Below are positions 1-64,000 of a stretch of 64,000 nt of DNA, one piece after another. The stretch spans positions 5,208,001 to 5,272,000 of the forward strand of contig OX337229.1 of the NCBI GenBank assembly GCA_946965045.2, written 5' to 3'. The stretch comes from Epithemia pelagica (Eukaryota; Protista; Bacillariophyta). The translations under genes were made by a program, and so were the position numbers. Under the pieces are notes generated by a model that was given only the letters and a program-made list of their open reading frames with translations, had not been told where the DNA came from and ran no database searches. The stretch's first letter is position 1, and each line of letters starts with the position of its first letter.

Positions 1-895
1 ACGCCGAACGGGCTACGAGTGGGGAAAGTCAAGCCAGTTCTTTGGATCATCATCCCATGGCACCTGGATCATCTGCCTCGTCCACTTCGTCGGCCGCCGC
101 CTCGTCGTCCTTGATGCCAACACCACCTTCGGTGACAGCCACGGCCGTGCATGCCGCCGGAGAAGTCGTGCGAGGTTTACAAAGAAGTTTCTCGTCCGAT
201 CGTCCGTGTTGGTAAAAACACAAGGACGACATATCTCGTCCTTTGGATTTCGGTCCAGAAAGTGGTTGGCAAAACCCTAGCTTTGAGTTGCTTTGGTGAA
301 GGCCATCTGTGATGTATCGCCAACGAAGTTGCTCAGCTTGATTCTATCCAGTCACGTTGGAGGGGAGAGTACAACATATTGCCAACACTGCTGTTGAGAT
401 TGCATTGGGAATGATGCAACTCCAAAAACAACAACAACGGTTATGTTCACAAAAGAAGTGCGAGCGTGTTGCTGAAAGTCAGTGGACACCAAACAGGACT
501 GCGAAACCCCGTTTGGTGAGTCTTTCCGTGTTTGTGGCCCAGAGAATGTTTATGCTATCATTGGGATATGCCTTTGCATAAACTCTTTGGTTTGAGAACG
601 ACCATAATATGGAGCTACAGACTGTTTGGTCGTTTTGATACACTTTTCTATTGAAACAATGAGAAGAGATATGTATTGCTATTAAATACAGAGTTTACTT
701 TCTACACAAATATTATGTCATGACAACATTTGTGGGAGTCAACCATCATGTGGATTCTTACGCTTTGGAATCTTGCACCCACTGGTCCTGCTTGTATCCG
801 AGAGACATATCACTCGTCCTCGCAGGAGGGCAGCATTGCTTCCTTTAGAAGCTTGTGATAATGGGCAATGGTCCACGTCATGGGAGTGGAGAGAA

Positions 896-2356
896 TCACG
901 GCATGAGGGGACGACTCTCCTTCTCATTGGAACTGTCCATGTCCGTGTCTGGATCGTGTTTCGCTTCTTGATCATCAGCATCCATCTTGTCAATCCACAT
1001 GGTCCGTGCCTTGACTTCGTAGGTTTGATCGGTATCCAACAACACACCAGATCCACTAAATTTGGGTAACCATCGTGGTGTCCATTGCACTGGTTCATGT
1101 AGTCGTGGCACATGCTGGTCGTCACGAGCTGCTACTCGTTCCTGGGCCTTGATCATTTCTTGATTGACAAGTTGATCAAAGTCGGTCACAAATCGTTGCG
1201 AATCACTCACCAATACTCTGGCATTGTGCACATGGTGTGCCTCGACAATCCGTTGAACGACTTGCCAGGCCAGTCGTTCATTGTACAAAACGTCCGCGAC
1301 AATGAGCACGTCGCATTCGGGAAGGGGCGTTTCGCCACCAATATCCAACAGTTTGGTGGATATGCGGGAGGCCAGTCCGGCATGTTCGGCACCGTACTGC
1401 AACAATTGCAAGGTGGTGGGATGAATGTCGGTTGCCACGACATGGGCGGCCCCCAATTGCGCTGCTGCTTGGACTTCCATACCAACCCCGGCTCCCAAGA
1501 CGACAACCCGTTGATTGCGAATCCAATCGGCATGAGCCTGCAGTTCTTGTGCGGCAACTACCGCACCGGGCCACGCCACGAGACCAAAGGGATCCAACAA
1601 GGGCATGTGATGTCGATGTTTGCCAAAGGCCAATCCATAATGTTCCACTTGCCAATAGGCTTCAATAATAGCGGAAGGTTTTTCCCATTCCCATACGGTA
1701 ATGGTCCAACATCCATTGTCGTCACGTTGCAACTGTTGTTGAGATTCGTGTCCTGCCTGAATGGTGGCTGTGGGAATAGGAACGGTCCGACTCACAATAG
1801 TAGCCTGTTTGCCCTTGCCCAAAAAGATGGAATGCCGTTCTCGGGGATATACGGTGGCTCCTGGAGAGACAGTTTCTTGATCCTCCTCATCGTCCTCGTT
1901 AACGTCGTCTGATTCCAGGTCCGAACCTTTTGCATGAGCAAATTGGGACAGGGAGGTGGACCTTGGTCTCTCTTCTTCTTCGTCGTTGTCGTATTCGTAA
2001 AGCCGTTCTCCCGGAAGTGCTTGACAGGAAAAGGGATTGTGACGAAGTCGTTGTTGTCGAGTCATGGAATGATCGACATCATGTTCCAGGGATGTGGTCA
2101 TGATCAATCCCGATGCACCGGTGGAGGGTGGTTGACGAGTATTAATGGTACGGCGAGTCGTCGTTGTCTGAACTCGAAGCGGCGACGACTGAGTTTCATG
2201 GGGATAGTGGGTTGTCGTTTTGGGGGGGACATTGGTTGTACGAGATTGGGAATCGCGCCACAAGGCGGCCTTGTACGACGACAAGGTCTTGGGTTCCAGC
2301 CATGCCAATGTTCGTGTCGTTGTGGAACTCAAGCAAATAAAGAGTAGGGATGTCAT
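896..2356 (-). CDS. SAM-dependent methyltransferase, family 16 (METTL21/EEF2KMT-like lysine methyltransferase), possibly plastid-targeted
   Basis: Motifs DPFGLVAWPGA, VVVLGAGVG (motif I), VVATDI and DVLIVADVLY. Start placed at the Met at 2356 (MTSLLFICLSS...TLA|W), which resembles a signal peptide with an ASAFAP-like cleavage site. Confidence 0.85.
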   Translation of the reverse strand: MTSLLFICLSSTTTRTLAWLEPKTLSSYKAALWRDSQSRTTNVPPKTTTHYPHETQSSPLRVQTTTTRRTINTRQPPSTGASGLIMTTSLEHDVDHSMTRQQRLRHNPFSCQALPGERLYEYDNDEEEERPRSTSLSQFAHAKGSDLESDDVNEDDEEDQETVSPGATVYPRERHSIFLGKGKQATIVSRTVPIPTATIQAGHESQQQLQRDDNGCWTITVWEWEKPSAIIEAYWQVEHYGLAFGKHRHHMPLLDPFGLVAWPGAVVAAQELQAHADWIRNQRVVVLGAGVGMEVQAAAQLGAAHVVATDIHPTTLQLLQYGAEHAGLASRISTKLLDIGGETPLPECDVLIVADVLYNERLAWQVVQRIVEAHHVHNARVLVSDSQRFVTDFDQLVNQEMIKAQERVAARDDQHVPRLHEPVQWTPRWLPKFSGSGVLLDTDQTYEVKARTMWIDKMDADDQEAKHDPDTDMDSSNEKESRPLMP

Positions 2357-3004
2357 AAAACGAGATGAAAAGGATGGCAGGGATCCAATGGTGCTTCTTT
2401 TTGGGAGTTGAAACATGATGGGTTGCTAGAAAGAATGGTTCAGGGCAATTCCTCAGTTCCGTGTTGACAAATCGCAGAGATTTCCTTCTATATTCCTTGT
2501 TAACGAGCTTTTTTCTCACTTTCCGGCTCTTCAAACTGTGTGGAGCTCTTGTCTCTTTCCAACAAAGGAATCACACCCTGATCGATCTGCCGATTGATAT
2601 TATTCCAGAATGTGTGCGTACCAAAGGTGTGGAATGGTTTTGTGTTGGACCTTGGCTCATTCTTATCTTGGCGGGCTCAGCTCGCCCTGCGATTCGGAAG
2701 AAAGGATGGAGTGACACTGTGACACACCAGGTCACAGGGGCTTTAGCAAAAACAGTCACTGCCCTGACTGCGCTTTCCATTGTATTGCCCTTTGGATTCC
2801 ATTTAGGAACTTCCAAACCGTTTTTGAAAGTCCGTGTCGCGTGCCCGGCAACTATAGCGAGTTTAGTACACCCTACATTGGCAGGTGACGTCATCGTTTG
2901 CTTCCGAAATGTTCCACATTCGTCTCCTTCTTCATTCCTTCTCTTCTTCTTGTGGACTTCATTGAGAGAGAGACTTGCTTCAACTCTTTGTTTTGATCGA
3001 TAGA

Positions 3005-3776
3005 ATGATGACTTTCCGTACTTGCTTCCTCACCGTCTTGGCGGTATGCCTTGCGGCTCCCGTTTCTCAGGCCTTACAGCAGTCACAGGTTCCCATCGCT
3101 CCTCGATCCACCGTCCAACCCGCAACAACGACTCGTGAACCATTGGCGGCAGCATCCACAGCCATGTCCTCGCGTCGCTCCCTCTTGGCGTCGTGTACCA
3201 TGGCTGTGGTGGCAGCGACTACAGGAGCTCCAAAAATGGCGGATGCGAGTACGTATTGTACCCAGGGCATTGGTGAAGGATGTGCCGATTTGGCAGAAGG
3301 CAATGCCTTGATTCAAGCCTTGCAGGAAAAGAGTGCGGCCAATAAAGAACGCAATGAAAAAGTACGTACACACAAACAACACCAAACAAACAAAGAGTAG
3401 TGGCAAGGACCGCATGAGTCTTGTGGAAAGCGACGTGTTTTCTTCCTTGTCTACGACTCATGATGCTTGTTGTGTGTGTTGTGGACCCCGTGTGGTCTTG
3501 AAAATTCTCGTTTTGGTTTCTTGCCATTACGTATCTGTGTGTGTGTTTCAGGAAGCACGAGATGCCTACTACATGAAAAACTATCCGGATTGGTTCCAAA
3601 CAGTCGGCAAAACCTTGGTTCGCAAAGAGTCGGATGGAACCTTTGTCGCACTCAGCGACGACGAAATGGCGGAATTGAAACGAAAAAACTTGCTCACCGT
3701 TGAAATTCCCAAGAGCATGGGAGGACGGGTCATTGATTACACCCAAAAACCAGTCTTGATTCTCAAAGATCAATAA
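3005..3776 (+). CDS. Two-exon plastid/thylakoid-lumen protein (signal peptide + twin-Arg Tat motif), weakly PsaN-like
   Basis: Exons 3005-3361 and 3552-3776. The intron 3362-3551 (GTACGT...TTCAG) joins NEK|EARDAYY in frame. Hydrophobic N-terminus, then RRSLL, a hydrophobic stretch and an ADA cleavage-like site. Confidence 0.7.
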
Positions 3777-4107
3777 CCTTACTACTACCAATAATCTCTC
3801 ACTATCCATAAAACCTTCCGCGAGACTTTGCGACAATCCTAGTCCAGCTGTACCACATCAAGGTCCGATCCAATCATTGGGTTCGTAACGGAGCTGTCGT
3901 TTCGAAATCACCTCATATCCGGTCTCCTATTTCGGTATCTTTCAAGCCCCTGTTGTCGATCGGAGGAACGGTCGAGAATGCTTTGAAAAAAACTCAATCT
4001 CTTGTGTAGTCGTCGGAAAGTTGCTCTCTTGCCAGGACATGCGGCCATTGTGCAGCAACATATGTTCTGGATCGGAGTACCATTGTCGTTGGCGTTGTGT
4101 CGCCACC

Positions 4108-4935
4108 TCATTCCGACTTGGAAATGGCAGTGTGAGAAGTGGTCTTTTGGTTGGCACCCGTTTCTTCCTCCTCCACAACCTGGGGCCATACATATCCAAT
4201 CCAATGAACCTTGGGACATGGTGATTGTTGCGGATCCAAATAAAAGGGTGTCATTCGCATCATGAGAAAGATAAACAAGTTGTAGGAATAAAAGACAAAA
4301 TTGAACACGGCCAAGGCAGTCGCAGGAGCCACCAGCAGGACGGTGGTACCGCTGGTCGTCGTCGTCGCGGCGTCGGCGGTAACCAGCATGTGCCACATGG
4401 TGTCCACCCACTTCCAAAGAGAACATTGTCGCCAAATGGAAAATCCCAAGGGTACGGCAATGCGTGGCAAATCATGGAACCAGGGTCGACTCGTCGCTTG
4501 TTCCATGGTCACTTGAGCTGCGAGGAGAAACAAGGGGGGTGCCGCGGCACGGGCCACTTGATGCAACACATGGACTGTCGTGTCGGATACCGACGACGAT
4601 GATACGGGACCAAGGACTACGGGTATCGTCACGAGTAGGAGGGGAAGAAGCATGGTCGCGACAAGGGCTGTGCCCATGTACACCAAAAAGCCGGACGATT
4701 GCAAAAACTGCGATCGTTCCCCCAAGGTCTTGTGGGGAATGCCCTGTTGGCGCGCCAAGCGATTGCAATCAAAGCGAATCCAATTCATCCACCAAATGTA
4801 CAGGGAAAAGTTCACGACAAATACAACGTCGCTCCACGGAATGGAAATGCCATAATATCCAAAACCAATGACGCTTGTCACACCGACAAAGAAAAAGGAT
4901 TCGAGCGAGGACTTCTTGGCCCTCGACTGAGGCAT
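4108..4935 (-). CDS. Multi-pass membrane protein of unknown function, tandem paralogue 1
   Basis: Start at Met 4935 (MPQSRAKK). Shares YIWWMNWIRFDCNRLARQQGIPH, AAP-LFL--AQV-MEQAT, PRIAVPLGFS-WR and YNLF-FL-MRMTP with 5560-6363. Confidence 0.8.
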   Translation of the reverse strand: MPQSRAKKSSLESFFFVGVTSVIGFGYYGISIPWSDVVFVVNFSLYIWWMNWIRFDCNRLARQQGIPHKTLGERSQFLQSSGFLVYMGTALVATMLLPLLLVTIPVVLGPVSSSSVSDTTVHVLHQVARAAAPPLFLLAAQVTMEQATSRPWFHDLPRIAVPLGFSIWRQCSLWKWVDTMWHMLVTADAATTTTSGTTVLLVAPATALAVFNFVFYSYNLFIFLMMRMTPFYLDPQQSPCPKVHWIGYVWPQVVEEEETGANQKTTSHTAISKSE

Positions 4936-5559
4936 TCTCGTTTTGTTCGATGACAAGAAGAGCGCAACACTCAGAATATGTCTACCAATAAGGAGACACG
5001 AACGACTTGAAATGAATGGAGATCTTCCACAAAGGCGCTTTTCTCTCCGTGCTTCTCTCGCCTTTTTTGTTTGGGTTCCGAATGACGTCGTAAATGCGAC
5101 TGGATAGGACGGAGTAACACCCAAGCTACCTACCTAGCTAGTAGCTAGAGGTATCTGGTTTCTGGTTCGTGGGCGGTCATCTTTCCCCGCCCTGTGCACG
5201 TTGTAGAACTATTCCATGTTTGGGAAACCCATGAGAATGAGAGCAATATTCCCATCTTGTAGATTCAACGGATTTGATTTACTTTATGTCTAGGAAATTT
5301 CGAGACCCTTCTAGCTGGGCAGTGTTCATCGCTTGAGCATGGAATGGATCTTTGTTAGTTGATGGAATGTTCGATCGTTCTTGTGTGAAGTAACGGAGCA
5401 AGTACGCCGACATTACTTCAACGCATGAGATGACAATTGCTGTCTCATTTGAATCACGGATATAGATCCATTCAGTTCGTTTCTTGCCAAGTGATTCAAG
5501 GGGACGAAGATATGATGAGGAATGACGCAAATCACGTGTCTTCCAGTTCCATGACTGGT

Positions 5560-6363
5560 TTATTCCGTCTTGGCACGATACGACGCAGGCTTTTCCGTAT
5601 TGGTCATTTCCTCCTCCTTGTCCTCTTCTGGATCTTCTATACTGGGCCACAGATATCCAATCCACTCAACAGTAGGATCGGGTGACTGCTTCGGATCCAG
5701 ATAGACGGGTGTCATTCGCATGATCAAGAAGAAGAACAGATTGTACGTGTAAAAGATCCAATTGAAGGCGGCCAAGGCTGTCGCACCGCCGACCATCATC
5801 TGGGTGGTGGAGTTGGTCGTGTCGGCGATTTGATACAAGTGCCACATGGTTTCTACCCAGGTCCAGAGGGTGAATTCGCGCCAGACGGAAAATCCCAAGG
5901 GGACGGCAATCCGTGGCAAATCATGGACCCAGGGTCGATTGGTGGCTTGTTCCATGGCCACTTGCGCCAAAATGAGAAAGAGATGGGGTGCGGCCGCACG
6001 CGCCGAATCTTCCAAACCAAAGATGGTTGAGGACCATGACAAGCCAAGGGTGGGGACGGTCACCAGCAAGAGGGGAAGAAGGACGGACGCGACAATGGCG
6101 GTACCCATGTAGATTTGAAAGCCTGTCGCTTCCAAAAATTGCGATCGGCCCAAGGTGGTGTGGGGAATGCCCTGTTGACGTGCCAAGCGATTGCAATCGA
6201 AGCGAATCCAATTCATCCACCAAATATAAAGGGAATACGCCACCGAAAACGCAACATCACTCCATGGAATGGAAACGCCGTAATATCCGTAGCCAATCAC
6301 AATGGTTAACCCAGTGAAGATGACGGCTTCTACCGCCGATTGTTGCGGATCTGATTGCGGCAT
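5560..6363 (-). CDS. Multi-pass membrane protein of unknown function, tandem paralogue 2
   Basis: 267-aa ORF collinear with 4108-4935 along its whole length; several hydrophobic segments. Confidence 0.8.
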   Translation of the reverse strand: MPQSDPQQSAVEAVIFTGLTIVIGYGYYGVSIPWSDVAFSVAYSLYIWWMNWIRFDCNRLARQQGIPHTTLGRSQFLEATGFQIYMGTAIVASVLLPLLLVTVPTLGLSWSSTIFGLEDSARAAAPHLFLILAQVAMEQATNRPWVHDLPRIAVPLGFSVWREFTLWTWVETMWHLYQIADTTNSTTQMMVGGATALAAFNWIFYTYNLFFFLIMRMTPVYLDPKQSPDPTVEWIGYLWPSIEDPEEDKEEEMTNTEKPASYRAKTE

Positions 6364-6613
6364 GATGATGATGAAAAGTAGATGAGGGCAGGAGCAAAGA
6401 AACCAAGAATTGGAACTATGGTTCTACACACAAGACATGAACTTTAGGTTCCAATATAAGCGACAGTGAGGAATGAGGATGACAAGGACAAGGACAGGGA
6501 CAACCTGTCGTAGCTCACGTGTATAGCTGCAATGCAAGAATGCAACAAGGAGAAAAAACGACGCGCTTACGTGTTCTCTCATTAGCGACTGAAAAACTTA
6601 GCGCGATCTAAAA

Positions 6614-6803
6614 GCGGTAAAAATATGCTTCCAAATAGCCCGGAGACAAATTCGGAAGCAGGTCAATAACCGCGGTGCTAATTCTGCCTTCAATACGGTT
6701 GCCTCTGTGCGGTAAAAATATGCTTCCAAATAGCCCGGAGACAAATTCGGAAGCAGGTCAATAACCGCGGTGCTAATTCTGCCTTCAATACGGTTGCCTC
6801 TGT
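6614..6803. repeat. Perfect tandem duplication, 2 x 95 bp
   Basis: 6614-6708 and 6709-6803 are identical base by base (gcggtaaaaatatgcttcc...cggttgcctctgt). Confidence 0.97.
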
Positions 6804-6990
6804 CAAATGAAAAAACGCTGCCAACCCTGCTTTCACAAGGATACACCGTACTCTATACACAAAAGAGATATTTGATTCGAGAACTGTCTCGTTTTCCTTC
6901 CTTCCTGTCTTTTTGGTTTCATCTAAACTTGCAGCTGGCGCTCATGGATCCAGCAGGCTTTGACGGGATGAATATCTTCCCTGTCAACTG

Positions 6991-9900
6991 TTAGTACGTC
7001 TTGAGCAAACGGCTCAGTCGATCATGGAGTGCATCCACATCCAGAGTGATTGGAATGCACACATAATAGTCATTGTCTTGAAATAAAACTTGCAATCCCA
7101 CGGTGGGTGACTGCAGCCATGCCAGCACATGAGAGTGCGACGTCATGTGGCGATCCACCAATTTTTGACTGGCACGAAATCGGCGATATTTCACCACCCA
7201 TGGACGCTTTCGACAATTGTCCACATACTTTAACAAGGTTTCCAACAAGGGTTTCCGAATCTCCTTGTCGAGGCATGTCCAAATCTCTGTGGTGGGGGTT
7301 TCTTGGCCGACGAAAACCGGTGAGGCGACAGGTTGAAACAAGGCATTGTGGGGACCTGGCGGCAATGGCAGTTGTGGTGGATCCGAGTGCTGTTCCAAAG
7401 TGTTGGTGAAAAAGGGTGAAACGTGTTCTTCTTCGGCTTCTTCCACGTCTTTGGTGTCTTCTTGGGCTTCTGCCTTGTCAGTGCTTGGGTTTGCGGAATT
7501 GGTACTCTCCTTTTCCAACGATACTGGCTCATTCGATGGAGCAAGAGTGTGTTCGTGACACGAGGCTTCCAAAAGTTGTAACAGTTCAATCGTGGCAGGA
7601 GGAACACGTTGTTGCATCCATTGGTGCAACAACTGGGCCATGGCATGTGGATTGCGTGAGCGAGCCACTTGAGCAATTTCATTGCGACTGCTCGAGGCTG
7701 GAACCACAACTTGACCAGACACGGCATCCAAAATGACCAAACTGGGAATCCCTTGCACACCATACACAGTGGACAAGACTGACTTGTAGTGCGGCAGTGC
7801 CTCAAACGGCATGGCTGGCCACGGCATGCTTCCATGGTAGTTGGCAAAACTGGCCGCATCGCGATCGGAACTGACAAACACAATCTCCACTCCATTTTGG
7901 AACTTGCCTCCTGATGAGGAACGTTCTTGTTTCCATGCCTCGTACACATCTCGCAATAGGGGCGTAAACGATCGACAGGGTCCGCACCAATGCGCCGAAA
8001 AGTACAAACCCACCAATCGACAATTCTCTAAAGCCACCTTGGTCGGCACCCGCAACGTTGCCGATCCACTGGTAGGATTCGCACTGTTGGGAAAGATTAA
8101 TTCCGATCCAATCGATCGTTCCAAAAAGTCCATATCCACAGGTACTTGAAAGGTGGCCACAGCAGCAGCCGCGTCCTTCTTGTGGTTGTTTTCTGTTTGC
8201 TTTTTCGTTTCCTCCATTGCTTGCCGTTTCTGAATGTCTTCCAGAAAGGGAGCTTCCAAAATGGATTCCGATATCCGGTATGGATGCGGTACCAACACTT
8301 TGGGGAGTACCAGACAGGTCGTCCAACTCGTCGTAGACTCATCCTTGTTGTGGTCGTCGTCGTGATTTTGTGGTTCCGTGTCATGCGTGTGCGTCGAACA
8401 CGAGGACCACAACAACTGGTTGGTGGTGGTGGTGGTGCCCGCCATTCCCAGCAGGTACACGGGTGATCCGGGTTGACTGGTAAACCCGGCAATGCGGGGA
8501 CCCTCGTCTTGTTGTTGCTGCTGCCAAAACTTCCAAACGGCGGCTTGTTTTTGTGCCACCGTGGCCAGGACTTGACCCGCCAGTGGTACCATGTCATTGG
8601 GCAATCGTCCCACCACCACCATGCCCGGAATCGGACGAGTTCCATTGAATTGTACCATGCATGCCGTCGTGGATGCTAGGACGGACGACGAGGATGGTGA
8701 TGAGACAACGGGAGCTTGCCAGGACAAGTTGTATCCATGGGGATGGTCGCTTCCTCGTGCACAGACAGTCCAGTCGGGATGCGCATCGACTTGTCCAATG
8801 TACACAATGGCATCGTCCGTCGTTGTTGTCTTTGGTTCCGAAGGATACAACCAGCTCGACTGAAATCCACCCAACCGTTGGGAATACACGGTCCTGAGTT
8901 TGGTGTCGTCGTCGTCCTGTTTTGCTTGTGGGTGGTTCGTGTCCGATTCCGCGTCGTTTGGAGGATCCAACTGTCCCACCACAACGACCAGAACATGCAA
9001 TGGCAGTGCCACAATTACGCGTGCCAAGTCGAGTTCGGTCGTACACGCAAAGGTCTTGCACAAGGTCATTCCATTCATCTGGGTACTGTCATCCTTGTCG
9101 TCGTTGGGAAGCAGAAAGACCGCCACCGACACATAGGAAGAAGACGACGAAGACGAGGGTAACAATGGCAAACGAGCAACGGCACAGGACGACTGGAAGG
9201 ATTGCTGGACGGACGATTGATGCTCCCGAATGCAAATGGTTTCATACGGATTCGAGGCATGAGGATTGACCGTCAAGGAAATTGTGTCGACCGTGCTTTG
9301 GTCCGTAGTATTCGATTGGTTCCACCACCATCGCAGTGGTACCGATTGAACCAGGTCTCGTCGAATCCGGTCGGCCGATGATATGGTGGTTGGCGGAATG
9401 ATGGTCGAACCATTGCTCGTGTTCGTGTCGTTCTTGTGATTGTGGGACCCCAATTCGTGTCGTGCCTGTTTCCATTCGGTGGATCCACTCAGGCGACCCA
9501 ACCAATAGTGTTGGTGATCCACCAGAGGATTCCATTCGGTCAAGGTTTTGTAGTACTCCAACTGGGCCTGTTCCAATTTGTGACGGTGTGTTTCCAATTC
9601 TTGTGGCAAGGCTGTTGATTTGGACGATTTGGAGGATTGTTGTTGAGTAGTAGTATTAAAGGAATGGACGATTTGCTCCAACAAGAGTTCCGAAGAGGTT
9701 TGGGTTTCATTGCGTCGTTTTTCGCAAAAGGATTCCTGAGCAAACTTTCGGGTATATCGGGCCGTGACATCGACCGCGGTCGTGGTGGTAAAGGCCATAA
9801 TGTGACACAAGTCCTTTCCCCATCCCTGTTCGTACATGTTGGGTTGATGCACGACCCCTTCACAGGCATCCACCATGATCCACTGATGTTGCTGCGGCAA

Positions 9901-10602
9901 ATACACTTCGACCCACACATGATCGGTCCAATCCATGACGTAGCGGGTTTCCAATCCCATGGCCCGACAATACAAGCCAAACAAATTGGCATATTCTCCA
10001 CATCGACCACACCGTGTTTCGTACAATTTGGCCACGGCATTGTAGCGAGGAAAACATGTGACGGCGTCACAGAGAGAGCATCGATACACTTCGACGCGTG
10101 AGGCACGGCCCTTACGTTCTTCGGGTGTTTCCGGAGGACGACTGCCTTGGGGGACCATAAAGTCCTCCCTCTTGTAGTTGTTGTTGGTAGTATTGGAAGG
10201 ACAGTCCGGATTGGAGCAGGCTGGTTGATTGACCCATGTCATGACATCTTGTTGGAAATACCGCGCCAATCGTTGCACAAAGATCACCGTCTCGGCGGAA
10301 CTACTACTTGGACCAAACAATTGTTGCAATTCCACCAGTCGTTGGGCGTCGGCCGTTTGATAGTCTGGAACATTACTCGCAGTGCCACGCAATTGCGACC
10401 AAGGCACTTGGGCACGAATTCGTTCCATGGTCTCGACCGACTCTTCCCAGGCTTTTACCGTTTGCACTCCTTGTACCATGCGACGGTACAAGGGATGCTC
10501 CGATAACAACTCCTCGTCTTCTTGGTTCATGTTGTTGTTGTTGGTTCTTTGTGCGTCTTTTTTCGGACAGAGGGATGGAGAAGAACCGCAAAGAGTGAGC
10601 AT
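6991..10602 (-). CDS. PNG1: Peptide:N-glycanase (transglutaminase-like core) fused to a nucleoredoxin-type thioredoxin domain and a C-terminal PUB-like domain
   Basis: Zn ligands CSNPDC and CSLC; triad motifs TRCGRCGEYAN, WTDHVWVEV and VDACEG; GRLSGSTEWKQAR. Thioredoxin motif LYFSAHWCGPC (7975-7989). C-terminal LETLLKYVDN..RPWVVKYRR resembles PUB. Single long ORF; start at 10602 or 10530. Confidence 0.9.
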   Translation of the reverse strand: MLTLCGSSPSLCPKKDAQRTNNNNMNQEDEELLSEHPLYRRMVQGVQTVKAWEESVETMERIRAQVPWSQLRGTASNVPDYQTADAQRLVELQQLFGPSSSSAETVIFVQRLARYFQQDVMTWVNQPACSNPDCPSNTTNNNYKREDFMVPQGSRPPETPEERKGRASRVEVYRCSLCDAVTCFPRYNAVAKLYETRCGRCGEYANLFGLYCRAMGLETRYVMDWTDHVWVEVYLPQQHQWIMVDACEGVVHQPNMYEQGWGKDLCHIMAFTTTTAVDVTARYTRKFAQESFCEKRRNETQTSSELLLEQIVHSFNTTTQQQSSKSSKSTALPQELETHRHKLEQAQLEYYKTLTEWNPLVDHQHYWLGRLSGSTEWKQARHELGSHNHKNDTNTSNGSTIIPPTTISSADRIRRDLVQSVPLRWWWNQSNTTDQSTVDTISLTVNPHASNPYETICIREHQSSVQQSFQSSCAVARLPLLPSSSSSSSYVSVAVFLLPNDDKDDSTQMNGMTLCKTFACTTELDLARVIVALPLHVLVVVVGQLDPPNDAESDTNHPQAKQDDDDTKLRTVYSQRLGGFQSSWLYPSEPKTTTTDDAIVYIGQVDAHPDWTVCARGSDHPHGYNLSWQAPVVSSPSSSSVLASTTACMVQFNGTRPIPGMVVVGRLPNDMVPLAGQVLATVAQKQAAVWKFWQQQQQDEGPRIAGFTSQPGSPVYLLGMAGTTTTTNQLLWSSCSTHTHDTEPQNHDDDHNKDESTTSWTTCLVLPKVLVPHPYRISESILEAPFLEDIQKRQAMEETKKQTENNHKKDAAAAVATFQVPVDMDFLERSIGSELIFPNSANPTSGSATLRVPTKVALENCRLVGLYFSAHWCGPCRSFTPLLRDVYEAWKQERSSSGGKFQNGVEIVFVSSDRDAASFANYHGSMPWPAMPFEALPHYKSVLSTVYGVQGIPSLVILDAVSGQVVVPASSSRNEIAQVARSRNPHAMAQLLHQWMQQRVPPATIELLQLLEASCHEHTLAPSNEPVSLEKESTNSANPSTDKAEAQEDTKDVEEAEEEHVSPFFTNTLEQHSDPPQLPLPPGPHNALFQPVASPVFVGQETPTTEIWTCLDKEIRKPLLETLLKYVDNCRKRPWVVKYRRFRASQKLVDRHMTSHSHVLAWLQSPTVGLQVLFQDNDYYVCIPITLDVDALHDRLSRLLKTY

Positions 10603-10662
10603 CTTGCACAAAAAAAGGAAAAATCTTATTGGGTTTGACGTTATTGGATTTGACGTTTTTCC

Positions 10663-10667
10663 AAAAA
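10663..10667 (-). terminator. RNA polymerase III T-run terminator of tRNA-Lys
   Basis: TTTTT on the minus strand, separated from the tRNA discriminator base by 1 nt. Confidence 0.75.
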
Positions 10668-10668
10668 G

Positions 10669-10741
10669 CACCCGATGTGGGGATCGAACCCACGACCACA
10701 CGATTAAGAGTCGTGCGCTCTACCGACTGAGCTAACCGGGC
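10669..10741 (-). tRNA. tRNA-Lys(CUU)
   Basis: 73 nt: GCCCGGTTAGCTCAGTCGGTAGAGCGCACGACTCTTAATCGTGTGGTCGTGGGTTCGATCCCCACATCGGGTG. It folds as a cloverleaf with anticodon CTT and A/B boxes, and has no intron. Confidence 0.97.
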
Positions 10742-11123
10742 ACCATATAATAAGGATTTTGTAAGCAATGTAAACTTGACAACTCAATGTATCACAGACC
10801 TTTGGCAAGCCACCTATTGATATACCAAGACAGGACAAGCCAGGAGCAAGTGTTTGTATCCTATAGCTAGTAGCGTTGGTAATCTAAGTAGTCGTAGTAG
10901 CAACTGCGCAAGAACGGACAGTGACTTCCAGTCGGCTCCATTGTGGCATCCCCTACACACACCAGAGTCTCGAAAGTCTTGTTGTTCCAGGATACAGGAG
11001 AGCTTGACGGTCATGGATTCTGGTTGTCGTTTCGCTGGACAGTAGGTACGGCTGGTGTCGAAGAACGATAAGATGCATGTCCGGGATCGTCCGAACACAG
11101 ATCCACGGTGACTGTGACTGGGA

Positions 11124-13361
11124 TCATGCTGGTGGTGGGACCTCTAGGTTTGGTTCCGCGTGGGTCACTTTTGGTTTCTCGTCCGTAACGGGTGGCGGTG
11201 GTTGGTGTTGCTTGAAGCAGTGGTCCAACAGTGTCGTGGAAGTGCTACTGCCATTTCCACCACCACAACAGGGTTCGGTCCACCATCCCCACAACCAGGC
11301 CGACAAACTTGTCGTCGTCGTCGTCGCGTCGGTGACCACATCTCCCGACGCCAAGGACAACCATGTTGCATCATTGGTCGCGGCACCCTTGTCGTCGTGG
11401 TCGTCGTCGGTCAATGGGGTCGTTGCCACCATCAACTCGTGCGAGCACGTATCTCCCATCGCACGAGTTGCACCTGTGGTGGAGTCCAATTCCGGCTTTT
11501 GGCTCATGGCAGGTTGTGGTTTGCCATCCTCCTGATCCTCCGGGTCGGTTTCCTCTTCGGTCGTTTCCGCTTCTTCGGTCGAATCCAACAAGGAAATGGC
11601 AAACGTTGGGTGGTGGTCGTCTTCCTCGTCGTCGTCGTCGGTATCGGCCGTTGGATCGTGGTAATATTCCGTGGGATCAAACAAGCCATTCGTGTCGTCG
11701 TTGTCGTCGTCGTCCTTGTGGTGACGTGACACGAGGTGAGGGTGCGAGTGGCACCGACGACGACGACGGCCATGACCGCCCAACAAGGAACCATCGGCCG
11801 TGGAAGGACCGCCAAAAAAAGGGTCAGATCGTGACTTGTCTGGATGGTAGTGTGTGGAATAATAGGGAGGACCGGACAGGCTGCGCATCGGTCGTGGTGG
11901 CAGAGGTCGGCGTCGTCGACTCTTGCGACGCGGCGAGGATGATGAAACAGTAGAAGACAGTCGGTGGTGTTGGGTGGTGGACGATGACAAGGACAACAAG
12001 GGCGATACCACGGCCTTGTCGTCGTCCTTGTCATCCAGATGTTGGTTGGTGGTAGTGGTGGCTGTCCTAGTAGACGAGGATACCAAGAGGGAATGTCTTT
12101 CTGTCACGGTTGGAGCAGGACCTGAATTCTCAGGTCCCCCCGTGTCGGGTGGGGGTGGCGAGGGTGGTGGAGACAAGGACACTCCTCCCTCCTGGGACGA
12201 AGATGAGGATGACGATAGCGACAACAATGGTGGTGGTGGAAGGGGAAGAACCATGGGTGGGGATTTCGTCTTGGTTTTTGGTTGTTCCGCACAAACCTGT
12301 TCTTGTTGTTCATGTGGTGATGGCGGTAGCAACAATGGCTCGGTCGGCAGTGGTGTGGTGGGCCGTGGCGAGGATGGAACCACCAGTCGCAGTGGAGCAG
12401 GACGGTCCATACCCTGCCAATGGGGCGGCACAGGACTGGTCGTGGCAATGGCGGTTGTCCTGGTTGTGGTCATCAAGGGGGGAGACGGGGGAGAGGGAGG
12501 AGGAGACGGACGCACCGTTTCCAATGGTGGTGAAGGAGGGCGAGTATCCGGACACGGAGATGGTGGTGGTTGTTCCAGATGGTTGGTTGGAGGAACCAAG
12601 AATTGCAACTCCAATTCGGCTTGCGCGAGCTCGCGTTGCAAATCGAGAATTCCACCATCCTGCGCCACATCCTCATCGTGATCCTCGTCCGAGGAGCAGG
12701 AGGACGAACCAGAGGATGCTCTCGACAGGGCAATGGTGGCGGCCGAACGAAGAACGGGTTCATGCGAGGAACAATAAAAGGAATCGAGGCTCTGATTCAA
12801 TTTGGCTTCCACGAGGCGCAAGGAGGCCTTGAATACTTTGGAAGCTGATGTATTGGGAGTCGGTGTCGGCGACTCGTGGTTCGTGTCCGTGATTGTTGTG
12901 GTTGTCAAGGGAGCCGTCGTTGTCGTCGTCGTCGTCGTGAGGCTCGTGGCAACGGATAATTTTGGAGCTCCTGGTGGTCCTCCTGGTTTGGGAGTTTCCA
13001 CGCAAGGAACCAGGGACGAATGGTGCATCGAGTGGCACGGCGAGGTTCCTTTTTGGAAGACGAGGCTGATATCTCTGGCCTCCATCACTCTGACGTCACA
13101 GTCCGTTTGATGCAATGGGTGGGTCGTTCGTCTCGTTCCTTCCTGCTCGTCCACTACTGGCTGGTGGGCACTGTGCAAAAGGGTGCTGCTGTCGCTGTTG
13201 GACTCTTGGTTGCTTGGACCATGCACAACAGATGTAACGAAAGACTCCATCTTCTTCCCCGTTCTTGGAGGTTTCCAAGGCACACAAGGGAACTCTTGCC
13301 CGAATGTGGTCAATAAAGTGACGTTGCAGTTTGCAGTCGAGAAACGGTGGTCGGTCTTCAA
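11124..13361 (-). CDS. Low-complexity Pro/Ser/Thr/Asp-rich hypothetical protein
   Basis: 745-codon ORF with a short coiled-coil-like segment (LDLQRELAQAELEL) and no recognisable domain; true start uncertain. Confidence 0.55.
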   Translation of the reverse strand: MKTDHRFSTANCNVTLLTTFGQEFPCVPWKPPRTGKKMESFVTSVVHGPSNQESNSDSSTLLHSAHQPVVDEQEGTRRTTHPLHQTDCDVRVMEARDISLVFQKGTSPCHSMHHSSLVPCVETPKPGGPPGAPKLSVATSLTTTTTTTTAPLTTTTITDTNHESPTPTPNTSASKVFKASLRLVEAKLNQSLDSFYCSSHEPVLRSAATIALSRASSGSSSCSSDEDHDEDVAQDGGILDLQRELAQAELELQFLVPPTNHLEQPPPSPCPDTRPPSPPLETVRPSPPPSPPSPPLMTTTRTTAIATTSPVPPHWQGMDRPAPLRLVVPSSPRPTTPLPTEPLLLPPSPHEQQEQVCAEQPKTKTKSPPMVLPLPPPPLLSLSSSSSSSQEGGVSLSPPPSPPPPDTGGPENSGPAPTVTERHSLLVSSSTRTATTTTNQHLDDKDDDKAVVSPLLSLSSSTTQHHRLSSTVSSSSPRRKSRRRRPLPPRPMRSLSGPPYYSTHYHPDKSRSDPFFGGPSTADGSLLGGHGRRRRRCHSHPHLVSRHHKDDDDNDDTNGLFDPTEYYHDPTADTDDDDEEDDHHPTFAISLLDSTEEAETTEEETDPEDQEDGKPQPAMSQKPELDSTTGATRAMGDTCSHELMVATTPLTDDDHDDKGAATNDATWLSLASGDVVTDATTTTTSLSAWLWGWWTEPCCGGGNGSSTSTTLLDHCFKQHQPPPPVTDEKPKVTHAEPNLEVPPPA

Positions 13362-13456
13362 TCTGGCGCTGTCTCAAAAAGTTTATATGGGACGATCACT
13401 GGGAACGGTTGGTAATGAGCAAGACAAACTGCCTAGAGCTATTATTATTTGATGGT

Positions 13457-13480
13457 GATGATGATGATGATGATGATGAT
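13457..13480. repeat. (GAT)8 microsatellite
   Basis: Eight consecutive GAT units. Confidence 0.95.
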
Positions 13481-14040
13481 GAAGTTATTTCTTGTGAGGA
13501 ACTTGCACAATATTGCAACGTTGTCGTTGTGGGCGTTGTTTGTATGTGTCAAGAGCGTCCCAAGGCTTGTTTTTTGATTGGCTCCAATAATGTTCCAGCG
13601 CCAACCCGGCCGGCGGACGCGAAGGATACCTATCACTGAGTTCGGGTGACGGCGAACGCCAGCCCATTTACAGGAATCCATTCGGAAGCAACGGCTCTTC
13701 CCAACAAGAGTCGAGCATGGCGTGACGCAAGTGTCCCGGAGCGTCCTTCTAACTAATCCACGATCAAGATCAAACCATAGAGCGAACGAGAAGCCGTGGC
13801 GTCTCCCCATTTTAAATCTCTGAAATAATTGAGTCCGTTTGACGTGCCGGACACGTGTGCTCTTTCCGAACGGCAAAGGATCGATTGGTAGTTTCAACGG
13901 AAAAGGTAGGGGATAGCTTTTTTTCCCATGTTGTAGTTGTTCCTACTCCTCTATTCTAATGTCCTCAACCCATTTAGAATTGGAGAAAACGAGAAAAAGT
14001 AAAGCCTATGCTCTGAGTCTCTAGGATTTCTCTATGCATT

Positions 14041-17000
14041 TTATAACGTTCCATTTTCTTTGCGTTCAAAGTATTCCTCCAAGGAGATGCCTTGTCGTTT
14101 GCGCTCTCGTTTGCGTTTCTTGGCCATGGCGGCGGCAATCGAATCCGGAGCGGCTGCCCCCACAGCCACCAAGGATGCGGCAATCATGGAATGGTCCTTG
14201 GCCAAGGCTTCTTCGTCAATGACAAACTGGTGGGGTTGATTTACCGTCATGCTCGAGGACAATCCTCCGCCGCCGTCCTCTTGCACCAAATGAGGCGCCG
14301 GAACGTCCTCCTCCTCCTCTTCCATAACCGCATCTTCCGGCGCTGTACCTTCTTTGGTGTCGGAGGCATCTTGTTTCTTGCTGGAGTCTTGTCCTTCTTC
14401 CTGTTTCACGGCAGTATCACCATTTTCGTTTTCATCGTCATCGCCATCCTTGTCTTGGTCTTGTCCGACCTTCCATAGAATCTTGGGCTTGACTTTACGA
14501 CGCGCATACGGATTGAACTCGGCAGCACCTCCACCAGCAGCGTTGTTCCCAGCGTTGCTGGCTTTCGTGGCGTCCTTGTTGGCTTCTCGATCCGCTCGTT
14601 GATTTTCCGCCAACGCACGTTGATTGACCTTGGCCCAATTGCGATCTTTCGATCGAGCGTTGAGACGACGTTTCCGATCTTCCACCTCCTGCAACAGGCG
14701 TTTCTCTTCCAACTGACGCTGATCCAACAGTTCCTTGGCCTTGTTCAATTCCTCTTGCGCATCTCCTACAGCCTTGTTCAAGTCATGCTCATCTTCATTT
14801 TCACCCGCTTCCATTAACCGTGATTTGGATTCCGTCAATTTCCGTTCCGCCTCGGCCAGGCCATCTCGTGCCGCCTGGACGGCAATCGCCACCCGTGTTT
14901 GTTCAGATCCCAAATTTCCCAACGTCTTGCCCAGTTTCTTTTTCTTTTCCAAATTCCGTTCAATGTCTTCGTTGGTATACGTGTAGTTGTTGACTAAGTT
15001 GTCCTGGACACGGCGTAACTTGTTGGCTCGACGTTTGGACAAGACTTCTTGACGGATATTCTTTTGCGCATAGACATATTTTTGGACATCCTTGGCATCC
15101 GGAGGGGCATCGGAAACCAGGCTCATGGGGAATTCTCGTTCACTACTACCGAATTTCAAACGCAGCATTTGGTTGGTCGTAATCGGTTTGTCCCCCTTTT
15201 TGGTCACTGGAAATTTGTAGGTAATGTTGCCCGTCTGAACATCGACAATCTCACACAAACGATACACTTTTTCGTTGGATTCGTCTTCTCCAATAAACAG
15301 ACGGACAAAGCATTCCAACACAGCTGCCTTGAAAAAGGGCTCATTGCACCAACGAGCCAAACGGCGACGAGGAATCGTTACCATTTGATATTCTTCCAGC
15401 GAAGCTTCGACCACAGACGAATCTGCACCCTTCCCGTCCTCCCCTCCCAATTTGCCCTTTTCACCCAACGCGCCCTCTTCATCCCCGGAATCAGCCGCGC
15501 TTTGATCCAAACGTGATACGGCCCCGTCCTTGGTTGTTTCCGTAGCGTGTTGCCAAGGCGCTTCATAGTCGCCGTCCGAATCTTCATCCGAATCATCTCC
15601 AAAGTCTTCCTCACTGTCATCATCACTGTCGGCCGCTCCCGATTGTTGTTTCTGTAATTTACGATTTTTCTTCAAGGCCGCCAAGGCTGCAGCCTTTTTG
15701 CTCTTGGCACCCGTCGCATCCTTATCGCGAATGGATTCGCGTTTTCCTGCACCTGCCAATTTACGAGCCAATTCTTCATCACCTTCTGTGGCGTCTGCTG
15801 GCGTTGCCCCCGAGGATTTGGCTTTTTTCGAAGCTGGTGCCTTTACGTCGCTGTCCGATCCGCGCTTTTTGGATTTGGGTGCCTTGGAAGTGGAACCTCC
15901 TGCGCCCGCCTTGGCTTTCTTGGCTTCTCGAATAGCCTTTTTCATATCGTACTGTTCCTTCAGCTTTTCAAACCGCTCACCGAGAATAGCCTCACGTTCC
16001 AATTCTGGTAGGGAATCCAAATACTTACGATCCTCGTCGTCCCGAATCAGAGCCTCTGTATTATTTTCGTCGAGTTCCATTTCGTCTTCGCCATCATCGT
16101 CCTCGTCACTGCTAATGTCGTCGTCTCCAAAAATTTCTTCATTTTCCTCAATCACAATCTTCTTCCGTGAAGCAGCCGCTCGCTTGGGACGTGCGGGAGA
16201 TGCACTAGAGGCTTTTTTGGGAGAAGGTTTGGTCTTTTTGGCAGCTGGCTTCTTCTTTCCTTTGCTCTTCGAAGGACCTTCTTCGTAGTCATCATCGTCG
16301 TCGTCCTCTTCCGATTCTTCCTCCTCCTCCATTTCCTCTTCTTCTTCAGACTCTTCTTCTTCCTCCTCCTCCTCCTCTTCTTCTTCGGATTCCTCTTTTT
16401 TACGGCGTAACTGCTTACCACCTGCAGGAGACCGACTTATAGAAACAGGTTGCTTTTTCTTGGGAGATGCCGTAGCTTTCCCCTTTTTCGCTTCCGCTTC
16501 CGGTCGTCTCAGTTGTTTGCCACGGGGAGCTGTGGTGACTTTATTGGCAGCACCTTTTTTGGTTGTTGCTGTCTTGGTCTCCGATTCGTCCTCCTCTTCG
16601 TCCTCCTCTTCCGATGCCTTGGGAGAAGCGCGTAATTGTTTGCCACGAACCACAGGTTTCACGACTTTCTTACTGGAGCTTGCTGCCTTTTTCGGTGGAG
16701 CACTTGCTTTGGGTTCCTTTTCTTCTTCGTCGTCGTCTTCATCATTTTGTGTTGGTGGACGTAGTTGCTTTCCTCTGCGAGGACTTGGTTGTACCTTTAC
16801 TGTAGGCTTAATGGAGGAAGATGGTTTGGGTGCCGCAGCCGCCTTTGAATCCGTTGTTTCCTTGGCCTGAGGGGGGCGCAGTTGTTTGCCACGACCGACA
16901 GGTTTTGCTACAACTTGTTGCGTTTTGGTTTCCTTGACTGGAGGTTCTTCTTCCTCCTCCTCTTCTTCGTCATCCTCATCCGAATCCTCTACTTCGTCTC

Positions 17001-18377
17001 CGGGAGGTGGCCGCAAGAGAGACAACATTTTCCCACCTCCCCGAGGAACTACACGAATCGGTTGTTGTGGTGGTGGTGGTGCCGGTGCCGGAGCTGCCGG
17101 TGTAGGTGCCACAACTGCTTCAGGTTGTGTGTGTAGATTGTCTTCTTTGGCAGCTGCCGTCAAGTCTTCAACCTCCATGGCCGACCCTTTCCCTTCCTGA
17201 TCCTCGTCCTCATCTTCCTCGTCGTCTTCTTGAGGTGGAGGCTGCATGCGCATCAAACTTTTCCCGCCACCGCGGCGAGCCACTTGCACGGTTTGCGTTC
17301 GAGGAGGCTCCGGTGCTTCTTCTTCCTCATCATCGTCCTCGTCTTCTTCGTCCTCAGCTGGTGGTGGTCGCATCCTCATTAAACTCTTACCACCCCCACG
17401 CGGGTGGTGGGCTACTTGTACTCGTTCCACAGTGGGCTCTTTTGAGGCATGATTGTCGTCGCCATCTTTGAGGTCTTCGTCGTCATCCTCAAGTTCTTCA
17501 TTTTCGTCGTCGTCATCTTCTTCTTCTGGTGGAGGAGGCATGCGCATCAGGCTTTTTCCTCCACCCCGGGGCGCAACCTGTACTCGTTGTACCTGCGCTG
17601 GCTCTTGCTCTGCCTCCTTCAAGTCCTCTTCATCGTCCTTGAGTTCCTCGTCTTCGTCATCATCATCGTCGTCATCCTCCTCATGTGCAGGTGGAGGCAT
17701 TCGAAGAAGACTCTTACCACCACCTCGTTGCGCTAGTTGCACACGATGAACGGGTGCTGCGGGTTCTTCTTCTTCATCGTCATCGTCTTCATCGTCATCT
17801 TCGTCCTCTTCTTCCGCAGGTGGTCGCATTCTCATCAAACTCTTCCCGCCGCCTCGAGGATGATGATGTTGCTGAGGTTGTACCCGAACCGGCTCGGTCT
17901 CTTCCTCCTCGTCGTCCTTCAAATCTTCTTCATCGTCTTTGAGTTCTTCGTCCGAATCATCCTCGTCGTCGTCGTCCGCAGGCCTGCATTAGTGTCAATC
18001 AACAGTTTTATGTAAGTTCACCTCTTCATCAAGACACTTCCTCCAGAACTCGGACCAGCAGAATGCAACGCTTGCTTGTTGTTGTCTTTCTCTCCACTTA
18101 CCCCGGTGGTCGGAGATATTTCCCTCCCGCAGGTCGTTGAAATTGCTTGCCACCCCCTCGAAAGGCTACGGCAGCTGCGGCATGCGGTTGGGACGGAGGC
18201 TGCGTTTCCAAGCGCTCTTCCTCTTCTTCTTCGTCATCCTCGTCGTCGTCATCGTCATCGTCCGAATCCGATTCGTCGTCGACTGGGCCTCCTCCTTGGG
18301 GTGGACGAAAATACTTGCCGCCACCGCCACTGCCCATGGCACTCAATTGTTTGCCTCCCCCACGGCTGGGAGCCACA

Positions 18378-18410
<33 letters not shown>

Positions 18411-18677
18411 GGCCGCGAACTGGGTTCGTCCGAATCGTCATCGTCGTCAAACCGCCGTTTTTGTTCGCCAGGAAAGGTACGACGAATGTTGGGCTGTGAC
18501 CGACAACAACATACAAGCAAACCCCGAATCCAACGGTTTATGGTCGGTGCAAAGAAAGGATCAAAGAAATGAGTCGTTGGAGCAAGACAATCAAGTCTAC
18601 CAATCCTTTCGTGCTCCATTTGGAAATGGTACCTTTTGGACTGTTTGGAAGACCAGTTTCGACACACGACGTACCAT
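14041..18677 (-). CDS. RTF1: RTF1 (Paf1 complex subunit) with a very long repetitive N-terminal arm
   Basis: HMD-like DEDRKYLDSLPELEREAILGER and Plus3 VTIPRRRLARWCNEPFFKAAVLECFVRLFIG. Model join(18675-18677, 18102-18493, 14041-17983). Introns 18494-18674 (GTACGT..CACAG) and 17984-18101 (GTAAGT..CTAATGCAG) are both frame-compatible. Confidence 0.9.
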
Positions 18678-19296
18678 CTTATAACAATACCTCCACGATA
18701 ATCAATTTAGATTCCCTATACGAAAAGGAGCAGAGAGAACTCTGGACGTGGGAGAGAAGCAACACCGACAAGGCACAGCAACGGGTCCACCCAGATGTAC
18801 TTGATCATTGTGGCATCTCGCTTATCCTAAACCCAGGCGCTTACTGGATATATCGTTCATATACTTCTTCTAACCTCTTATGCTTGAATCTCTGAGGATT
18901 TGAGCAGTCGCAGATAAAGGAATAGCACTACTTTTCATTACGCTTCAGCAACTTTGCGTCACGTTTGGTCGTGATACATATGTGTGATCTTCGACAAATT
19001 GTACCTTTGCGACACAGGTGCGACGCAATAAATATTACCGTGAGGGAGTACCATATTATCCTTTTTTTTGGTGTGACAGATCGAAGTTGCTCTGAAAAGA
19101 GGATCCATCCCATGACGATGGAGGAACTACCACTACGATAGGTCGTGTTCCAAAACGTCCTGTTGTGGCACATCCTATTCGAGTAGATTCAAAGGGTGTT
19201 ATTATGTATCCAAACAGATTTGTCGGCTGCTGCCACTGCTGTGGAATGGGCAGACTCTTGACCTTCTACATTTCTCTAGCCTTGGGCTTGTTGTTG

Positions 19297-22200
19297 TCAT
19301 CGTCGTCGTCCAGTAGTTTTTTGGAGCAACAAGGAGTGTTCGAGGGCCGTCAAACCCAGCACCCACAAGGTCAAGACCATCCAGGCCAGGCGGACCGAAC
19401 CCAAGGGCCAATAGCCCATGGTGGCGGCCAAGACATTGCCATTTTGCAAGACACAGGTGGCAAAACTTTGACAGGATGGAACTTCTCCCAAATGATCCGT
19501 ATTGTGCTCGTATTGATTCAAAACGACACCGGCACTGGCCCAAAATCGTGGAAACACCGCAAACAGCCATTGCAACTGTTGGGGAGCCTTGTGAGGTCCC
19601 ACCAAAATGCCGGCAAAACACAAATTGAGGAGCAAAAACACGAGGTGAATGCGAAAGAAACCACTCTGACCATCAAACCACAAGCTTAAACATCGACCAA
19701 AGGTGACAGTCACCACCAACAAGGCCTGGCCCAAGACAACCTGATTCCAAATCAAAATGAGAGATGTGGTCCAGTTCAAAATAGCAAACCCAAGGACCGT
19801 GGCCACGGTTAAGGATACCAAAGGAATACTGAGGGAATGCACCAAACTGGCCACGTGATAGGAAGCGACGGTAATGCGGCCATCTTGCAATTCGGCTTTG
19901 TGATCGAGCCAGAGTTGCGCACCGAACAATACATGAATCTGAAACAATAAAATGGGAACAAACAAAAAGACCACGGCCCCCAAGGTTACCGTTTTGGGCG
20001 AGTAAGGATCCAGTCGCAACAAGCCAGCCATGAGAGCGACCACGAGGGGTGTCACGACCAAATCCAACCATCCAGACCCATACTGCAATCGCATGCGACG
20101 TCCCATGGCACCCACTTGAGACAAGGCCGATCGATTCTTCGTTTTGTGGTCTTGTGGGGATTGTTGGTGTGGAAGAATGATGGTTGTGTCATGAACCGTT
20201 GAGTCGTGGGGACTGGAGGTCGACACAATGGTGGAGGAGGATGACGATGCGAATGTTTCATTTTGTTGTTGATTCCTACTCGTATCCAACAAATCGTTGG
20301 AACCCGTCTTGTTCTGTTTGTACAATGCCAAATTGCGTTGGACAAACGAAGGCAACCGGCCATGACGAATCACACGCCCCATGACTTCGGACAGTCGCAT
20401 GGAATGTGCCGGTCCTTGTGGCAGTGCATCACGTTCCGCCTTGTTCTTGTCGATTCTTGGCTGTTGCAATACCAACTCCAGGTCTCGTCGTGATTCGTTC
20501 AAGACGACGCGACCCTTTTGGAGGACGACCAATTGATCCAATTGAGACAAGGTTTCGTCCGAAGGTTGATGCAAGGATACCAGGACAGTACACTGGCGTC
20601 GTTGCACCCAGGAACGACGCAACAAGTGCAAGATGCGACGTGTCGTGGCACTGTCCAACCCTGAAAGAGGCTATAGATATACAGGGAGAGAGAGAGAGAA
20701 AAAGTCCCAACCACATTCGAACCCAAAACGTGTCGTGAGCACGAACTGCATCGTGGGATCCTCATTCAATACACCATCGTTGGGTTCCACAAAACGTACC
20801 TCATCCAACAACAAGACAAACGGATTGGTCATTAAGGCAGCCGCCACGGCCAAGACTCGTCGTTGTCCTCCACTACATTGGTGAATGCGCGCAGAGTGAA
20901 ACGATCCCAGGGTGGATGGAACCGAGGCCAAACGAACAGTGTCAGTGGCACGCCTGGGGTTATGAACACTGTTGTTTCCCTTGTCAAGATGATCATTGTT
21001 ACCGTCGTCTGGGTGATTGTCCGGAACTCTCTGTCCTTCCCGACTTTTACTATTGCTGGCAAGGCTGGCAACCTTCAAGGATGGCGTTGCTGCTGAATGG
21101 ATCTCAGTAAGACCACAGTCGGTGTTTTCCTCATAAGCTAGAGCGTCATCATGGGCGACCTGATCCGAGTGCAAAGCCTTTGTATGCTGGTGCACATTCA
21201 ATCGCTCAAATCCCAACATGGACAAGACATCGAGTGCACCATGGTCAATGGTCTGCGCCAAGTCTACGTCACTGATGGGATTGCTCGTGACACTAACATG
21301 ATCGCGGTTTGCTTCCTTATCGCTGTGAAAGACCACTTTCTCGCTTTCCTGGTCCAACGGATCATCGTCGTTGATCATATTCTCATTCTCTCCTTCTTCC
21401 TCCTCCTCCTCCTCTTCTTCATCTCTGCCCAGGAAAAAGGGAATGACAAATCGGAGTACCTCCTCCATGACGTTGTAATCCGCTCGATACAAATCCGCGC
21501 TCGATATCAAAAAGGATACCGGTGTCATGTGTCCCATGGTCACGACATCCGATTGTCGTAAGTACGTTGTATGCTTCAGGTTTCGTTGGACTCCAGCAAC
21601 AGATGATGATGATTGGGTCATGGAACCAGATTCGGTCAACTGAACCTCCGATCGAAGCTGCCCGCTCAAGGCACCCATCTGTTTCCCGGCTTGCTTTCAA
21701 AATGGATATTGTCAAGCAATTTCACTTCTTGTGATTCAGACGGCGATTGCAGACCATGTCGAAAAAAAGAGTTCCCAAGACAGTTTCTCTTGGATTCCGA
21801 CATGACTGTGGCTGTCAATCCCTGGACCACAATACCATGCGTATTCACATCGCATGCCAACGTACGATCACATGCTCCTTGGCGAACGGAACGCGCCTCG
21901 CCCTCTTCTAGATGCCGCCCCTCTCGGGCCGCCTCCAAGTCATTACAACTGCAGTTACTTTCCTCGGCACTGGCAAGACTCAGATCCTCTGCATGATTTG
22001 TCTCGTGTGTATTCTGGTTTTGCTGGCCTTTGAAACTCCGACTCAAGCTTGCGGTGTATGCCGTCGTCACCGAGGAAAGTACATTGGTATCCTTCTTTTT
22101 GTTCTTGTTGAAGGTTGAATTGGATTCTACGGGTTCCTTCTTCCCCACCCTGCCCTTGTGGACTGAGAAACAAGAGTGAGTCGCTGGAAAGTGAAGGATC

Positions 22201-24003
22201 TGGGCGAGAATGCGTCCTCCATGTTTGGTGCGAATCACCAGACCCAACAAGACAAACAAGGCCACGTAGACAAAGCAAACGATTCGAAGTGATTCCCCGA
22301 CCTCCTCGTAGGTACTTTGTATTTCAAACAAGGGTTGACAGGCATGTTGCGCCGTGGTTTCCGGATCCCGTATACAATTGGGACCGGCACAATCCTCCAC
22401 CAGTAATCCAAAGCGTTGCGTTTCTCCCGTGACCGGGTCGGGACCAAGGACAGCCTCGACACCTTCCGTCACAAACAAGCCAACAATCTCTTGAATGGAC
22501 CGTCCTTGAATGGTTGCCATTTCCCACAAGGCAATATCGTACCACAAGGTTCCTCGTAGGCCCGACAATGCGCTGGTCAGTTCCATGGACAAGCCAAAGC
22601 CCGTTTCGCGACAGTGTGATTCGTGATGCTCTTGTCCCAACAAGCCTCCCTTGCATGACATAGCCCTCTACTCCTAAATTTGCACAGGCCAATTGATGAA
22701 TTTCCAAGGCTGGAAAGAAAAAGCCATGTGTTAAACACGAGGGCATGATCCACGCCAAGGTGGGCCACCTGGAAGAGGATGATGATGTGGATTCCACATT
22801 CGCCGCAGGACGAGTGTCGTCCTCCATAGTGGGACAAGTGCTCTGGTTGTGATGATTGTTGTAGAGATGCGGCAAATGCGCAAACAAGGTCTCTTGTGTG
22901 GCACGCAATCGGGAGCCCATGCGTTCTACCACGGCTGTATTCTTTTCGACGAAATCACTGGGACTGGTAATGGTCAATTCCCAGGGTTCTGACGAGGATG
23001 TTGGTGAAGAACCAGGTAACGACGTGGATGACAGCCCTCGTTTTGATGGCGACTCGTCTTGATCGTCGGACGGAAACAAGTCTCGCAAGGAAAACAAAAT
23101 ACCCAAGACATCGTAGGTGGAGTCGAGCAACAAGAAGGATTCTTGGACAGGTTTTTGATTGGACGACGACAAGTCAGTGGATACTGGCGGTGGCGGCGTA
23201 AAGACGCCATTTCGAGCCATGCATTGCGTCGAGGCACAACATGGCAAATTGGACAAGGATTCATGCATGTTTTGGTTGGTAACCGAGGTTGCCTGGGTGG
23301 TTGTAGTAGTTGTGCAAAGGGGATGTCGTGTCTTGTTGACCGTATCCATATCAAACAAGCTCAAATCGGCAAAGTCACTCGTCATGGAGGAATCCACAAG
23401 TACCTTGAGATGGTTGATACCATTCATGCGTTGGGCGGCCGTTCTCAAGTCGGGAATGTGATTCAAGACACCCGTCGCTCCAGCCGAAATGCCCAAGGCA
23501 ATCAATTGTCCACCACCACCGTCGTTGTCTTGTTGGGGGGCCCTACCATTTGTGGTGGTGGTGCTTCGAGCTTGATATTCTTGCACCATGTATTCGAGAA
23601 CATGTTGAAAGTGCAAATCGCCATGACGGTAAATACCCGTTTCTTGCATGACCCCAGCGCCGAGAAACATGTCTTGCGAGCAGTAATAAACGGCGAATTT
23701 GACTGCATTGTGCAACACTGGATTGACGGTTGAATCATTGGATAAAATGTTGTGTCCTTGAATCTGCAAGGGCGCATACCGCGACGAAAACCGAAAAGGT
23801 TCGCCGTACATAACGTCTTGACATTGTTCCGGGGTTCCACACAAGCCACCTCCCAGAAAGACCAAGACAATATTGGGATTGGCAGTTGCAGTATCGTTTT
23901 TGCGTTGCCGAAGTGCCGACCAATCCTCGTAAAGACCCACGGGTGATCCATCGCCGCACTTGGCGCTGGAAAAGGATTCCAAGGAGATCCAATCCAAGGG
24001 CAT
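19297..24003 (-). CDS. Copy A: Notum/pectin-acetylesterase-like hydrolase + TM + ABCG half-transporter; disrupted as assembled and lacking Walker A (possible pseudogene)
   Basis: Hydrolase motifs AKCGDGSP, FLGGG, GISAG, STYD and CLTH; TM IVCFVYVALFVLLGLVI; ABC motifs YLRQSD, CSGGQRR, LLLDE|PLSGLD (intron 20671-20799) and VSLHQP; ABC2-type TM region. Frame changes near 22660 and near 21680, where no P-loop is found. Confidence 0.8.
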
Positions 24004-24458
24004 GTTTGTTGCCTGGCGCTTGCTTGGCTGGTGGTTGGTATTTTGAGAAGACCGCTCGGAATAGATGCCAAAGCATATAGGGAACAAGATCTATCGTGTA
24101 TTGTGTGTGTTGTGCATGAAGCAGATGAGGCGACTCTTTTTGAGGAAACAAAAAAAACCCCGAGATGTATCCACAATCTTGTGTTGAGTTTCATGTTCCA
24201 AGTTCCAAAATGACGGCAGGAACAAACAAAAAACCGTAACAGACTTGACGATCAAAGATTCTGTTTTCTCATCCGCATTGCTCCACAGAAACCGTAACGA
24301 CCCTGGCTACCTGCGAGGTGCTAGATTGATCGGGTTGCTTGCACTTGTTTTGGATTGCTCCTCCTCTCTATACTCTACTAGTTGATTGAAGAGCAACTTT
24401 CTCGATCTTACAGATAAAGAGGTAGATCCTTGAGCAGAATCCACAGTCCAAAACGATC

Positions 24459-27400
24459 ATGCCCATGCAATGGATTTCCTTGCAGAATGTATCGAACGCC
24501 AAATGTGGTGATGGTAGTCCAGTGGGACTTTATCAAGGAGAAGCACCAGACACTATGGATGAATCCAACCGCCATCACCACCACCACCACAACAACAATC
24601 ATGTCTTGGTCTTTCTCGGTCATCATCCCAGCCACAACAGTGCTCCTTGTTTGTCGGATTCGGATTGTGCCAAAGTCCTTGAGGAAGAACCCTACCGATT
24701 TTCCTCTCGTTATGCACCTCCCCAATTCCACGGCCAGGGACTCTTGTCCAACGACCCAGCACTCAATCCAGTTTTGTATGCCTTTCACAAATGGGCCGTG
24801 TACGATTGTTCCAACGATTGGTACTTGGGGTCATCTTCTTCCTCCTCGTCCTCCGTGAGGAGTGGCACAATTTATCGACACGGTCATGATCATGTCCAAA
24901 GTGTCTTGGACCATGTGGTCCAACACAGCACCAAACACAACCACCACAACCAGAACAAGAAAACGGGCCAATTGGTGGTGGTGGGCATTTCGTCCAGTGG
25001 CACCTTGGGGACCTTGAATCAGTTACCAGCCCTTCGAAGAGCGGCCCAGGAATTGGGTGTGGCCAAACTCAAACTCGTCTTGGAGGAGGTTTCATCCTCC
25101 TCCACCTCCGCCCTGTCATCATCACGCGTGTGGAAGACAGATTTCAAGACACGATTAAATCTAGCCACTCTGGTGAACCGATCCCAACATCCTCTCTGTT
25201 ATCAAACGGCCAACCACTTGCGGTTGGTTGCGGGTCTGGAACGTCTCAGAGACAAAGAAGAAGAAGAAGATGATGATGAAACTTCTTCAATTCCGTGTTG
25301 TCTCTCGACACACTGTCTCTTGCAAAGAGGCATCTTGACACCACCCCAACCCATGTTGTCGCCGTCAACCACCGCCACTAACGATACGACAGTCGTACTC
25401 GAAGAATCGGTATTGGTTTTGGATTCGACCTACGATGTACATAGTACCTGGCAATCCTTGGCTCGTCGTGGTCCTCATGATTGGAACAACAACGAGGACA
25501 ACCCCAAAGATGGTAGCTTCACTGCTAGTACGAGTCAGTCGGTGGAAACTGCCTTGGCTGTGGTGGAGACCATGGGGGCACGCCTCCAGGTGACACACGA
25601 AACCATCAAGAATGTGACTGCTACTGTTCGTCCTGCTGCCACCACAACGTTTCTTCAAGTGCCACCCGCTTCTGTCACATGGCTGGTGTCATCCTGTTGG
25701 ACTCAAGGATTCTTGTTTCCGGCCATGCCAATCAATCAATTGGCCTGTAAATGGAGTGCCAACAACAGCGACGAGTGGACCACGCAATGTCCCGCCCCAT
25801 TCGAAGACGACATGAAAGAACCCATGATGGGTCATTCCAGTCTCTTGTTGCCACCCTCACTCCATGCCACTTTGTGGTATCATCCCCATGTATGGGAATG
25901 GGCCTCGGTTCATGGGCAATCCATTCGTGATTGGATTGGAACATTTGTCCATTTTGCGGAGGGATCGTCTTCCACCATGATACCGACGGGACTGGTTTTG
26001 GACCATTGTGTCGGTCCCAATTGTCTGGATCATAACGGAGGAGTCCTCGTCGATTCCAAACAACCCCATGCCTGCCAAGCCTTGTTTCAAATTGAATCCA
26101 CGTACCAGGAAGTGAATCTTGCTGTTCGAACGACATGGTTTGTCTACCTGGCCTTGTTTGCTTTGTTAGGGATTTGGATCCAATCGGGGGCTCCTCATCG
26201 TAAGCAAAGATTGTACCGCAAAAGTCACGACAACAACAGCAACAACACACGGAACAATGGGTTCGATCTACTACTACAGCACCTTCGTCAGTGGTTTTGG
26301 CGGCAGGCGGTGGTCCAATGGTTGCTTGGTCGGCGATGGGGCGGTATTCTACCCATCAAGAAGGACTTCCACAAACCGACGTCATCACAGCAACAACCAG
26401 AAGGAGAAACAGAACGCACAAACGATACAACGCCAACGTCAAATGAAGAACAAAACAGAGACAATGAGGACAACGAGAGAGCACACCGCAGCATAGTCAA
26501 GCTCACCAATGTGACGGTTCAGTTCCGTCAATCAACGGCCCCTTCTTCTTTGGCCCGTTTCCGTGGCTGTCGTGTCGTACAGCGGTGGGTATACGTGTTC
26601 TCTTCTTCATCATCAAGGAATGCTAGATGCTCTCAAACCAACTAGCAGAATCAGCAAACGGCACAACAGCGACCCCCTATTTGCAAAAGCCAGCATCCGA
26701 AACGCTCCAAAAAGAATACCAACACGGCCTCTCTGACGAGCACTACTAGATCGAGCAATCCTACTACTTCCAAGAAATTGTTGGATAGTATTCATCTCGA
26801 ACTACAACCAGGTACATTGAATGGTCTGTTGGGACGATCTGGGTCGGGAAAGTCCACATTGGTAAGACGAAAGACGATGGTTAATCTTTTTGCCTAGAAT
26901 GTTTGTAATCTCATGATTTGTACTTTCTCTTTGTTGACTTCTTGTTTTCTTTGGAATGACGACCACCTTCTTCTAGCTAAGTACCATGTGCGGCCAAATG
27001 CGTTCGGGTCTAGCATTGGATCCCAGAAGTAAAATTGAAATGGACCGAGAGAATACGACGTATCTTAGACAACATGACGTGGTTGCCATGGGCAACATGA
27101 CACCGGCCGCGTACTTGCAATCGTGTTCCGAGTTGTACGGGGCCGACCCAAGCCTCCACGCTCAAGTGCAAGCCTTTGTGCAGCAGTTTTTCTCAAACAA
27201 AAAGGAGAGTGACGAGGATGTGGAATGTGCGTATGGTTTGGTGCAAGTTGAGGATAGGATTAACAGTGCTGTCCAGGACCACGAGGAAGAGAGCCTGTCG
27301 TTGGCCCAAAATCGCGAGACGGTTTCTAGTGGACCACCTTCTAATGCATCGGAAAGAAACGATGCATACGTTCCTACTGCTCTTGAAGGTAAACAAGCTT

Positions 27401-29132
27401 CAAGCAAGAAGGATCCCTTCCTTACCTCCAAAACTACCAGTGAGGATGACAAGATGCAAAATCTGGATCAATTGACTACTAAGCAAGTCAGGAATGACGA
27501 CGAAGAGATGCAAAGCAAAACAAGCACATATACTAAACCAATTATCGTCGTGAAAGCCCCACTTGATCCCCAAGCGGACGTCGCCTCATCAGGAGCAGCA
27601 CTCCCTTCTAACCGATCAGGAATACCGCCTGCTTCGACTCATTTGATGGTAGTCAACGCATATCAAGCACCGACATGTCGTCCGATGGCCAAGTCATCGA
27701 TGGACCGTTTGGGGTGAACAAAATTAGCAAATGCAGTGGTGGTCAGCGGCGTATTCTTGCCATCGCCGCGGCTCTATTAACCAACCCGTTGGTGCTATTG
27801 TTGGACGAGGTAGGTTGGTGGATATAACTACTCGTGTGGCATGAAACCATTCCCGTTGCTATATGTGATCATAACGTCTCACCCCCGACAATGCTTTGGT
27901 GTACTCTTCAGCCACTCTCGGGTTTGGACACTGTGGCAAGTGAAAGGTTAATGGAGTTTCTGAGGAATCTCGCTTACCATCAAGGTCGAACTATTTTGAT
28001 ATCTCTCCATCAACCGTCCGATACGATCCTTCGTTACTTTGATACGATAGTCCTTATGATATAAGGCAGGATTGTTCTCGACCAAACAGTGCCCTTGTTG
28101 TTACAAGCCCTGGCATTGCAGGAATTCACTGTTGAACCTCCATCTCTTTCAAGATTTGTGAATCAGGTCGTTCGGTTTGCTGCTGTTTCTGTGTCTATGA
28201 GGTCGAGTATCCAACAATTGCTCGAAGACGATGCGGTACCATCCTCATCGTCACTGGTGGCACAAAGGGTCCCAGGAAACGGCGTGATGTGGAAGAAGAA
28301 GAAAGCCAGACGGAACCCATTTTCCCAAGTCGTAGCTATGGGTCATCGACTTCGTTTGCAATACGGTTCAAACATTTTTGATATCGTGGTGTTACCCATT
28401 GCTTTTGCCATTATGGCCTATATTCTCAACTTTGATGGTCACTCACCCAAGAAAACTACCATTGGATGCATGATGCTCTTTTTCATTCCCATTATTATAG
28501 TTCAAAACCATGTCTTGTTGGGTACAAAAATATGGGTGGATCATGGATTCGAACTGGACGATGGCCGCGTCTTTTTGGCTTCTTATCAAGTTGCCTCCCT
28601 CTTATACTGCCTTTCGATTGCGGTTTTATCTACTTTGGTCTCTTTGGCAATTGCCTATGCTATTTTGGAGTGGGATTGGGCCTCCTTCCCGAATCAGCTG
28701 GTATTTGGATGTGTCTATTTGCTGCTTATTATTGGCTTTGGACGGTGCTTGAGTTTGGTATTCAATGGAGACTACATCTTTTTTCGAGTATATCTGCTCG
28801 TTATTTTCCTGAACATTTGCCTTGCAGGATATCTATCCACGCCTGGTCAAGCTCCCGAGAGTGTACGGTGGCTTTTTAGCCTGTCGTTTACATTTTGGGC
28901 CTTTGCTGGCGTATTGACGAATCAATTTGAACATAACAAGGATATTGGTGGAGAGAACCCGTGCCAAAGCTTTGCCACCTGTGTCATGTACAATGGTGAT
29001 TTTTTGGCTGCCTATTCGGGCTTTTGGCCCTTTGGCAATACCCGTCTGGCACTCAATGTACTGACTGGAATCTATCTCGTGTTTGTAGTTGCCGAGTATT
29101 GGCTGCTCCGGCTTCGACGAGCACATGCGTAG
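24459..29132 (+). CDS. Copy B: Notum/pectin-acetylesterase-like domain + TM + ABCG half-transporter; in-frame stop as assembled (possible pseudogene)
   Basis: AKCGDGSP; Walker A GRSGSGKST (26832-26858); introns 26862-26976 and 27810-27911; CSGGQRR, LLLDE|PLSGLD and ISLHQP; TM domain 28089-29132. In-frame TAG at 26643 (removable by a 57-nt GT-AG intron 26589-26645), an unresolved frame change near 27620, and in-frame TAA at 28062-28064 (LMI*GRIVL versus VLQKGRVVL in copy A). Confidence 0.8.
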
Positions 29133-29849
29133 AGCAGGATCTCGCCCTCTGCATCTGGTTCACGGTTCTACTGAACATCGGGTACAAGTAAACCGTTCTA
29201 TGAACATCAAATCCTGCTGTAGGAACACAAAAGCATGTAATTCCACCCCTTAAAAAAGAAAAATCGTCTCGATGGGCGCGCATGCTCGTTCTCGTAGTTT
29301 TCAAGCAGTCCCGTTCGCCTCCACACGAGTAATCATGATGTGTTACGTAAACTCGCGTCTATCCTCGAAATGATAAAACAACCATGAAAGTTCGCGGTTC
29401 TTATATGTCCAACATGCATTTATACTCTCATTCAGAGTACGGAAGCAGAGAGCGAATTGAGATTGCAACCAAATACAGCTGCAGTTTGCATCACGTCGTG
29501 TAGAATTCTTCCTGGCTGGGTTCCCATCACCCATCACCATCCTGCATGTGTTGTAGTGGATGCGGATGCATGAGTGTGCATCAGTATGGTACGCGAACCT
29601 GAGTGGTCATTGATGAAACCCTTGAAGGGAGAAAGCTCAACCAATCCTTGCTGGACCAAACTCTATGAGTTACAAAATTGGGAACCACGAATGCGCAATC
29701 CAGGGTCTACCAAGTGCTTGGTTGGACGGCATCAGAAAACCAGGAGGAGCGAAGGACTGAGGACGAGTAGTCCAACAACGAAAGGATGTACCGAGGCAAA
29801 CCACCTAGGTATGACCTTGTCGGAGATGTTCCAGTGCTTTCATCGCATC

Positions 29850-31841
29850 TTATGTATATTCATGTTCTATTCCAGGCTGGACGCATAGTCCGTCCACAAC
29901 ATTCTTGAGCAATTCCGTTGCTTGCTCCCGTTCACCACGATCACGGTACAGTAACGCCAATTTATACTTGTAGCGGAGACTAAGTGGATGTTGATCCCCC
30001 ATCAATCGACAATTGTGCTCCACGGCTTGACAAATGAGGGATTCGGTTTCTTCTCCCAAATTCTTTTCCAGTCGAAGAATGTCACCCAAGTTAGACATTG
30101 CGGTAAGAGTGCGAAAGTTACAGTCCCCATACTGTTGCCGTAGCCCCGAAATTGCTTCGCGAAGCAACGATGCTGCTTCCTTCAAGTCACCTTGATCCTG
30201 CTTCAGTTTTGCAAAGTTGTTGATTGACATGAGGGTATGCGGATGATACTTGCCCATACGCTGTCGTAGACCTTCGAGCGATTCTCGAAATAGCCGCTCG
30301 GATTGACTAAGTTTTCCTCTACAACGCAATACTTCGGCCAAATTGTTCATTGAAGCAAGCGTGTCCGGGTTTTGGTTCCCCAACTTTCGTCGGCGCCCTT
30401 TTAAGACTTCACCATGTAGGACTTCAGCCTCGTTCAACTTCCCCTTGTATCGACACAGTTCTGCCATGCTGGAAATTGAAGATAACGTCTGTACATGATG
30501 ACTTCCCAGTTGTGCACGCCGCCCGTTCAAAGCTTGACGACAAAGCGCTTCGGCTTCTTCAAACTTTCCTTGTAATTGAAGGACCGTCGACAGATTGTCA
30601 AGAATCAGAAAAGTTAGCCGATCCTTTGATGGATCTTTGTTGCCAGACGGCCATGGTCGATTTGTCAACCATTGATGACGGCGTTCTAGAGCTTCACGAT
30701 ACAACACCTCCGCTTCTGCAAAGTGTTGCTGACTGTCGAGCAGAAGTGCGACGTTGTTCAGATGTGCAGGGTTGATTACGCTACTTCGTCGACGCATGCG
30801 CTCTAAATGGGAGCGGGCAACATGAGTAAGCCATTCACGCATTTTGGCAACAACAATGCTGTTGACATTTGAGAGTCCTTGTTTTCGCATCCAATGCAAC
30901 AGGACAGTTCGATCATGATCATTTTCCGCCTTTCCGTTGTTCGCATCTACTTTGGAAAGAGATTGCTGGATGGTTTTGAATTCTGTGACACTCTCAATGC
31001 AATTTGTGACAAAGTGCTCTAGTTGGGCTTGCGACAGAAGCACGACCAGGTCCGCACCGGCCTCTGCTGTACAAAATATTTCCCACAGGACCCAAATCTG
31101 TTTCAACGTGCGCATCACGTCGTTCAACTTTTCCAGAACAAGCGCTGTTTTGCCGATCCGTTTGATTTGACGTTGCAAATCGTTCATGAGGATTTTCGCA
31201 AACTCATGGACTTGGACATGTCCCTTTTTGCCCGTCCAGGTGACTTGGTCGACACAGAAAATGTCCATCCAAATATAATCCTCTGGTGGTAGTGTGGTCA
31301 ACACTTGCACCAGGTGCCGAAGAGTGTAGCCGCCAGTGTAGGATATGAAGCGAGTAGCGGGCGATACAATGACAGAGGGATATGAAAACAAGCGGCTTTC
31401 CCCTTCCTGATTCCTGGAACCAATCTGACTGACAAAGGGACCCGGGGGAACCAGAAAGGCGTGGTCAACCTTGCGTTCTTTCACCCATTGTCGAATGATT
31501 TCAATGATGCATACTTTGCGCACAAACCACAGCTCGCAACCAAATTCTTGCAGCAACTTCATGTAGGGCGACTGGCAAAACACCTCCACGAACCAACTGG
31601 CCTGGATTCCATTCCAGGAAACGAGACTGGTTGCTGTTTGAGGGAGAGGGCTATTACGCAAGTCTTGAATGATTTCAGGAATTGTTTGTCCATCTTGTTC
31701 CGTTACTCCCTGCGCTTGATCGTAGAGTCGACTGGCCAATTCTACCTGGTGTTCCAGACTGGCCTTGTGGTTATGGTATTGGAGCCATTCGGAAAAGCTG
31801 CTGGTTTTCGTGAGATAGTCCCTCCACCACTCATCTTGCAT
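29850..31841 (-). CDS. HET-like domain + kinesin-light-chain-type TPR repeat protein
   Basis: FISYTGG, WMDIFCVDQ and WVLWEIF motifs, followed by ~42-aa repeats (LGxxHPxTLxSxNNLAxxL...G...EAE). Confidence 0.75.
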   Translation of the reverse strand: MQDEWWRDYLTKTSSFSEWLQYHNHKASLEHQVELASRLYDQAQGVTEQDGQTIPEIIQDLRNSPLPQTATSLVSWNGIQASWFVEVFCQSPYMKLLQEFGCELWFVRKVCIIEIIRQWVKERKVDHAFLVPPGPFVSQIGSRNQEGESRLFSYPSVIVSPATRFISYTGGYTLRHLVQVLTTLPPEDYIWMDIFCVDQVTWTGKKGHVQVHEFAKILMNDLQRQIKRIGKTALVLEKLNDVMRTLKQIWVLWEIFCTAEAGADLVVLLSQAQLEHFVTNCIESVTEFKTIQQSLSKVDANNGKAENDHDRTVLLHWMRKQGLSNVNSIVVAKMREWLTHVARSHLERMRRRSSVINPAHLNNVALLLDSQQHFAEAEVLYREALERRHQWLTNRPWPSGNKDPSKDRLTFLILDNLSTVLQLQGKFEEAEALCRQALNGRRAQLGSHHVQTLSSISSMAELCRYKGKLNEAEVLHGEVLKGRRRKLGNQNPDTLASMNNLAEVLRCRGKLSQSERLFRESLEGLRQRMGKYHPHTLMSINNFAKLKQDQGDLKEAASLLREAISGLRQQYGDCNFRTLTAMSNLGDILRLEKNLGEETESLICQAVEHNCRLMGDQHPLSLRYKYKLALLYRDRGEREQATELLKNVVDGLCVQPGIEHEYT

Positions 31842-33264
31842 GGACTGTTCCTCGGGGTCTGCTTAGCAGCGAGACAAGAGAGAAATGCTAGTAAAACCCT
31901 TTTCAAGTAAAAACAAAAAACAGAAAAATTCATTGTTCCATTCCGTTCAAGTCGTACCGAGGTATTCCTTCTTCATGCGGTGTTGATGCTTTCGTTTCCT
32001 CGTGTTGTCAGATTAACCACAGGACAAGCACCACGCATGTGAGCGATCCCCTGTCGTGGCGCGATAGCAGGTCCCCACAATAGGACTCATGCCGCAATCC
32101 TGACAACGCCACTGCCGGCCATGAATCGAAAGTCGCTTTACACTCAAGGCTTTGGCCATGGTACCCTAGTCTTTCGATGTTCGACGTCGGAGAGAGGTAA
32201 GAAGAAAGGGTGATGGTTCTCTACCGCAGAAGCAGAAAGGGGTGTTCGACTTGGACACATGGAACGACACAGACGGAAGGATGCGAGAGCCGTCACATGG
32301 CACGGAGTCGTGATTGCGCAGTTGCGACCAACTGCGAGTTCCTTGTTTTGCGTCAATCGCGCTCTGGCAGCTGGTCCCGCAATCGAAAAATTCGGACACG
32401 TGAAAGCCACCATGACTCAATCATGAGCTTGTGATGTACCGACCAAACCAAGAAGAAGTAGAAGTAGAGGAAATCAGACGACTCAAACTTCTTGGACCTC
32501 GAACAAAGACATTTCAGTCCATTTTGTTCTCAGAATGTGAGGTACCAATCTCAGGCGGAGGTTCTTCTAAGAAAGCCGTATAGTTTAGGTTCCGAATATA
32601 CTGTTCACTTGAGCCCCTTTAGCCACCGTCATGTGATGTAGAAGGCGTATGCGATCGCGAAAGGGTTGTCCAGTTGCATGTTGTTCTCGGTTCTCGGGAT
32701 CGTTCTGAATCCCACCGGTCTGCCAGATCGGTGCGGATACCTGAAAACATGAGGGAAACCAAATTCTTGATATTGATGGGTTTGTCGTGAGAAACGACTT
32801 GGAGTCTCGTAGAGAATATGGACCTGCGGATTTGCAAAGGGCGCCGCGGGACGGGTCGGCGTTTGGGGGATGATGGATGGACGACTTGTAACTGCAGAAT
32901 ACCCGATGGATGTAGAGTGCGTCATGGTGTCACACTCCAACTGACAGGCCCATCCAGACTCACAATGCTTCACCATAGCCCGCAAAAACTTTGATGAAAA
33001 ATCTGACGGAGTCGACAATAAATAGAGCGGAGTCGAGTCGTTTGGGGAGTCATTGGGGGACTTGTACAGTTCGGTCTCGCGAGGAATTGCCCCAAAAATT
33101 TGGCGTCTCCTTGACCTGTCCACAAAATTGCTTCAACTCCCAGAAAACCAAAACAAAAGAGACAACCTCTCTATACAAAGACCTGATGTCCATGACACTC
33201 GAGGCATTGCAGTTCTCATAAAAAGGCCACACGCCATCCATCAAACACCTTCCACTTCATAAAA

Positions 33265-34146
33265 ATGCGTATGGAAATGAATGACTCGCCTCTCGTCCAC
33301 GGTCGAACTACAATGACAAACGGCGGTTGCACCAGTACATGGTGTTGTGGCGTCGAAGACAATGACACTTTTATCCAAAAGCCTCACTGTTTGACTGACA
33401 CCGACGATTCGGGTTCGGTGACATCGATATGTACTGATAGAACCAGTACGTCCTCTACCTCCTCTTCGAGTGCATGTCCACTCCGACGAGCCTCTTCGAT
33501 ATCATCTTCCGGTTCCTTCGTGTACAATCGATCGGTGAGCTTCAATTTGAAAGCCAATCAGTTTGTCGAGCACGATGAACGCCATGCTGTTCCCGCGGAA
33601 CATACATGGTACCACGCCGAGGAGTTGATGAGTATGAAGAAACAAGCAGTGGCGCAAGCCAGAGACTTTTTCGTCTACAATCCCCAAGCGCTTTACACCC
33701 GAGACATTTTGGGATCAATCTATGAATACGCACGCATGAACAGTGAGAGTAACGGGGTAACGGATGAATCTCAGCCACCAACAAGATCATGGCTTCCATC
33801 TTTACCACGGTCGGTCATTGAAAATGGTCTACGACAACAATTGTCGCATCAGGTGTACCAATCCAGTGCGGGCGATGTCGTTGTGGGTCTGGAACGTATA
33901 TTGGTGGGTGGTATCATCACCAACAACAAGCAGGCTCGACGAGAAGTACTCTTGGCATTGAAAAACATGAAGGAAACCTCGGCCGACTATGTTCACCAGC
34001 TGTTGCAACACTCTTCCTGTTGGGCATTGTGGCAACAGGCCACAACCTCCTCCCGGGTGTTTGCTCATGAACTCGCCTTGGCTCTTGAAGCGTCCTTGCA
34101 GACTAACACTGCCACTACCATTGAAGAAATCCCGACCCTGGTGTAA
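33265..34146 (+). CDS. Unnamed diatom-type family protein, paralogue 1
   Basis: Ser-rich N-terminus, then SVSFNLKAN, WYHAEELMSMKKQA, ILGSIY and GLERILVG; shared with the next two ORFs. Confidence 0.7.
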   Translation: MRMEMNDSPLVHGRTTMTNGGCTSTWCCGVEDNDTFIQKPHCLTDTDDSGSVTSICTDRTSTSSTSSSSACPLRRASSISSSGSFVYNRSVSFNLKANQFVEHDERHAVPAEHTWYHAEELMSMKKQAVAQARDFFVYNPQALYTRDILGSIYEYARMNSESNGVTDESQPPTRSWLPSLPRSVIENGLRQQLSHQVYQSSAGDVVVGLERILVGGIITNNKQARREVLLALKNMKETSADYVHQLLQHSSCWALWQQATTSSRVFAHELALALEASLQTNTATTIEEIPTLV

Positions 34147-34479
34147 GTGGTGTAAGACGATCCACCAAAAGACATGCTCGAATTGGGGAGAAACATGACG
34201 ACATCTAACCTCACTAGAGACCAATAGACCTGGGACACGACACCGAACCAAGATAAATGTGAACAGAAACATTGCTTCCACATAGAACACCCTATGACTC
34301 CTTTTCTCAACATGGCAATGATGATGACCTTATTCGTGTCGAAACAGATCAAGAAACGTCTGAGAACCATGAATTAAACTACGTATACAAACCGACGGGT
34401 ATTAGCTCTAGTAAACTTCTTGTAACATTCCATTTGAACAGTGTAAACAACATGAGGTGGGGAGGCCGATTCTCCTCTT

Positions 34480-35274
34480 TTATTGCTGCAGGTCAGCAAT
34501 AGCAGTTGTTGTGCTTTCCGCCAAGGCAACCGCAAGCTCTTGAGCAAAGACTCGGGATGGATAGTTTATCGATGTCTGCTGAAAGCGAGGAGATCGTTTG
34601 ATATGCTTCGTCACTTTCTTGGATGTGGTTCCGACATGAAATGATTGAATGAACTTGACATAAGCTTTCATACGAGCCTGTTCGTTGTGATCCCAAAGCA
34701 CACTTCCCACAATGATTCGCTCCAATCCCAATATGGTGATCTCACCCTCAACTCCAATGTCCTCCTCGTGGTTGAGATACAAGTGCGCTAGTTTTTGTCG
34801 TAGAATTCGAGCTTGATCGGTGCAATTTTCGTCCTGATGGGTGTGATCAGCTCGACATCGAATCGTTTCACGACTTTCCTTGTAGAGTCTGCCCAATATA
34901 CGTCGACTTTTTGCTCCTGGGCCCGCTTTGCCCAATCGAAACAGTTGGGCCTCTTTTATTGCTTCACGCCTCATTTGTTGCAGTTCTCGGTTGGAATAAT
35001 AATAGCAATTTTCCTGTATCCTATCAGTTTCCTCTTGTGCTCTATCAACCAAAATATGACGTAAATCTTGGTGATCTGGCATATACACTTGATTGGCTAT
35101 GAGATTAAAGTGGACAGAACGAGTGGCACCTTCTTTTCTCTTGAGAATACATGCTTCGGAAGTTGAAGCTGGAGTGGTCTTGAGATTGTCGTCTGTATTA
35201 ATAGTATGAACGCAGCTCATGACCGACGACGACGAGGACTTCGATTCATCTGTTGGAGACAGCATGGTCGTCAA
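34480..35274 (-). CDS. Unnamed diatom-type family protein, paralogue 2
   Basis: SVHFNLIAN, YYSNRELQQMRREA, ILGRLY, GLERIIVG and SRVFAQELAVAL. Confidence 0.7.
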   Translation of the reverse strand: MTTMLSPTDESKSSSSSVMSCVHTINTDDNLKTTPASTSEACILKRKEGATRSVHFNLIANQVYMPDHQDLRHILVDRAQEETDRIQENCYYYSNRELQQMRREAIKEAQLFRLGKAGPGAKSRRILGRLYKESRETIRCRADHTHQDENCTDQARILRQKLAHLYLNHEEDIGVEGEITILGLERIIVGSVLWDHNEQARMKAYVKFIQSFHVGTTSKKVTKHIKRSPRFQQTSINYPSRVFAQELAVALAESTTTAIADLQQ

Positions 35275-36107
35275 ACAAGAGGTCGATCACACGGAGAGTT
35301 TAGACACGACGATGGATTTGTGATCTTTCGTCGCCTTCTCTCCACCAGAGGACGGTTTCAGGAAATGACGGAGTTGTAAGTAGTTTTCTCAAATTTTCTT
35401 GCGACGGAATCAATGATTCTTCGCATGTTGCAACCTTGCTTGGAAGAGTTTTAGCCCTCCCTCCCCTTGTAACTTGAAACCATGGGTCGAGCATCGAGCA
35501 CCGAACTCCCAACTCCCAAATAATATACACCCAATAGAATTGTGGTTTCCAATGTCTCTTTCATCGACCCAAAGTTCAGAAATAAGAAATAAGTATTAAT
35601 GTATCTTGAAGCTGCACATTTTATTCGTCAAACTTGAAATTTACTTAACAGAGAAGAAGAGAATAATGTTGAACATTGAACCGAATTTTGTCACTTGAAC
35701 TTTGAACAACGAGGAGGAGGAGCCTCTTCGATGCTCCGATTGCGGTACCGTTTTCGTGCATGATTCGCTTGTGGTCAGTCGTGGGTCGCAACAATCCGAC
35801 ACGCCAAATGGAGAGAATGGAGGATAGCGGTTTGAGTAACCAATCTTAGGCTGGAAAAGTAAACGAGTCTTGGAGAACCTTTCTGTGATAGGCATTGCCG
35901 GCTGGGCTGTATCGGGTATCGGGTCGATGTGTCGAATAGACTGGTCTGGGACGAGAGGAATTTGGGTGTGCCTCGGAGTCTAAAATGGAAAAGACACCGC
36001 GACTACCTAGGTAGAGGAAGAGGAGACAAGAATAGCACAATAGTCAACAGTCTACATTAGTTGTTCAATGATAGCTTGAATGTATGTCATTTAAAACTGC
36101 GAGGCAT

Positions 36108-36872
36108 CTAGTTTGACTCAATTTCCTCTTGCACCAACGAAGATGCCAGCGCCAGAGCAACTTCGCGGACAAATATCTGGGACGGGAGGCTTTTTTGCCG
36201 AACAAGATCTCGAATAGTACACGACGAAGAGTTGCTTTTGTCGTTTGCGAGAAGCAGCTCTTCCCATATGGATTGTTTGCGATGTTTTCGATCTTCCAAC
36301 AAGTTGGGACCAACCAAGAAGCGTTCCAAACCCAAAACAGTTGCCCCAGTATCTCCACGATAGACGAATCGACTTAAATTATGTCTCAAATGGGGAATTT
36401 CGTCAAATCGTTTTTCACAAATAGCCTGACTACTTTCTTGGTATACCCGGCCTAGTATCCGTTGGCATTGGGCAGCATTTTTGTGGTGAACGATGAATGC
36501 TCCTGCATCGTCCAGAGCCTGTTGTCTCATGTCATTGAGTTCCTCTTGACTGTACCATAAAGAAGGGGTGCAATCATCGTGAAGAGCTTCTGTCTGCGCC
36601 ATGGTTTCTATCATTTCGTTGACGTCCAGATTGAAGTGAACACATTTTCTTCTTGCGCTTTTTCCACTGTTTTTTACACTCGTCGTTTGTGCTGATTTTC
36701 CATGTCGTTGTTTTCGGTGACTGGATGTTTTCTTGTGTCGAGCAACAGTACGGCTTGTAGATGAGTCCGACGTCGAATCATCATCGTCGTCGTCATGTCG
36801 GATGACAACAATCATTTTCCCGAGGCGTCGACAATAGTTCTTGAAAGACGACGGATGGGTATTCAGATGCAT
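36108..36872 (-). CDS. Unnamed diatom-type family protein, paralogue 3
   Basis: CVHFNLDVN, WYSQEELNDMRQQA, ILGRVY, GLERFLVG and SQIFVREVALAL; start placed at Met 36872. Confidence 0.7.
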   Translation of the reverse strand: MHLNTHPSSFKNYCRRLGKMIVVIRHDDDDDDSTSDSSTSRTVARHKKTSSHRKQRHGKSAQTTSVKNSGKSARRKCVHFNLDVNEMIETMAQTEALHDDCTPSLWYSQEELNDMRQQALDDAGAFIVHHKNAAQCQRILGRVYQESSQAICEKRFDEIPHLRHNLSRFVYRGDTGATVLGLERFLVGPNLLEDRKHRKQSIWEELLLANDKSNSSSCTIRDLVRQKSLPSQIFVREVALALASSLVQEEIESN

Positions 36873-38153
36873 CTTGTTTCCAGAGTTCTCCTGCTTTGGC
36901 CTATCAAGAGGAGTTCGACTATATTGCTTTTCTGGAAGTACCTGTCTTCTGAATTTATGACGAATGAGGAGACCGAGGTCCGAGAGGCTGCGAACTTTTG
37001 CTCGATTATTGCGAATCCTGCCAACACGAAAGAGAAGACGCAGAGAACACTTTCGCTCCCTTTTTCCCGCATCAGTCGCAGAACCCACAAATCATGAAAA
37101 GGATGGGTATTGGAATATTCATCGTCTCGAGAAACAATAACAATAGCATGTTGTAGTCTTTAGGAGAATGGGGACCGAAAGATGTACTACTAAAGCGTTT
37201 GAATCGTTGATCCGTAGCGAGCATGGGTGCAATCTTGGTCGTGGTGCTCGGTTGCATCTGCTCCGGCGAGGCGCTTCTCGCAAAAATCTCAACGGATACC
37301 ATCCAAAGAGTGCCTCTTTTCTGAGGTGTTTTCTCCATGTACGGAGGAGAAATTGCAAGAAAAACAAACACGGAACGGGTTGAATGGATATGGCATAACA
37401 GCCTCGTAAAGATTGCTCTCGGCGTCCGCAGAGGATTCTTGAGATATGCATAAGGTGACAACACGTCAAAAACAACTAAACCTAGTATGGTTGGAGCAAC
37501 GTTTCGGCAATGTCGTGGCGGTGCTGTGATCTGTGCTAGTCGCCCTTCAAAAGCTTTGGCCGTGGGGTTTCTTCGCAAAATATGCAATCATTCGACATGT
37601 CAAACCGTGGTTCGTTCCACACCGGGTACAGACAGCTGCCAATCTGAGTGCGTTCTCACATCACTCTGACACTCTCTTGCATTTGGCATTTGGCTATCTC
37701 CATATCCTCGACTGACGGTTTCTCTCTGTAGCTATGTGGGTCTCCATTCTCAATGTTTGGTATTTTGGATGGAATACACGTGGAATCAAGAAATACTATT
37801 GGGTATCTTTTTCGATACTCCTGCAAAGAATCTAACCGCCGAGGATTCACTCTATGCGCGCCAGCGCAGCACTCATGACAAAAGGCGTATGTCCTGGAAT
37901 CGTTATGGTCTTGTTGATTGAATAAAAAGAGACATCAACGAGACACAAGAAAAAGAATGACGTCAGTAAATTCCAAGAAATCTTTACAATCCAGCGTGAT
38001 TCTATGGTCAAGCAAGGAGACGCGTAGAGACAACATCCCCCACAGACCCCCCAAACCTCGCATGTTCCACATTGGAACCTTTGGTTGCAAAAAGCAGTCT
38101 GGTTTGAACCAAGTCTATTAGTGTCTCTCGGATTTTCCATTGATCAAAGAAAA

Positions 38154-38939
38154 ATGAGCCCTCGACCGCAGAAGCTGTTGCATGAAATGGAAAAGATGGA
38201 GCTACTGCTGCCGTCGGCCCGTATGTGTTCCCCAGACCCTCTCCCCGAGGAGCAAACCCAAGAGGGAGGCGGAGGAGGAGTCGATAGTGCCTCAGTCACA
38301 TCGAAAGCTTCTGTCGAATTGACGAATCACTGTTTGGCTGCTCTTTGTTTCATGGAAGACCCGGCAGCGTTGGTGGAGGCGACACAGGCTGAGGCGGCGG
38401 CACGTAGCTACATGCAGGATGCACCGCGGGAATTGGTCTTTTCGACCAGGACTCTGTCCGGGAATCTGGATCCCATTGAAGAAATTGTACTCCTGGAAGA
38501 TGAAGATTCCGAAGCAGACGAATATGAATTCACGAAACCAACATCGAAACAGAGTTTGAATAATGCCTCCTCCAACTTGCGCAAAGGGAAACTAACGTCG
38601 GCATGTGGCCGACTCGCCACCCTATTTCGGTGGACACTGATTGTAGTGGTTGTACTCGCAGGTATCTTTTCGGTCCCTCCACAATCCGAGTACGTGGAAC
38701 TGTGGTGGAATAAACTGCTTCCTCTCGTCTTACCTCTTGTTCCACCCGAATGGCAACCGAAACGAAACGAGCAACCTCCTCAACGTCTCCATTTTCGACG
38801 CAACGGCCGCATGTTGGTTGTCGACCATCACTACCACAGCCATTTGGAATCGCAGCCTCCAGTGACCCATCACTTGTATTCTCATCATCACCATCAGGTC
38901 GCACCCACTGTTCCGACCAAGGAGAAGAAACGATCCTAG
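38154..38939 (+). CDS. Hypothetical single-pass membrane protein
   Basis: ORF from MSPRPQK with one hydrophobic segment (WTLIVVVVLAGIFSV) and a His-rich tail. Confidence 0.55.
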   Translation: MSPRPQKLLHEMEKMELLLPSARMCSPDPLPEEQTQEGGGGGVDSASVTSKASVELTNHCLAALCFMEDPAALVEATQAEAAARSYMQDAPRELVFSTRTLSGNLDPIEEIVLLEDEDSEADEYEFTKPTSKQSLNNASSNLRKGKLTSACGRLATLFRWTLIVVVVLAGIFSVPPQSEYVELWWNKLLPLVLPLVPPEWQPKRNEQPPQRLHFRRNGRMLVVDHHYHSHLESQPPVTHHLYSHHHHQVAPTVPTKEKKRS

Positions 38940-39423
38940 TTCATGAAAGAGAAAAAGAACTTGTAAACTCAAAGTCTAATTTTAGCGCAAAGAAGATTCA
39001 AGTCATAATATAACGACAGAGACTCCTCGTCCTGCGAATAACAGTATCAAAACAAGAGCCACTGCTTCCATCTGCTGGAAGTGACTAGTAGAAAACGTAA
39101 TTTGTAGCAGCGGCGCTTTTGATCCGAACTCGGTCGTCTCAGGTGTCAATATGATTGATCAAATAATGGTAATAATGCCATGGAATATCTCGTTTGGTCT
39201 CGGCAATAATAGTATGTGTTTGTGCGATTGTTGAGTATGGATTGGCTGTACTCAGTCATGGCCAACGGCACGATTGTCGCTATCCTTGCCGGTCGGTTGT
39301 TTGTTGAAATTGTTGCCTCGACGATTTCGAGAGCGTTAGTTTGAAGCTGGACTGAGAGGTCGAAGGCAAATCGAAAATAAATGTCCGGCGAAGTTGCGTT
39401 TCCATCGTCCGAATCTTCTCTCT

Positions 39424-42392
39424 CTACTGCATCATGCTTTGGACCAATTGCTGAATGTCAAACACGGGATGCTTGCTTTCGCGGCAGGTGCGAACAAACA
39501 AAAACGCAAATGGGACACGACACACCCATGGAGTACGAACAATTTCAGTCGCCAGTGCCGTGACCGGTTCTTCTCCTTCTTCCACGATGCTCTGCGGAAT
39601 GGCCGACTTCAATTCTAGCGTTTCGGTGTCGTCCTTGTTTGAAGAATCGTCGTCTGAAAGAAAAAAGGTATGTGAGAAACGGCAGAGAAACATACGTCTG
39701 TTATCCACCAAGGCGACCACTTCGTACCTGGTGTTTCTTCTGATGCGCTCGTCGACACCGCAGGAGGAACCGACAAGGGCGGAAGTTTTGGTTCCTCCAT
39801 TGATTCTGGCGACTGGATCGGAGGGGAAACGGGGGACTCGCGAGAGGGACGGGACGTGCTGGCAGTAGTGGTGACTGGAGCAGCTTCCTTGACTGACTGT
39901 TGCTGTGTTGGTTGGATTTGCTGTTGGGGAAGGTGAACGGAATAATAATATCCTCCTGCCGCCGCCGCAACCACCAAGACACCGGCGGCAACCATACGAC
40001 GCAATCGTTTTTGTCGTCGCTTCATTTGCCGACGCTTGAGTCGGTATTTATGGATACGATCCGAAGTGCTGGTTGTATGAGATGCCGAGGTAATGGTTCC
40101 TGGAGCCAAGGATCCATGATCGGGCATGACTTCACTAAAATCCAAAACAGCATTGCTGGAACTACGCGGTGTATCGGAGCCCAAGTTGCCATACTGAGAC
40201 GATGAAGATCCATCCATGGCACCACCAGCCGTGGACGTGGTAGCATCGGGATCAGGCGCATGCCACTGAGTGGTATTGCTGTGCTTCTCGTGGTAGTAGT
40301 CGCGTTGATAATGATCATCGTATAAGACGGTCCATTCTTCATCTGGATTCGCCGTGGGAAAGGGTCGACCCTTTTGAGCGGGCGTGGATGGTTGCGACGT
40401 GGTAACAGTGGCTTTGGAAGGCGTGTAGTCGTTGGCTCCACCCATGGCAGATTTGGCCGCACTCGTTGGTGGTTGCCCTTGAACATTGTAGTAGTTTTGC
40501 AAAATCTGTTGCATTTGTTCAGCCATGGTTTCCGCTTCAAAGGCAGCATGAGTCTGCAGCGACTGCATCGCCACCGAAGGCGAGTCACCCGCCAAGACAG
40601 CAGAGGTATTCACACTGGATGGCTTGAGCAAATTGCTTGTATCGTGTTCACCTGTTATCAATAAGGGATCCCGAGAACTATCCAAAGGATCCGAAAGCAT
40701 GGCCAAAGGTTGCAACTTTGGAGGAGAAGATAAGGGTGGTGGAATCATTCCCTTGCTCTTGTTCCCCTCCTCCAATGCACGTTGTTGCTGTTCGTCGTGA
40801 AGCTTTAATTCTTGACGAACCGCCCTGCGTTCTTCGTCCAAGAACGTGGCAACCGTCAATTCACAATCCAAAAGAATCTGGCGTGTCGTCGCCGAGTCCA
40901 CCGATGTGAGTCCACTAATCAATGAACTCAAGTCATCATCTCCTTCATTGGCATCATCATCATTGTCGTCACGACCAGATGGTTGCTGCTGCATCGACAA
41001 CAACAGGGCAGTGGATGTTCCCATGCCATCGGCATCCTCTGGTTCTTGTTTGGGTGCCGTGACGGCGGCTAGCGGAACACCTTGTGCTGTTCCCGCTTGC
41101 ATCTGATCCATAATGGGAGGCGCCATGACAGAGGTTGGTTTGGACGATTCTTCCAAGATTGCTTGATCGGTGGTAGTAAAAGACATTTCATGTGGTTCCT
41201 TCTTGTTTGCCGCAGCTTTGGGGACTTCTGTATCCTTGGTATCACCTTCTTCTGGAGCCTTTTCTGCCTCTTCTTCTTCTTGGACCACAAGAGAGGAATA
41301 CAAGGCAGCCGTTGCGTCATTTTCTTTTGTGGCAGACGAGACAATGGGTGGTTTGATTTGCCCCGTGAATCCAAACTTTTGCACATATCGTTGATACAAC
41401 AAGAGTGTTTCTCGTTCCTTTTGTTGACATTCGGCCCTCATTTGTTGAATGCGATGGTACATGTCGTCCCGCTGCGCGCGCGTGGTGGGCGAAGCGACCA
41501 AACCGGGTGTCTCGTTGCTGGGATCGCCCGAGGCCAAGGCTTGTGGCTGTGGCGACTGTGGAGGAGTGTCGGTTCGAGAAATGGTGCTCGTACGAAGAAT
41601 GGATGTTGGTTGCAAGGCGGATGATGTTCCATCTGGACCCACTGTGGTTTTGTCTTGGTCATTTGGATCGACCGTGTCCTCCCCTATTTTGGCGGCAGCA
41701 CTGGCAGCCGCTCGTGCTTCCATTTGGGCCACCGCGGCAGCCGCTGCTTTGCGTCGCTTCTCTTCCAAATCACGCAAGGCCGCATCGACTGCTGCCTTTT
41801 CGGCCGCCAATCGCTGCGTGGTTTCGGTAAAATGCCGATTTAACAATTTGGCCAATCCACGTTGTCGCAGGGCTTCCAATTCGGCTTCTTGACGTTCGGG
41901 ACGAAAGGGAGAGCGAGAGGGTGTACCGGGGGCCTTGCTGTTTTTGGCCGCAATGGGAAACAAGACATTGTCATTCTTGTCGGGAGAGGACGCTGCGGCG
42001 GCTGCAAGAAGGGCGGCCGAACTGGGCAAGGACGTTTTGTCAGGGTCGGTGGGAGCAGTCGGGTCCATGGGAAACAAGACTGTATTGGTAGAAGCTCGTG
42101 GAGCAGATGTTGCTGTCTTGGAGGGGGGTGGACTGGAACTTTGGTGACTGCTATTGCTGCGCGTCGGAGTATTGTTGTACGCGGACGAGGCGGCGTCCAG
42201 AGGCACACTGGTAGTACTCGTAGTGGGTGGTGGCGAAGACGGTGTCACGAGAATGGGATGCAAGGGCGGTCGAGTGTGGGTCGTCGATGCGGCCGTCACA
42301 ACGTCAGTGGCTTGATTGGCACCATTTTCAGGGTCCGTGACAGTACCAGATTTCGTCGAGGGAACCGAGGAATCGCTCTTGTTCATGGACAT
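39424..42392 (-). CDS. Large low-complexity protein with coiled coil, WW domain and one TM helix
   Basis: WW-like EEWTVLYDDHYQRDYYHEKHSNTTQWHAP; TM VAAGVLVVAAAAGGYYY. Intron 39654-39727 (GTACGA..TTTCAG, phase 1) joins the 39424 ORF. Confidence 0.7.
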
Positions 42393-43442
42393 GATGATGA
42401 TGCTCTTGCGATTGTTCGAAATGCTTCAAAGTTGTCGTACTAGTCAAACCCAATTGAAACAACACACGTCGGATCCAAGATACTATGTTCTTGTTTCGTT
42501 TCGTCCCACAAACAATGTGTGATCCAAGCGTTGATTTGGAATTTCAAACACAAAATGAAATCCGCAGCAAAGGTGCGTGCCGACAGTCCAACGGAATCCA
42601 ATTCCTCTTCCCAGAGCTCACAATTCCAGACAATTGGTCGTTTCGTCCTCCCCTTGGTGATGATGTCTGGAATCCAGAAATTAGACCGAATGATACTTGA
42701 GAAGAAACAGGATCCTCTAGAAACTCGTCTTCCAATTCGGTGCTCTTCGACCGCTGTGCTTCGACGACAATTCCACAAACAATTCTTGGGACTGATGAAT
42801 GCTGGTGTTCTACTTTAATTCCTTGTCGCTCTTGTCGTTCACACGAGAAACAAAAAAGATACTTTCTATATCGCTTGGTCGAGGAGCCTCGCAAAAGATT
42901 GTTCCTTCAAGCAAACAAAATGGTGTCGAAGGTGCTGCAGTGAGATATCAAAAGAAATATGAGAGAGACCGAGGAGCAAACTTCCGTCTATCTATGGAGC
43001 GCCGTCATGGCCGTTGTGTGTCGGTTGGAGGACCAAGAACAAATTAGTTAAGATGCTTCAACGTCCTGTAACGGTGATGTCAACGTGACAGGTATGATGT
43101 GGCACGATTTTTGTCCAAGGACATTCTCCTCACACGCACGCCTCTCCCTAATTCTGATGCCACCCGGCCGAGCTGGCATGCCCAGCTGCCCCCATTGATT
43201 CCTCCCTATCACCAATCACCATCGCCGGCTTTGCGTACGATCTCAATACCCAGATTTCGCTATTGTACGTTTGAGATTGTTTTCGCTTCCCCCCGCGACA
43301 GAGGACCAATGAGCACCGATGATCGATGATTCTTGTACTCCTATTAAAATGGTAAAATCTTCTTTCAGTTTTTAACACTGGGACCACTACCAGGCAAGCA
43401 TGCAAACCATACGTACTGTGTGGCACAAAAAGAAGTGCCACC

Positions 43443-44981
43443 ATGGTCATGGTGACGTTTTGGGAACGGATTAACATTGCACTTCCAAACTTGCCCTACA
43501 TGAGGGAAGATTTGAGAAAGCAAGCTGATGATTCCACAAAATGGGCAAGCCATTCACACTGCCCTCTGACTGTATCGAAGTGGGATGACTTCGATGCTTG
43601 CATTGAGGCAGCAGCCCTTCACCCGACAAGCACCGTCGCCGTTGACACCAACCTAGCACAGGAGATCTCGTCCCTGAGACTGAAGAAAGTGGAAGAAGAG
43701 GATCATGTGACACTCAACCTAGAGAGGATTCTAGAGCCACTGGCGGATCTAACATCCTTTGAGTTCTCGACAACGAACAAATCCACAAAATGTAATCCCG
43801 ACCTTATTGCGAGGCGCAGTCGTGGTCCTGTCCAGGGATCAGCATATGCGGCAAAGGAAGAACCAGCTCTGAAAAACCGCGAGCAGCAAAGGAAGGATCT
43901 CGTACAGGAATTAAGTGAACAGGTGCTGTTCACTCTCGAAACCAAACCTGCATGGAAGTTTCAGTTTCTGTTAGGAGATGACAGCACCGATATTCTAATT
44001 GACGAGTGGGAAGTTCCTGCGGGTTATAGCCCTGAAGATCTTTACAATAAAAGAGATCTTCCGGAAAACTGGTCCCATAGAAAGCAGAAAGTATTTCATC
44101 TCATCCGCCAGGTCTACGGCCAAATGATATCATCGGAACGCAAGTATGGAATCATGCACCTTTACGATGTTTGGTGGTTTTGCTGTTGCACGGAACAGGG
44201 CGAGCTAAGCATTTCTCGACCCCTTAGAAAAGAGTCAACATCGCCATCGGTCTTGCAGGCGATCGTAACTCTGGCTGGTTTCGACGACTTTGTGTTGCAA
44301 ACCGTTTCGATTCATCCTCAGTCGGCTCGAAAAGCAGACATGAAAGTAGCAGCTCAAAAACGAAAGGATTGCGTCGCTAAGAAGAGAGCTGGTCAATCCA
44401 AGAATGCGGAATATGGAGCGGGGCATCAGTCGAATCTTGCCTCAAGCATCATGATGTGGAATTGTACTCTTGTCGACGCGACGGACACGGTTCATCTCTT
44501 GACATTACAGCAGAATCCTGCCGTACCGGTGCTGGTAAAAATGCAGCGAAAGGAAAAGGAGCAGCACGTCGCTGACGAAATGAAACATGAAGCCTCGATC
44601 TATCGGGCTATGGGCGAGATGAATGACTTGCAGGATATCATCCCTGACTTTCATGGATACAGTACTCATCTTGGTGTTTCATTGCTATGCATTGGGTTGG
44701 AGGGAAGCAACTTTGACGACATTGGGCTTGAGAACATATCGCAAGAACTAAAACAGTCTGCAGCTGACAGCATGAAAAAACTTAGTGCGGCCGGGGTTTT
44801 GCACAATGATGTTGCTCTACGTAACATTGTTCAGAGCAGGGTCGACCCACGGCGAGCAAAGATTATCGATTTTGGTCGCGCGACGTTTTCAAACGACGAC
44901 CGCGAGTTACGACAACAAGTGCATTCCCTTGAGCGCCTCTTGGGACTTGGGATTGCGTGCGTGAGGGGGCAAACAGTATAG
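43443..44981 (+). CDS. Crinkler-like protein: PD-(D/E)xK/REase-like domain + C-terminal atypical protein kinase
   Basis: Kinase motifs VLVK, VLHNDVALRNIV and KIIDFG. The middle region FTLETKP...QVYGQM...YG...WWF resembles an REase-like fold. Intronless. Confidence 0.65.
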   Translation: MVMVTFWERINIALPNLPYMREDLRKQADDSTKWASHSHCPLTVSKWDDFDACIEAAALHPTSTVAVDTNLAQEISSLRLKKVEEEDHVTLNLERILEPLADLTSFEFSTTNKSTKCNPDLIARRSRGPVQGSAYAAKEEPALKNREQQRKDLVQELSEQVLFTLETKPAWKFQFLLGDDSTDILIDEWEVPAGYSPEDLYNKRDLPENWSHRKQKVFHLIRQVYGQMISSERKYGIMHLYDVWWFCCCTEQGELSISRPLRKESTSPSVLQAIVTLAGFDDFVLQTVSIHPQSARKADMKVAAQKRKDCVAKKRAGQSKNAEYGAGHQSNLASSIMMWNCTLVDATDTVHLLTLQQNPAVPVLVKMQRKEKEQHVADEMKHEASIYRAMGEMNDLQDIIPDFHGYSTHLGVSLLCIGLEGSNFDDIGLENISQELKQSAADSMKKLSAAGVLHNDVALRNIVQSRVDPRRAKIIDFGRATFSNDDRELRQQVHSLERLLGLGIACVRGQTV

Positions 44982-44984
44982 AAT

Positions 44985-45285
44985 CATTTTATTTACAGCT
45001 TTGTCCATGGTGGTTCGTGTGGCTACATTTTGCTCGGCTGCAAGAGAATTGATGGCCATGAGGAGCGTATCGTCGACAGCTCGTGCATAAAATAGGAGAG
45101 TGCCAAGAATCTCTTGAATACGATGGCATGCGGTTGCTTCAAGGGGATTAGAGGCATCTGGGAGAGGGGTAAGCTGAACTTTGGCGCCATAGACAAGAGG
45201 GGTCCATGGATGAGGTGAGTCTTGAGGTTTCAGGGGAAGTGGATGCTCAAAGCGTTGCAAAGCGAGCCGTTCCGTAAGCCAATCA
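44985..45285 (-). mobile_element. Ty1/Copia reverse-transcriptase fragment (diatom type)
   Basis: QRFEHPLPLKPQDSPHPW...YGAKVQ...IQEILGTLLFYARAVDDTLLMAINSLAAEQ; an isolated ~300-bp piece with approximate boundaries. Confidence 0.8.
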
Positions 45286-46451
45286 TCAATCACGACCACA
45301 AGATCAATGAAGCGAGAAAGATACACTCGACCTCGACACAATCGACAATCGAACCCGTTCGCGCAGGGAACAGATGACCCTCCCTCTCATTCAATCTCAA
45401 ACCATTGGAGTCTCGGTTCTACCGTAGGTAGTTCCAGAAACGAACCAGCATGGGAACAGAATCCACAAGAACAGCGCAGATCGAGCGACGATGACTTGTC
45501 AATCTATCGACAAACACAGGCGTGTTGAATGCTCGCTATGTGCGTTGGTCGACAGCCTCCCATTGAGTGTACCTCTCACCGCCGTCCTTCCAACTCGAAA
45601 TGGGACAAACCAAGAGGTTCCGTGATTCCTGGTTCTATCAGTGCTCTGCGGTCAAGCAACTCGGAGGTTATTATGAGACGATGCTTATTCCTGCGTCTTC
45701 GTATCATCAACACTACAGGATGTTTCCCCATTGCTGTACAACAATAAACCTTGTGCGAAATATTACTACCTCGAGATCAATACCTCGACAGTCACCAACT
45801 GGTACATTTGTTTTGTGACGGCAAGAGTCCGCACATGCAATCAGAACCAAAAGAAAACGGGAGCCAGAGAGGGTCACCCCCGTTAACGGTGTATTATAAT
45901 GGAGCGAGGAAGCCATCCAAGATCCAAGTGGGGGCAAGAAAGCAAAAAGGGGAAAATCACAAGCTTCATGTCGAGTCTTCTTCCTACTAAAGAACGTGTC
46001 CCGCAGGAAACATGACCATCCCGACAGTCAGTCAGTGAGTTTGCCCACATACCTCTTCCAACAAGTGAGGGGAGGTCATTTCTTGATTGGCCAACCTTCC
46101 AAAAAGAATAGAGCACGACAACGCAACTAGGTAGTATAGTTTGGCGTGTGGGCCTCCTGGTCCATTCTCGACGGCGAAGTCTTGAGATGGAGCATCCCGC
46201 AAGGTTCCGTGCTTCATTGAAGTTTCAATCGCGTTCGCAGAAAAATCCTGGGTCGCGCAGCAAGTCTTCTATATTGGTTATTGGTGTACAAGGAAGGTAC
46301 ACTGTTGTTCTGACAGAAAAATATGGCACCCAATCAAATCCCAAGATGGCGATCGCGAGACCTGCATCTTCTCATTCGCGAAAGTGAAAGGGAGTCATGG
46401 TCCACAACTCGAATGATCTTCGGATCATCATAAAAAGTCAAACAACAAATC

Positions 46452-48622
46452 ATGATCAATTGCTGGGAAGCCATTATCCAACCGCACAACCATCCGGCGT
46501 TTCAGACCTCCGTGTCCTGTTTATGGGATGGAGGCAAAGAAGTTCTCGTTCGTATCGAAACGAGCGATGACCTCACATCAGAACATGTCCCCAGTGCGTT
46601 TGTCCTTGTCTTGGATGAAAGTGGATCTATGGGGAGTGCTGCCGTTCATCATGATGACAGCGATGGCGCGTCTGGACTTTCACAGGTAGGTGCCACCATT
46701 TTTACTTTCCATTCTTTCTTTCAACTTCACTAACAGCATTTTGCGTCTCTTTTGGCATGTCTTATCTCACATAGCTTGACGTGGTCAAACATGCCTCCCG
46801 CACGATCGTTGGAATGCTCTCCGAAAGTGATTCCTTGGCCATTGTCGCTTTCTCCGAGAAGGCACGTGTTCTTCTTCCGCTTACGAAAATGACGGAAAGA
46901 AACAAAACTATTGCAAACGAAAAGATTGAATGTTTGGAGCCACGTTACTCCACCAATCTCTATGATGGTCTTCATACAGCATTGGAGTTGATCCGAGGTC
47001 AGCAGGACTCATCTGCGTTGTCCAATGCGAACGTGATGTTGCTCACGGATGGTCTGCCAAACGTCAGCCCTCCCCGCGGAGAGCTTGAAACACTTCAACG
47101 TTACTTGGATACCTACCCAGAGCAGCGTGCAGTCAAGATCTCCACGTTTGGATTCGGGTATTCTTTGAAGAGCCGTCTCCTATCAGATATCGCACGTGAG
47201 GGAGGTTCCATGTACGCCTTCATCCCTGACAGTTCATTCGTCGGAACCATCTTTATAAACTCTGTTTCCAACCTGTTGTCTGTGGCAGCCACGAGAGGAG
47301 CAACTTTGAGGGTTGCGGCGAACGACGGTTTGCAGATTTTGGACTGCGCCAGTGGCCAAAAATTCACAAAAACATCTTGGGGGATGAATGTTCATATTCC
47401 GTCAATCCTCTACGGACAATCAATTGATGTTCTTTTGCGGTTCGCATCGCCGCCTCGAGAAGGATCCAATCCGATTACTGCCACTGTGCAAATGAGCAAT
47501 CTTGGACAGACCCTGGAAGCCCAAACAACAACGATCAGCAGCACTGATCCAAGAAGTATCATCCTAAAGACAGCTGCCGTACGAAGCTCCATCATTGAGT
47601 TTATCAACACCACCGAAAAAGATGCGGTACCTGAATCTAGACGCAACCTATCCCCTTGCCAGGATCTCTTGAGAGAAGTAAAGTCACGCGTCAACAGTCT
47701 TTGTAGGGGAGTTTCGTCCAGCAGTACTCCCGAAATGATTGACATGCAGAAAGACCTCGATGGCCAGATTACAGAAGCATACAGCACTTCTGCATACTAT
47801 CACAAATGGGGAGCGCATTATGTTTTGTCCCTTGCAGGAGCCCATTCTCTGCAGCAATGCATCAACTTCAAGGATCCTGGGATCCAGCATTACGCCACGG
47901 GGAAATTCAAGATCACTCGTGACGCTGCTGAGAGTATTTTCTTGAAACTGAGGCCACCGCGGCCATCACGACGAGCCAGAGCCCCAGTCCAGTCCATGAG
48001 TGCTTATTACAGCTCGAGTGCTCCCTGCTTTGCGGCAGGAAATGTGGAACTGATCAGCGGTCAAGTTGTCTCCATCACGCAAGTCCGCCCAGGACACACA
48101 GTCAAGACTAGCAGTGGCTTCGCCAAAGTGCGATGCATTGTCGAAACTCCCTGTCAGAATGGTATCGAGAATCTCGTGGACTTGGGTGACGGCGTTTTGG
48201 TTACACCCTGGCATCCTGTGTGTCTAGCAAAGAAGGATGAACAGTGGGCCTTTCCTTGTTCCTTGGCCGAGCCACGTCCTCGGCCCTGCCAGAGTGTTTA
48301 CTCCTTTGTTCTTGATGACAATGCCGTTTCGATGCGTATTGGCCCATATGATGGAATTGCACTAGGCCATGGCGTGAAAGGAGACTGTGTATTGGAACAT
48401 GACTATCTCGGTACAGAGCGTGTTATTTCCGATCTTTCACGTATGAATGGTTGGTCTGAGGGCCACGTAAGACTGGCGACTAACCCTGCCATTCGTGATG
48501 AAAGTACTGGACGAATTGTCGGATTCCGGCCCGCGCCGCAAGAAATCGTTGCAAATAAGTCATCCCCGCATACGTTTCCGCAATCGGTGTCACCGACAAG
48601 GTTCATGACTTCCTTCGTTTGA
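46452..48622 (+). CDS. vWA domain + Vwaint/Vint (Hint-like) protein
   Basis: MIDAS VLDESGSM, STNLYDGL and LLTDGLPN; intron 46686-46774 in frame; YFQKWG-like YYHKWGAHY; Hint-like APCFAAG...VTPWHPV...VYSFVL...LGHG...HDYLG. 5' end uncertain. Confidence 0.85.
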
Positions 48623-49082
48623 TATGACCTGGTTGGACAGCCGTAGATGAAACCAATTGGACCAGTGCCCCCACTTTCCACTCCGCGGCTTGTTACAAAG
48701 TGCATATTTTGCTAGAACAATATGGGACTGTGCTGGTTGGATCAGCATTGCGACAATTGCTCAATCATTACTCCTCGACTCGGGGCAATTTCTGGACTAT
48801 GTTGTGTACAGAATGTCTATCTCTAGAAAAATGAACAATGAATCCAAACAAAATATCTAAATATTAATCTTAAAACGTATGTCTCTACTGTTTTTGTCCC
48901 ATCCAGTCCGGATTTCTAGCCCTATCGTCGCTCCTCTCCTTGTCATCGTCAGCACGTGTCAGAAAAAATGGCTTCGCTTCTTCAGCGGTACCAACCATTT
49001 TACACAAAATAATAGACAATCGACTTCTTCCTTCAGTTTCAGGAACGAAGCTCTCTTCGTTCACTTGAAGCCCCTGGAGACT

Positions 49083-50521
49083 CTACTTGTTAACCACTCG
49101 CGTGCTACGTCGATTTGCAGCTGTCGCCTTTTGGTTAGCACCGCCTTTTGCTTTCACCGTATTACGAGCTCCTCCCACGGATGCTTTCGCTGCAACCTTG
49201 CGGCGTCCCACTGCTGCAACCTTTTTCCCTCCTCCTCCTACTCCCGTCTTGTTGCCTGATTTAGTCCCACTATTGTTCGGTTTCCTCAACTGTCCCAACT
49301 TACCTCCTTTTCTCGTAGTCTTGAGCCGGTTATTCTTGGACGAAGCTGTCGTCTTGTTTCCCGCTGTGTCTTCTTTCTCGTCTGTTCCTTCTTCCTCCTG
49401 GACCATCTCCCCTTCTTCCTCTTCCTCCATTCCTTCTTCTCCTTCCTCTTCTTCTTTTCCCTCATCGTCCTCACCTCCGTCATCTTCCAATTGTCCGTCC
49501 TCTTCTTCTTCTCCCCCGTCCACTTCTTCTTGTGCGTCTTGTACCTCACCTTCCTCTGCATCTACTTCGTCTTCGTTGGGTTCTTCATGTATCACATCAT
49601 CCTTCGGAATTCCTAAGGCAACAGGATCATGGTTGTTACCGGATGTTACTCCATCTGACATTCCAAGCATATCAGGCTCTCCTTGTGTGTCTTGAGCAGA
49701 AGCACTATCCAGTTCGACGTCCTCAGTATCCACCGTAGTTGTAGAGGTTATGGCCGCGTCCGCTTTGGTTCCATAACATTCTTGAACGACTTCTTGAACC
49801 ATTTTCTTCCAAAAGTTTGGTCCAACCCTGAAGTTGGGTTTGGTTCCACTCATGGAGAGAACGTGCGTCACACATTGCTCTTGTTCATCACTGGTAGTTT
49901 TACTGGAATTCTCCGCCCCGTTTTCAGCTCCAGATGTTGTGGTTTTATTCGTAAACGCTTCGACTTGCTGACGAATCCACGACCGCAACGCCTGTTCCGC
50001 CGCTTCCATGTACGCTTTGAGCTGTGTGCGGTGCAACAATTCCAATTCCTCCCTCTGTTTCCGATGTCGTCAAAAATCACAAAATAGGAAAAAGGATGTC
50101 GGGAAACAAAGAAACAGTGATTTGACAAACGTGAGTTATCAATGTTCAGCAACCAATCGTAAACACGGAATGATAATAACTGTCCCCAACAAGAAGCGGG
50201 GACTCATTCATTCGTCCACATACAACGAGGAATTTGGATCTGACTCACCAGAATGGATAAACGATCACTGGTCCCATCGCTTTCAATGACATGATCAGCT
50301 GCCTTTTTGGATGACATGAGATCTTCAAAGGTTATGTCTTGTTGCAATCCATGCTTTTTCAACAACGGCTCCAAATACGCGTTCAAGATCGATAGACGTA
50401 ACTTTGAGTCTATGTTCCCAACACCAGAATCTGCACTGGAACTCATTTCTGTCCCAGTCACCGACATGGTCGTGGCCGTAGATGTTGAAGCAAGAGGCGC
50501 TGAAGCAACTGCCGCCGTCAT
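49083..50521 (-). CDS. Two-exon hypothetical protein with an acidic tract and a basic, histone-H1-like tail
   Basis: Intron 50055-50248 (GTGAGT..AACAG, phase 0) joins the 50204 and 49083 ORFs; Glu-rich block followed by a Lys/Gly/Ala-rich C-terminus. Confidence 0.6.
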
Positions 50522-51338
50522 TACGAACGTCAATGGCAACAACGGCTAGAACGGGAGAAGAATGGAGACCGTCAAGATATACTCCCTATAGGTAGACTCG
50601 AGGCACTATTTTTCTTGAACCAATAATTTCATTCGTTATCGCGCTAGGGCGTTCAAAGGAGGTATAACAAGCCACACACAAAATTCTGTTTGAAGAGACC
50701 GAGTACGGATAACCTTATGAAGCAGAACCTTTGTACGGCACTCTACCTGCAGCTCCGTCAAGATAGCTCGGGAGACGAGCTGCATCTTTCGCGCATGTGT
50801 TAGGAGTATCATCAACTCGGAATAATCTTTACCGACCGGTCATGTTTTGTACCTTATTGTTCCTGGTGCTTTCAAGCTAAATCTGAAAGCTAAGTGAAGT
50901 TTTTCTTTGGTTATAATTAGATAAAACACTGGAGGCTGCAGTGTCGGCCCTTTTCATGTCATCCATACTTGAAAAATGTTTGTTACTTCATAATTCGCAC
51001 GCAATGGCCCCATGCCTTTTGCAGCGCCGCCGGTCAAGTCATAACCAAGCATGGAAAACAAGGTTTCAAAATATTGGAGTAGGCGAAATCGTCGGAACTG
51101 AGACAAACTGTTGGAAAAATGTGTGAACCATATAAAGGCCATGTATGTACGCTTGACCGTTGCTGATGCTTTTGCCACTCTTGCATTCAAAGAAGACAAA
51201 ATGCATGGAGAGTTCCTGTCCTTCTTCGTGCCAAGGTCCAGGACGACTTGACACGGACGGAAATCATGGTTGTTCTGGTGGTGAGGTAACTGCAGCTTCT
51301 GGTTCTGGTGCGTGCTTGGCTCGTTCCCGCTTTTGTTT

Positions 51339-54300
51339 TCAAATGGTTGGTACTGGTTGTTCCAGCTTCAAGTCGGATGTCTCAGATGCTTCACTTGTCA
51401 CCAACGATGCGAAAAGTGGTGCGCACTGAGACTTCGAACCTGACAATGCATTTATTGGCGCTGATGCATTACTCGTCTCTTCCAACTGATGCGCAGAATC
51501 CGGATTAGGCTTAGATGGGACAATGACATCCGGTTGGTTCGTGGTTGGAGGGCATGGTAGATGTTTTTCGTCTGCCCCTTGTTCATCATTTTCTAACAAG
51601 TGCACTCGATGTTCAGCAGCTTCCAGAATATTTCGAAGTTCTCGGCGGAGGGCGTTAGCTTCTGTAGGGAAAGGTTTGAACAGGAAACTATCCGCACCAG
51701 CCTCAAGAAACCCGGTTCTCACGTCGTTGGCACTCAACCCACATATGGCACTTATGACTCCGCGGGATCGAAGGGCCCGAATGGTTTCTGTACCGAGTAG
51801 TTGTTGCTCAACACTGGCCATGTACTGATCCATAAAAATCAAATCGAAACTTTCCGTTTCCACCAGCTTCAAAGACGTTTCACCGTTGGAAGCTTCTCGG
51901 ATCTTCCAATCGGGCGCCACTTTGCGGATAGTGCGGGCAAACAATTTCCGCAATATCATGTCATCATCTACAAATAGAACGGACAAACGTTTTGGAAGCG
52001 AAACCTCATCCTGTACCGAGACAGTCTCACCAGTCAGAGTACTCGGTTGCGGTTTCTTCGTAACCATTTCTTGCGTTCCCGTTGATTCCAATGATGAAGT
52101 CTGGGTTGGTACTGTTGAAGACATAACAACGCTGCTACCGACAACAGTACCTGCATTTACAACGGAACCATCGTTGCCTCCATCGGAATGCACTTGGGGG
52201 CCATTTTCATCCTTGTCGACAACACCAAAGGCATGCGATGGTTCGTCGTCAAGTTTGATATTGGTGTCAATGACAAAACGGGCCCCAGGACGGCCTTCTA
52301 GGCCACTATCAAAGTCTTCATCGAGCCACAGATTCATCCCCATCAGTTCAACCAATTTCTTGCTGAGACTCAAGCCAATACCGGTTCCTTGATTAAGCGA
52401 ATCCAAGCTAGATTGGAACTTGGAAAAGAGTTGTCCTCGTTTCTCAGGAGGAACACCAGGGCCCGAATCTTCTATGGACAACTGGACCGTGTGATTGTCA
52501 GACCGAACTTGCGCCCTGAGACGGATGAAGCCATTTTGGACGAACTTGCTCGAATTTCGAGCCAAATTCAATACTACCTGCTTCAATCGTAAACAGTCAG
52601 AGCGTATTACAATATCTTGCGGTACACATTCCACGATGACATCAACTGTGCAATCACGAAGGTAAAGCATGGATCGAATGGGCTCCAATACATCCGACAT
52701 GATGTCAATAGGTTTTGATTCAATGACCATGCAGTTGGTACTTGCTCTGGAGGTGTCCAACATGGACCGTAACAGATCGTTGATAAAATGGAGACTATTC
52801 CCAATTATCACCATGTCTTCGTTCACGGTTGCTCGACTATCTTCTGTCGCCAAAGGCTTTTGCGCATTGAGTTCTGTTTGCACAAATGCATGGGCCGATA
52901 TGGCTGCCGAAAGAGGGTTTCGTACTTCGTGGGCTACGTAATCATTTAGTTCTCGTTCGGCGCGAGCGGCCTGGTTGGCACTATCAACCATTAGCTGTGC
53001 ACGTTCCTGTTCTCCTTCTTGCTTGAGACGGTTAATCTTTGCTACTTTCCCCGCATCTGTATGGACCCTGTTGGCATAAGCAAACACACGAAAACGGGAG
53101 TAATGGTCAGAATCGTTGTCAACTCAGCTTTGCCTACAAATTCACAACGCACGATGAATGTCCACTTACCAAAGTGCCACACAGGCACAAGCGAAAAAGA
53201 TGATTGCTCCTCCGGTGATGATGTACCAGTGCTGACTTTGCAGCAGTGAACTTTCTTGGGTGACGACAATGGTCCAATTCCGCGACATGGCATCAATGGT
53301 CTCAACGTATTGCCACCTCCCGGATCCGGTTGCTTTTGCTAAAGGGGTATTGGGAATGAAGCAACAGTCGGCCGTAATGCGGCTGTCTCCGTCTTCATCG
53401 TACCCTTCCCTTCTTCGTTGTGCCAAGAAAGTAAAGTTACAGTGACTAACCGCAATGCCACCCAAAAAAGTCCTTGAAGCTTCAATACCTGGACTGGTAT
53501 CATACAAGTAAACTCTGATGTCTTCCTTCAACTTCTGAACCTTAACCGCAAGGGTCATTAAATCGTCCATACGAAACAATATTGATGTCAACGCCAACTT
53601 GCTCTTGTCCTCCTCTATTCCAGGATTAACCATTATCATTTGATTCTTGTACTTTCCATAAACTTGCGAGAGTGCTGGTTGAAACGAGGCCAAGGCGGTG
53701 TCAATGGCCGCCCTTCGACTTTTAGAGCTGTAAATATCGTAATCCATCGATAATTCGTTTCCTTTGAATGGCTCAACAAAGTGCTGAACAAAGTAAAATT
53801 CCTGTTGTGATCGATTGCTTAACAACAACGTGCTGTTCGTCGGCGAGGCAGGTTCCTTGCCAACAAATCCATGGTACGAGTAATCAGGATGATATTTGGC
53901 AAAATATTCTCTGGATTCCGCTTCATATTGCGCTCGAGAAGCATGTTCCACGCGAGGTATGTAGTCAATGGACTGAAAGTCCAAGCCTGTGGACCGCATG
54001 TGGTTATAAATGTTGGTGAACCGTTCTCGAGTCAAGTCTCCATACCCGGCAGCGGACTGCGCCCACATGGTGGCTACCATGTACTTGTCCAGAATATCGC
54101 GAAAGTAACTGGGATACACTGCGGCATGATTTTCGAATTCCAATTTCGAATCCGATTGTTCCGAGGTTATTCCCACCGTTACAAATGCCGCCGAGGCAAT
54201 GGTTCCAATAGCCAAAATCAAAAATGGAATCGTAAATCGAGCGCGCATGTGATTGTTTTTGTACAGGGACAGTAACTTTATGGAGGAGGAGGACGGGTAA

Positions 54301-54923
54301 GAACCAAAGGAAGTTGTGGCCGATGCTGAAACCGTAGCCGTTGTTTCGAATCCATCGACTACATGGGTCGGTGCACCACCAACAGCTGAGGAGGATGTAG
54401 AGCCGAGGCTCATTCCACTGTGACCAACCCCTTCAGCCATTACCGGACTACCGCCACCGATGCTTGGAGAGCGAGGCAAACTAAAAGTACTACTTGGCTC
54501 TTCTTCCACGATCACAATTTTTCGGTTTGCATGATCCACGAAGGATCGCCGATGAACTCTCGTAGCGGCACCAGCTCCATCCAAACTAGTGGATATGATT
54601 CCCCGCTGAGATTCCGATGAAGATCCTTTTGTTGCCTCAGAGTCATTGGAAGGAGCTTGTTTCCGTAGCCTCCTTGATAGGATGCTGTGCTTCTCGACCT
54701 TGCGTGAATAAGACTGTGATTGACGTTGCTCCGGTAGATTGGGGCTATTGGTAGCGGTGGATGTACTAGTAGTTCCGGTCGTGCAGGTTGTGGAAGTAAA
54801 GGATCCGAATCCATCTTCTAGATCGACATGCTCCTGTTGACCTGACGATGATTCCATCTTAGCAAGCCAGGATGTGTGGTTGTCTCCGTCTGTCTGAGCC
54901 GGTCCTTCGTTCAGCCTCACCAT
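51339..54923 (-). CDS. Membrane hybrid histidine kinase (TM-CHASE-TM-HisKA-HATPase-REC)
   Basis: CHASE-like YIPRV...Y...EP..GN..SMDYDI.S...RR.AI; H-box YVAHEVRNP; N-box LKQVVLNLARNSSKF; DSGPG and GTGIGL; receiver VLFVDD/FMDQ/K. Intron 53068-53169 (GTAAGT..AACAG). Confidence 0.92.
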
Positions 54924-56187
54924 AGCAGCGGCGTTACGGCTGTAGCTACCAGCGACGCAATCTGACACGCTCTTTCTAATACGCTGTCGACAATACTAAA
55001 ATGAAATAGGCAAACCTGTAACTCTGTTGCGGCGTTGCTTTGGTATCTCAAATCGCAAGGCAACAATAATGTTGCCTCTCTGACATGGATGAGAGAATAG
55101 GTAGGGAAAGGGAAAGGGGCGATTGTGGTCTTGGTCTGAGCACAGATGTGGAACAAAAGAGTTGACTGCGCTGGCAACAACGACAAAAGATGCGATATAC
55201 CCCTCTACAACGACCATAAGTCTGTTAAAGTTCTTCTAGTGTCTAAATAATTCTGAATGCTTCCCGCCGAATACTTAGCGCACCTCATAAAACAAAGCTA
55301 AACAATAGTACGTAATTTTGAATCATTCTCGCTGGGATTGCAATTTTCTCTCTTCTCTAGAGTAGAGCTAGCTAGAGTCGCTAATAGTACTCCTACACTC
55401 CTCTACTAGTAGCTAGCTAGCTCTACTACTAACTCCATACCAGATACCACACAATAGACTATGTAGTTACTTCGTCTCTCGTCTCACATTTTTATCATAC
55501 TTGTAACTTGTAACCGCAACCAGTAGACAACAGGAAAGAGAAACCTTTGAATAAGAAATAGGGATTTATTGGAATTGGAAATAATTGGAAATTGGAATAC
55601 GAGTTCTACTCTCTACTCGTACTCTTAGCTAGTGGCGAGCTATCGCTCTAGCTAGAGCTATCACACTTCTCTAGTAGATTAGAGGAGTAGCTAGCTAGTA
55701 GATCCCTTAGAGGGTCTCTCTACTATTGAGACTCTAATCCATCTATCGACGTATTGAACTTTTCTTGGAGAGAAAGAGAAGTCCAATCTCCAATCTCCAG
55801 CCTCTACCTACCTAGATAGATACTCTCTATCTACTCTAACAAATGATGAGAGCTATGATTAGATGCTACTCTACTAGCTAGAAGGATTGGCAAAGGATAA
55901 ACAATAAACAATAGGACGCATATATCAACTATCAATGTAAACGAACTATGGTTGATGGTTGATGAGGAATAATAAGAAATAAGAAATACAAAGAAAGCTT
56001 CGTACGTGGCGCCGGAGGAACACTAGGGATAGTGTCGCTTTCTGCCGTCCTTCAACTTTGATTCATCACAATTTCTTTCGAAGCACGAAGGGCTGGCTAC
56101 GGATACTCGTATTGGCTAGTGGCCATTGGACCAGTTTGTGTCTGACCCGGAAATAGTTCAATATCCGGTTCATCCCATAACCCATGG

Positions 56188-56271
56188 TTTCACATCATGT
56201 GAAAAATGATGTGAAAAACTGTTTTTCACTTGGAAAAACTTCACGCATTTTTTATTTCACATATGAAAAAA
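56188..56271. repeat. Cluster of TTTCAC/GTGAAA motifs with an 11-bp perfect hairpin
   Basis: tttcacatcat (56188-56198) and atgatgtgaaa (56206-56216) form the hairpin; further copies near 56224 and 56255. Confidence 0.7.
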
Positions 56272-56729
56272 GAACTCACAACACAGATCAAAGGTGAAGG
56301 AAAAACCTCGACAATAATCATGCTCCTCCCACTCCCACACGCTCGAACACAAACCGTCATACCACTTTTCCCTCGCCACTCGCCACCGCCATATCCCATC
56401 CGACATCATCAATCAACCTCTTAACGACTCCTCTTCCACTCTATGGACTGCCCCCATCACCGCCCACCTCGACTCCATCCACAACACCTTCCTCCAACGC
56501 ATCACCAAAAAATGAGTTTTAGCTGTAAACTACTCCAGCAATAACAATGGTGACAATGAGACCTCTCGAATCCTTTACACGTGAAGTCGAGAAGGGTGTG
56601 GTATTGGCGACAGTAACACGTGAAGGTTACGAGAAGTTAGTGGGGACCGGCTTGTTCTATAGCTAATCAACAAAATGAGCAGACCACAACAGCCAACGAA
56701 GACTCTGCCCGGGACCAGTGTTGCGGTAG

Positions 56730-58564
56730 AACGACGACTTTATCGACCTTAGTGCAACAGCGCATGCGCTCGAACCAATTATCAATGGCGAAGAAAATGG
56801 AAGCTTCACCTTCGTCCGCGCCCCGGTTGCGACAGGCAAGTCGACCCTTTGCAAATACCTTTGCAGAACTTTTCCGAACAACTACGTCGAGATTGGTGTT
56901 GGTCTTAGCGAGCAAACTTTCTTTGACCGAATGGCCAAGGTATGCAAGGCAGCACTATTCGAGTCTGGTGACGAGGGCGCCTCAGAATTAAAATTCCGTA
57001 AGACCTGTGGAAGCTTTTGCTCTGGCTGGTAGGGGCTAGTGATCGATGAAGCAAATGAAAAAAATTCTCTTATCCATGTACTATGGCACTACTATTGTAG
57101 ACGGAAAAATTGTGCCAGGTGACAAAGTGCTGCCCCTCAATACATCCTTATGTTTTCGATGGCTCGACTGGCATGACCCTTGGCGGCAGAATCGTCTTTA
57201 CGCCAAGTGAGATTATTCAAAAGTTCATGTGGTATCCTCCTATCCCATCGTCTCGGGCACTGCAGCAACAGCTTCAAGAGGCAGCGGTTCACTTGGATGA
57301 AACCTCGGTTAATTTCTTTTTGAAGCTCTGTAACTCTCACCGGGCAATTTTTATGCGGTCTATGGTCTGGGTGAAGGAGCAACAAGAACAGCAGCGGCAA
57401 CAATTGGACCCGTATACGGGAGCGGCGCCATTTTATGGGACATTCAAACCAGCGTCGCAAAACTGCGAGCTTCCTTTGCGAACTTTTCATGTATTTTCGG
57501 ATACCGACATCCCGACCAGAACCAGCTGCCTTGCGTTCAGCAGATGCGCTTTCCGCGGGCAGTCAAGGTCAGTGGTCCCTACTATGAAGCCTCTGCTATT
57601 CCTGATGCATTTCTGGATGTTCTTTTCCACGGCTCTCAATGCAGATCGAATCTCGGCAATCAGGAGAGTGCGCTGACATTAGCTGGCTGCCTCGTTCCGG
57701 AGCGCAACAGTGAAAGCGTTACGAGTGAGTTTGTCAAGTATGACTGGAACAAGGAATCCCAGGCATTTGTCATTGCCAACACGCTGATGGCGCAATACTA
57801 CGGATATCGGGATGTCTTGCGTGGGAAGGGATACAATGCGGTTCTTGATACTGTCAAGTATATTCCGACTTCTGGTGCCGATTTGTTGGCGCGCGCCGTA
57901 CCTTTTATGTCTTTCTCTATGGTGGTCGATCCACCAACCAGGGGAGGTGGAGGAGAAATCAAGACGCCTTTGTCGGCTGCCGGTCTTCCCTATGAAAATC
58001 ACTACAACGGTGCCTTGTGGCGGTTGTTTGACGAATTCGGCTACCACGTATCGCAACCCGAGGGAACCCCTGGGAAAAGTGATCTAGTTGTCAGCTTCAA
58101 TCAGAATCAATGCACTTTCGCTATTGAAACAATAATGGCGTATCGCAGCTAGGTGAGTATGGTAATGACCTGCATTGTTATACGGGATGCCACTTTCTCA
58201 TAAACTTGTTGGGTTGTTTTTGTCTTCCGGTACAGCCGCAACACGATGGGCACGCCATTCGCTTTGCATTGGAAAAGAAAACGATCTATGCGAAACAAGA
58301 CTCCCAAGACGCTTCCTGACTATTGGTTCCGACAAAACGGATTTGCTTAAAAAGGCTCGTGACGTTGAGCGGGGTAACTATGTCGAAATTCTTCTTGCTT
58401 GTCTGGTTTCTCTGGCGCATGACAGCTACGAAATGTATGTTCTGAAGCCCGGCGAAACAGAGTTTTCTGATCCAGTGTATATTCTCTGTGACATGGTGTC
58501 CAAAGCTTTATCGGGCACAGACAACACGGTCCAATCCATCCAACGCAAGAGAAAGTGCGAATAG
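56730..58564 (+). pseudogene. Degraded Crinkler-like P-loop NTPase + PD-(D/E)xK nuclease gene
   Basis: A frame not shown in the ORF track carries Walker A RAPVATGKST (56817-56846) and, after an in-frame TAG at 57030, Walker B LVIDEA (57036-57053). Later fragments read LCNSHRAIFM and PYENHYNGAL...GKSDLVV...FAIETI in shifting frames. Confidence 0.7.
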
Positions 58565-59020
58565 GTGATGCGAGTGCGAAGTGAAAAAATGGCACATCAA
58601 CATCACTTTGTCCTTGCCTACATACAAGTACAGTAAGTTGCCTTTTGATCGATTGAACAAACGAATTTGGTCTACCAATTTTCGGATTCCTGTACCCCCG
58701 GAATGTGCATGGATCAGTAAGGGGGGTACAGGACCAAGAGAATTTTTACTATTTTTTTTAAGATTCCATATGCAAGGAACAATTAACTTCATAGTAATAG
58801 TCTACTATAGCTCCTCGGAATGGAAGTAGGATTTTCGTCTAATATAGCCTTATATTGCCCACGACGGCCGCGCTCTCATACGCGAGCAAGTGCGGAGCTA
58901 AAAAAGCTAGTGCGGAGCAAAAGAAACAGTCCTGGGAAAAAAGTGTGACAGTTAATTAGGGGGGACTCGGAGGTTATAGAAGCAAGCGACATCCCCTCCT
59001 TGTCGTGGGGGCACTTGTCG

Positions 59021-59138
59021 GGGCTATTGACTCCTCGGCGGGCAATAGCTCCTCGTCATGGACCGCCAAATCCGCTGACGCGGATTTAGAAGGCGGTCCA
59101 CTTCTCGGAGCTATTGCCCTTCTCGGAGTCAATAGCCC
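59021..59138. repeat. ~118-bp imperfect palindrome (long hairpin)
   Basis: Nested arms gggctattgactcc/ggagtcaatagccc, gggcaatagctcc/ggagctattgccc, ggaccgcc/ggcggtcc and aaatccgc/gcggattt around the loop tgac. Confidence 0.9.
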
Positions 59139-59738
59139 CTCCTCGTGCCTCCCCACTCCGCGGAGCGGATGTAGATATACAACTTCAACATCGGTGGAGT
59201 AGAGAAGAGTTGGTCGCACTATTCCAGTTAGGGGAAAGACCGTGATTCAACGCGTAGCCTTAACCCTAAGCATAATACCCATCATGCTGTATCTCTTGTT
59301 TCTCCTCTTTGATTCACTCCCATGGAATGTCAGGCAGTGTGATAGAAAGCTCGGAACGTGAGGAATGTGGGGGTAACCCTATCACCAGGAAAGAGCCTGC
59401 AGATAAAAAGTTATGGGGACATGTACATCGGAGGGGGTGGGGGGGGGTACGGGAATGCGAGGGGTACAAAACACCGAAAATGGGTAGGTAGTCCTAACAT
59501 CAGTGGGATTTCATGCCATCAAAACTAATGTTCTCTGCTGTCTTGCTTTATTACTGGGAGATGGGGTAATCCTGAGCAGGTCGCTACCTTACCAGTCAGA
59601 TACTGACTGTGACCTATAGGAGTTACCGAACGCTTTTTCTGAATAAAGAACACTCTAGCGACAAAAGATGATATACTGACTGCTAGTACTATTAAAACCC
59701 ACCACCACCCGGTTCATAACCGCTACATATTTGTACTG

Positions 59739-60677
59739 CTAGTCATCTTCCACTTCGATCTGAAACACTTTCGCCTCACCATTTTCAATCTTCATCTGAA
59801 CCAGATTCACCACTGCTCCAAACACCTTGTGATGCCCATCCAGATCTCCTCTGTATTTCTCCTTTAAGATATTGTAATGTTTCAGTAAATTGTTGACAGT
59901 TTCATGTCTCGCCCTGGCATCTGCCATCATCTTGTCTTGATAGTCATTTCGTCCAGTAGGTGTGACAAAGTAGCATCCAGAATCGTTGTAACCACCATCA
60001 GCAATCACTTTCTCATTCGGTAGTAGCTCTTGAACAAGCCAGTCTCTGGCAATCCGTAGGTCTGGCCAAGCGCCACAAGGGAATGCACCATTCCACCACA
60101 CTATCCAGCCAGTTTTCAGGCAGATTCCCACCTCATACCTCACACCTGCTCCCTTAAACTTGTGTGAGTACCATTTTGGATCAAAAGGTGACGGCTCCAA
60201 AATCCTGAAGTCAGTACCATCCAAACTAATGAAACAGACCTGTCCAGGTACACAACAATCAAACCTATTGTCCCATACAATCTGTTATAAGAACAACAGC
60301 AATGGTCAGATATGAGGAGGACGACTTCACGGCAAATTCATGTAGGGCCATGTACTTACATAATGAAGACCACTATACAACAAATCTACAAACACTTTGA
60401 CCCACTTCCTGTAGGTCTTCCTCGTTGTTTTGGCTATTGAGACCATAACATCCTCTGTAGCATAGACTTTCAAAAAAGCCAGTGTCCACAACAAATGACG
60501 AGGCGAAGCACCTTTGGGCAATGAACTGTCCAGTTCATCCCACACATGAACACAGAGCAAAGGAGACATTCCAAAGTAAGAGCGAAAAGCACGTGAGAAA
60601 TCAAGTGAATGTGAGTGTCTTGCTCTACCAAGCATTGGCAGAGCCAAGTTAATGAATGTTCGTTGTGTCACCAACAT
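59739..60677 (-). CDS. Harbinger DDE transposase (DDE_Tnp_4 type)
   Basis: Exons 60360-60677 and 59739-60281, intron 60282-60359. Motifs HLLWTLAFLKVY, ISLDGTDF, WYSHK, GAWPDL, VIADGGY and HETVN; frame open throughout. Confidence 0.9.
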
Positions 60678-61017
60678 GGTGGGAGAAAACCGCTTTGGAA
60701 AATTTATGTTTGCTCAGTGTGTGTTGCGATGCTGACCACACCTTTACTCTGATCTCGGTCTGTCTCTGTGTAGTACTGTCAGTTCATTGGAACAGGTTTT
60801 TTGGAATTTCATCACGTTCATTTGATTGGCTGGTCAGTTGAGCAGTGACACTAAACTTTGTACTGTTCTACATATAGTGACTCATTGGAATTCGTGTCCG
60901 GTCATTGGAACCGGCCTGGATCGGTGCAGAAATCGATTCAAAAATCGTTTTCATTCAAAAACTGGAATTTCTGAAGGGCCCTACCTCGCCAACATCCTAT
61001 TCCTTTCTACATCTTAA

Positions 61018-61240
61018 GCGACCCACATATTGCCCTTATCTTGGGTAAACTGTGGGTCGCTTGTTTATATCATTTGAACCACTAGAAAGTGTCCTGGGTC
61101 GGTTTTGAAAAAACGACCTGGCTCGAAAAAAACGGCCCAGCTCGTATTTTTAAAACCGACCCAGGACACCTTATAAGTGCCCAATTCATTTGGACAAACG
61201 ACCCACGGTTGACCCAAGGCAAGGGCAATACGTGGGTCGC
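61018..61240. repeat. ~220-bp imperfect palindrome between the two Harbinger genes
   Basis: 18-bp perfect inner arms gtgtcctgggtcggtttt (61089-61106) / aaaaccgacccaggacac (61152-61169); outer arms gcgacccac...gtgggtcgc at 61018-61060 and 61199-61240. Confidence 0.85.
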
Positions 61241-61433
61241 ATTACTTTCAGAATTGGAGCCAAATTGGGCATGGCCTCCTCGATTGAAAAATGGAGTCCA
61301 TGATGAAAACCGACCCAGTTTGGATTTTGGTGAACTGTTTTTAGGGTCATAATTAGTTTTCGTGCGAAAAGACCAGTCTGGTTTTGCACTCCCTCGCGCT
61401 ATAGTTTTACGTACTAATAGTACCTATACTCCG

Positions 61434-62506
61434 ATGACCAGGTCTGGCCGCAACACTTTGGGCAAGGGTGCCCTACTTTCGTGGGATTCAAAGTCGAAAG
61501 ATGCCGAATTCCTTGACAAAATCGTGTCAGAAGGCTTGATTCTGGAGAGCGCCACACCCAAATCTGTGTGGTTGGAACACGCTGTTTTCCAAAAGTACAA
61601 ATTGGAATCATTCAGGTCGGCCCTCAACAAAGCCAAAAAAAAATATCAAGTCCACTTGAAGGATCAACATGAGAGAGAGACTGGTCATGAGTTGTTGGGT
61701 GGTGGTGAGACGGCCCCATCTATGGGTGCAAAGGTAAGGAACCCCAACGATGGAGATCTCAAACCAGCTCCTTCTTTGTTTGGGTCGTCCAAAGGACAAG
61801 GTAAGTGCCACTGTACACTGTTTGTTTGATTGTTGAGTCACTGTCCTTACCTGTGGTGGTTTATTGTCTTTTATGACCAGGTGTTGCTGCCAAGGTGGCT
61901 CCTGAGTCTGTTGTCAGTGATGATGCTATGGTGAAGAAAAGGGCGGCAGGATCCATGCCATTACAGGAGACACTACAGGTACAACTACAACAAAAGAGGA
62001 AAAAGACAAATGAAGAAGACAGTGGTAATGACATGATGAGGAATTGGGAGCCTCCTCATGTCTTGACACAGTGGGTCGACGACAAGAAACAGCGTCATTT
62101 GGTGATTTTGGTGGTGTTGCCTACAGGTATTGCACATGAAGACACAACAAATTGCTTGATTGAAGTGGATCCAAGCCAGCTACAGGTACATGTGAAGGTA
62201 ATTTGGCCTGACAACGCAACTCATATCCAGTATCTAACCCAACACATGCACAGAGAGTGGCATGTCGAGGAGAAAAACCTATGAATGAAACTTGCTTTGG
62301 AAGACGCCATGAATCAGATGCAAAAAAGAGGAACAGACTTTGTCAGGTCAAAGTTTTCTCTTACTCTTCCTTTCATGGTCCAAAGCAGGTTCGACTACGA
62401 ATTTATGTACGACACAACAAATGGATTCAGAGCGTTGTTGATTTCCCTACATGAGCCGGACGCCAAGTTTGAAGGTGGCATGAAACACAAGATGGTGCGT
62501 CTGTAA
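61434..62506 (+). pseudogene. Harbinger partner (putative Myb/SANT-like DNA-binding) gene with a premature stop
   Basis: WDSKSKDAEFL...FQKYKLESFRSALNKAK; intron 61801-61880 in frame; in-frame TGA at 62282-62284, after which the frame stays open to 62506. The function is inferred from position within the element. Confidence 0.65.
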
Positions 62507-63195
62507 ATTAATGTAGTATGATTTGGGGCGGTTGTAAAAACCGGGTGGTGGTGGGCCTAAATCTTTCTATTAGTTCTCTATTTGTCCATGTTCATAGTTT
62601 ATGCCATAGTACATCGATTAAGCGTTCTGGTCGTGTTCTGCTTTGTAGTCAGACTTTGCCTGGCATGACAGCGAGCTGCTCAGGATTACCCCAGCTCCCT
62701 GAAGAAGAAACCTGAATTCGTCCTTTCGTCCAATTTTGACCCCCAAAACAAATTCGTTGGGACTACAACCGTCGCCTTGGGAGGACAAGTCTAGTCCCTG
62801 GGGACGATTTATCAAGTAGAAATGATGGAAAAGGGCATGTGAACACACTTTTAGATAGTCCCTTGGAGCTTGACAAAAAGCCATGTTCGTGAACCTAGAA
62901 AACAGGGATAAGGGATTCAGACATACCCTAGAATCAAATTACGCCATCGTTCATAGAGGAAAATTCTACAAGTGAGACCTAGACCGTTTGCCCCTCATGG
63001 GGTTAGCTATTTGCTTAAAATTCGCTCAATATCGGTCGCGCTTCTTGGTCCCCTCACAATTTCTCGTTCGCTATTGTCTTCGAGTGAATTGTGCATCCTC
63101 CATCATTCAGTTCTTCGTGCAACATAAACCTGCTTTTAGAGACTCATATGAGTGCAGGACGTACCCTGACCCTTTCCAGGCGGCGGGAAACGTAC

Positions 63196-64000
63196 TCAAA
63201 ACAAGATCATTCCAGCAAGTCTTGTTCGTTCCGGTCCTGTTTGGACCTTCGTCAAGAGATCAGCCAAATTAGTTGTGGATGGCTCATAGGCAATACGACA
63301 CACTCCATTTGCCACATTTTCTCGAACGTAATGGTATGCAACTGCATTCGACTTCTTCTTCAACGTTGATTCTGGCTTCGAGCTATTGGAAACCACTGAC
63401 ATGTTATCACAACGGACATGTGCGTGTCCATCAAGTGGTATTCCCATCATTCGTAGTTTATAACGTAGACCGCGTAACATTTTGATGCCCACTTTGAGGG
63501 CCATGAACTCAGAACCAAAGGTAGAAGTCTCCACACTGGTCTGCTTCTTGCTGTACCACAATATGGGTGACCGATTTAGGTAGATGAGAACTCCAGTTCT
63601 GGATCGTCGTGTTAATAAGTCTCCGGCGTGATCGGAGTCAACGAAGCAAGTCATTTGTAGAGGGTTGCCCAATGGCTCTGGTGCGTCTAATGGAACTTCT
63701 TCCTTCGCATTGGGGTAGAATGCTGTCCAATCCCCCATGGGTTCGTCCCCGTGCTCAATGTACGACGGGTCCAATACCAATCGAGAACGATCGTGAAATT
63801 TTAGATACGCGAAGAGGTGTAGCATGGCCTCCACGTGTCCTTCTCTTGGTCCTGCTAGAAAGGCAGCAAGCATCGAAACTTCTGTTGTGATGTCGATGCG
63901 TCCCAATTCAACCAACCAGCGTAGTACTCCAAGTTGTTGTTGATAAAAGGACAGGAGTTCATCGTCACAATACGGACTTACGTCCATTTCTGGGCGATAG
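63196..64000 (-). mobile_element. Ty1/Copia LTR retrotransposon pol, 3' end (RT C-terminus + RNase H), running off the window
   Basis: YQQQLGVLRWLVELGRIDI, VDSDHAGD..TRRSRTG, WYSKKQTSVETSTFGSEF, CDNMSVV and LKKKSNAVAYHYVRE; candidate polypurine tract GAGGGGA at 63049-63055. Confidence 0.95.

What the first reader, a model, noticed from the sequence alone, without database searches (positions are those of the whole stretch)
16380..18400. RTF1 N-terminal arm has 15 histone-H3-tail-like motifs separated by acidic tracts
Seen: 15 motifs of the type RGGGKSL (x5), RGGGKML, RGGGKQL, RGGGKQF, GGGGKYF, AGGKYL, RGKQLR (x4, one reading APRGKQLR) and AGGKQL, mostly followed by Pro-rich linkers and Asp/Glu runs. 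Established: H3 residues 9-20 are KSTGGKAPRKQL, containing K14 (GGK) and K18 (KQL), and Rtf1 promotes H2B ubiquitylation and downstream H3 methylation. Inference: a multivalent histone-mimic array that could be acetylated or methylated and recruit or decoy chromatin readers on the elongating polymerase.
Basis: partly seen in the sequence, partly recalled or inferred. Interest (0 to 1): 0.75.

Follow-up and report, generated by a model that had tools for sequence, protein, structure and literature searches.

The report
Diatom RTF1 conserved Gly-Lys motif array
The disordered front end of this diatom's RTF1 transcription-elongation protein carries 15 copies of a short Gly-Lys-x-Leu motif that recurs in the RTF1 of every diatom examined and in almost no other protein, so it is a real, selected and apparently undescribed docking or modification array, though it resembles the histone H3 tail only weakly.

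Summary
All 15 motifs lie in one spliced minus-strand gene (14041-18677, 1445 aa) that encodes RTF1, with an HMD and a Plus3 domain. Shuffling the arm gives 0.3 motifs on average.

The arm belongs to the RTF1 transcript. Both introns appear as exact GT..AG joints in public run X4, and the corrected N-terminus (MPNIRRTFPG) matches orthologues.

The motif is present in diatom RTF1 wherever I could check:
- All 53 RTF1 sequences of at least 780 aa carry 1-14 copies (median 7). They span pennates and centrics, including Aulacoseira and Corethron.
- The consensus is [R/P]-G-G-G-K-[Q/S/M]-L-R-x-P followed by an acidic tract.
- The central residue is Lys in 208 of 209 framed instances and never Arg. 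The residue before it is Gly in 198 of 199.
- The five RGGGKSL copies differ at 66 synonymous but only 12 nonsynonymous codon pairs, so they are old and under selection.
- A motif profile against 1.84 billion proteins found 62 hits. All are RTF1 or RTF1 fragments except one orphan protein and one borderline hit.

H3 likeness is poor. H3K14 scores 1.6 bits and H3K18 -4.6, against a median of 25.6 for real units. H4K8 (11.0) and H2AK5 (9.6) come closer.

My reading is a diatom-specific, multivalent, Lys-centred short-linear-motif array. Its partner is unknown, and histone mimicry is unproven.

The parts
14041..18677 (-). RTF1 gene, start codon to stop codon. It has 3 coding exons and encodes 1445 aa.
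   Evidence: The ORF is and the spliced translation has no internal stop. Plus3 and HMD identify it as RTF1.
18675..18677 (-). Start codon, the only coding part of exon 1. It is followed directly by a GTACGT donor.
   Evidence: Sequence read. The run X4 joint 18493->18675 skips 181 nt. The resulting N-terminus MPNIRRTFPG matches P0003 and P0010.
18494..18674 (-). Intron 1, 181 nt, GT..AG.
   Evidence: joint, ends CT..AC on the + strand, depth 254 in X4. X4 has zero depth across 18508-18668.
18102..18493 (-). Exon 2: conserved N-terminal peptide, poly-Q, and motifs 1-4 (K49, K61, K117, K126).
   Evidence: Many public ORF fragments hold the same exon, running from QPNIRRTFPG to GGKYLRP.
17984..18101 (-). 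Intron 2, 118 nt, GTAAGT..CAG.
   Evidence: The X4 joint 17982->18101 skips 118 nt, depth 452.
14041..17983 (-). Exon 3: motifs 5-15, acidic and basic linker, HMD, Plus3, coiled coil and C-terminal region.
18335..18364 (-). Motif 1, RGGGKQLSAM (K49).
18299..18328 (-). Motif 2, GGGGKYFRPP (K61).
18131..18160 (-). Motif 3, RGGGKQFQRP (K117).
18104..18133 (-). Motif 4, PAGGKYLRPP (K126). It lies just before the intron-2 donor.
17827..17856 (-). Motif 5, RGGGKSLMRM (K179).
17698..17727 (-). Motif 6, RGGGKSLLRM (K222).
17539..17568 (-). Motif 7, RGGGKSLMRM (K275).
17371..17400 (-). Motif 8, RGGGKSLMRM (K331).
17245..17274 (-). Motif 9, RGGGKSLMRM (K373).
17014..17043 (-). Motif 10, RGGGKMLSLL (K450).
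16870..16899 (-). Motif 11, VGRGKQLRPP (K498).
16753..16782 (-). Motif 12, PRRGKQLRPP (K537).
16624..16653 (-). Motif 13, VVRGKQLRAS (K580).
16501..16530 (-). Motif 14, APRGKQLRRP (K621).
16399..16428 (-). Motif 15, PAGGKQLRRK (K655).
15913..16038 (-). Histone modification domain (HMD), aa 781-822, core LPELEREAILGERFEK.
   Evidence: phmmer hit to yeast Rtf1 HMD structures 5E8B and 5EMX, E=1.2e-5. The columns are near-invariant in the orthologue alignment A2. AF2 pLDDT is about 90 in the orthologue.
15073..15384 (-). Plus3 domain, starting near aa 999.
   Evidence: Pfam PF03126, E=4.7e-24. Human RTF1 structures 8A3Y, 6TED and 4L1P match at E down to 3e-14.

Best explanation
The arm is an intrinsically disordered N-terminal extension specific to diatom RTF1. 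It carries a multivalent array of one short linear motif: a hydrophobic pair about 7-10 residues upstream, then [R/P]-G-G-G-K-[Q/S/M]-L. Two tails occur: R-[R/P]-P (class i) or x-x-M-[R/Q]-P-P (class ii). Each copy is followed by an Asp/Glu tract.

Shown here:
- The array is part of the RTF1 mRNA.
- It is ancient, and its copy number varies (1-15).
- It is essentially restricted to RTF1.
- Each copy is held by purifying selection that is residue-specific (Gly-Lys, Leu). Charge alone does not account for it.

Inferred:
- Each copy inserts its Lys, exposed by the flexible glycines, and its Leu into the same pocket of one conserved nuclear partner.
- That partner would be an enzyme acting on lysine or a folded reader domain.
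- RTF1 travelling with RNA polymerase II would then display up to 15 landing or modification sites. This resembles the way the Spt5 CTR and the Pol II CTD display repeated motifs.
- The acidic spacers would keep the arm extended and soluble, and may contact histones.

The partner is not identified. Of the candidates, a histone-type lysine enzyme or reader of the Gly-Lys class is my first guess (about 1 in 4).
For: - Gene model and transcript: splice joints of 181 and 118 nt in X4, with contigs running 14408-16276 and 16394-17982.
- RTF1 identity.
- Not chance: 15 motifs against 0.3 expected.
- Conservation: all 53 RTF1 of at least 780 aa have 1-14 copies, median 7. Taxa include Thalassiosira, Cyclotella, Attheya, Aulacoseira, Corethron, Cylindrotheca and Pseudo-nitzschia.
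- Consensus and two tail classes.
- Residue specificity: within GG?[QSM]L the centre is K in 208 of 209 and never R. Within ?K[QSM]LR the first residue is G in 198 of 199. At +3, R occurs 120 times and K once, although the arms hold 1380 K and 1344 R overall.
- Selection within the window: among the five RGGGKSL copies, 66 of 120 codon pairs differ synonymously and 12 nonsynonymously. No DNA-level tandem repeat of the unit exists.
- Selection between haplotypes or strains: 12 of 14 listed variants in the arm are synonymous, and the 2 nonsynonymous ones lie at least 12 residues from any motif lysine.
- Restriction to RTF1: a unit profile against 1.84e9 proteins gives 62 hits, all RTF1 or RTF1 N-arm fragments except P0142 and the borderline P0180. 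A word search with a dense arm returned only RTF1.
- Disorder: AF2 gives pLDDT 28-39 over the whole arm of Cylindrotheca RTF1, with HMD and Plus3 near 90.
Against: - No partner, modification or binding has been shown. Everything past conservation is inference.
- The instances are phylogenetically related, so counts such as 208 of 209 overstate the number of independent events.
- My instance list was anchored on G-K-x-[LFMI], which fixes those columns in the PSSM by construction. The K-versus-R and G tests were framed on the flanks to avoid this.
- AF2 shows no confidence bump at the motifs, so there is no sign of intramolecular docking. This says nothing about intermolecular binding.
- R at +3 is present in only about 57% of units, so part of the motif is class-specific.
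- Absence outside diatoms is not formally shown, because the big library has no taxonomy. Only two non-diatom-like RTF1 (P0029 and P0030, no array: 0 and 1 isolated regex match outside any arm) were looked at.
Confidence: 0.65

Rival explanations
1. Histone H3-tail mimic. The motifs imitate H3 K14 (GGK) and K18 (KQL). They would be acetylated or methylated by H3 enzymes and would recruit or decoy H3 readers.
For: GGK and KQL are both in H3 9-20 (textbook sequence). The motif Lys is invariant and preceded by Gly, as at H3K14. Histone mimicry that involves PAF1C has a precedent in influenza NS1 (reviews PMC6028506 and PMC10222983, found).
Against: Each H3 site matches only half of the motif. PSSM scores are 1.6 bits for H3K14 and -4.6 for H3K18, against a 5th percentile of 13.3 for real units. 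About 1% and 4% of ordinary lysines in this window's ORFs score as high. The near-invariant Leu at +2 is Pro at H3K14, and the invariant Gly at -1 is Arg at H3K18. No histone was retrieved by the unit profile from all PDB chains at E<=10.
Confidence: 0.05
2. Mimic or substrate of the H4/H2A Gly-Lys type. The units copy the G-G-K-x-L context of H4K8 or the R-G-K-Q context of H2AK5. They would be substrates or docking sites for MYST/NuA4-type acetyltransferases, deacetylases or acetyl-lysine readers that travel with the polymerase.
For: H4K8 (11.0 bits) and H2AK5 (9.6 bits) score above all 821 background lysines of the window's long ORFs, whose maximum is 6.7. Strict Gly at -1 and Lys never replaced by Arg fit access to an enzyme active site. 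Established knowledge: sites of MYST-family enzymes on H4 and H2A are mostly G-K.
Against: These histone sites still fall in the lowest 2-3% of real units, and most of their score comes from glycines. R at +3 and P at +5 have no counterpart in H4 or H2A. The histone sequences used were the canonical ones from memory, not this diatom's own. There are no modification data.
Confidence: 0.17
3. Nucleosome acidic-patch binder. The L-R dipeptide acts as an arginine anchor of the LANA/IL-33 type (G-M-R-L-R-S-G against G-K-Q-L-R-R-P). It would tether RTF1 multivalently to nucleosomes, where its HMD stimulates H2B ubiquitylation.
For: At +3, R occurs 120 times and K once, and Leu directly precedes it, as in LANA (from memory, not tested). 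This fits functionally with an HMD that acts on nucleosomal H2B (HMD confirmed). H2B ubiquitylation exists in diatoms (PMC4504042).
Against: Arg at +3 is missing in about 43% of units, including the whole class-ii group KSL[MA]xM. G-K-x-L is universal, so Lys and not Arg is the core. Residues after the Arg are R/P-P, not the small S/G of known anchors. The unit profile did not retrieve the LANA peptide chain from the PDB.
Confidence: 0.08
4. Non-specific charge-block disordered region. Alternating basic patches and long acidic tracts would drive condensate formation or histone chaperoning, and the exact motif would be incidental.
For: The first 700 aa hold 215 D+E and 97 K+R in blocks. The arm is fully disordered in AF2. 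Copy number and spacer length vary freely between species.
Against: Charge alone cannot explain Lys never becoming Arg, Gly 198 of 199 at -1, Leu or Phe at +2 in over 90% of units, or the excess of synonymous change inside the cores.
Confidence: 0.04
5. RGG/RG box. The units would be arginine-methylation or RNA-binding sites.
For: RGGG or GRG precedes the Lys in many units. All ten RGGGK and RGK units of the window have it.
Against: Arg is present at -4 in 28% of units, at -2 in 11% and at -3 in 3%. Units with A/S/P/T-GGK are equally conserved. There is at most one RGG per unit, separated by long acidic runs, unlike clustered RGG boxes.
Confidence: 0.01

Closest known systems
RTF1 (Paf1 complex subunit) of yeast, animals and plants
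   Same: It has the Plus3 domain, the HMD with the LPE[LM]ERE core, the coiled-coil region after Plus3 and the conserved C-terminus. It also has an acidic, disordered N-terminal region ahead of the HMD.
   Different: Model-organism RTF1 is about 550-710 aa. Its N-terminal region is known for the LLALA box that binds the Chd1 CHCT domain (PMC12390759, PMC13289920). This protein is 1445 aa, and about 660 aa hold 15 G-K-x-L units. The two non-diatom-like RTF1 examined have no array (P0029: 0; P0030: a single regex match outside any arm). The 2026 survey of elongation-factor domains does not contain the word diatom.
Spt5 C-terminal repeats and Pol II CTD heptads
   Same: Both are tandem, copy-number-variable arrays of one short consensus motif, sited in a disordered region of the elongation machinery and serving as multivalent landing pads. 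I propose this as the working analogy.
   Different: Those repeats are contiguous and centred on Ser/Thr/Tyr phospho-acceptors. Here the units are centred on an invariant Gly-Lys, spaced 10-55 residues apart and separated by Asp/Glu tracts. No modification is known.
Histone mimics (influenza NS1 ARSK, G9a ARKT and others)
   Same: They are short lysine-centred motifs in disordered regions that are read by chromatin enzymes or readers. One of them targets PAF1C (reviews PMC6028506 and PMC10222983).
   Different: Known mimics copy 4-5 contiguous histone residues and are usually single-copy. Here no histone segment matches across the whole core, and H3 matches by halves only. There are up to 15 copies, and the motif sits on a PAF1C subunit itself, not on a protein that targets PAF1C.
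TALE repeat loop (..VVAIAS-xx-GGKQALE..)
   Same: It was the best, but non-significant, PDB match of the unit profile. It shares a hydrophobic stretch followed by GGGKQ (E=0.038, no stretch passing on its own).
   Different: TALE units are 33-35-aa two-helix repeats that pack into a superhelix. The RTF1 arm has no predicted secondary structure, and its units are separated by acidic spacers of variable length. I treat this as a coincidence of a 5-residue string.

Membership tests
RTF1 / Plus3 family | Plus3 domain | tested here: met
   PF03126, E=4.7e-24 and 85.5 bits against a cutoff of 27. Human RTF1 Plus3 structures match at E down to 3.4e-14.
RTF1 / Plus3 family | Histone modification domain N-terminal of Plus3 | tested here: met
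   aa 781-822 match the yeast Rtf1 HMD crystal chains 5E8B and 5EMX, E=1.2e-5 and 2.6e-5.
RTF1 / Plus3 family | Full-length orthology with annotated RTF1 proteins | tested here: met
   34-52% identity over 98-100% of the 694-aa core to 28 diatom RTF1. It nests inside the pennate diatom RTF1 clade in the tree.
Histone H3-tail mimic | Contiguous sequence match to H3 around the modifiable lysine, on both flanks | tested here: not met
   H3K14 scores 1.6 bits and H3K18 -4.6, against a median of 25.6 and a 5th percentile of 13.3 for units. No histone was retrieved from the PDB at E<=10.
Histone mimic (any tail) | Lysine modified by histone enzymes and bound by histone readers | not testable with these tools
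   This needs mass spectrometry, enzyme assays or pull-downs. No diatom acetylome table could be searched for these peptides.
Histone mimic of H4K8 / H2AK5 type | Match to the G-G-K-x-L or R-G-K-Q context | tested here: inconclusive
   11.0 and 9.6 bits are above all 821 background lysines but within the lowest 3% of real units.
RGG/RG box | Clustered RGG/RG repeats in which Arg is the conserved residue | tested here: not met
   Arg at -4, -3 and -2 occurs in only 28%, 3% and 11% of units. There is one RGG at most per unit.
TALE-type repeat | 33-35-aa helical hairpin repeat | tested here: not met
   There is no helix in the arm and pLDDT is 28-39. The PDB match is confined to about 15 residues and is not significant.
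Arginine-anchor acidic-patch motif (LANA type) | Invariant anchoring Arg in every functional copy | tested here: inconclusive
   Arg at +3 is strongly preferred over Lys (120 to 1) where a basic residue is present, but it is absent from about 43% of units.
CTD/CTR-like repeat array of elongation factors | Repeated short consensus in a disordered region of an elongation-complex subunit | tested here: met
   The Ser/Thr-Pro phospho-acceptor core of those families is absent, so this is an analogy and not membership.

The most novel reading that the evidence does not exclude
The arm would be a histone-tail-like, code-bearing appendage of the Paf1 complex. Its invariant Gly-Lys lysines would be reversibly acetylated or methylated by histone-type enzymes, in a context closest to H4K8 and H2AK5. 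Bromodomain, YEATS or chromo-type modules would read them. Diatom RTF1 would then carry up to 15 writable 'tails' along genes with RNA polymerase II, recruiting chromatin readers or buffering them away from nucleosomes.
Probability: 0.15. Interest if true: 0.85.

Novelty: new variant of a known kind. Interest (0 to 1): 0.6.

Why it matters
RTF1 links elongating RNA polymerase II to H2B ubiquitylation and to Chd1. Its N-terminal region is among the least understood parts of the elongation complex (PMC13289920).

Diatoms, a major group of marine primary producers, have all kept a repeated, residue-specific Gly-Lys motif there. I found no paper that describes it.

Because the motif is so sharply defined, the question is directly testable with a 12-residue peptide and its K-to-R and L-to-A variants. 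Those peptides should fish out the partner. Transformable diatoms (Phaeodactylum, Thalassiosira) allow arm deletions.

If the lysines are modified, this would be a rare case of a histone-like signalling array built into the transcription machinery itself.

The work also corrects gene models. Many public diatom RTF1 entries are truncated and lack the arm.

Tried and rejected
- DNA-level tandem repeat of the unit: none found, only short acidic-codon repeats. Recent slippage or assembly artefact is rejected.
- ESM Atlas feature search with the arm: no usable hit.
- Literature: 'GGKQL' gave 2 unrelated papers. Rtf1+diatom gave nothing relevant. The Phaeodactylum acetylome paper itself is not in the library, so I could not check for modified RTF1 peptides.
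- AF2 of a full orthologue (Cylindrotheca, 31-sequence alignment), to look for folding of the units or docking on Plus3 or HMD: the arm is uniformly low-confidence with no bump at the motifs.
- The orphan protein P0142, the only non-RTF1 carrier of the units. Pfam gave only a sub-threshold C1-like zinc finger. The PDB search gave nothing, and so did the Atlas search. Its contig holds that gene alone. Single-sequence AF2 of its C-terminal 652 aa failed at pLDDT 32, so no fold search was run.
- Short motif-less RTF1 hits (460-680 aa) could have meant loss of the arm. The tree puts them next to long motif-bearing sequences at near-zero distance. One starts inside a motif, and one has a 90%-cluster mate with 7 motifs. 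They are truncated gene calls.
- RGG-box, TALE-like and pure charge-pattern readings were rejected or downgraded (see rival explanations).
- Earlier scan notes by sequence and by the word Spt5 returned nothing.
- All four runs in the read lay-out are kept as contigs of unrecorded kind. The spliced form in X4 shows that the joined sequence exists, and X4 has no depth in intron 1. Expression level and strand cannot be read from these data.


Full report
**Observation.** The region lies inside a minus-strand gene. An uninterrupted ORF runs from 17922 down to the stop at 14041, and a second ORF upstream (18098-18667) holds the first four motifs.

Reading the sequence shows a GTAAGT donor right after ..GGKYLRPPG and a CAG acceptor 118 nt downstream, which joins the two ORFs in frame. 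Upstream, the orthologues begin MPNIRRTFPG or MPNIKRRF. In the window the same peptide is preceded by a CAG acceptor, and 181 nt further up there is an ATG followed directly by GTACGT. The coding part of exon 1 is therefore the start codon alone.

Public run X4 contains exactly these two joints: 18493->18675 skipping 181 nt and 17982->18101 skipping 118 nt, both CT..AC on the plus strand. X4 has no depth inside intron 1. Runs X1-X3 hold the unspliced DNA.

The spliced protein is 1445 aa. Shuffling the arm gives 0.3 G-K-x-[LFMI] matches on average and never more than 4 in 20000 trials.

**Identity of the gene.**
- Pfam finds a Plus3 domain at E=4.7e-24.
- The C-terminal half aligns to human RTF1 in elongation-complex structures.
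- Residues 781-822 match the crystal structures of the yeast Rtf1 histone modification domain at E=1e-5.
- The core is 34-52% identical to 28 diatom RTF1 proteins, and the protein nests among pennate diatoms in a tree of 127 sequences.

The reading frame is continuous, the introns are spliced as predicted, and complete transcriptome-derived orthologues carry arm and Plus3 together.

**Conservation.** Every RTF1 orthologue long enough to include its N-terminus has the same motif.
- All 53 sequences of at least 780 aa carry 1-14 copies ahead of the HMD, with a median of 7. The window's 15 is the largest number seen.
- Named sources include Thalassiosira pseudonana, T. exigua, Cyclotella cryptica, Attheya, Aulacoseira subarctica, Corethron, Cylindrotheca closterium and Pseudo-nitzschia delicatissima. 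These are raphid pennates, polar centrics and radial centrics.
- The many 460-680-aa hits without motifs are truncated gene calls. They sit next to long motif-bearing sequences at near-zero distance. One begins inside a motif, and one has a 90%-identity cluster mate with seven motifs.

From about 250 non-redundant units the consensus is [R/P]-G-G-G-K-[Q 61%, S 16%, M 9%]-[L 82%, F 11%]. Two tails follow: R-[R/P]-P, or x-x-M-[R/Q]-P-P. Val and Ile are enriched 7-10 residues upstream, and Asp/Glu dominate from +9 onward. Both tail classes, and roughly the same order of classes along the arm, occur in Aulacoseira and in pennates. The architecture therefore predates the radiation of the extant diatom groups sampled here.

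**Kind of constraint.** I framed the test on the flanking residues so that the anchor would not be assumed.
- The centre of GG?[QSM]L is Lys in 208 of 209 cases and never Arg.
- The residue before K[QSM]LR is Gly in 198 of 199 cases.
- Position +3 is Arg 120 times and Lys once.
- The arms as a whole contain Lys and Arg in equal numbers.

Within the window, the five RGGGKSL copies differ synonymously at 66 of 120 compared codon pairs and nonsynonymously at 12. No DNA-level tandem repeat of the unit is detectable. The copies are therefore old and individually maintained.

Of the 14 listed sequence variants in the arm between the window and the public runs, 12 are synonymous. The two amino-acid changes lie at least 12 residues from any motif lysine.

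This pattern is what a peptide read residue by residue in a binding groove or active site looks like. A region selected only for charge would not show it.

**Distribution outside RTF1.** I built a 37-position profile from 109 units (alignment A1) and searched 1.84 billion representative proteins. It found 62 proteins at E<=0.001. On inspection they are RTF1 proteins or fragments of RTF1 N-arms. Many contain the exon-2 peptide from QPNIRRTFPG to GGKYLRP and then run into what is evidently the same intron.

There are two exceptions.
- P0180 is a borderline, probably spurious hit.
- P0142 is a 1051-aa orphan from a single-gene metagenomic contig. It has four tandem units, a sub-threshold C1-like zinc finger and no Plus3.

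A word-based search with a motif-dense arm returned only RTF1. I found no paper describing the motif. A 2026 survey of elongation-factor domains across eukaryotes does not mention diatoms.

**Structure.** AlphaFold2 on Cylindrotheca RTF1 with a 31-sequence alignment gives pLDDT 28-39 and no secondary structure over the whole arm. There is no rise at the motifs. The HMD, Plus3 and the following helices reach about 90. The arm is a disordered region that carries short linear motifs.

**Histone likeness.** I scored canonical H3, H4 and H2A tails, typed from textbook knowledge, with a PSSM covering positions -5 to +6.

| Site or set | Score (bits) |
|---|---|
| Real units, median | 25.6 |
| Real units, 5th percentile | 13.3 |
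| H4K8 | 11.0 |
| H2AK5 | 9.6 |
| Highest of 821 lysines in the window's other long ORFs | 6.7 |
| H3K14 | 1.6 |
| H3K18 | -4.6 |

H3K14 supplies only the left half (GGK, then Pro where Leu is required). H3K18 supplies only the right half (KQL, but Arg where Gly is invariant). H4K8 (GGKGL) and H2AK5 (RGKQ) are better matches and exceed every background lysine, yet they would be among the weakest 3% of real units.

The unit profile retrieves no histone from all PDB chains even at E<=10. Its best, non-significant match is the GGGKQ loop of TALE repeats.

The H3-specific reading is therefore not supported. A looser 'Gly-Lys histone-tail-type site' reading remains open.

**Mechanism.**
- Shown: a diatom-wide, RTF1-restricted, disordered array of a Lys-centred motif under residue-specific purifying selection, expressed as part of RTF1.
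- Inferred: it works as a multivalent set of identical docking or modification sites carried on the elongation complex, analogous in logic to the Spt5 CTR or the Pol II CTD. The acidic tracts would act as spacers that may also contact histones. I put this generic mechanism at about 0.65.
- Partner: not identified.
  - My first guess is a lysine-directed enzyme or reader of the kind that handles G-K sites on H4 and H2A. It rests on glycines exposing an invariant Lys that Arg cannot replace.
  - Second is an acidic-patch arginine anchor, which fits the Leu-Arg pair but fails for the 43% of units without Arg at +3.
  - Pure charge patterning, RGG-box and TALE-like readings are poorly compatible with the data.

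**Verdict.** This is a real and well-defined feature: a lineage-specific elaboration of a known protein. I found no description of it. It is directly testable with peptides and with transformable diatoms. The named H3 resemblance is not supported, and modification or reader binding remains unproven.

Noticed in passing
window 18494-18677 (minus strand): The coding part of exon 1 is only the ATG, followed by a 181-nt intron. The extreme N-terminus that results (MPNIRRTFPG) is itself conserved. Pennates have MPNI[RK]R[TR]F and centrics have MPRTK[RK]RF or MVRTKKHF. This is a second, single-copy basic motif of unknown role.
   Followed up: partly
P0142 / locus L001 173-3328: This is the only non-RTF1 protein found with the units. 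Four recent tandem copies (..IGGKxFRNVSTGKQ[FL]xPPP plus an acidic tract) are joined to a sub-threshold C1-like zinc finger and a roughly 550-aa unknown C-terminal region, on a single-gene metagenomic contig. It may show that the unit is a portable module, or it may be a chimeric or captured fragment.
   Followed up: partly
public RTF1 entries P0031-P0125: Most public diatom RTF1 gene calls of 460-680 aa are N-terminally truncated and lack the arm and often the HMD. Dozens of separate small ORF entries (50-220 aa) are the orphaned exon 2 of the same gene.
   Followed up: yes
window about 16040-16130 (aa about 750-780) and orthologues: A conserved box E-x-I-F-G-D-D-D-[VIM]-S-S-D-E sits between the motif array and the HMD in pennate RTF1. 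By position and acidic context it might be the counterpart of the LLALA box that binds Chd1 in yeast and human. I did not test this.
   Followed up: no
alignment A1 against the PDB: The unit profile's best PDB match is the TALE repeat segment ..PEQVVAIASNGGGKQ.., summed over 15 repeats at E=0.038 with no single stretch significant. I take it as coincidental.
   Followed up: partly
window 17067 and SNPs listed: The public runs differ from the window by many single-base variants and by an in-frame 3-nt deletion in a (GTG)5 run at 17067. This is consistent with a second haplotype or strain. The arm variants are mostly synonymous.
   Followed up: partly
window 6991-10701 (minus strand): The downstream neighbour ORF (1236 aa) combines transglutaminase-core and Rad4 domains with a thioredoxin-like domain. 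That would make it a PNGase/Rad4-like protein fused to a thioredoxin fold.
   Followed up: no
window 11124-13361 (minus strand): A 745-aa ORF between that gene and RTF1 has no Pfam match at E<=0.001.
   Followed up: no

Follow-up and report, generated by a model that had tools for sequence, protein, structure and literature searches.

A divergent pair of esterase–ABCG fusion genes, probably now pseudogenes, in the diatom Epithemia pelagica

Related transporters and esterases

ABCG transporters carry lipids, sterols, waxes and hormones, and Notum-type esterases remove acyl groups from secreted molecules. The human genes ABCG5 and ABCG8, which encode paralogous ABCG half-transporters, are arranged divergently from a short spacer. 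In yeast Adp1, the N-terminal region is extracytosolic and is followed by an extra TM helix, an overall layout similar to that of the diatom fusion considered here. Unlike the diatom esterase, the additional region of Adp1 is most often an EGF-type module and not an enzyme, and no sequence relation was found between the extra domains of Adp1 and of the diatom proteins. Adp1-type proteins (fungal clade V) are half-size ABCGs with additional N-terminal sequence before the NBD (PMC9426558).

With regard to the enzymatic half, Notum and the plant pectin acetylesterases (PAE, PF03283) are free secreted enzymes, whereas in the diatom proteins a TM helix anchors the domain to an ABC transporter. The diatom domain matches Notum (PDB 4UZ6, 4UYU) through C-x-DGSP and the nucleophile motif (G-S-S-A-G-G / G-I-S-A-G-A), and the diatom family adds to the Notum/PAE fold a Cys-rich, beta-rich juxtamembrane module of ~150 aa. 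The transporter half shows the same NBD-to-TMD order and the same ABC_tran and ABC2_membrane domains as the White-type half-transporters ABCG1, ABCG2, AtABCG16 and AtABCG25. Compared with known ABCGs, the diatom family is very divergent (15–21% identity), carries long low-complexity inserts in the NBD, and adds an N-terminal ectodomain of ~550 aa and a seventh TM helix.

Layout and domain content of the gene pair

The window, i.e. the whole stretch analysed, comprises 64,000 nt of Epithemia pelagica (GCA_946965045.2, contig OX337229.1, 5,208,001–5,272,000), and the pair occupies positions 19297–29132 within it. The features are as follows, in window coordinates; a slash in a motif marks the splice position or the site of an indel.

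Gene A
22653..24003, minus strand: exon 1, first part; hydrolase core from the ATG at 24003 (ORF and Pfam PAE)
22652..22652, minus strand: lesion 1; additional A causing a frameshift, where the other haplotype reads YVMQG/GLLGQ
21684..22651, minus strand: exon 1, second part, in the shifted frame (ORF 22661..21666); collinear with gene B
21679..21684, minus strand: lesion 2; deletion junction with 178 nt gone at 21683/21684 and a frameshift, from alignment to the alternative haplotype
20800..21678, minus strand: exon 2; remaining NBD with a long acidic insert, signature CSGGQRR and Walker B LLLDE
20671..20799, minus strand: intron at DE/PLSGLD; 129 nt, GTACGT..TATAG, read from the sequence alone
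19297..20670, minus strand: exon 3; D-loop, H-loop (SLHQPS), linker, ABC2-type membrane domain and stop (ORF 20658..19297)
Spacer
24004..24458, no strand: 455 bp between the two ATGs
Gene B
24459..26861, plus strand: exon 1; PAE/Notum-like domain, TM helix, linker and start of the NBD (ORF and Pfam PAE)
26643..26645, plus strand: lesion 1; in-frame TAG in exon 1, CAG (Gln) in the other haplotype
26862..26976, plus strand: intron after GKSTL; 115 nt, GT..AG
26977..27809, plus strand: exon 2; remaining NBD with insert, signature CSGGQRR and Walker B LLLDE
after 27622, plus strand: lesion 2; 1-nt deletion causing a frameshift, the other haplotype having an additional C
27810..27911, plus strand: intron at DE/PLSGLD; 102 nt, GTAGGT..TTCAG, likewise read from the sequence
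27912..29132, plus strand: exon 3; D-loop, H-loop, lesion 3, ABC2-type membrane domain and normal stop codon
28063..28065, plus strand: lesion 3; in-frame TAA in a conserved segment after the H-loop (VLMI-stop-GRIVLD versus VVLQKGRVVLN in A)

The sequence-only reading of this locus had described two divergent paralogues, and both the ORFs and tblastx bear this out: the ATGs of gene A (24003, minus strand) and gene B (24459, plus strand) lie 455 bp apart, and the two genes are collinear over ~4.7 kb with 35–70% amino-acid identity (48–50% in the TMD). In each, a PAE/Notum-like hydrolase is followed by a single TM helix, then by an ABC ATPase and finally by an ABC2/ABCG membrane domain. The NBD precedes the TMD, and the ORF pieces follow the same sequence in A, in B and in full-length relatives. 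The domains and their order are as had been proposed, but neither gene is intact or encodes the full chain, owing to frameshifts, a deletion and stops.

The N-terminal ORFs match Pfam PAE (PF03283) above the cut-off of 26.6 bits, with 60.9 bits for A (E-value 1.5e-16) and 34.3 bits for B (1.9e-8), the match being limited to approximately the first 150–200 profile positions, the N-terminal half. ABC_tran is above its cut-off in A (29.4 bits, cut-off 25), and the C-terminal ORFs of both genes match ABC2_membrane weakly, slightly under the cut-off. In gene A, the hydrolase core exhibits CGDGSP, the nucleophile motif GISAG (~23493–23479), DSTYD and SCLTHG, the codon of the putative catalytic His being at 22728–22726. 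The second part of exon 1 encodes the Cys-rich juxtamembrane ectodomain, the TM helix and a linker, after which the NBD begins (KLLDNIHFESKPG). The active site of gene B is degenerate, with GISSSG at 24984–25001 and the putative catalytic His replaced by Gln at 25704–25706. A single hydrophobic helix separates the hydrolase from the NBD in both genes (A ~22283–22233, B ~26133–26180). Walker A of gene B (GRSGSGKST) lies at 26832–26858, and all of its NBD motifs are present (Walker A, signature, Walker B, D-loop, H-loop), yet the frameshift and, just past the H-loop, the TAA break the reading frame.

The common intron at DE/PLSGLD noted earlier was also confirmed, as it is GT..AG in both genes and its position matches that in an intact paralogue of the same genome (L003 gene 1). 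A second intron position follows GK(S/T)TL; the intron found there in B occurs at the same position in gene A of the alternative haplotype and in paralogue P0004.

The fusion family in diatoms

That an esterase and an ABCG transporter are fused on one chain, as the sequence-only reading had supposed, is established by full-length diatom proteins, by a single-exon ORF and by a complete transcript. Out of 1.84 billion representatives, a family search recovered just 69, and many of these are 1000–1550 aa long. Single-chain proteins with PAE, ABC_tran and ABC2_membrane come from Seminavis, Fragilariopsis, Skeletonema and metatranscriptomes, and include one complete MMETSP transcript; in Seminavis robusta, a 1429-aa ORF is contained in a single exon. 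Among seven chains analysed with Pfam, PAE and ABC_tran were found in all seven and ABC2_membrane in five. The database members Seminavis robusta CAB9500321.1 (Sro81_g043470) and CAB9500561.1 and Fragilariopsis cylindrus OEU07413.1 have esterase domains 28–33% identical to those of A and B. They have the same single-chain architecture and, unlike A and B, they are intact, solitary and mostly equipped with a signal peptide. Their database labels are limited to 'transporter G family member', 'ATP-binding protein' or 'hypothetical protein', and our literature search found no paper on the esterase–ABCG fusion or its members, in keeping with the sequence-only reading, to which no such fusion was known.

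Structure prediction also agrees with the proposal of an N-terminal alpha/beta hydrolase. The N-terminal domain of alternative-haplotype A (98% identical to window A) was modelled with a pLDDT of 77.5 and a pTM of 0.82, and the top 50 Foldseek matches in the PDB were all Notum (E ~1e-12, TM-score by target up to 0.56). At the level of sequence, the family profile aligns to Notum with an E-value of 4e-30 over a region spanning the nucleophile Ser. A putative Ser-Asp-His triad is kept in almost all family members, only the nucleophile Ser being aligned to Notum; the Asp and His are those that we take to complete the triad from the motifs of Notum and PAE. In the family alignment (n=24), the His is present in 22 sequences, the exceptions being B and alternative-haplotype A, and apart from B the nucleophile motif is G-x-S-A/V/S-G. 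Window A keeps the Ser, Asp and His motifs, B exhibits GISSSG and Gln, and alternative-haplotype A exhibits Asn in place of His.

For the transporter half, the NBD and TMD of the family member P0009 were modelled (residues 520–1157, pLDDT 75); the top 50 PDB matches, which extend along the full length at TM-scores by target of 0.62–0.76, all belong to ABCG1/2/5/8/16/25. The TMD ORFs of A and B match P0009 at 27–31%. The best NCBIfam model was TIGR00955, with a score far under its cut-off.

A large N-terminal domain and a TM helix before the NBD are present in all members. Most relatives have signal-peptide-like N-termini (P0007, P0010, P0011, P0013, P0016, P0019), and no signal peptide was recognisable in A, B, P0004, P0005 and P0024, in which the Met start is at the domain edge. 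In the intact members, the signal peptide would deliver the esterase to the extracytosolic face of the membrane, the extra TM helix would bring the chain back to the cytosol for the NBD, and two chains would dimerise like ABCG half-transporters. The tethered esterase would then act at the outer face of the transporter, stripping acyl or acetyl groups from a substrate that is lipid-like or a glycan. This topology does not appear to account for the clade containing A and B, which is without a recognisable signal peptide. The fusion is kept in both pennate and centric diatoms, which suggests that transport is physically linked to a chemical modification step on the outer face of the membrane, a principle that to our knowledge is not established for ABCG proteins. 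Such coupling could be relevant to the surface chemistry of diatoms, to their exopolymers or to lipid signalling.

Lesions on the two haplotypes and their interpretation

The second haplotype (ENA ERZ21939226, ctg1330l) is 98–99.8% identical to the window; the two haplotypes come from a single study, and the second may have been assembled from the window's own reads. Disabling lesions are found in all four alleles (two genes, two haplotypes), and at least nine were catalogued with L003 gene 1 as the reference. They are mostly private to one haplotype, and the only one common to both is the TAA at 28063 in B, which is identical in the two assemblies.

In gene A, the additional A at 22652 is missing in the alternative haplotype and in P0003. 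The 178-nt deletion took the part coding for Walker A (GLLGRSGAGKTTL in the other haplotype) and most of the next GT..AG intron. Both haplotypes co-occur in the same samples: in the DNA runs X1 and X3, either form of the indel at 22651/22652 accounts for approximately half of the depth, and run X2 has both forms of the junction at 21683. Alternative-haplotype A keeps Walker A (GRSGAGKT) and the intron, and its lesions are a TAA at 22127, Asn in place of the putative catalytic His at 22728 and, known from the assembly, a deletion of 472 nt within the TMD. The seeming reciprocal loss of motifs is partly a haplotype-specific deletion. In alternative-haplotype B, the TAA at 28063 is accompanied by a 9.4-kb LINE (Exo_endo_phos and RVT_1) with a 15-bp target duplication at 25438–25453, and a loose end at 25438 in read-derived contigs marks this element. 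At the TAG of window B (26643–26645), P0001 has Q and the X2 contig lists no splice joint. Run X4 shows the inserted form at 27622. The spacer of the other haplotype contains ~500 bp extra at ~24174, plus small indels.

From contig statistics and one spliced joint, we infer that X2 is an RNA run. Its 8088-nt contig skips the intron at 26862–26976, and gene B is apparently transcribed and spliced. The hydrolase is contiguous with the NBD of B in this contig, which as a contig is not proof of a single molecule. The contig also covers the spacer and is silent on transcript starts.

The two haplotypes differ by 45 nonsynonymous and 23 synonymous changes in A, and by 20 and 10, respectively, in B. 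The resulting pN/pS of ~0.59 in both genes and the long branch of B in the tree point to relaxed constraint. As A and B have kept long open frames and conserved motifs, their inactivation is likely recent. The family has undergone a lineage-specific expansion to at least five copies in this genome; three or more of these are dead and at least one, L003 gene 1, is intact and adjoins a dead tandem copy. Based on these results, we consider it probable that A and B are old, divergent paralogues that are now pseudogenes of a real fusion family undergoing birth-and-death evolution, and not a working bidirectional heterodimer operon.

The sequence-only reading had favoured such an operon, in which A and B, driven by a bidirectional promoter, form a heterodimer like ABCG5/ABCG8 that exports and de-O-acylates a polysaccharide or lipid. 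The divergent orientation with its 455-bp spacer and the transcription of the locus would fit, as would the asymmetry of the pair, in which A keeps Ser, Asp and His and B does not, while B keeps Walker A. Nevertheless, a co-regulated system at work today is very unlikely, since all four alleles are disabled and the esterase of B is without the His and GxSxG. Moreover, the head-to-head arrangement is not conserved: at the Seminavis and Fragilariopsis loci examined the genes are solitary, and the remaining paralogues in this genome are tandem or solitary. A groups with P0005 and is not sister to B. The likeness to ABCG5/ABCG8 is thus one of divergent layout, A and B differing in that both are pseudogenes in an arrangement not conserved in relatives. 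The only haplotype-shared lesion is in B, and A decayed separately on each haplotype, a pattern that would be compatible with A having once depended on B. However, a tandem paralogue elsewhere is dead beside an intact copy, so simple redundancy suffices to explain the decay. A wider scenario, which we hold to be less probable than not, is that of an 'enzyme-capped' ABCG family of diatoms, in which an exoplasmic Notum-type esterase (joined in some members by a DBH-like copper monooxygenase) would deacylate departing cargo, with A and B possibly a former asymmetric heterodimer of one live and one dead esterase that collapsed after the shared TAA of B.

The lesions could instead be null alleles of one clone, or assembly errors, in a species that keeps a functional A and/or B. 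Intact alleles may still exist in the population, and this reading draws on the recent inactivation (long ORFs, a pN/pS of 0.59 rather than 1, mostly haplotype-private lesions) and on the origin of the runs from one study only. We regard it as unlikely, because contigs built from the reads of several runs reproduce the 22652 indel and the 21683 junction, the TAA at 28063 is common to two haplotypes that differ at 0.6–1.5%, the loss of putative catalytic residues in B is also common to both, and at least nine independent lesions lie within ~10 kb. Some function could be left in a shortened product, either the 728-aa membrane-anchored dead esterase of B acting as a binding protein or a separately translated TMD; the ORF at 24459–26645 is intact and apparently transcribed, and a downstream TMD ORF of 347 aa is still open. 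This is the least probable of the readings considered, given that the 9.4-kb retrotransposon splits the same ORF in the other haplotype and that the TAG ending the ORF is CAG there, so that the truncation is not conserved. Furthermore, no family member of such a shape stands out, the short matches being contig or ORF fragments.

The pseudogene reading carries a caution for annotation. The lesions in A and B went unmentioned in the sequence-only reading, and long conserved ORFs together with transcription masked the death of both genes on both haplotypes.

Layout and lesions of the divergent pair

The closest relatives of the window are diatom proteins, and the window is eukaryotic. An ORF listing combined with a three-frame reading revealed two gene-sized series of ORF pieces that are collinear with each other and lie on opposite strands; we call them gene A and gene B.

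Layout of the gene pair in the window
ATG 24003 to stop 19297, minus strand: gene A
ATG 24459 to stop 29132, plus strand: gene B
24004-24458: inter-ATG spacer, 455 bp

The two genes match each other along their whole length in tblastx (35-70% amino-acid identity) and are therefore old paralogues. With Pfam, PAE (PF03283) is found above its gathering score in the N-terminal pieces of both genes, ABC_tran is found in the middle piece of gene A, and ABC2_membrane is just under the cut-off in the C-terminal pieces of A and B alike. A single hydrophobic helix separates the hydrolase from the ABC ATPase domain (NBD) in each gene, and a GT..AG intron lies exactly at DE|PLSGLD in both. The divergent fusion-type paralogues, the 455 bp between their ATGs and the common intron position proposed in the sequence-only reading are thus confirmed.

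Neither gene is intact, a point which that reading missed.

Lesions in the window haplotype
26643-26645, plus strand: gene B, in-frame TAG (CAG in the other haplotype)
after 27622, plus strand: gene B, one base short relative to the other haplotype, frame switch
28063-28065, plus strand: gene B, in-frame TAA in the conserved strand that follows the H-loop, present on both haplotypes
22652, minus strand: gene A, extra A relative to the other haplotype, frame change
21683, minus strand: gene A, 178 nt lost relative to the other haplotype, frame change

Around the TAA at 28063, gene B reads VLMI*GRIVLD, gene A VVLQKGRVVLN and an intact paralogue VVLKQGKVVLD. As many GT..AG candidates surround the TAG at 26643, a short in-frame intron containing it was considered; the CAG in one open frame of the other haplotype identifies the TAG as a nonsense mutation, and the contig from sequencing run X2 (see below) shows no listed splice joint there. 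A Walker A motif is absent from gene A of the window in all three frames. The stretch lost at 21683 encodes GLLGRSGAGKTTL in the other haplotype, followed by a GTACGT..CACAG intron at the same position as the gene B intron after GKSTL. The other haplotype thus keeps an intact Walker A and intron where the window has the 178-nt deletion, which rules out MGALSGQLRSEV of gene A as a degenerate P-loop Walker A with a 1-nt frameshift; the Walker A deletion is private to one haplotype. A non-standard genetic code was also rejected, because the stops are rare and polymorphic between haplotypes.

The second haplotype, constraint and transcription

Near-identical ORF fragments from the protein search (P0001-P0003) led to the other haplotype, ENA ERZ21939226 ctg1330l, whose loci L001 and L002 are 95-99.8% identical to the window. 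Base-by-base comparison showed the following lesions.

Lesions in the other haplotype (window coordinates unless stated)
22127: gene A, GAA>TAA
22728: gene A, codon of the proposed catalytic His changed to Asn
membrane domain: gene A, 472-nt deletion
25438-25453: gene B, split by a 9.4-kb non-LTR retrotransposon with Exo_endo_phos and RVT_1 (L001 483-9866)

A 15-bp target duplication, ACATAGTACCTGGCA, lies on either side of the retrotransposon. A 376-bp relative of this element, 97% identical, lies at 58802-59175 of the window, which indicates recent activity of this element family. In the other haplotype, the spacer contains ~500 bp of additional non-coding sequence at ~24174; it also has 18 nt deleted and 1 nt inserted. 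Between 12332 and 36896, divergence from L001/L002 is very uneven: ~1.5% in gene A, ~0.6% in gene B, ~1% upstream of gene A and only ~0.04% over 29300-36896.

Both genes are consequently broken on both haplotypes, and the working, bidirectionally expressed heterodimer system suggested for A and B does not hold: the locus is a pseudogene pair, apparently transcribed. Nonsynonymous and synonymous differences between haplotypes number 45 and 23 in gene A, 20 and 10 in gene B; the pN/pS of ~0.59 for both is read as relaxed constraint. In the family tree, the branch of B is long (1.4 vs 0.5 for A) and its composition aberrant. An ectodomain alignment of 24 sequences yielded a proposed triad comprising the Ser of G-x-S-A-G, which aligns to the Notum nucleophile, and the Asp of D-S-x-Y-D and His of S-C-x-x-H, which we take to be its other members from the Notum/PAE motifs. 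This triad is conserved except in B, where both haplotypes have GISSSG and His>Gln, and in gene A of the alternative haplotype, which exhibits His>Asn. The loss of esterase residues in gene B is long-standing.

The locus was found in four sequencing runs (X1-X4), all of one study, whose contigs were compared over 21655-27650; none of these runs is recorded as RNA. Contigs of up to 0.5 Mb give X1 and X3 the appearance of genome assemblies. Both runs contain the two forms of the indel at 22651, each at about half depth, as expected of a heterozygous diploid, and the retrotransposon allele is recognised by contigs broken at 25438/25453 and by a loose end that is T/A-rich. X2 consists of 39 Mb of contigs, the longest being 19.6 kb, and is presumably RNA-derived. 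Its 8088-nt contig on 21683-26860 leaves out 26862-26976, precisely 115 nt bounded by GT..AG, and then continues. If X2 is taken as RNA-derived, this spliced contig shows that the gene B intron after GKSTL is real and that B is transcribed. It also runs without a break through the hydrolase, TM and NBD parts, which, the contig being assembled, does not prove a single molecule. At 21683, X2 carries the form with the deletion as well as the one without it. The TAA at 28063 and the 472-nt deletion are based on the assemblies, and the introns at DE|PLSGLD were read from the sequence. A gene for a 663-aa TPR-repeat protein (29850-31841, minus strand) converges on the 3' end of gene B, and the X2 contig appears to extend past the gene B stop codon toward it.

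Paralogues and history of the locus

The E. pelagica copies form a lineage-specific clade (support 100/97) of at least five copies.

Copies in the E. pelagica genome
window: A and B, head to head, both dead
ctg1320l of ENA ERZ21939226 (L003) 10001-13825: gene 1, intact, one frame, all motifs, same two introns (in-frame)
ctg1320l (L003) ~16206-20165: gene 2, in tandem with gene 1, at least 4 in-frame stops, GISDAG
ctg1340l (L004) 10001-14278: P0005, solitary, frame switch near 11430

Given its stops and its GISDAG, the second gene of L003 is a pseudogene. The L004 copy has an intact esterase triad together with a degenerate signature (THGQ), D-loop (PFHDMS) and H-loop (SLREP), and is either decaying or a degenerate-site partner. 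Gene A groups with this solitary copy, not with B (support 94/83). No paralogue is present within 8 kb of the Seminavis or Fragilariopsis genes. The other copies here are tandem or solitary. Conserved head-to-head synteny is thus absent at the loci examined and does not characterise the family. Local duplications were followed by birth and death of the gene copies.

The lesion pattern would be compatible with A having once depended on B, the TAA of B being the sole lesion common to both haplotypes and the decay of A independent and later. Redundancy with the intact paralogue accounts for this pattern equally well.

The esterase-ABCG family in diatoms

In a search of 1.84 billion proteins, just 69 representatives matched the first exon of gene B; many of these comprise 1000-1550 aa and match at their N-terminus. 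PAE and ABC_tran occur on one chain in all seven members tested, five of which also have ABC2_membrane. Members include Seminavis robusta CAB9500321.1 and CAB9500561.1, Fragilariopsis cylindrus OEU07413.1, a Skeletonema dohrnii gene model and an MMETSP transcript marked complete. The Seminavis gene of P0013 is an uninterrupted single ORF of 4290 nt, so esterase and transporter are one polypeptide in the family; the proposed fusion is borne out by this ORF and the diatom proteins, A and B themselves being broken. Family proteins are already in public databases under generic names, and full-text literature searches returned nothing that describes an esterase-ABCG fusion.

The family profile matches human Notum through the nucleophile serine (E 4e-30). 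The AlphaFold model of the gene A ectodomain of the alternative haplotype (pLDDT 77.5, pTM 0.82) has Notum structures as all of its best 50 PDB matches, in agreement with the hydrolase assignment made from sequence. The predicted NBD-TMD (ABC2-type membrane domain) structure of P0009 (pLDDT 75) has only ABCG1/2/5/8/16/25 among its best 50 PDB matches. TIGR00955 (White/ABCG) is the best NCBIfam model, with a score far under its cut-off; none of the NCBIfam models represents the hydrolase part, and a look-alike search of the ESM Atlas returned generic ABCG clusters only. These results establish the domain identities and order, and the alignments show family-wide conservation of the proposed catalytic residues and of the NBD motifs.

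Most members exhibit a signal-peptide-like N-terminus, G-I/L/V-S-A-G-A, one TM, GRSGSGKS and a TMD with several hydrophobic helices. From these features and the models, the layout is predicted to be a signal peptide, an extracytosolic esterase with a Cys-rich module, a TM, a cytosolic NBD and a TMD. Unlike most members, the clade of A, B, P0004, P0005 and P0024 has no recognisable signal peptide and a Met start right at the C-G-D-G-S/T motif region, while still having all conserved ectodomain cysteines. Nothing convincing was found when a signal-peptide exon was looked for upstream of A, B, P0004 and P0005; a signal-peptide-like out-of-frame ORF does start at 24194 (minus strand), but the haplotypes differ there by indels that change the frame.

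ABCG half-transporters are obligate dimers acting as exporters or floppases, and Notum/PAE enzymes are serine carboxylesterases that act extracellularly on O-acyl or O-acetyl groups. By analogy with both, we tentatively suggest that intact members might dimerise as ABCG half-transporters, and that at the outer face the tethered esterase might receive a substrate which the dimer presents or extrudes. The family is best described as an ABCG half-transporter with a predicted catalytic ectodomain. The architecture is noteworthy, and the intact relatives allow testing. Adp1-type fungal ABCGs share the predicted plan (PMC9426558), but the diatom family has an enzyme where these have an EGF-type module. 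Some members (P0030, P0102 and P0103; metatranscriptome and NCBI records) are three-part fusions, in which PAE and the ABC domains are preceded by an extra N-terminal copper type II monooxygenase domain (DBH-like, PF01082/PF03712).
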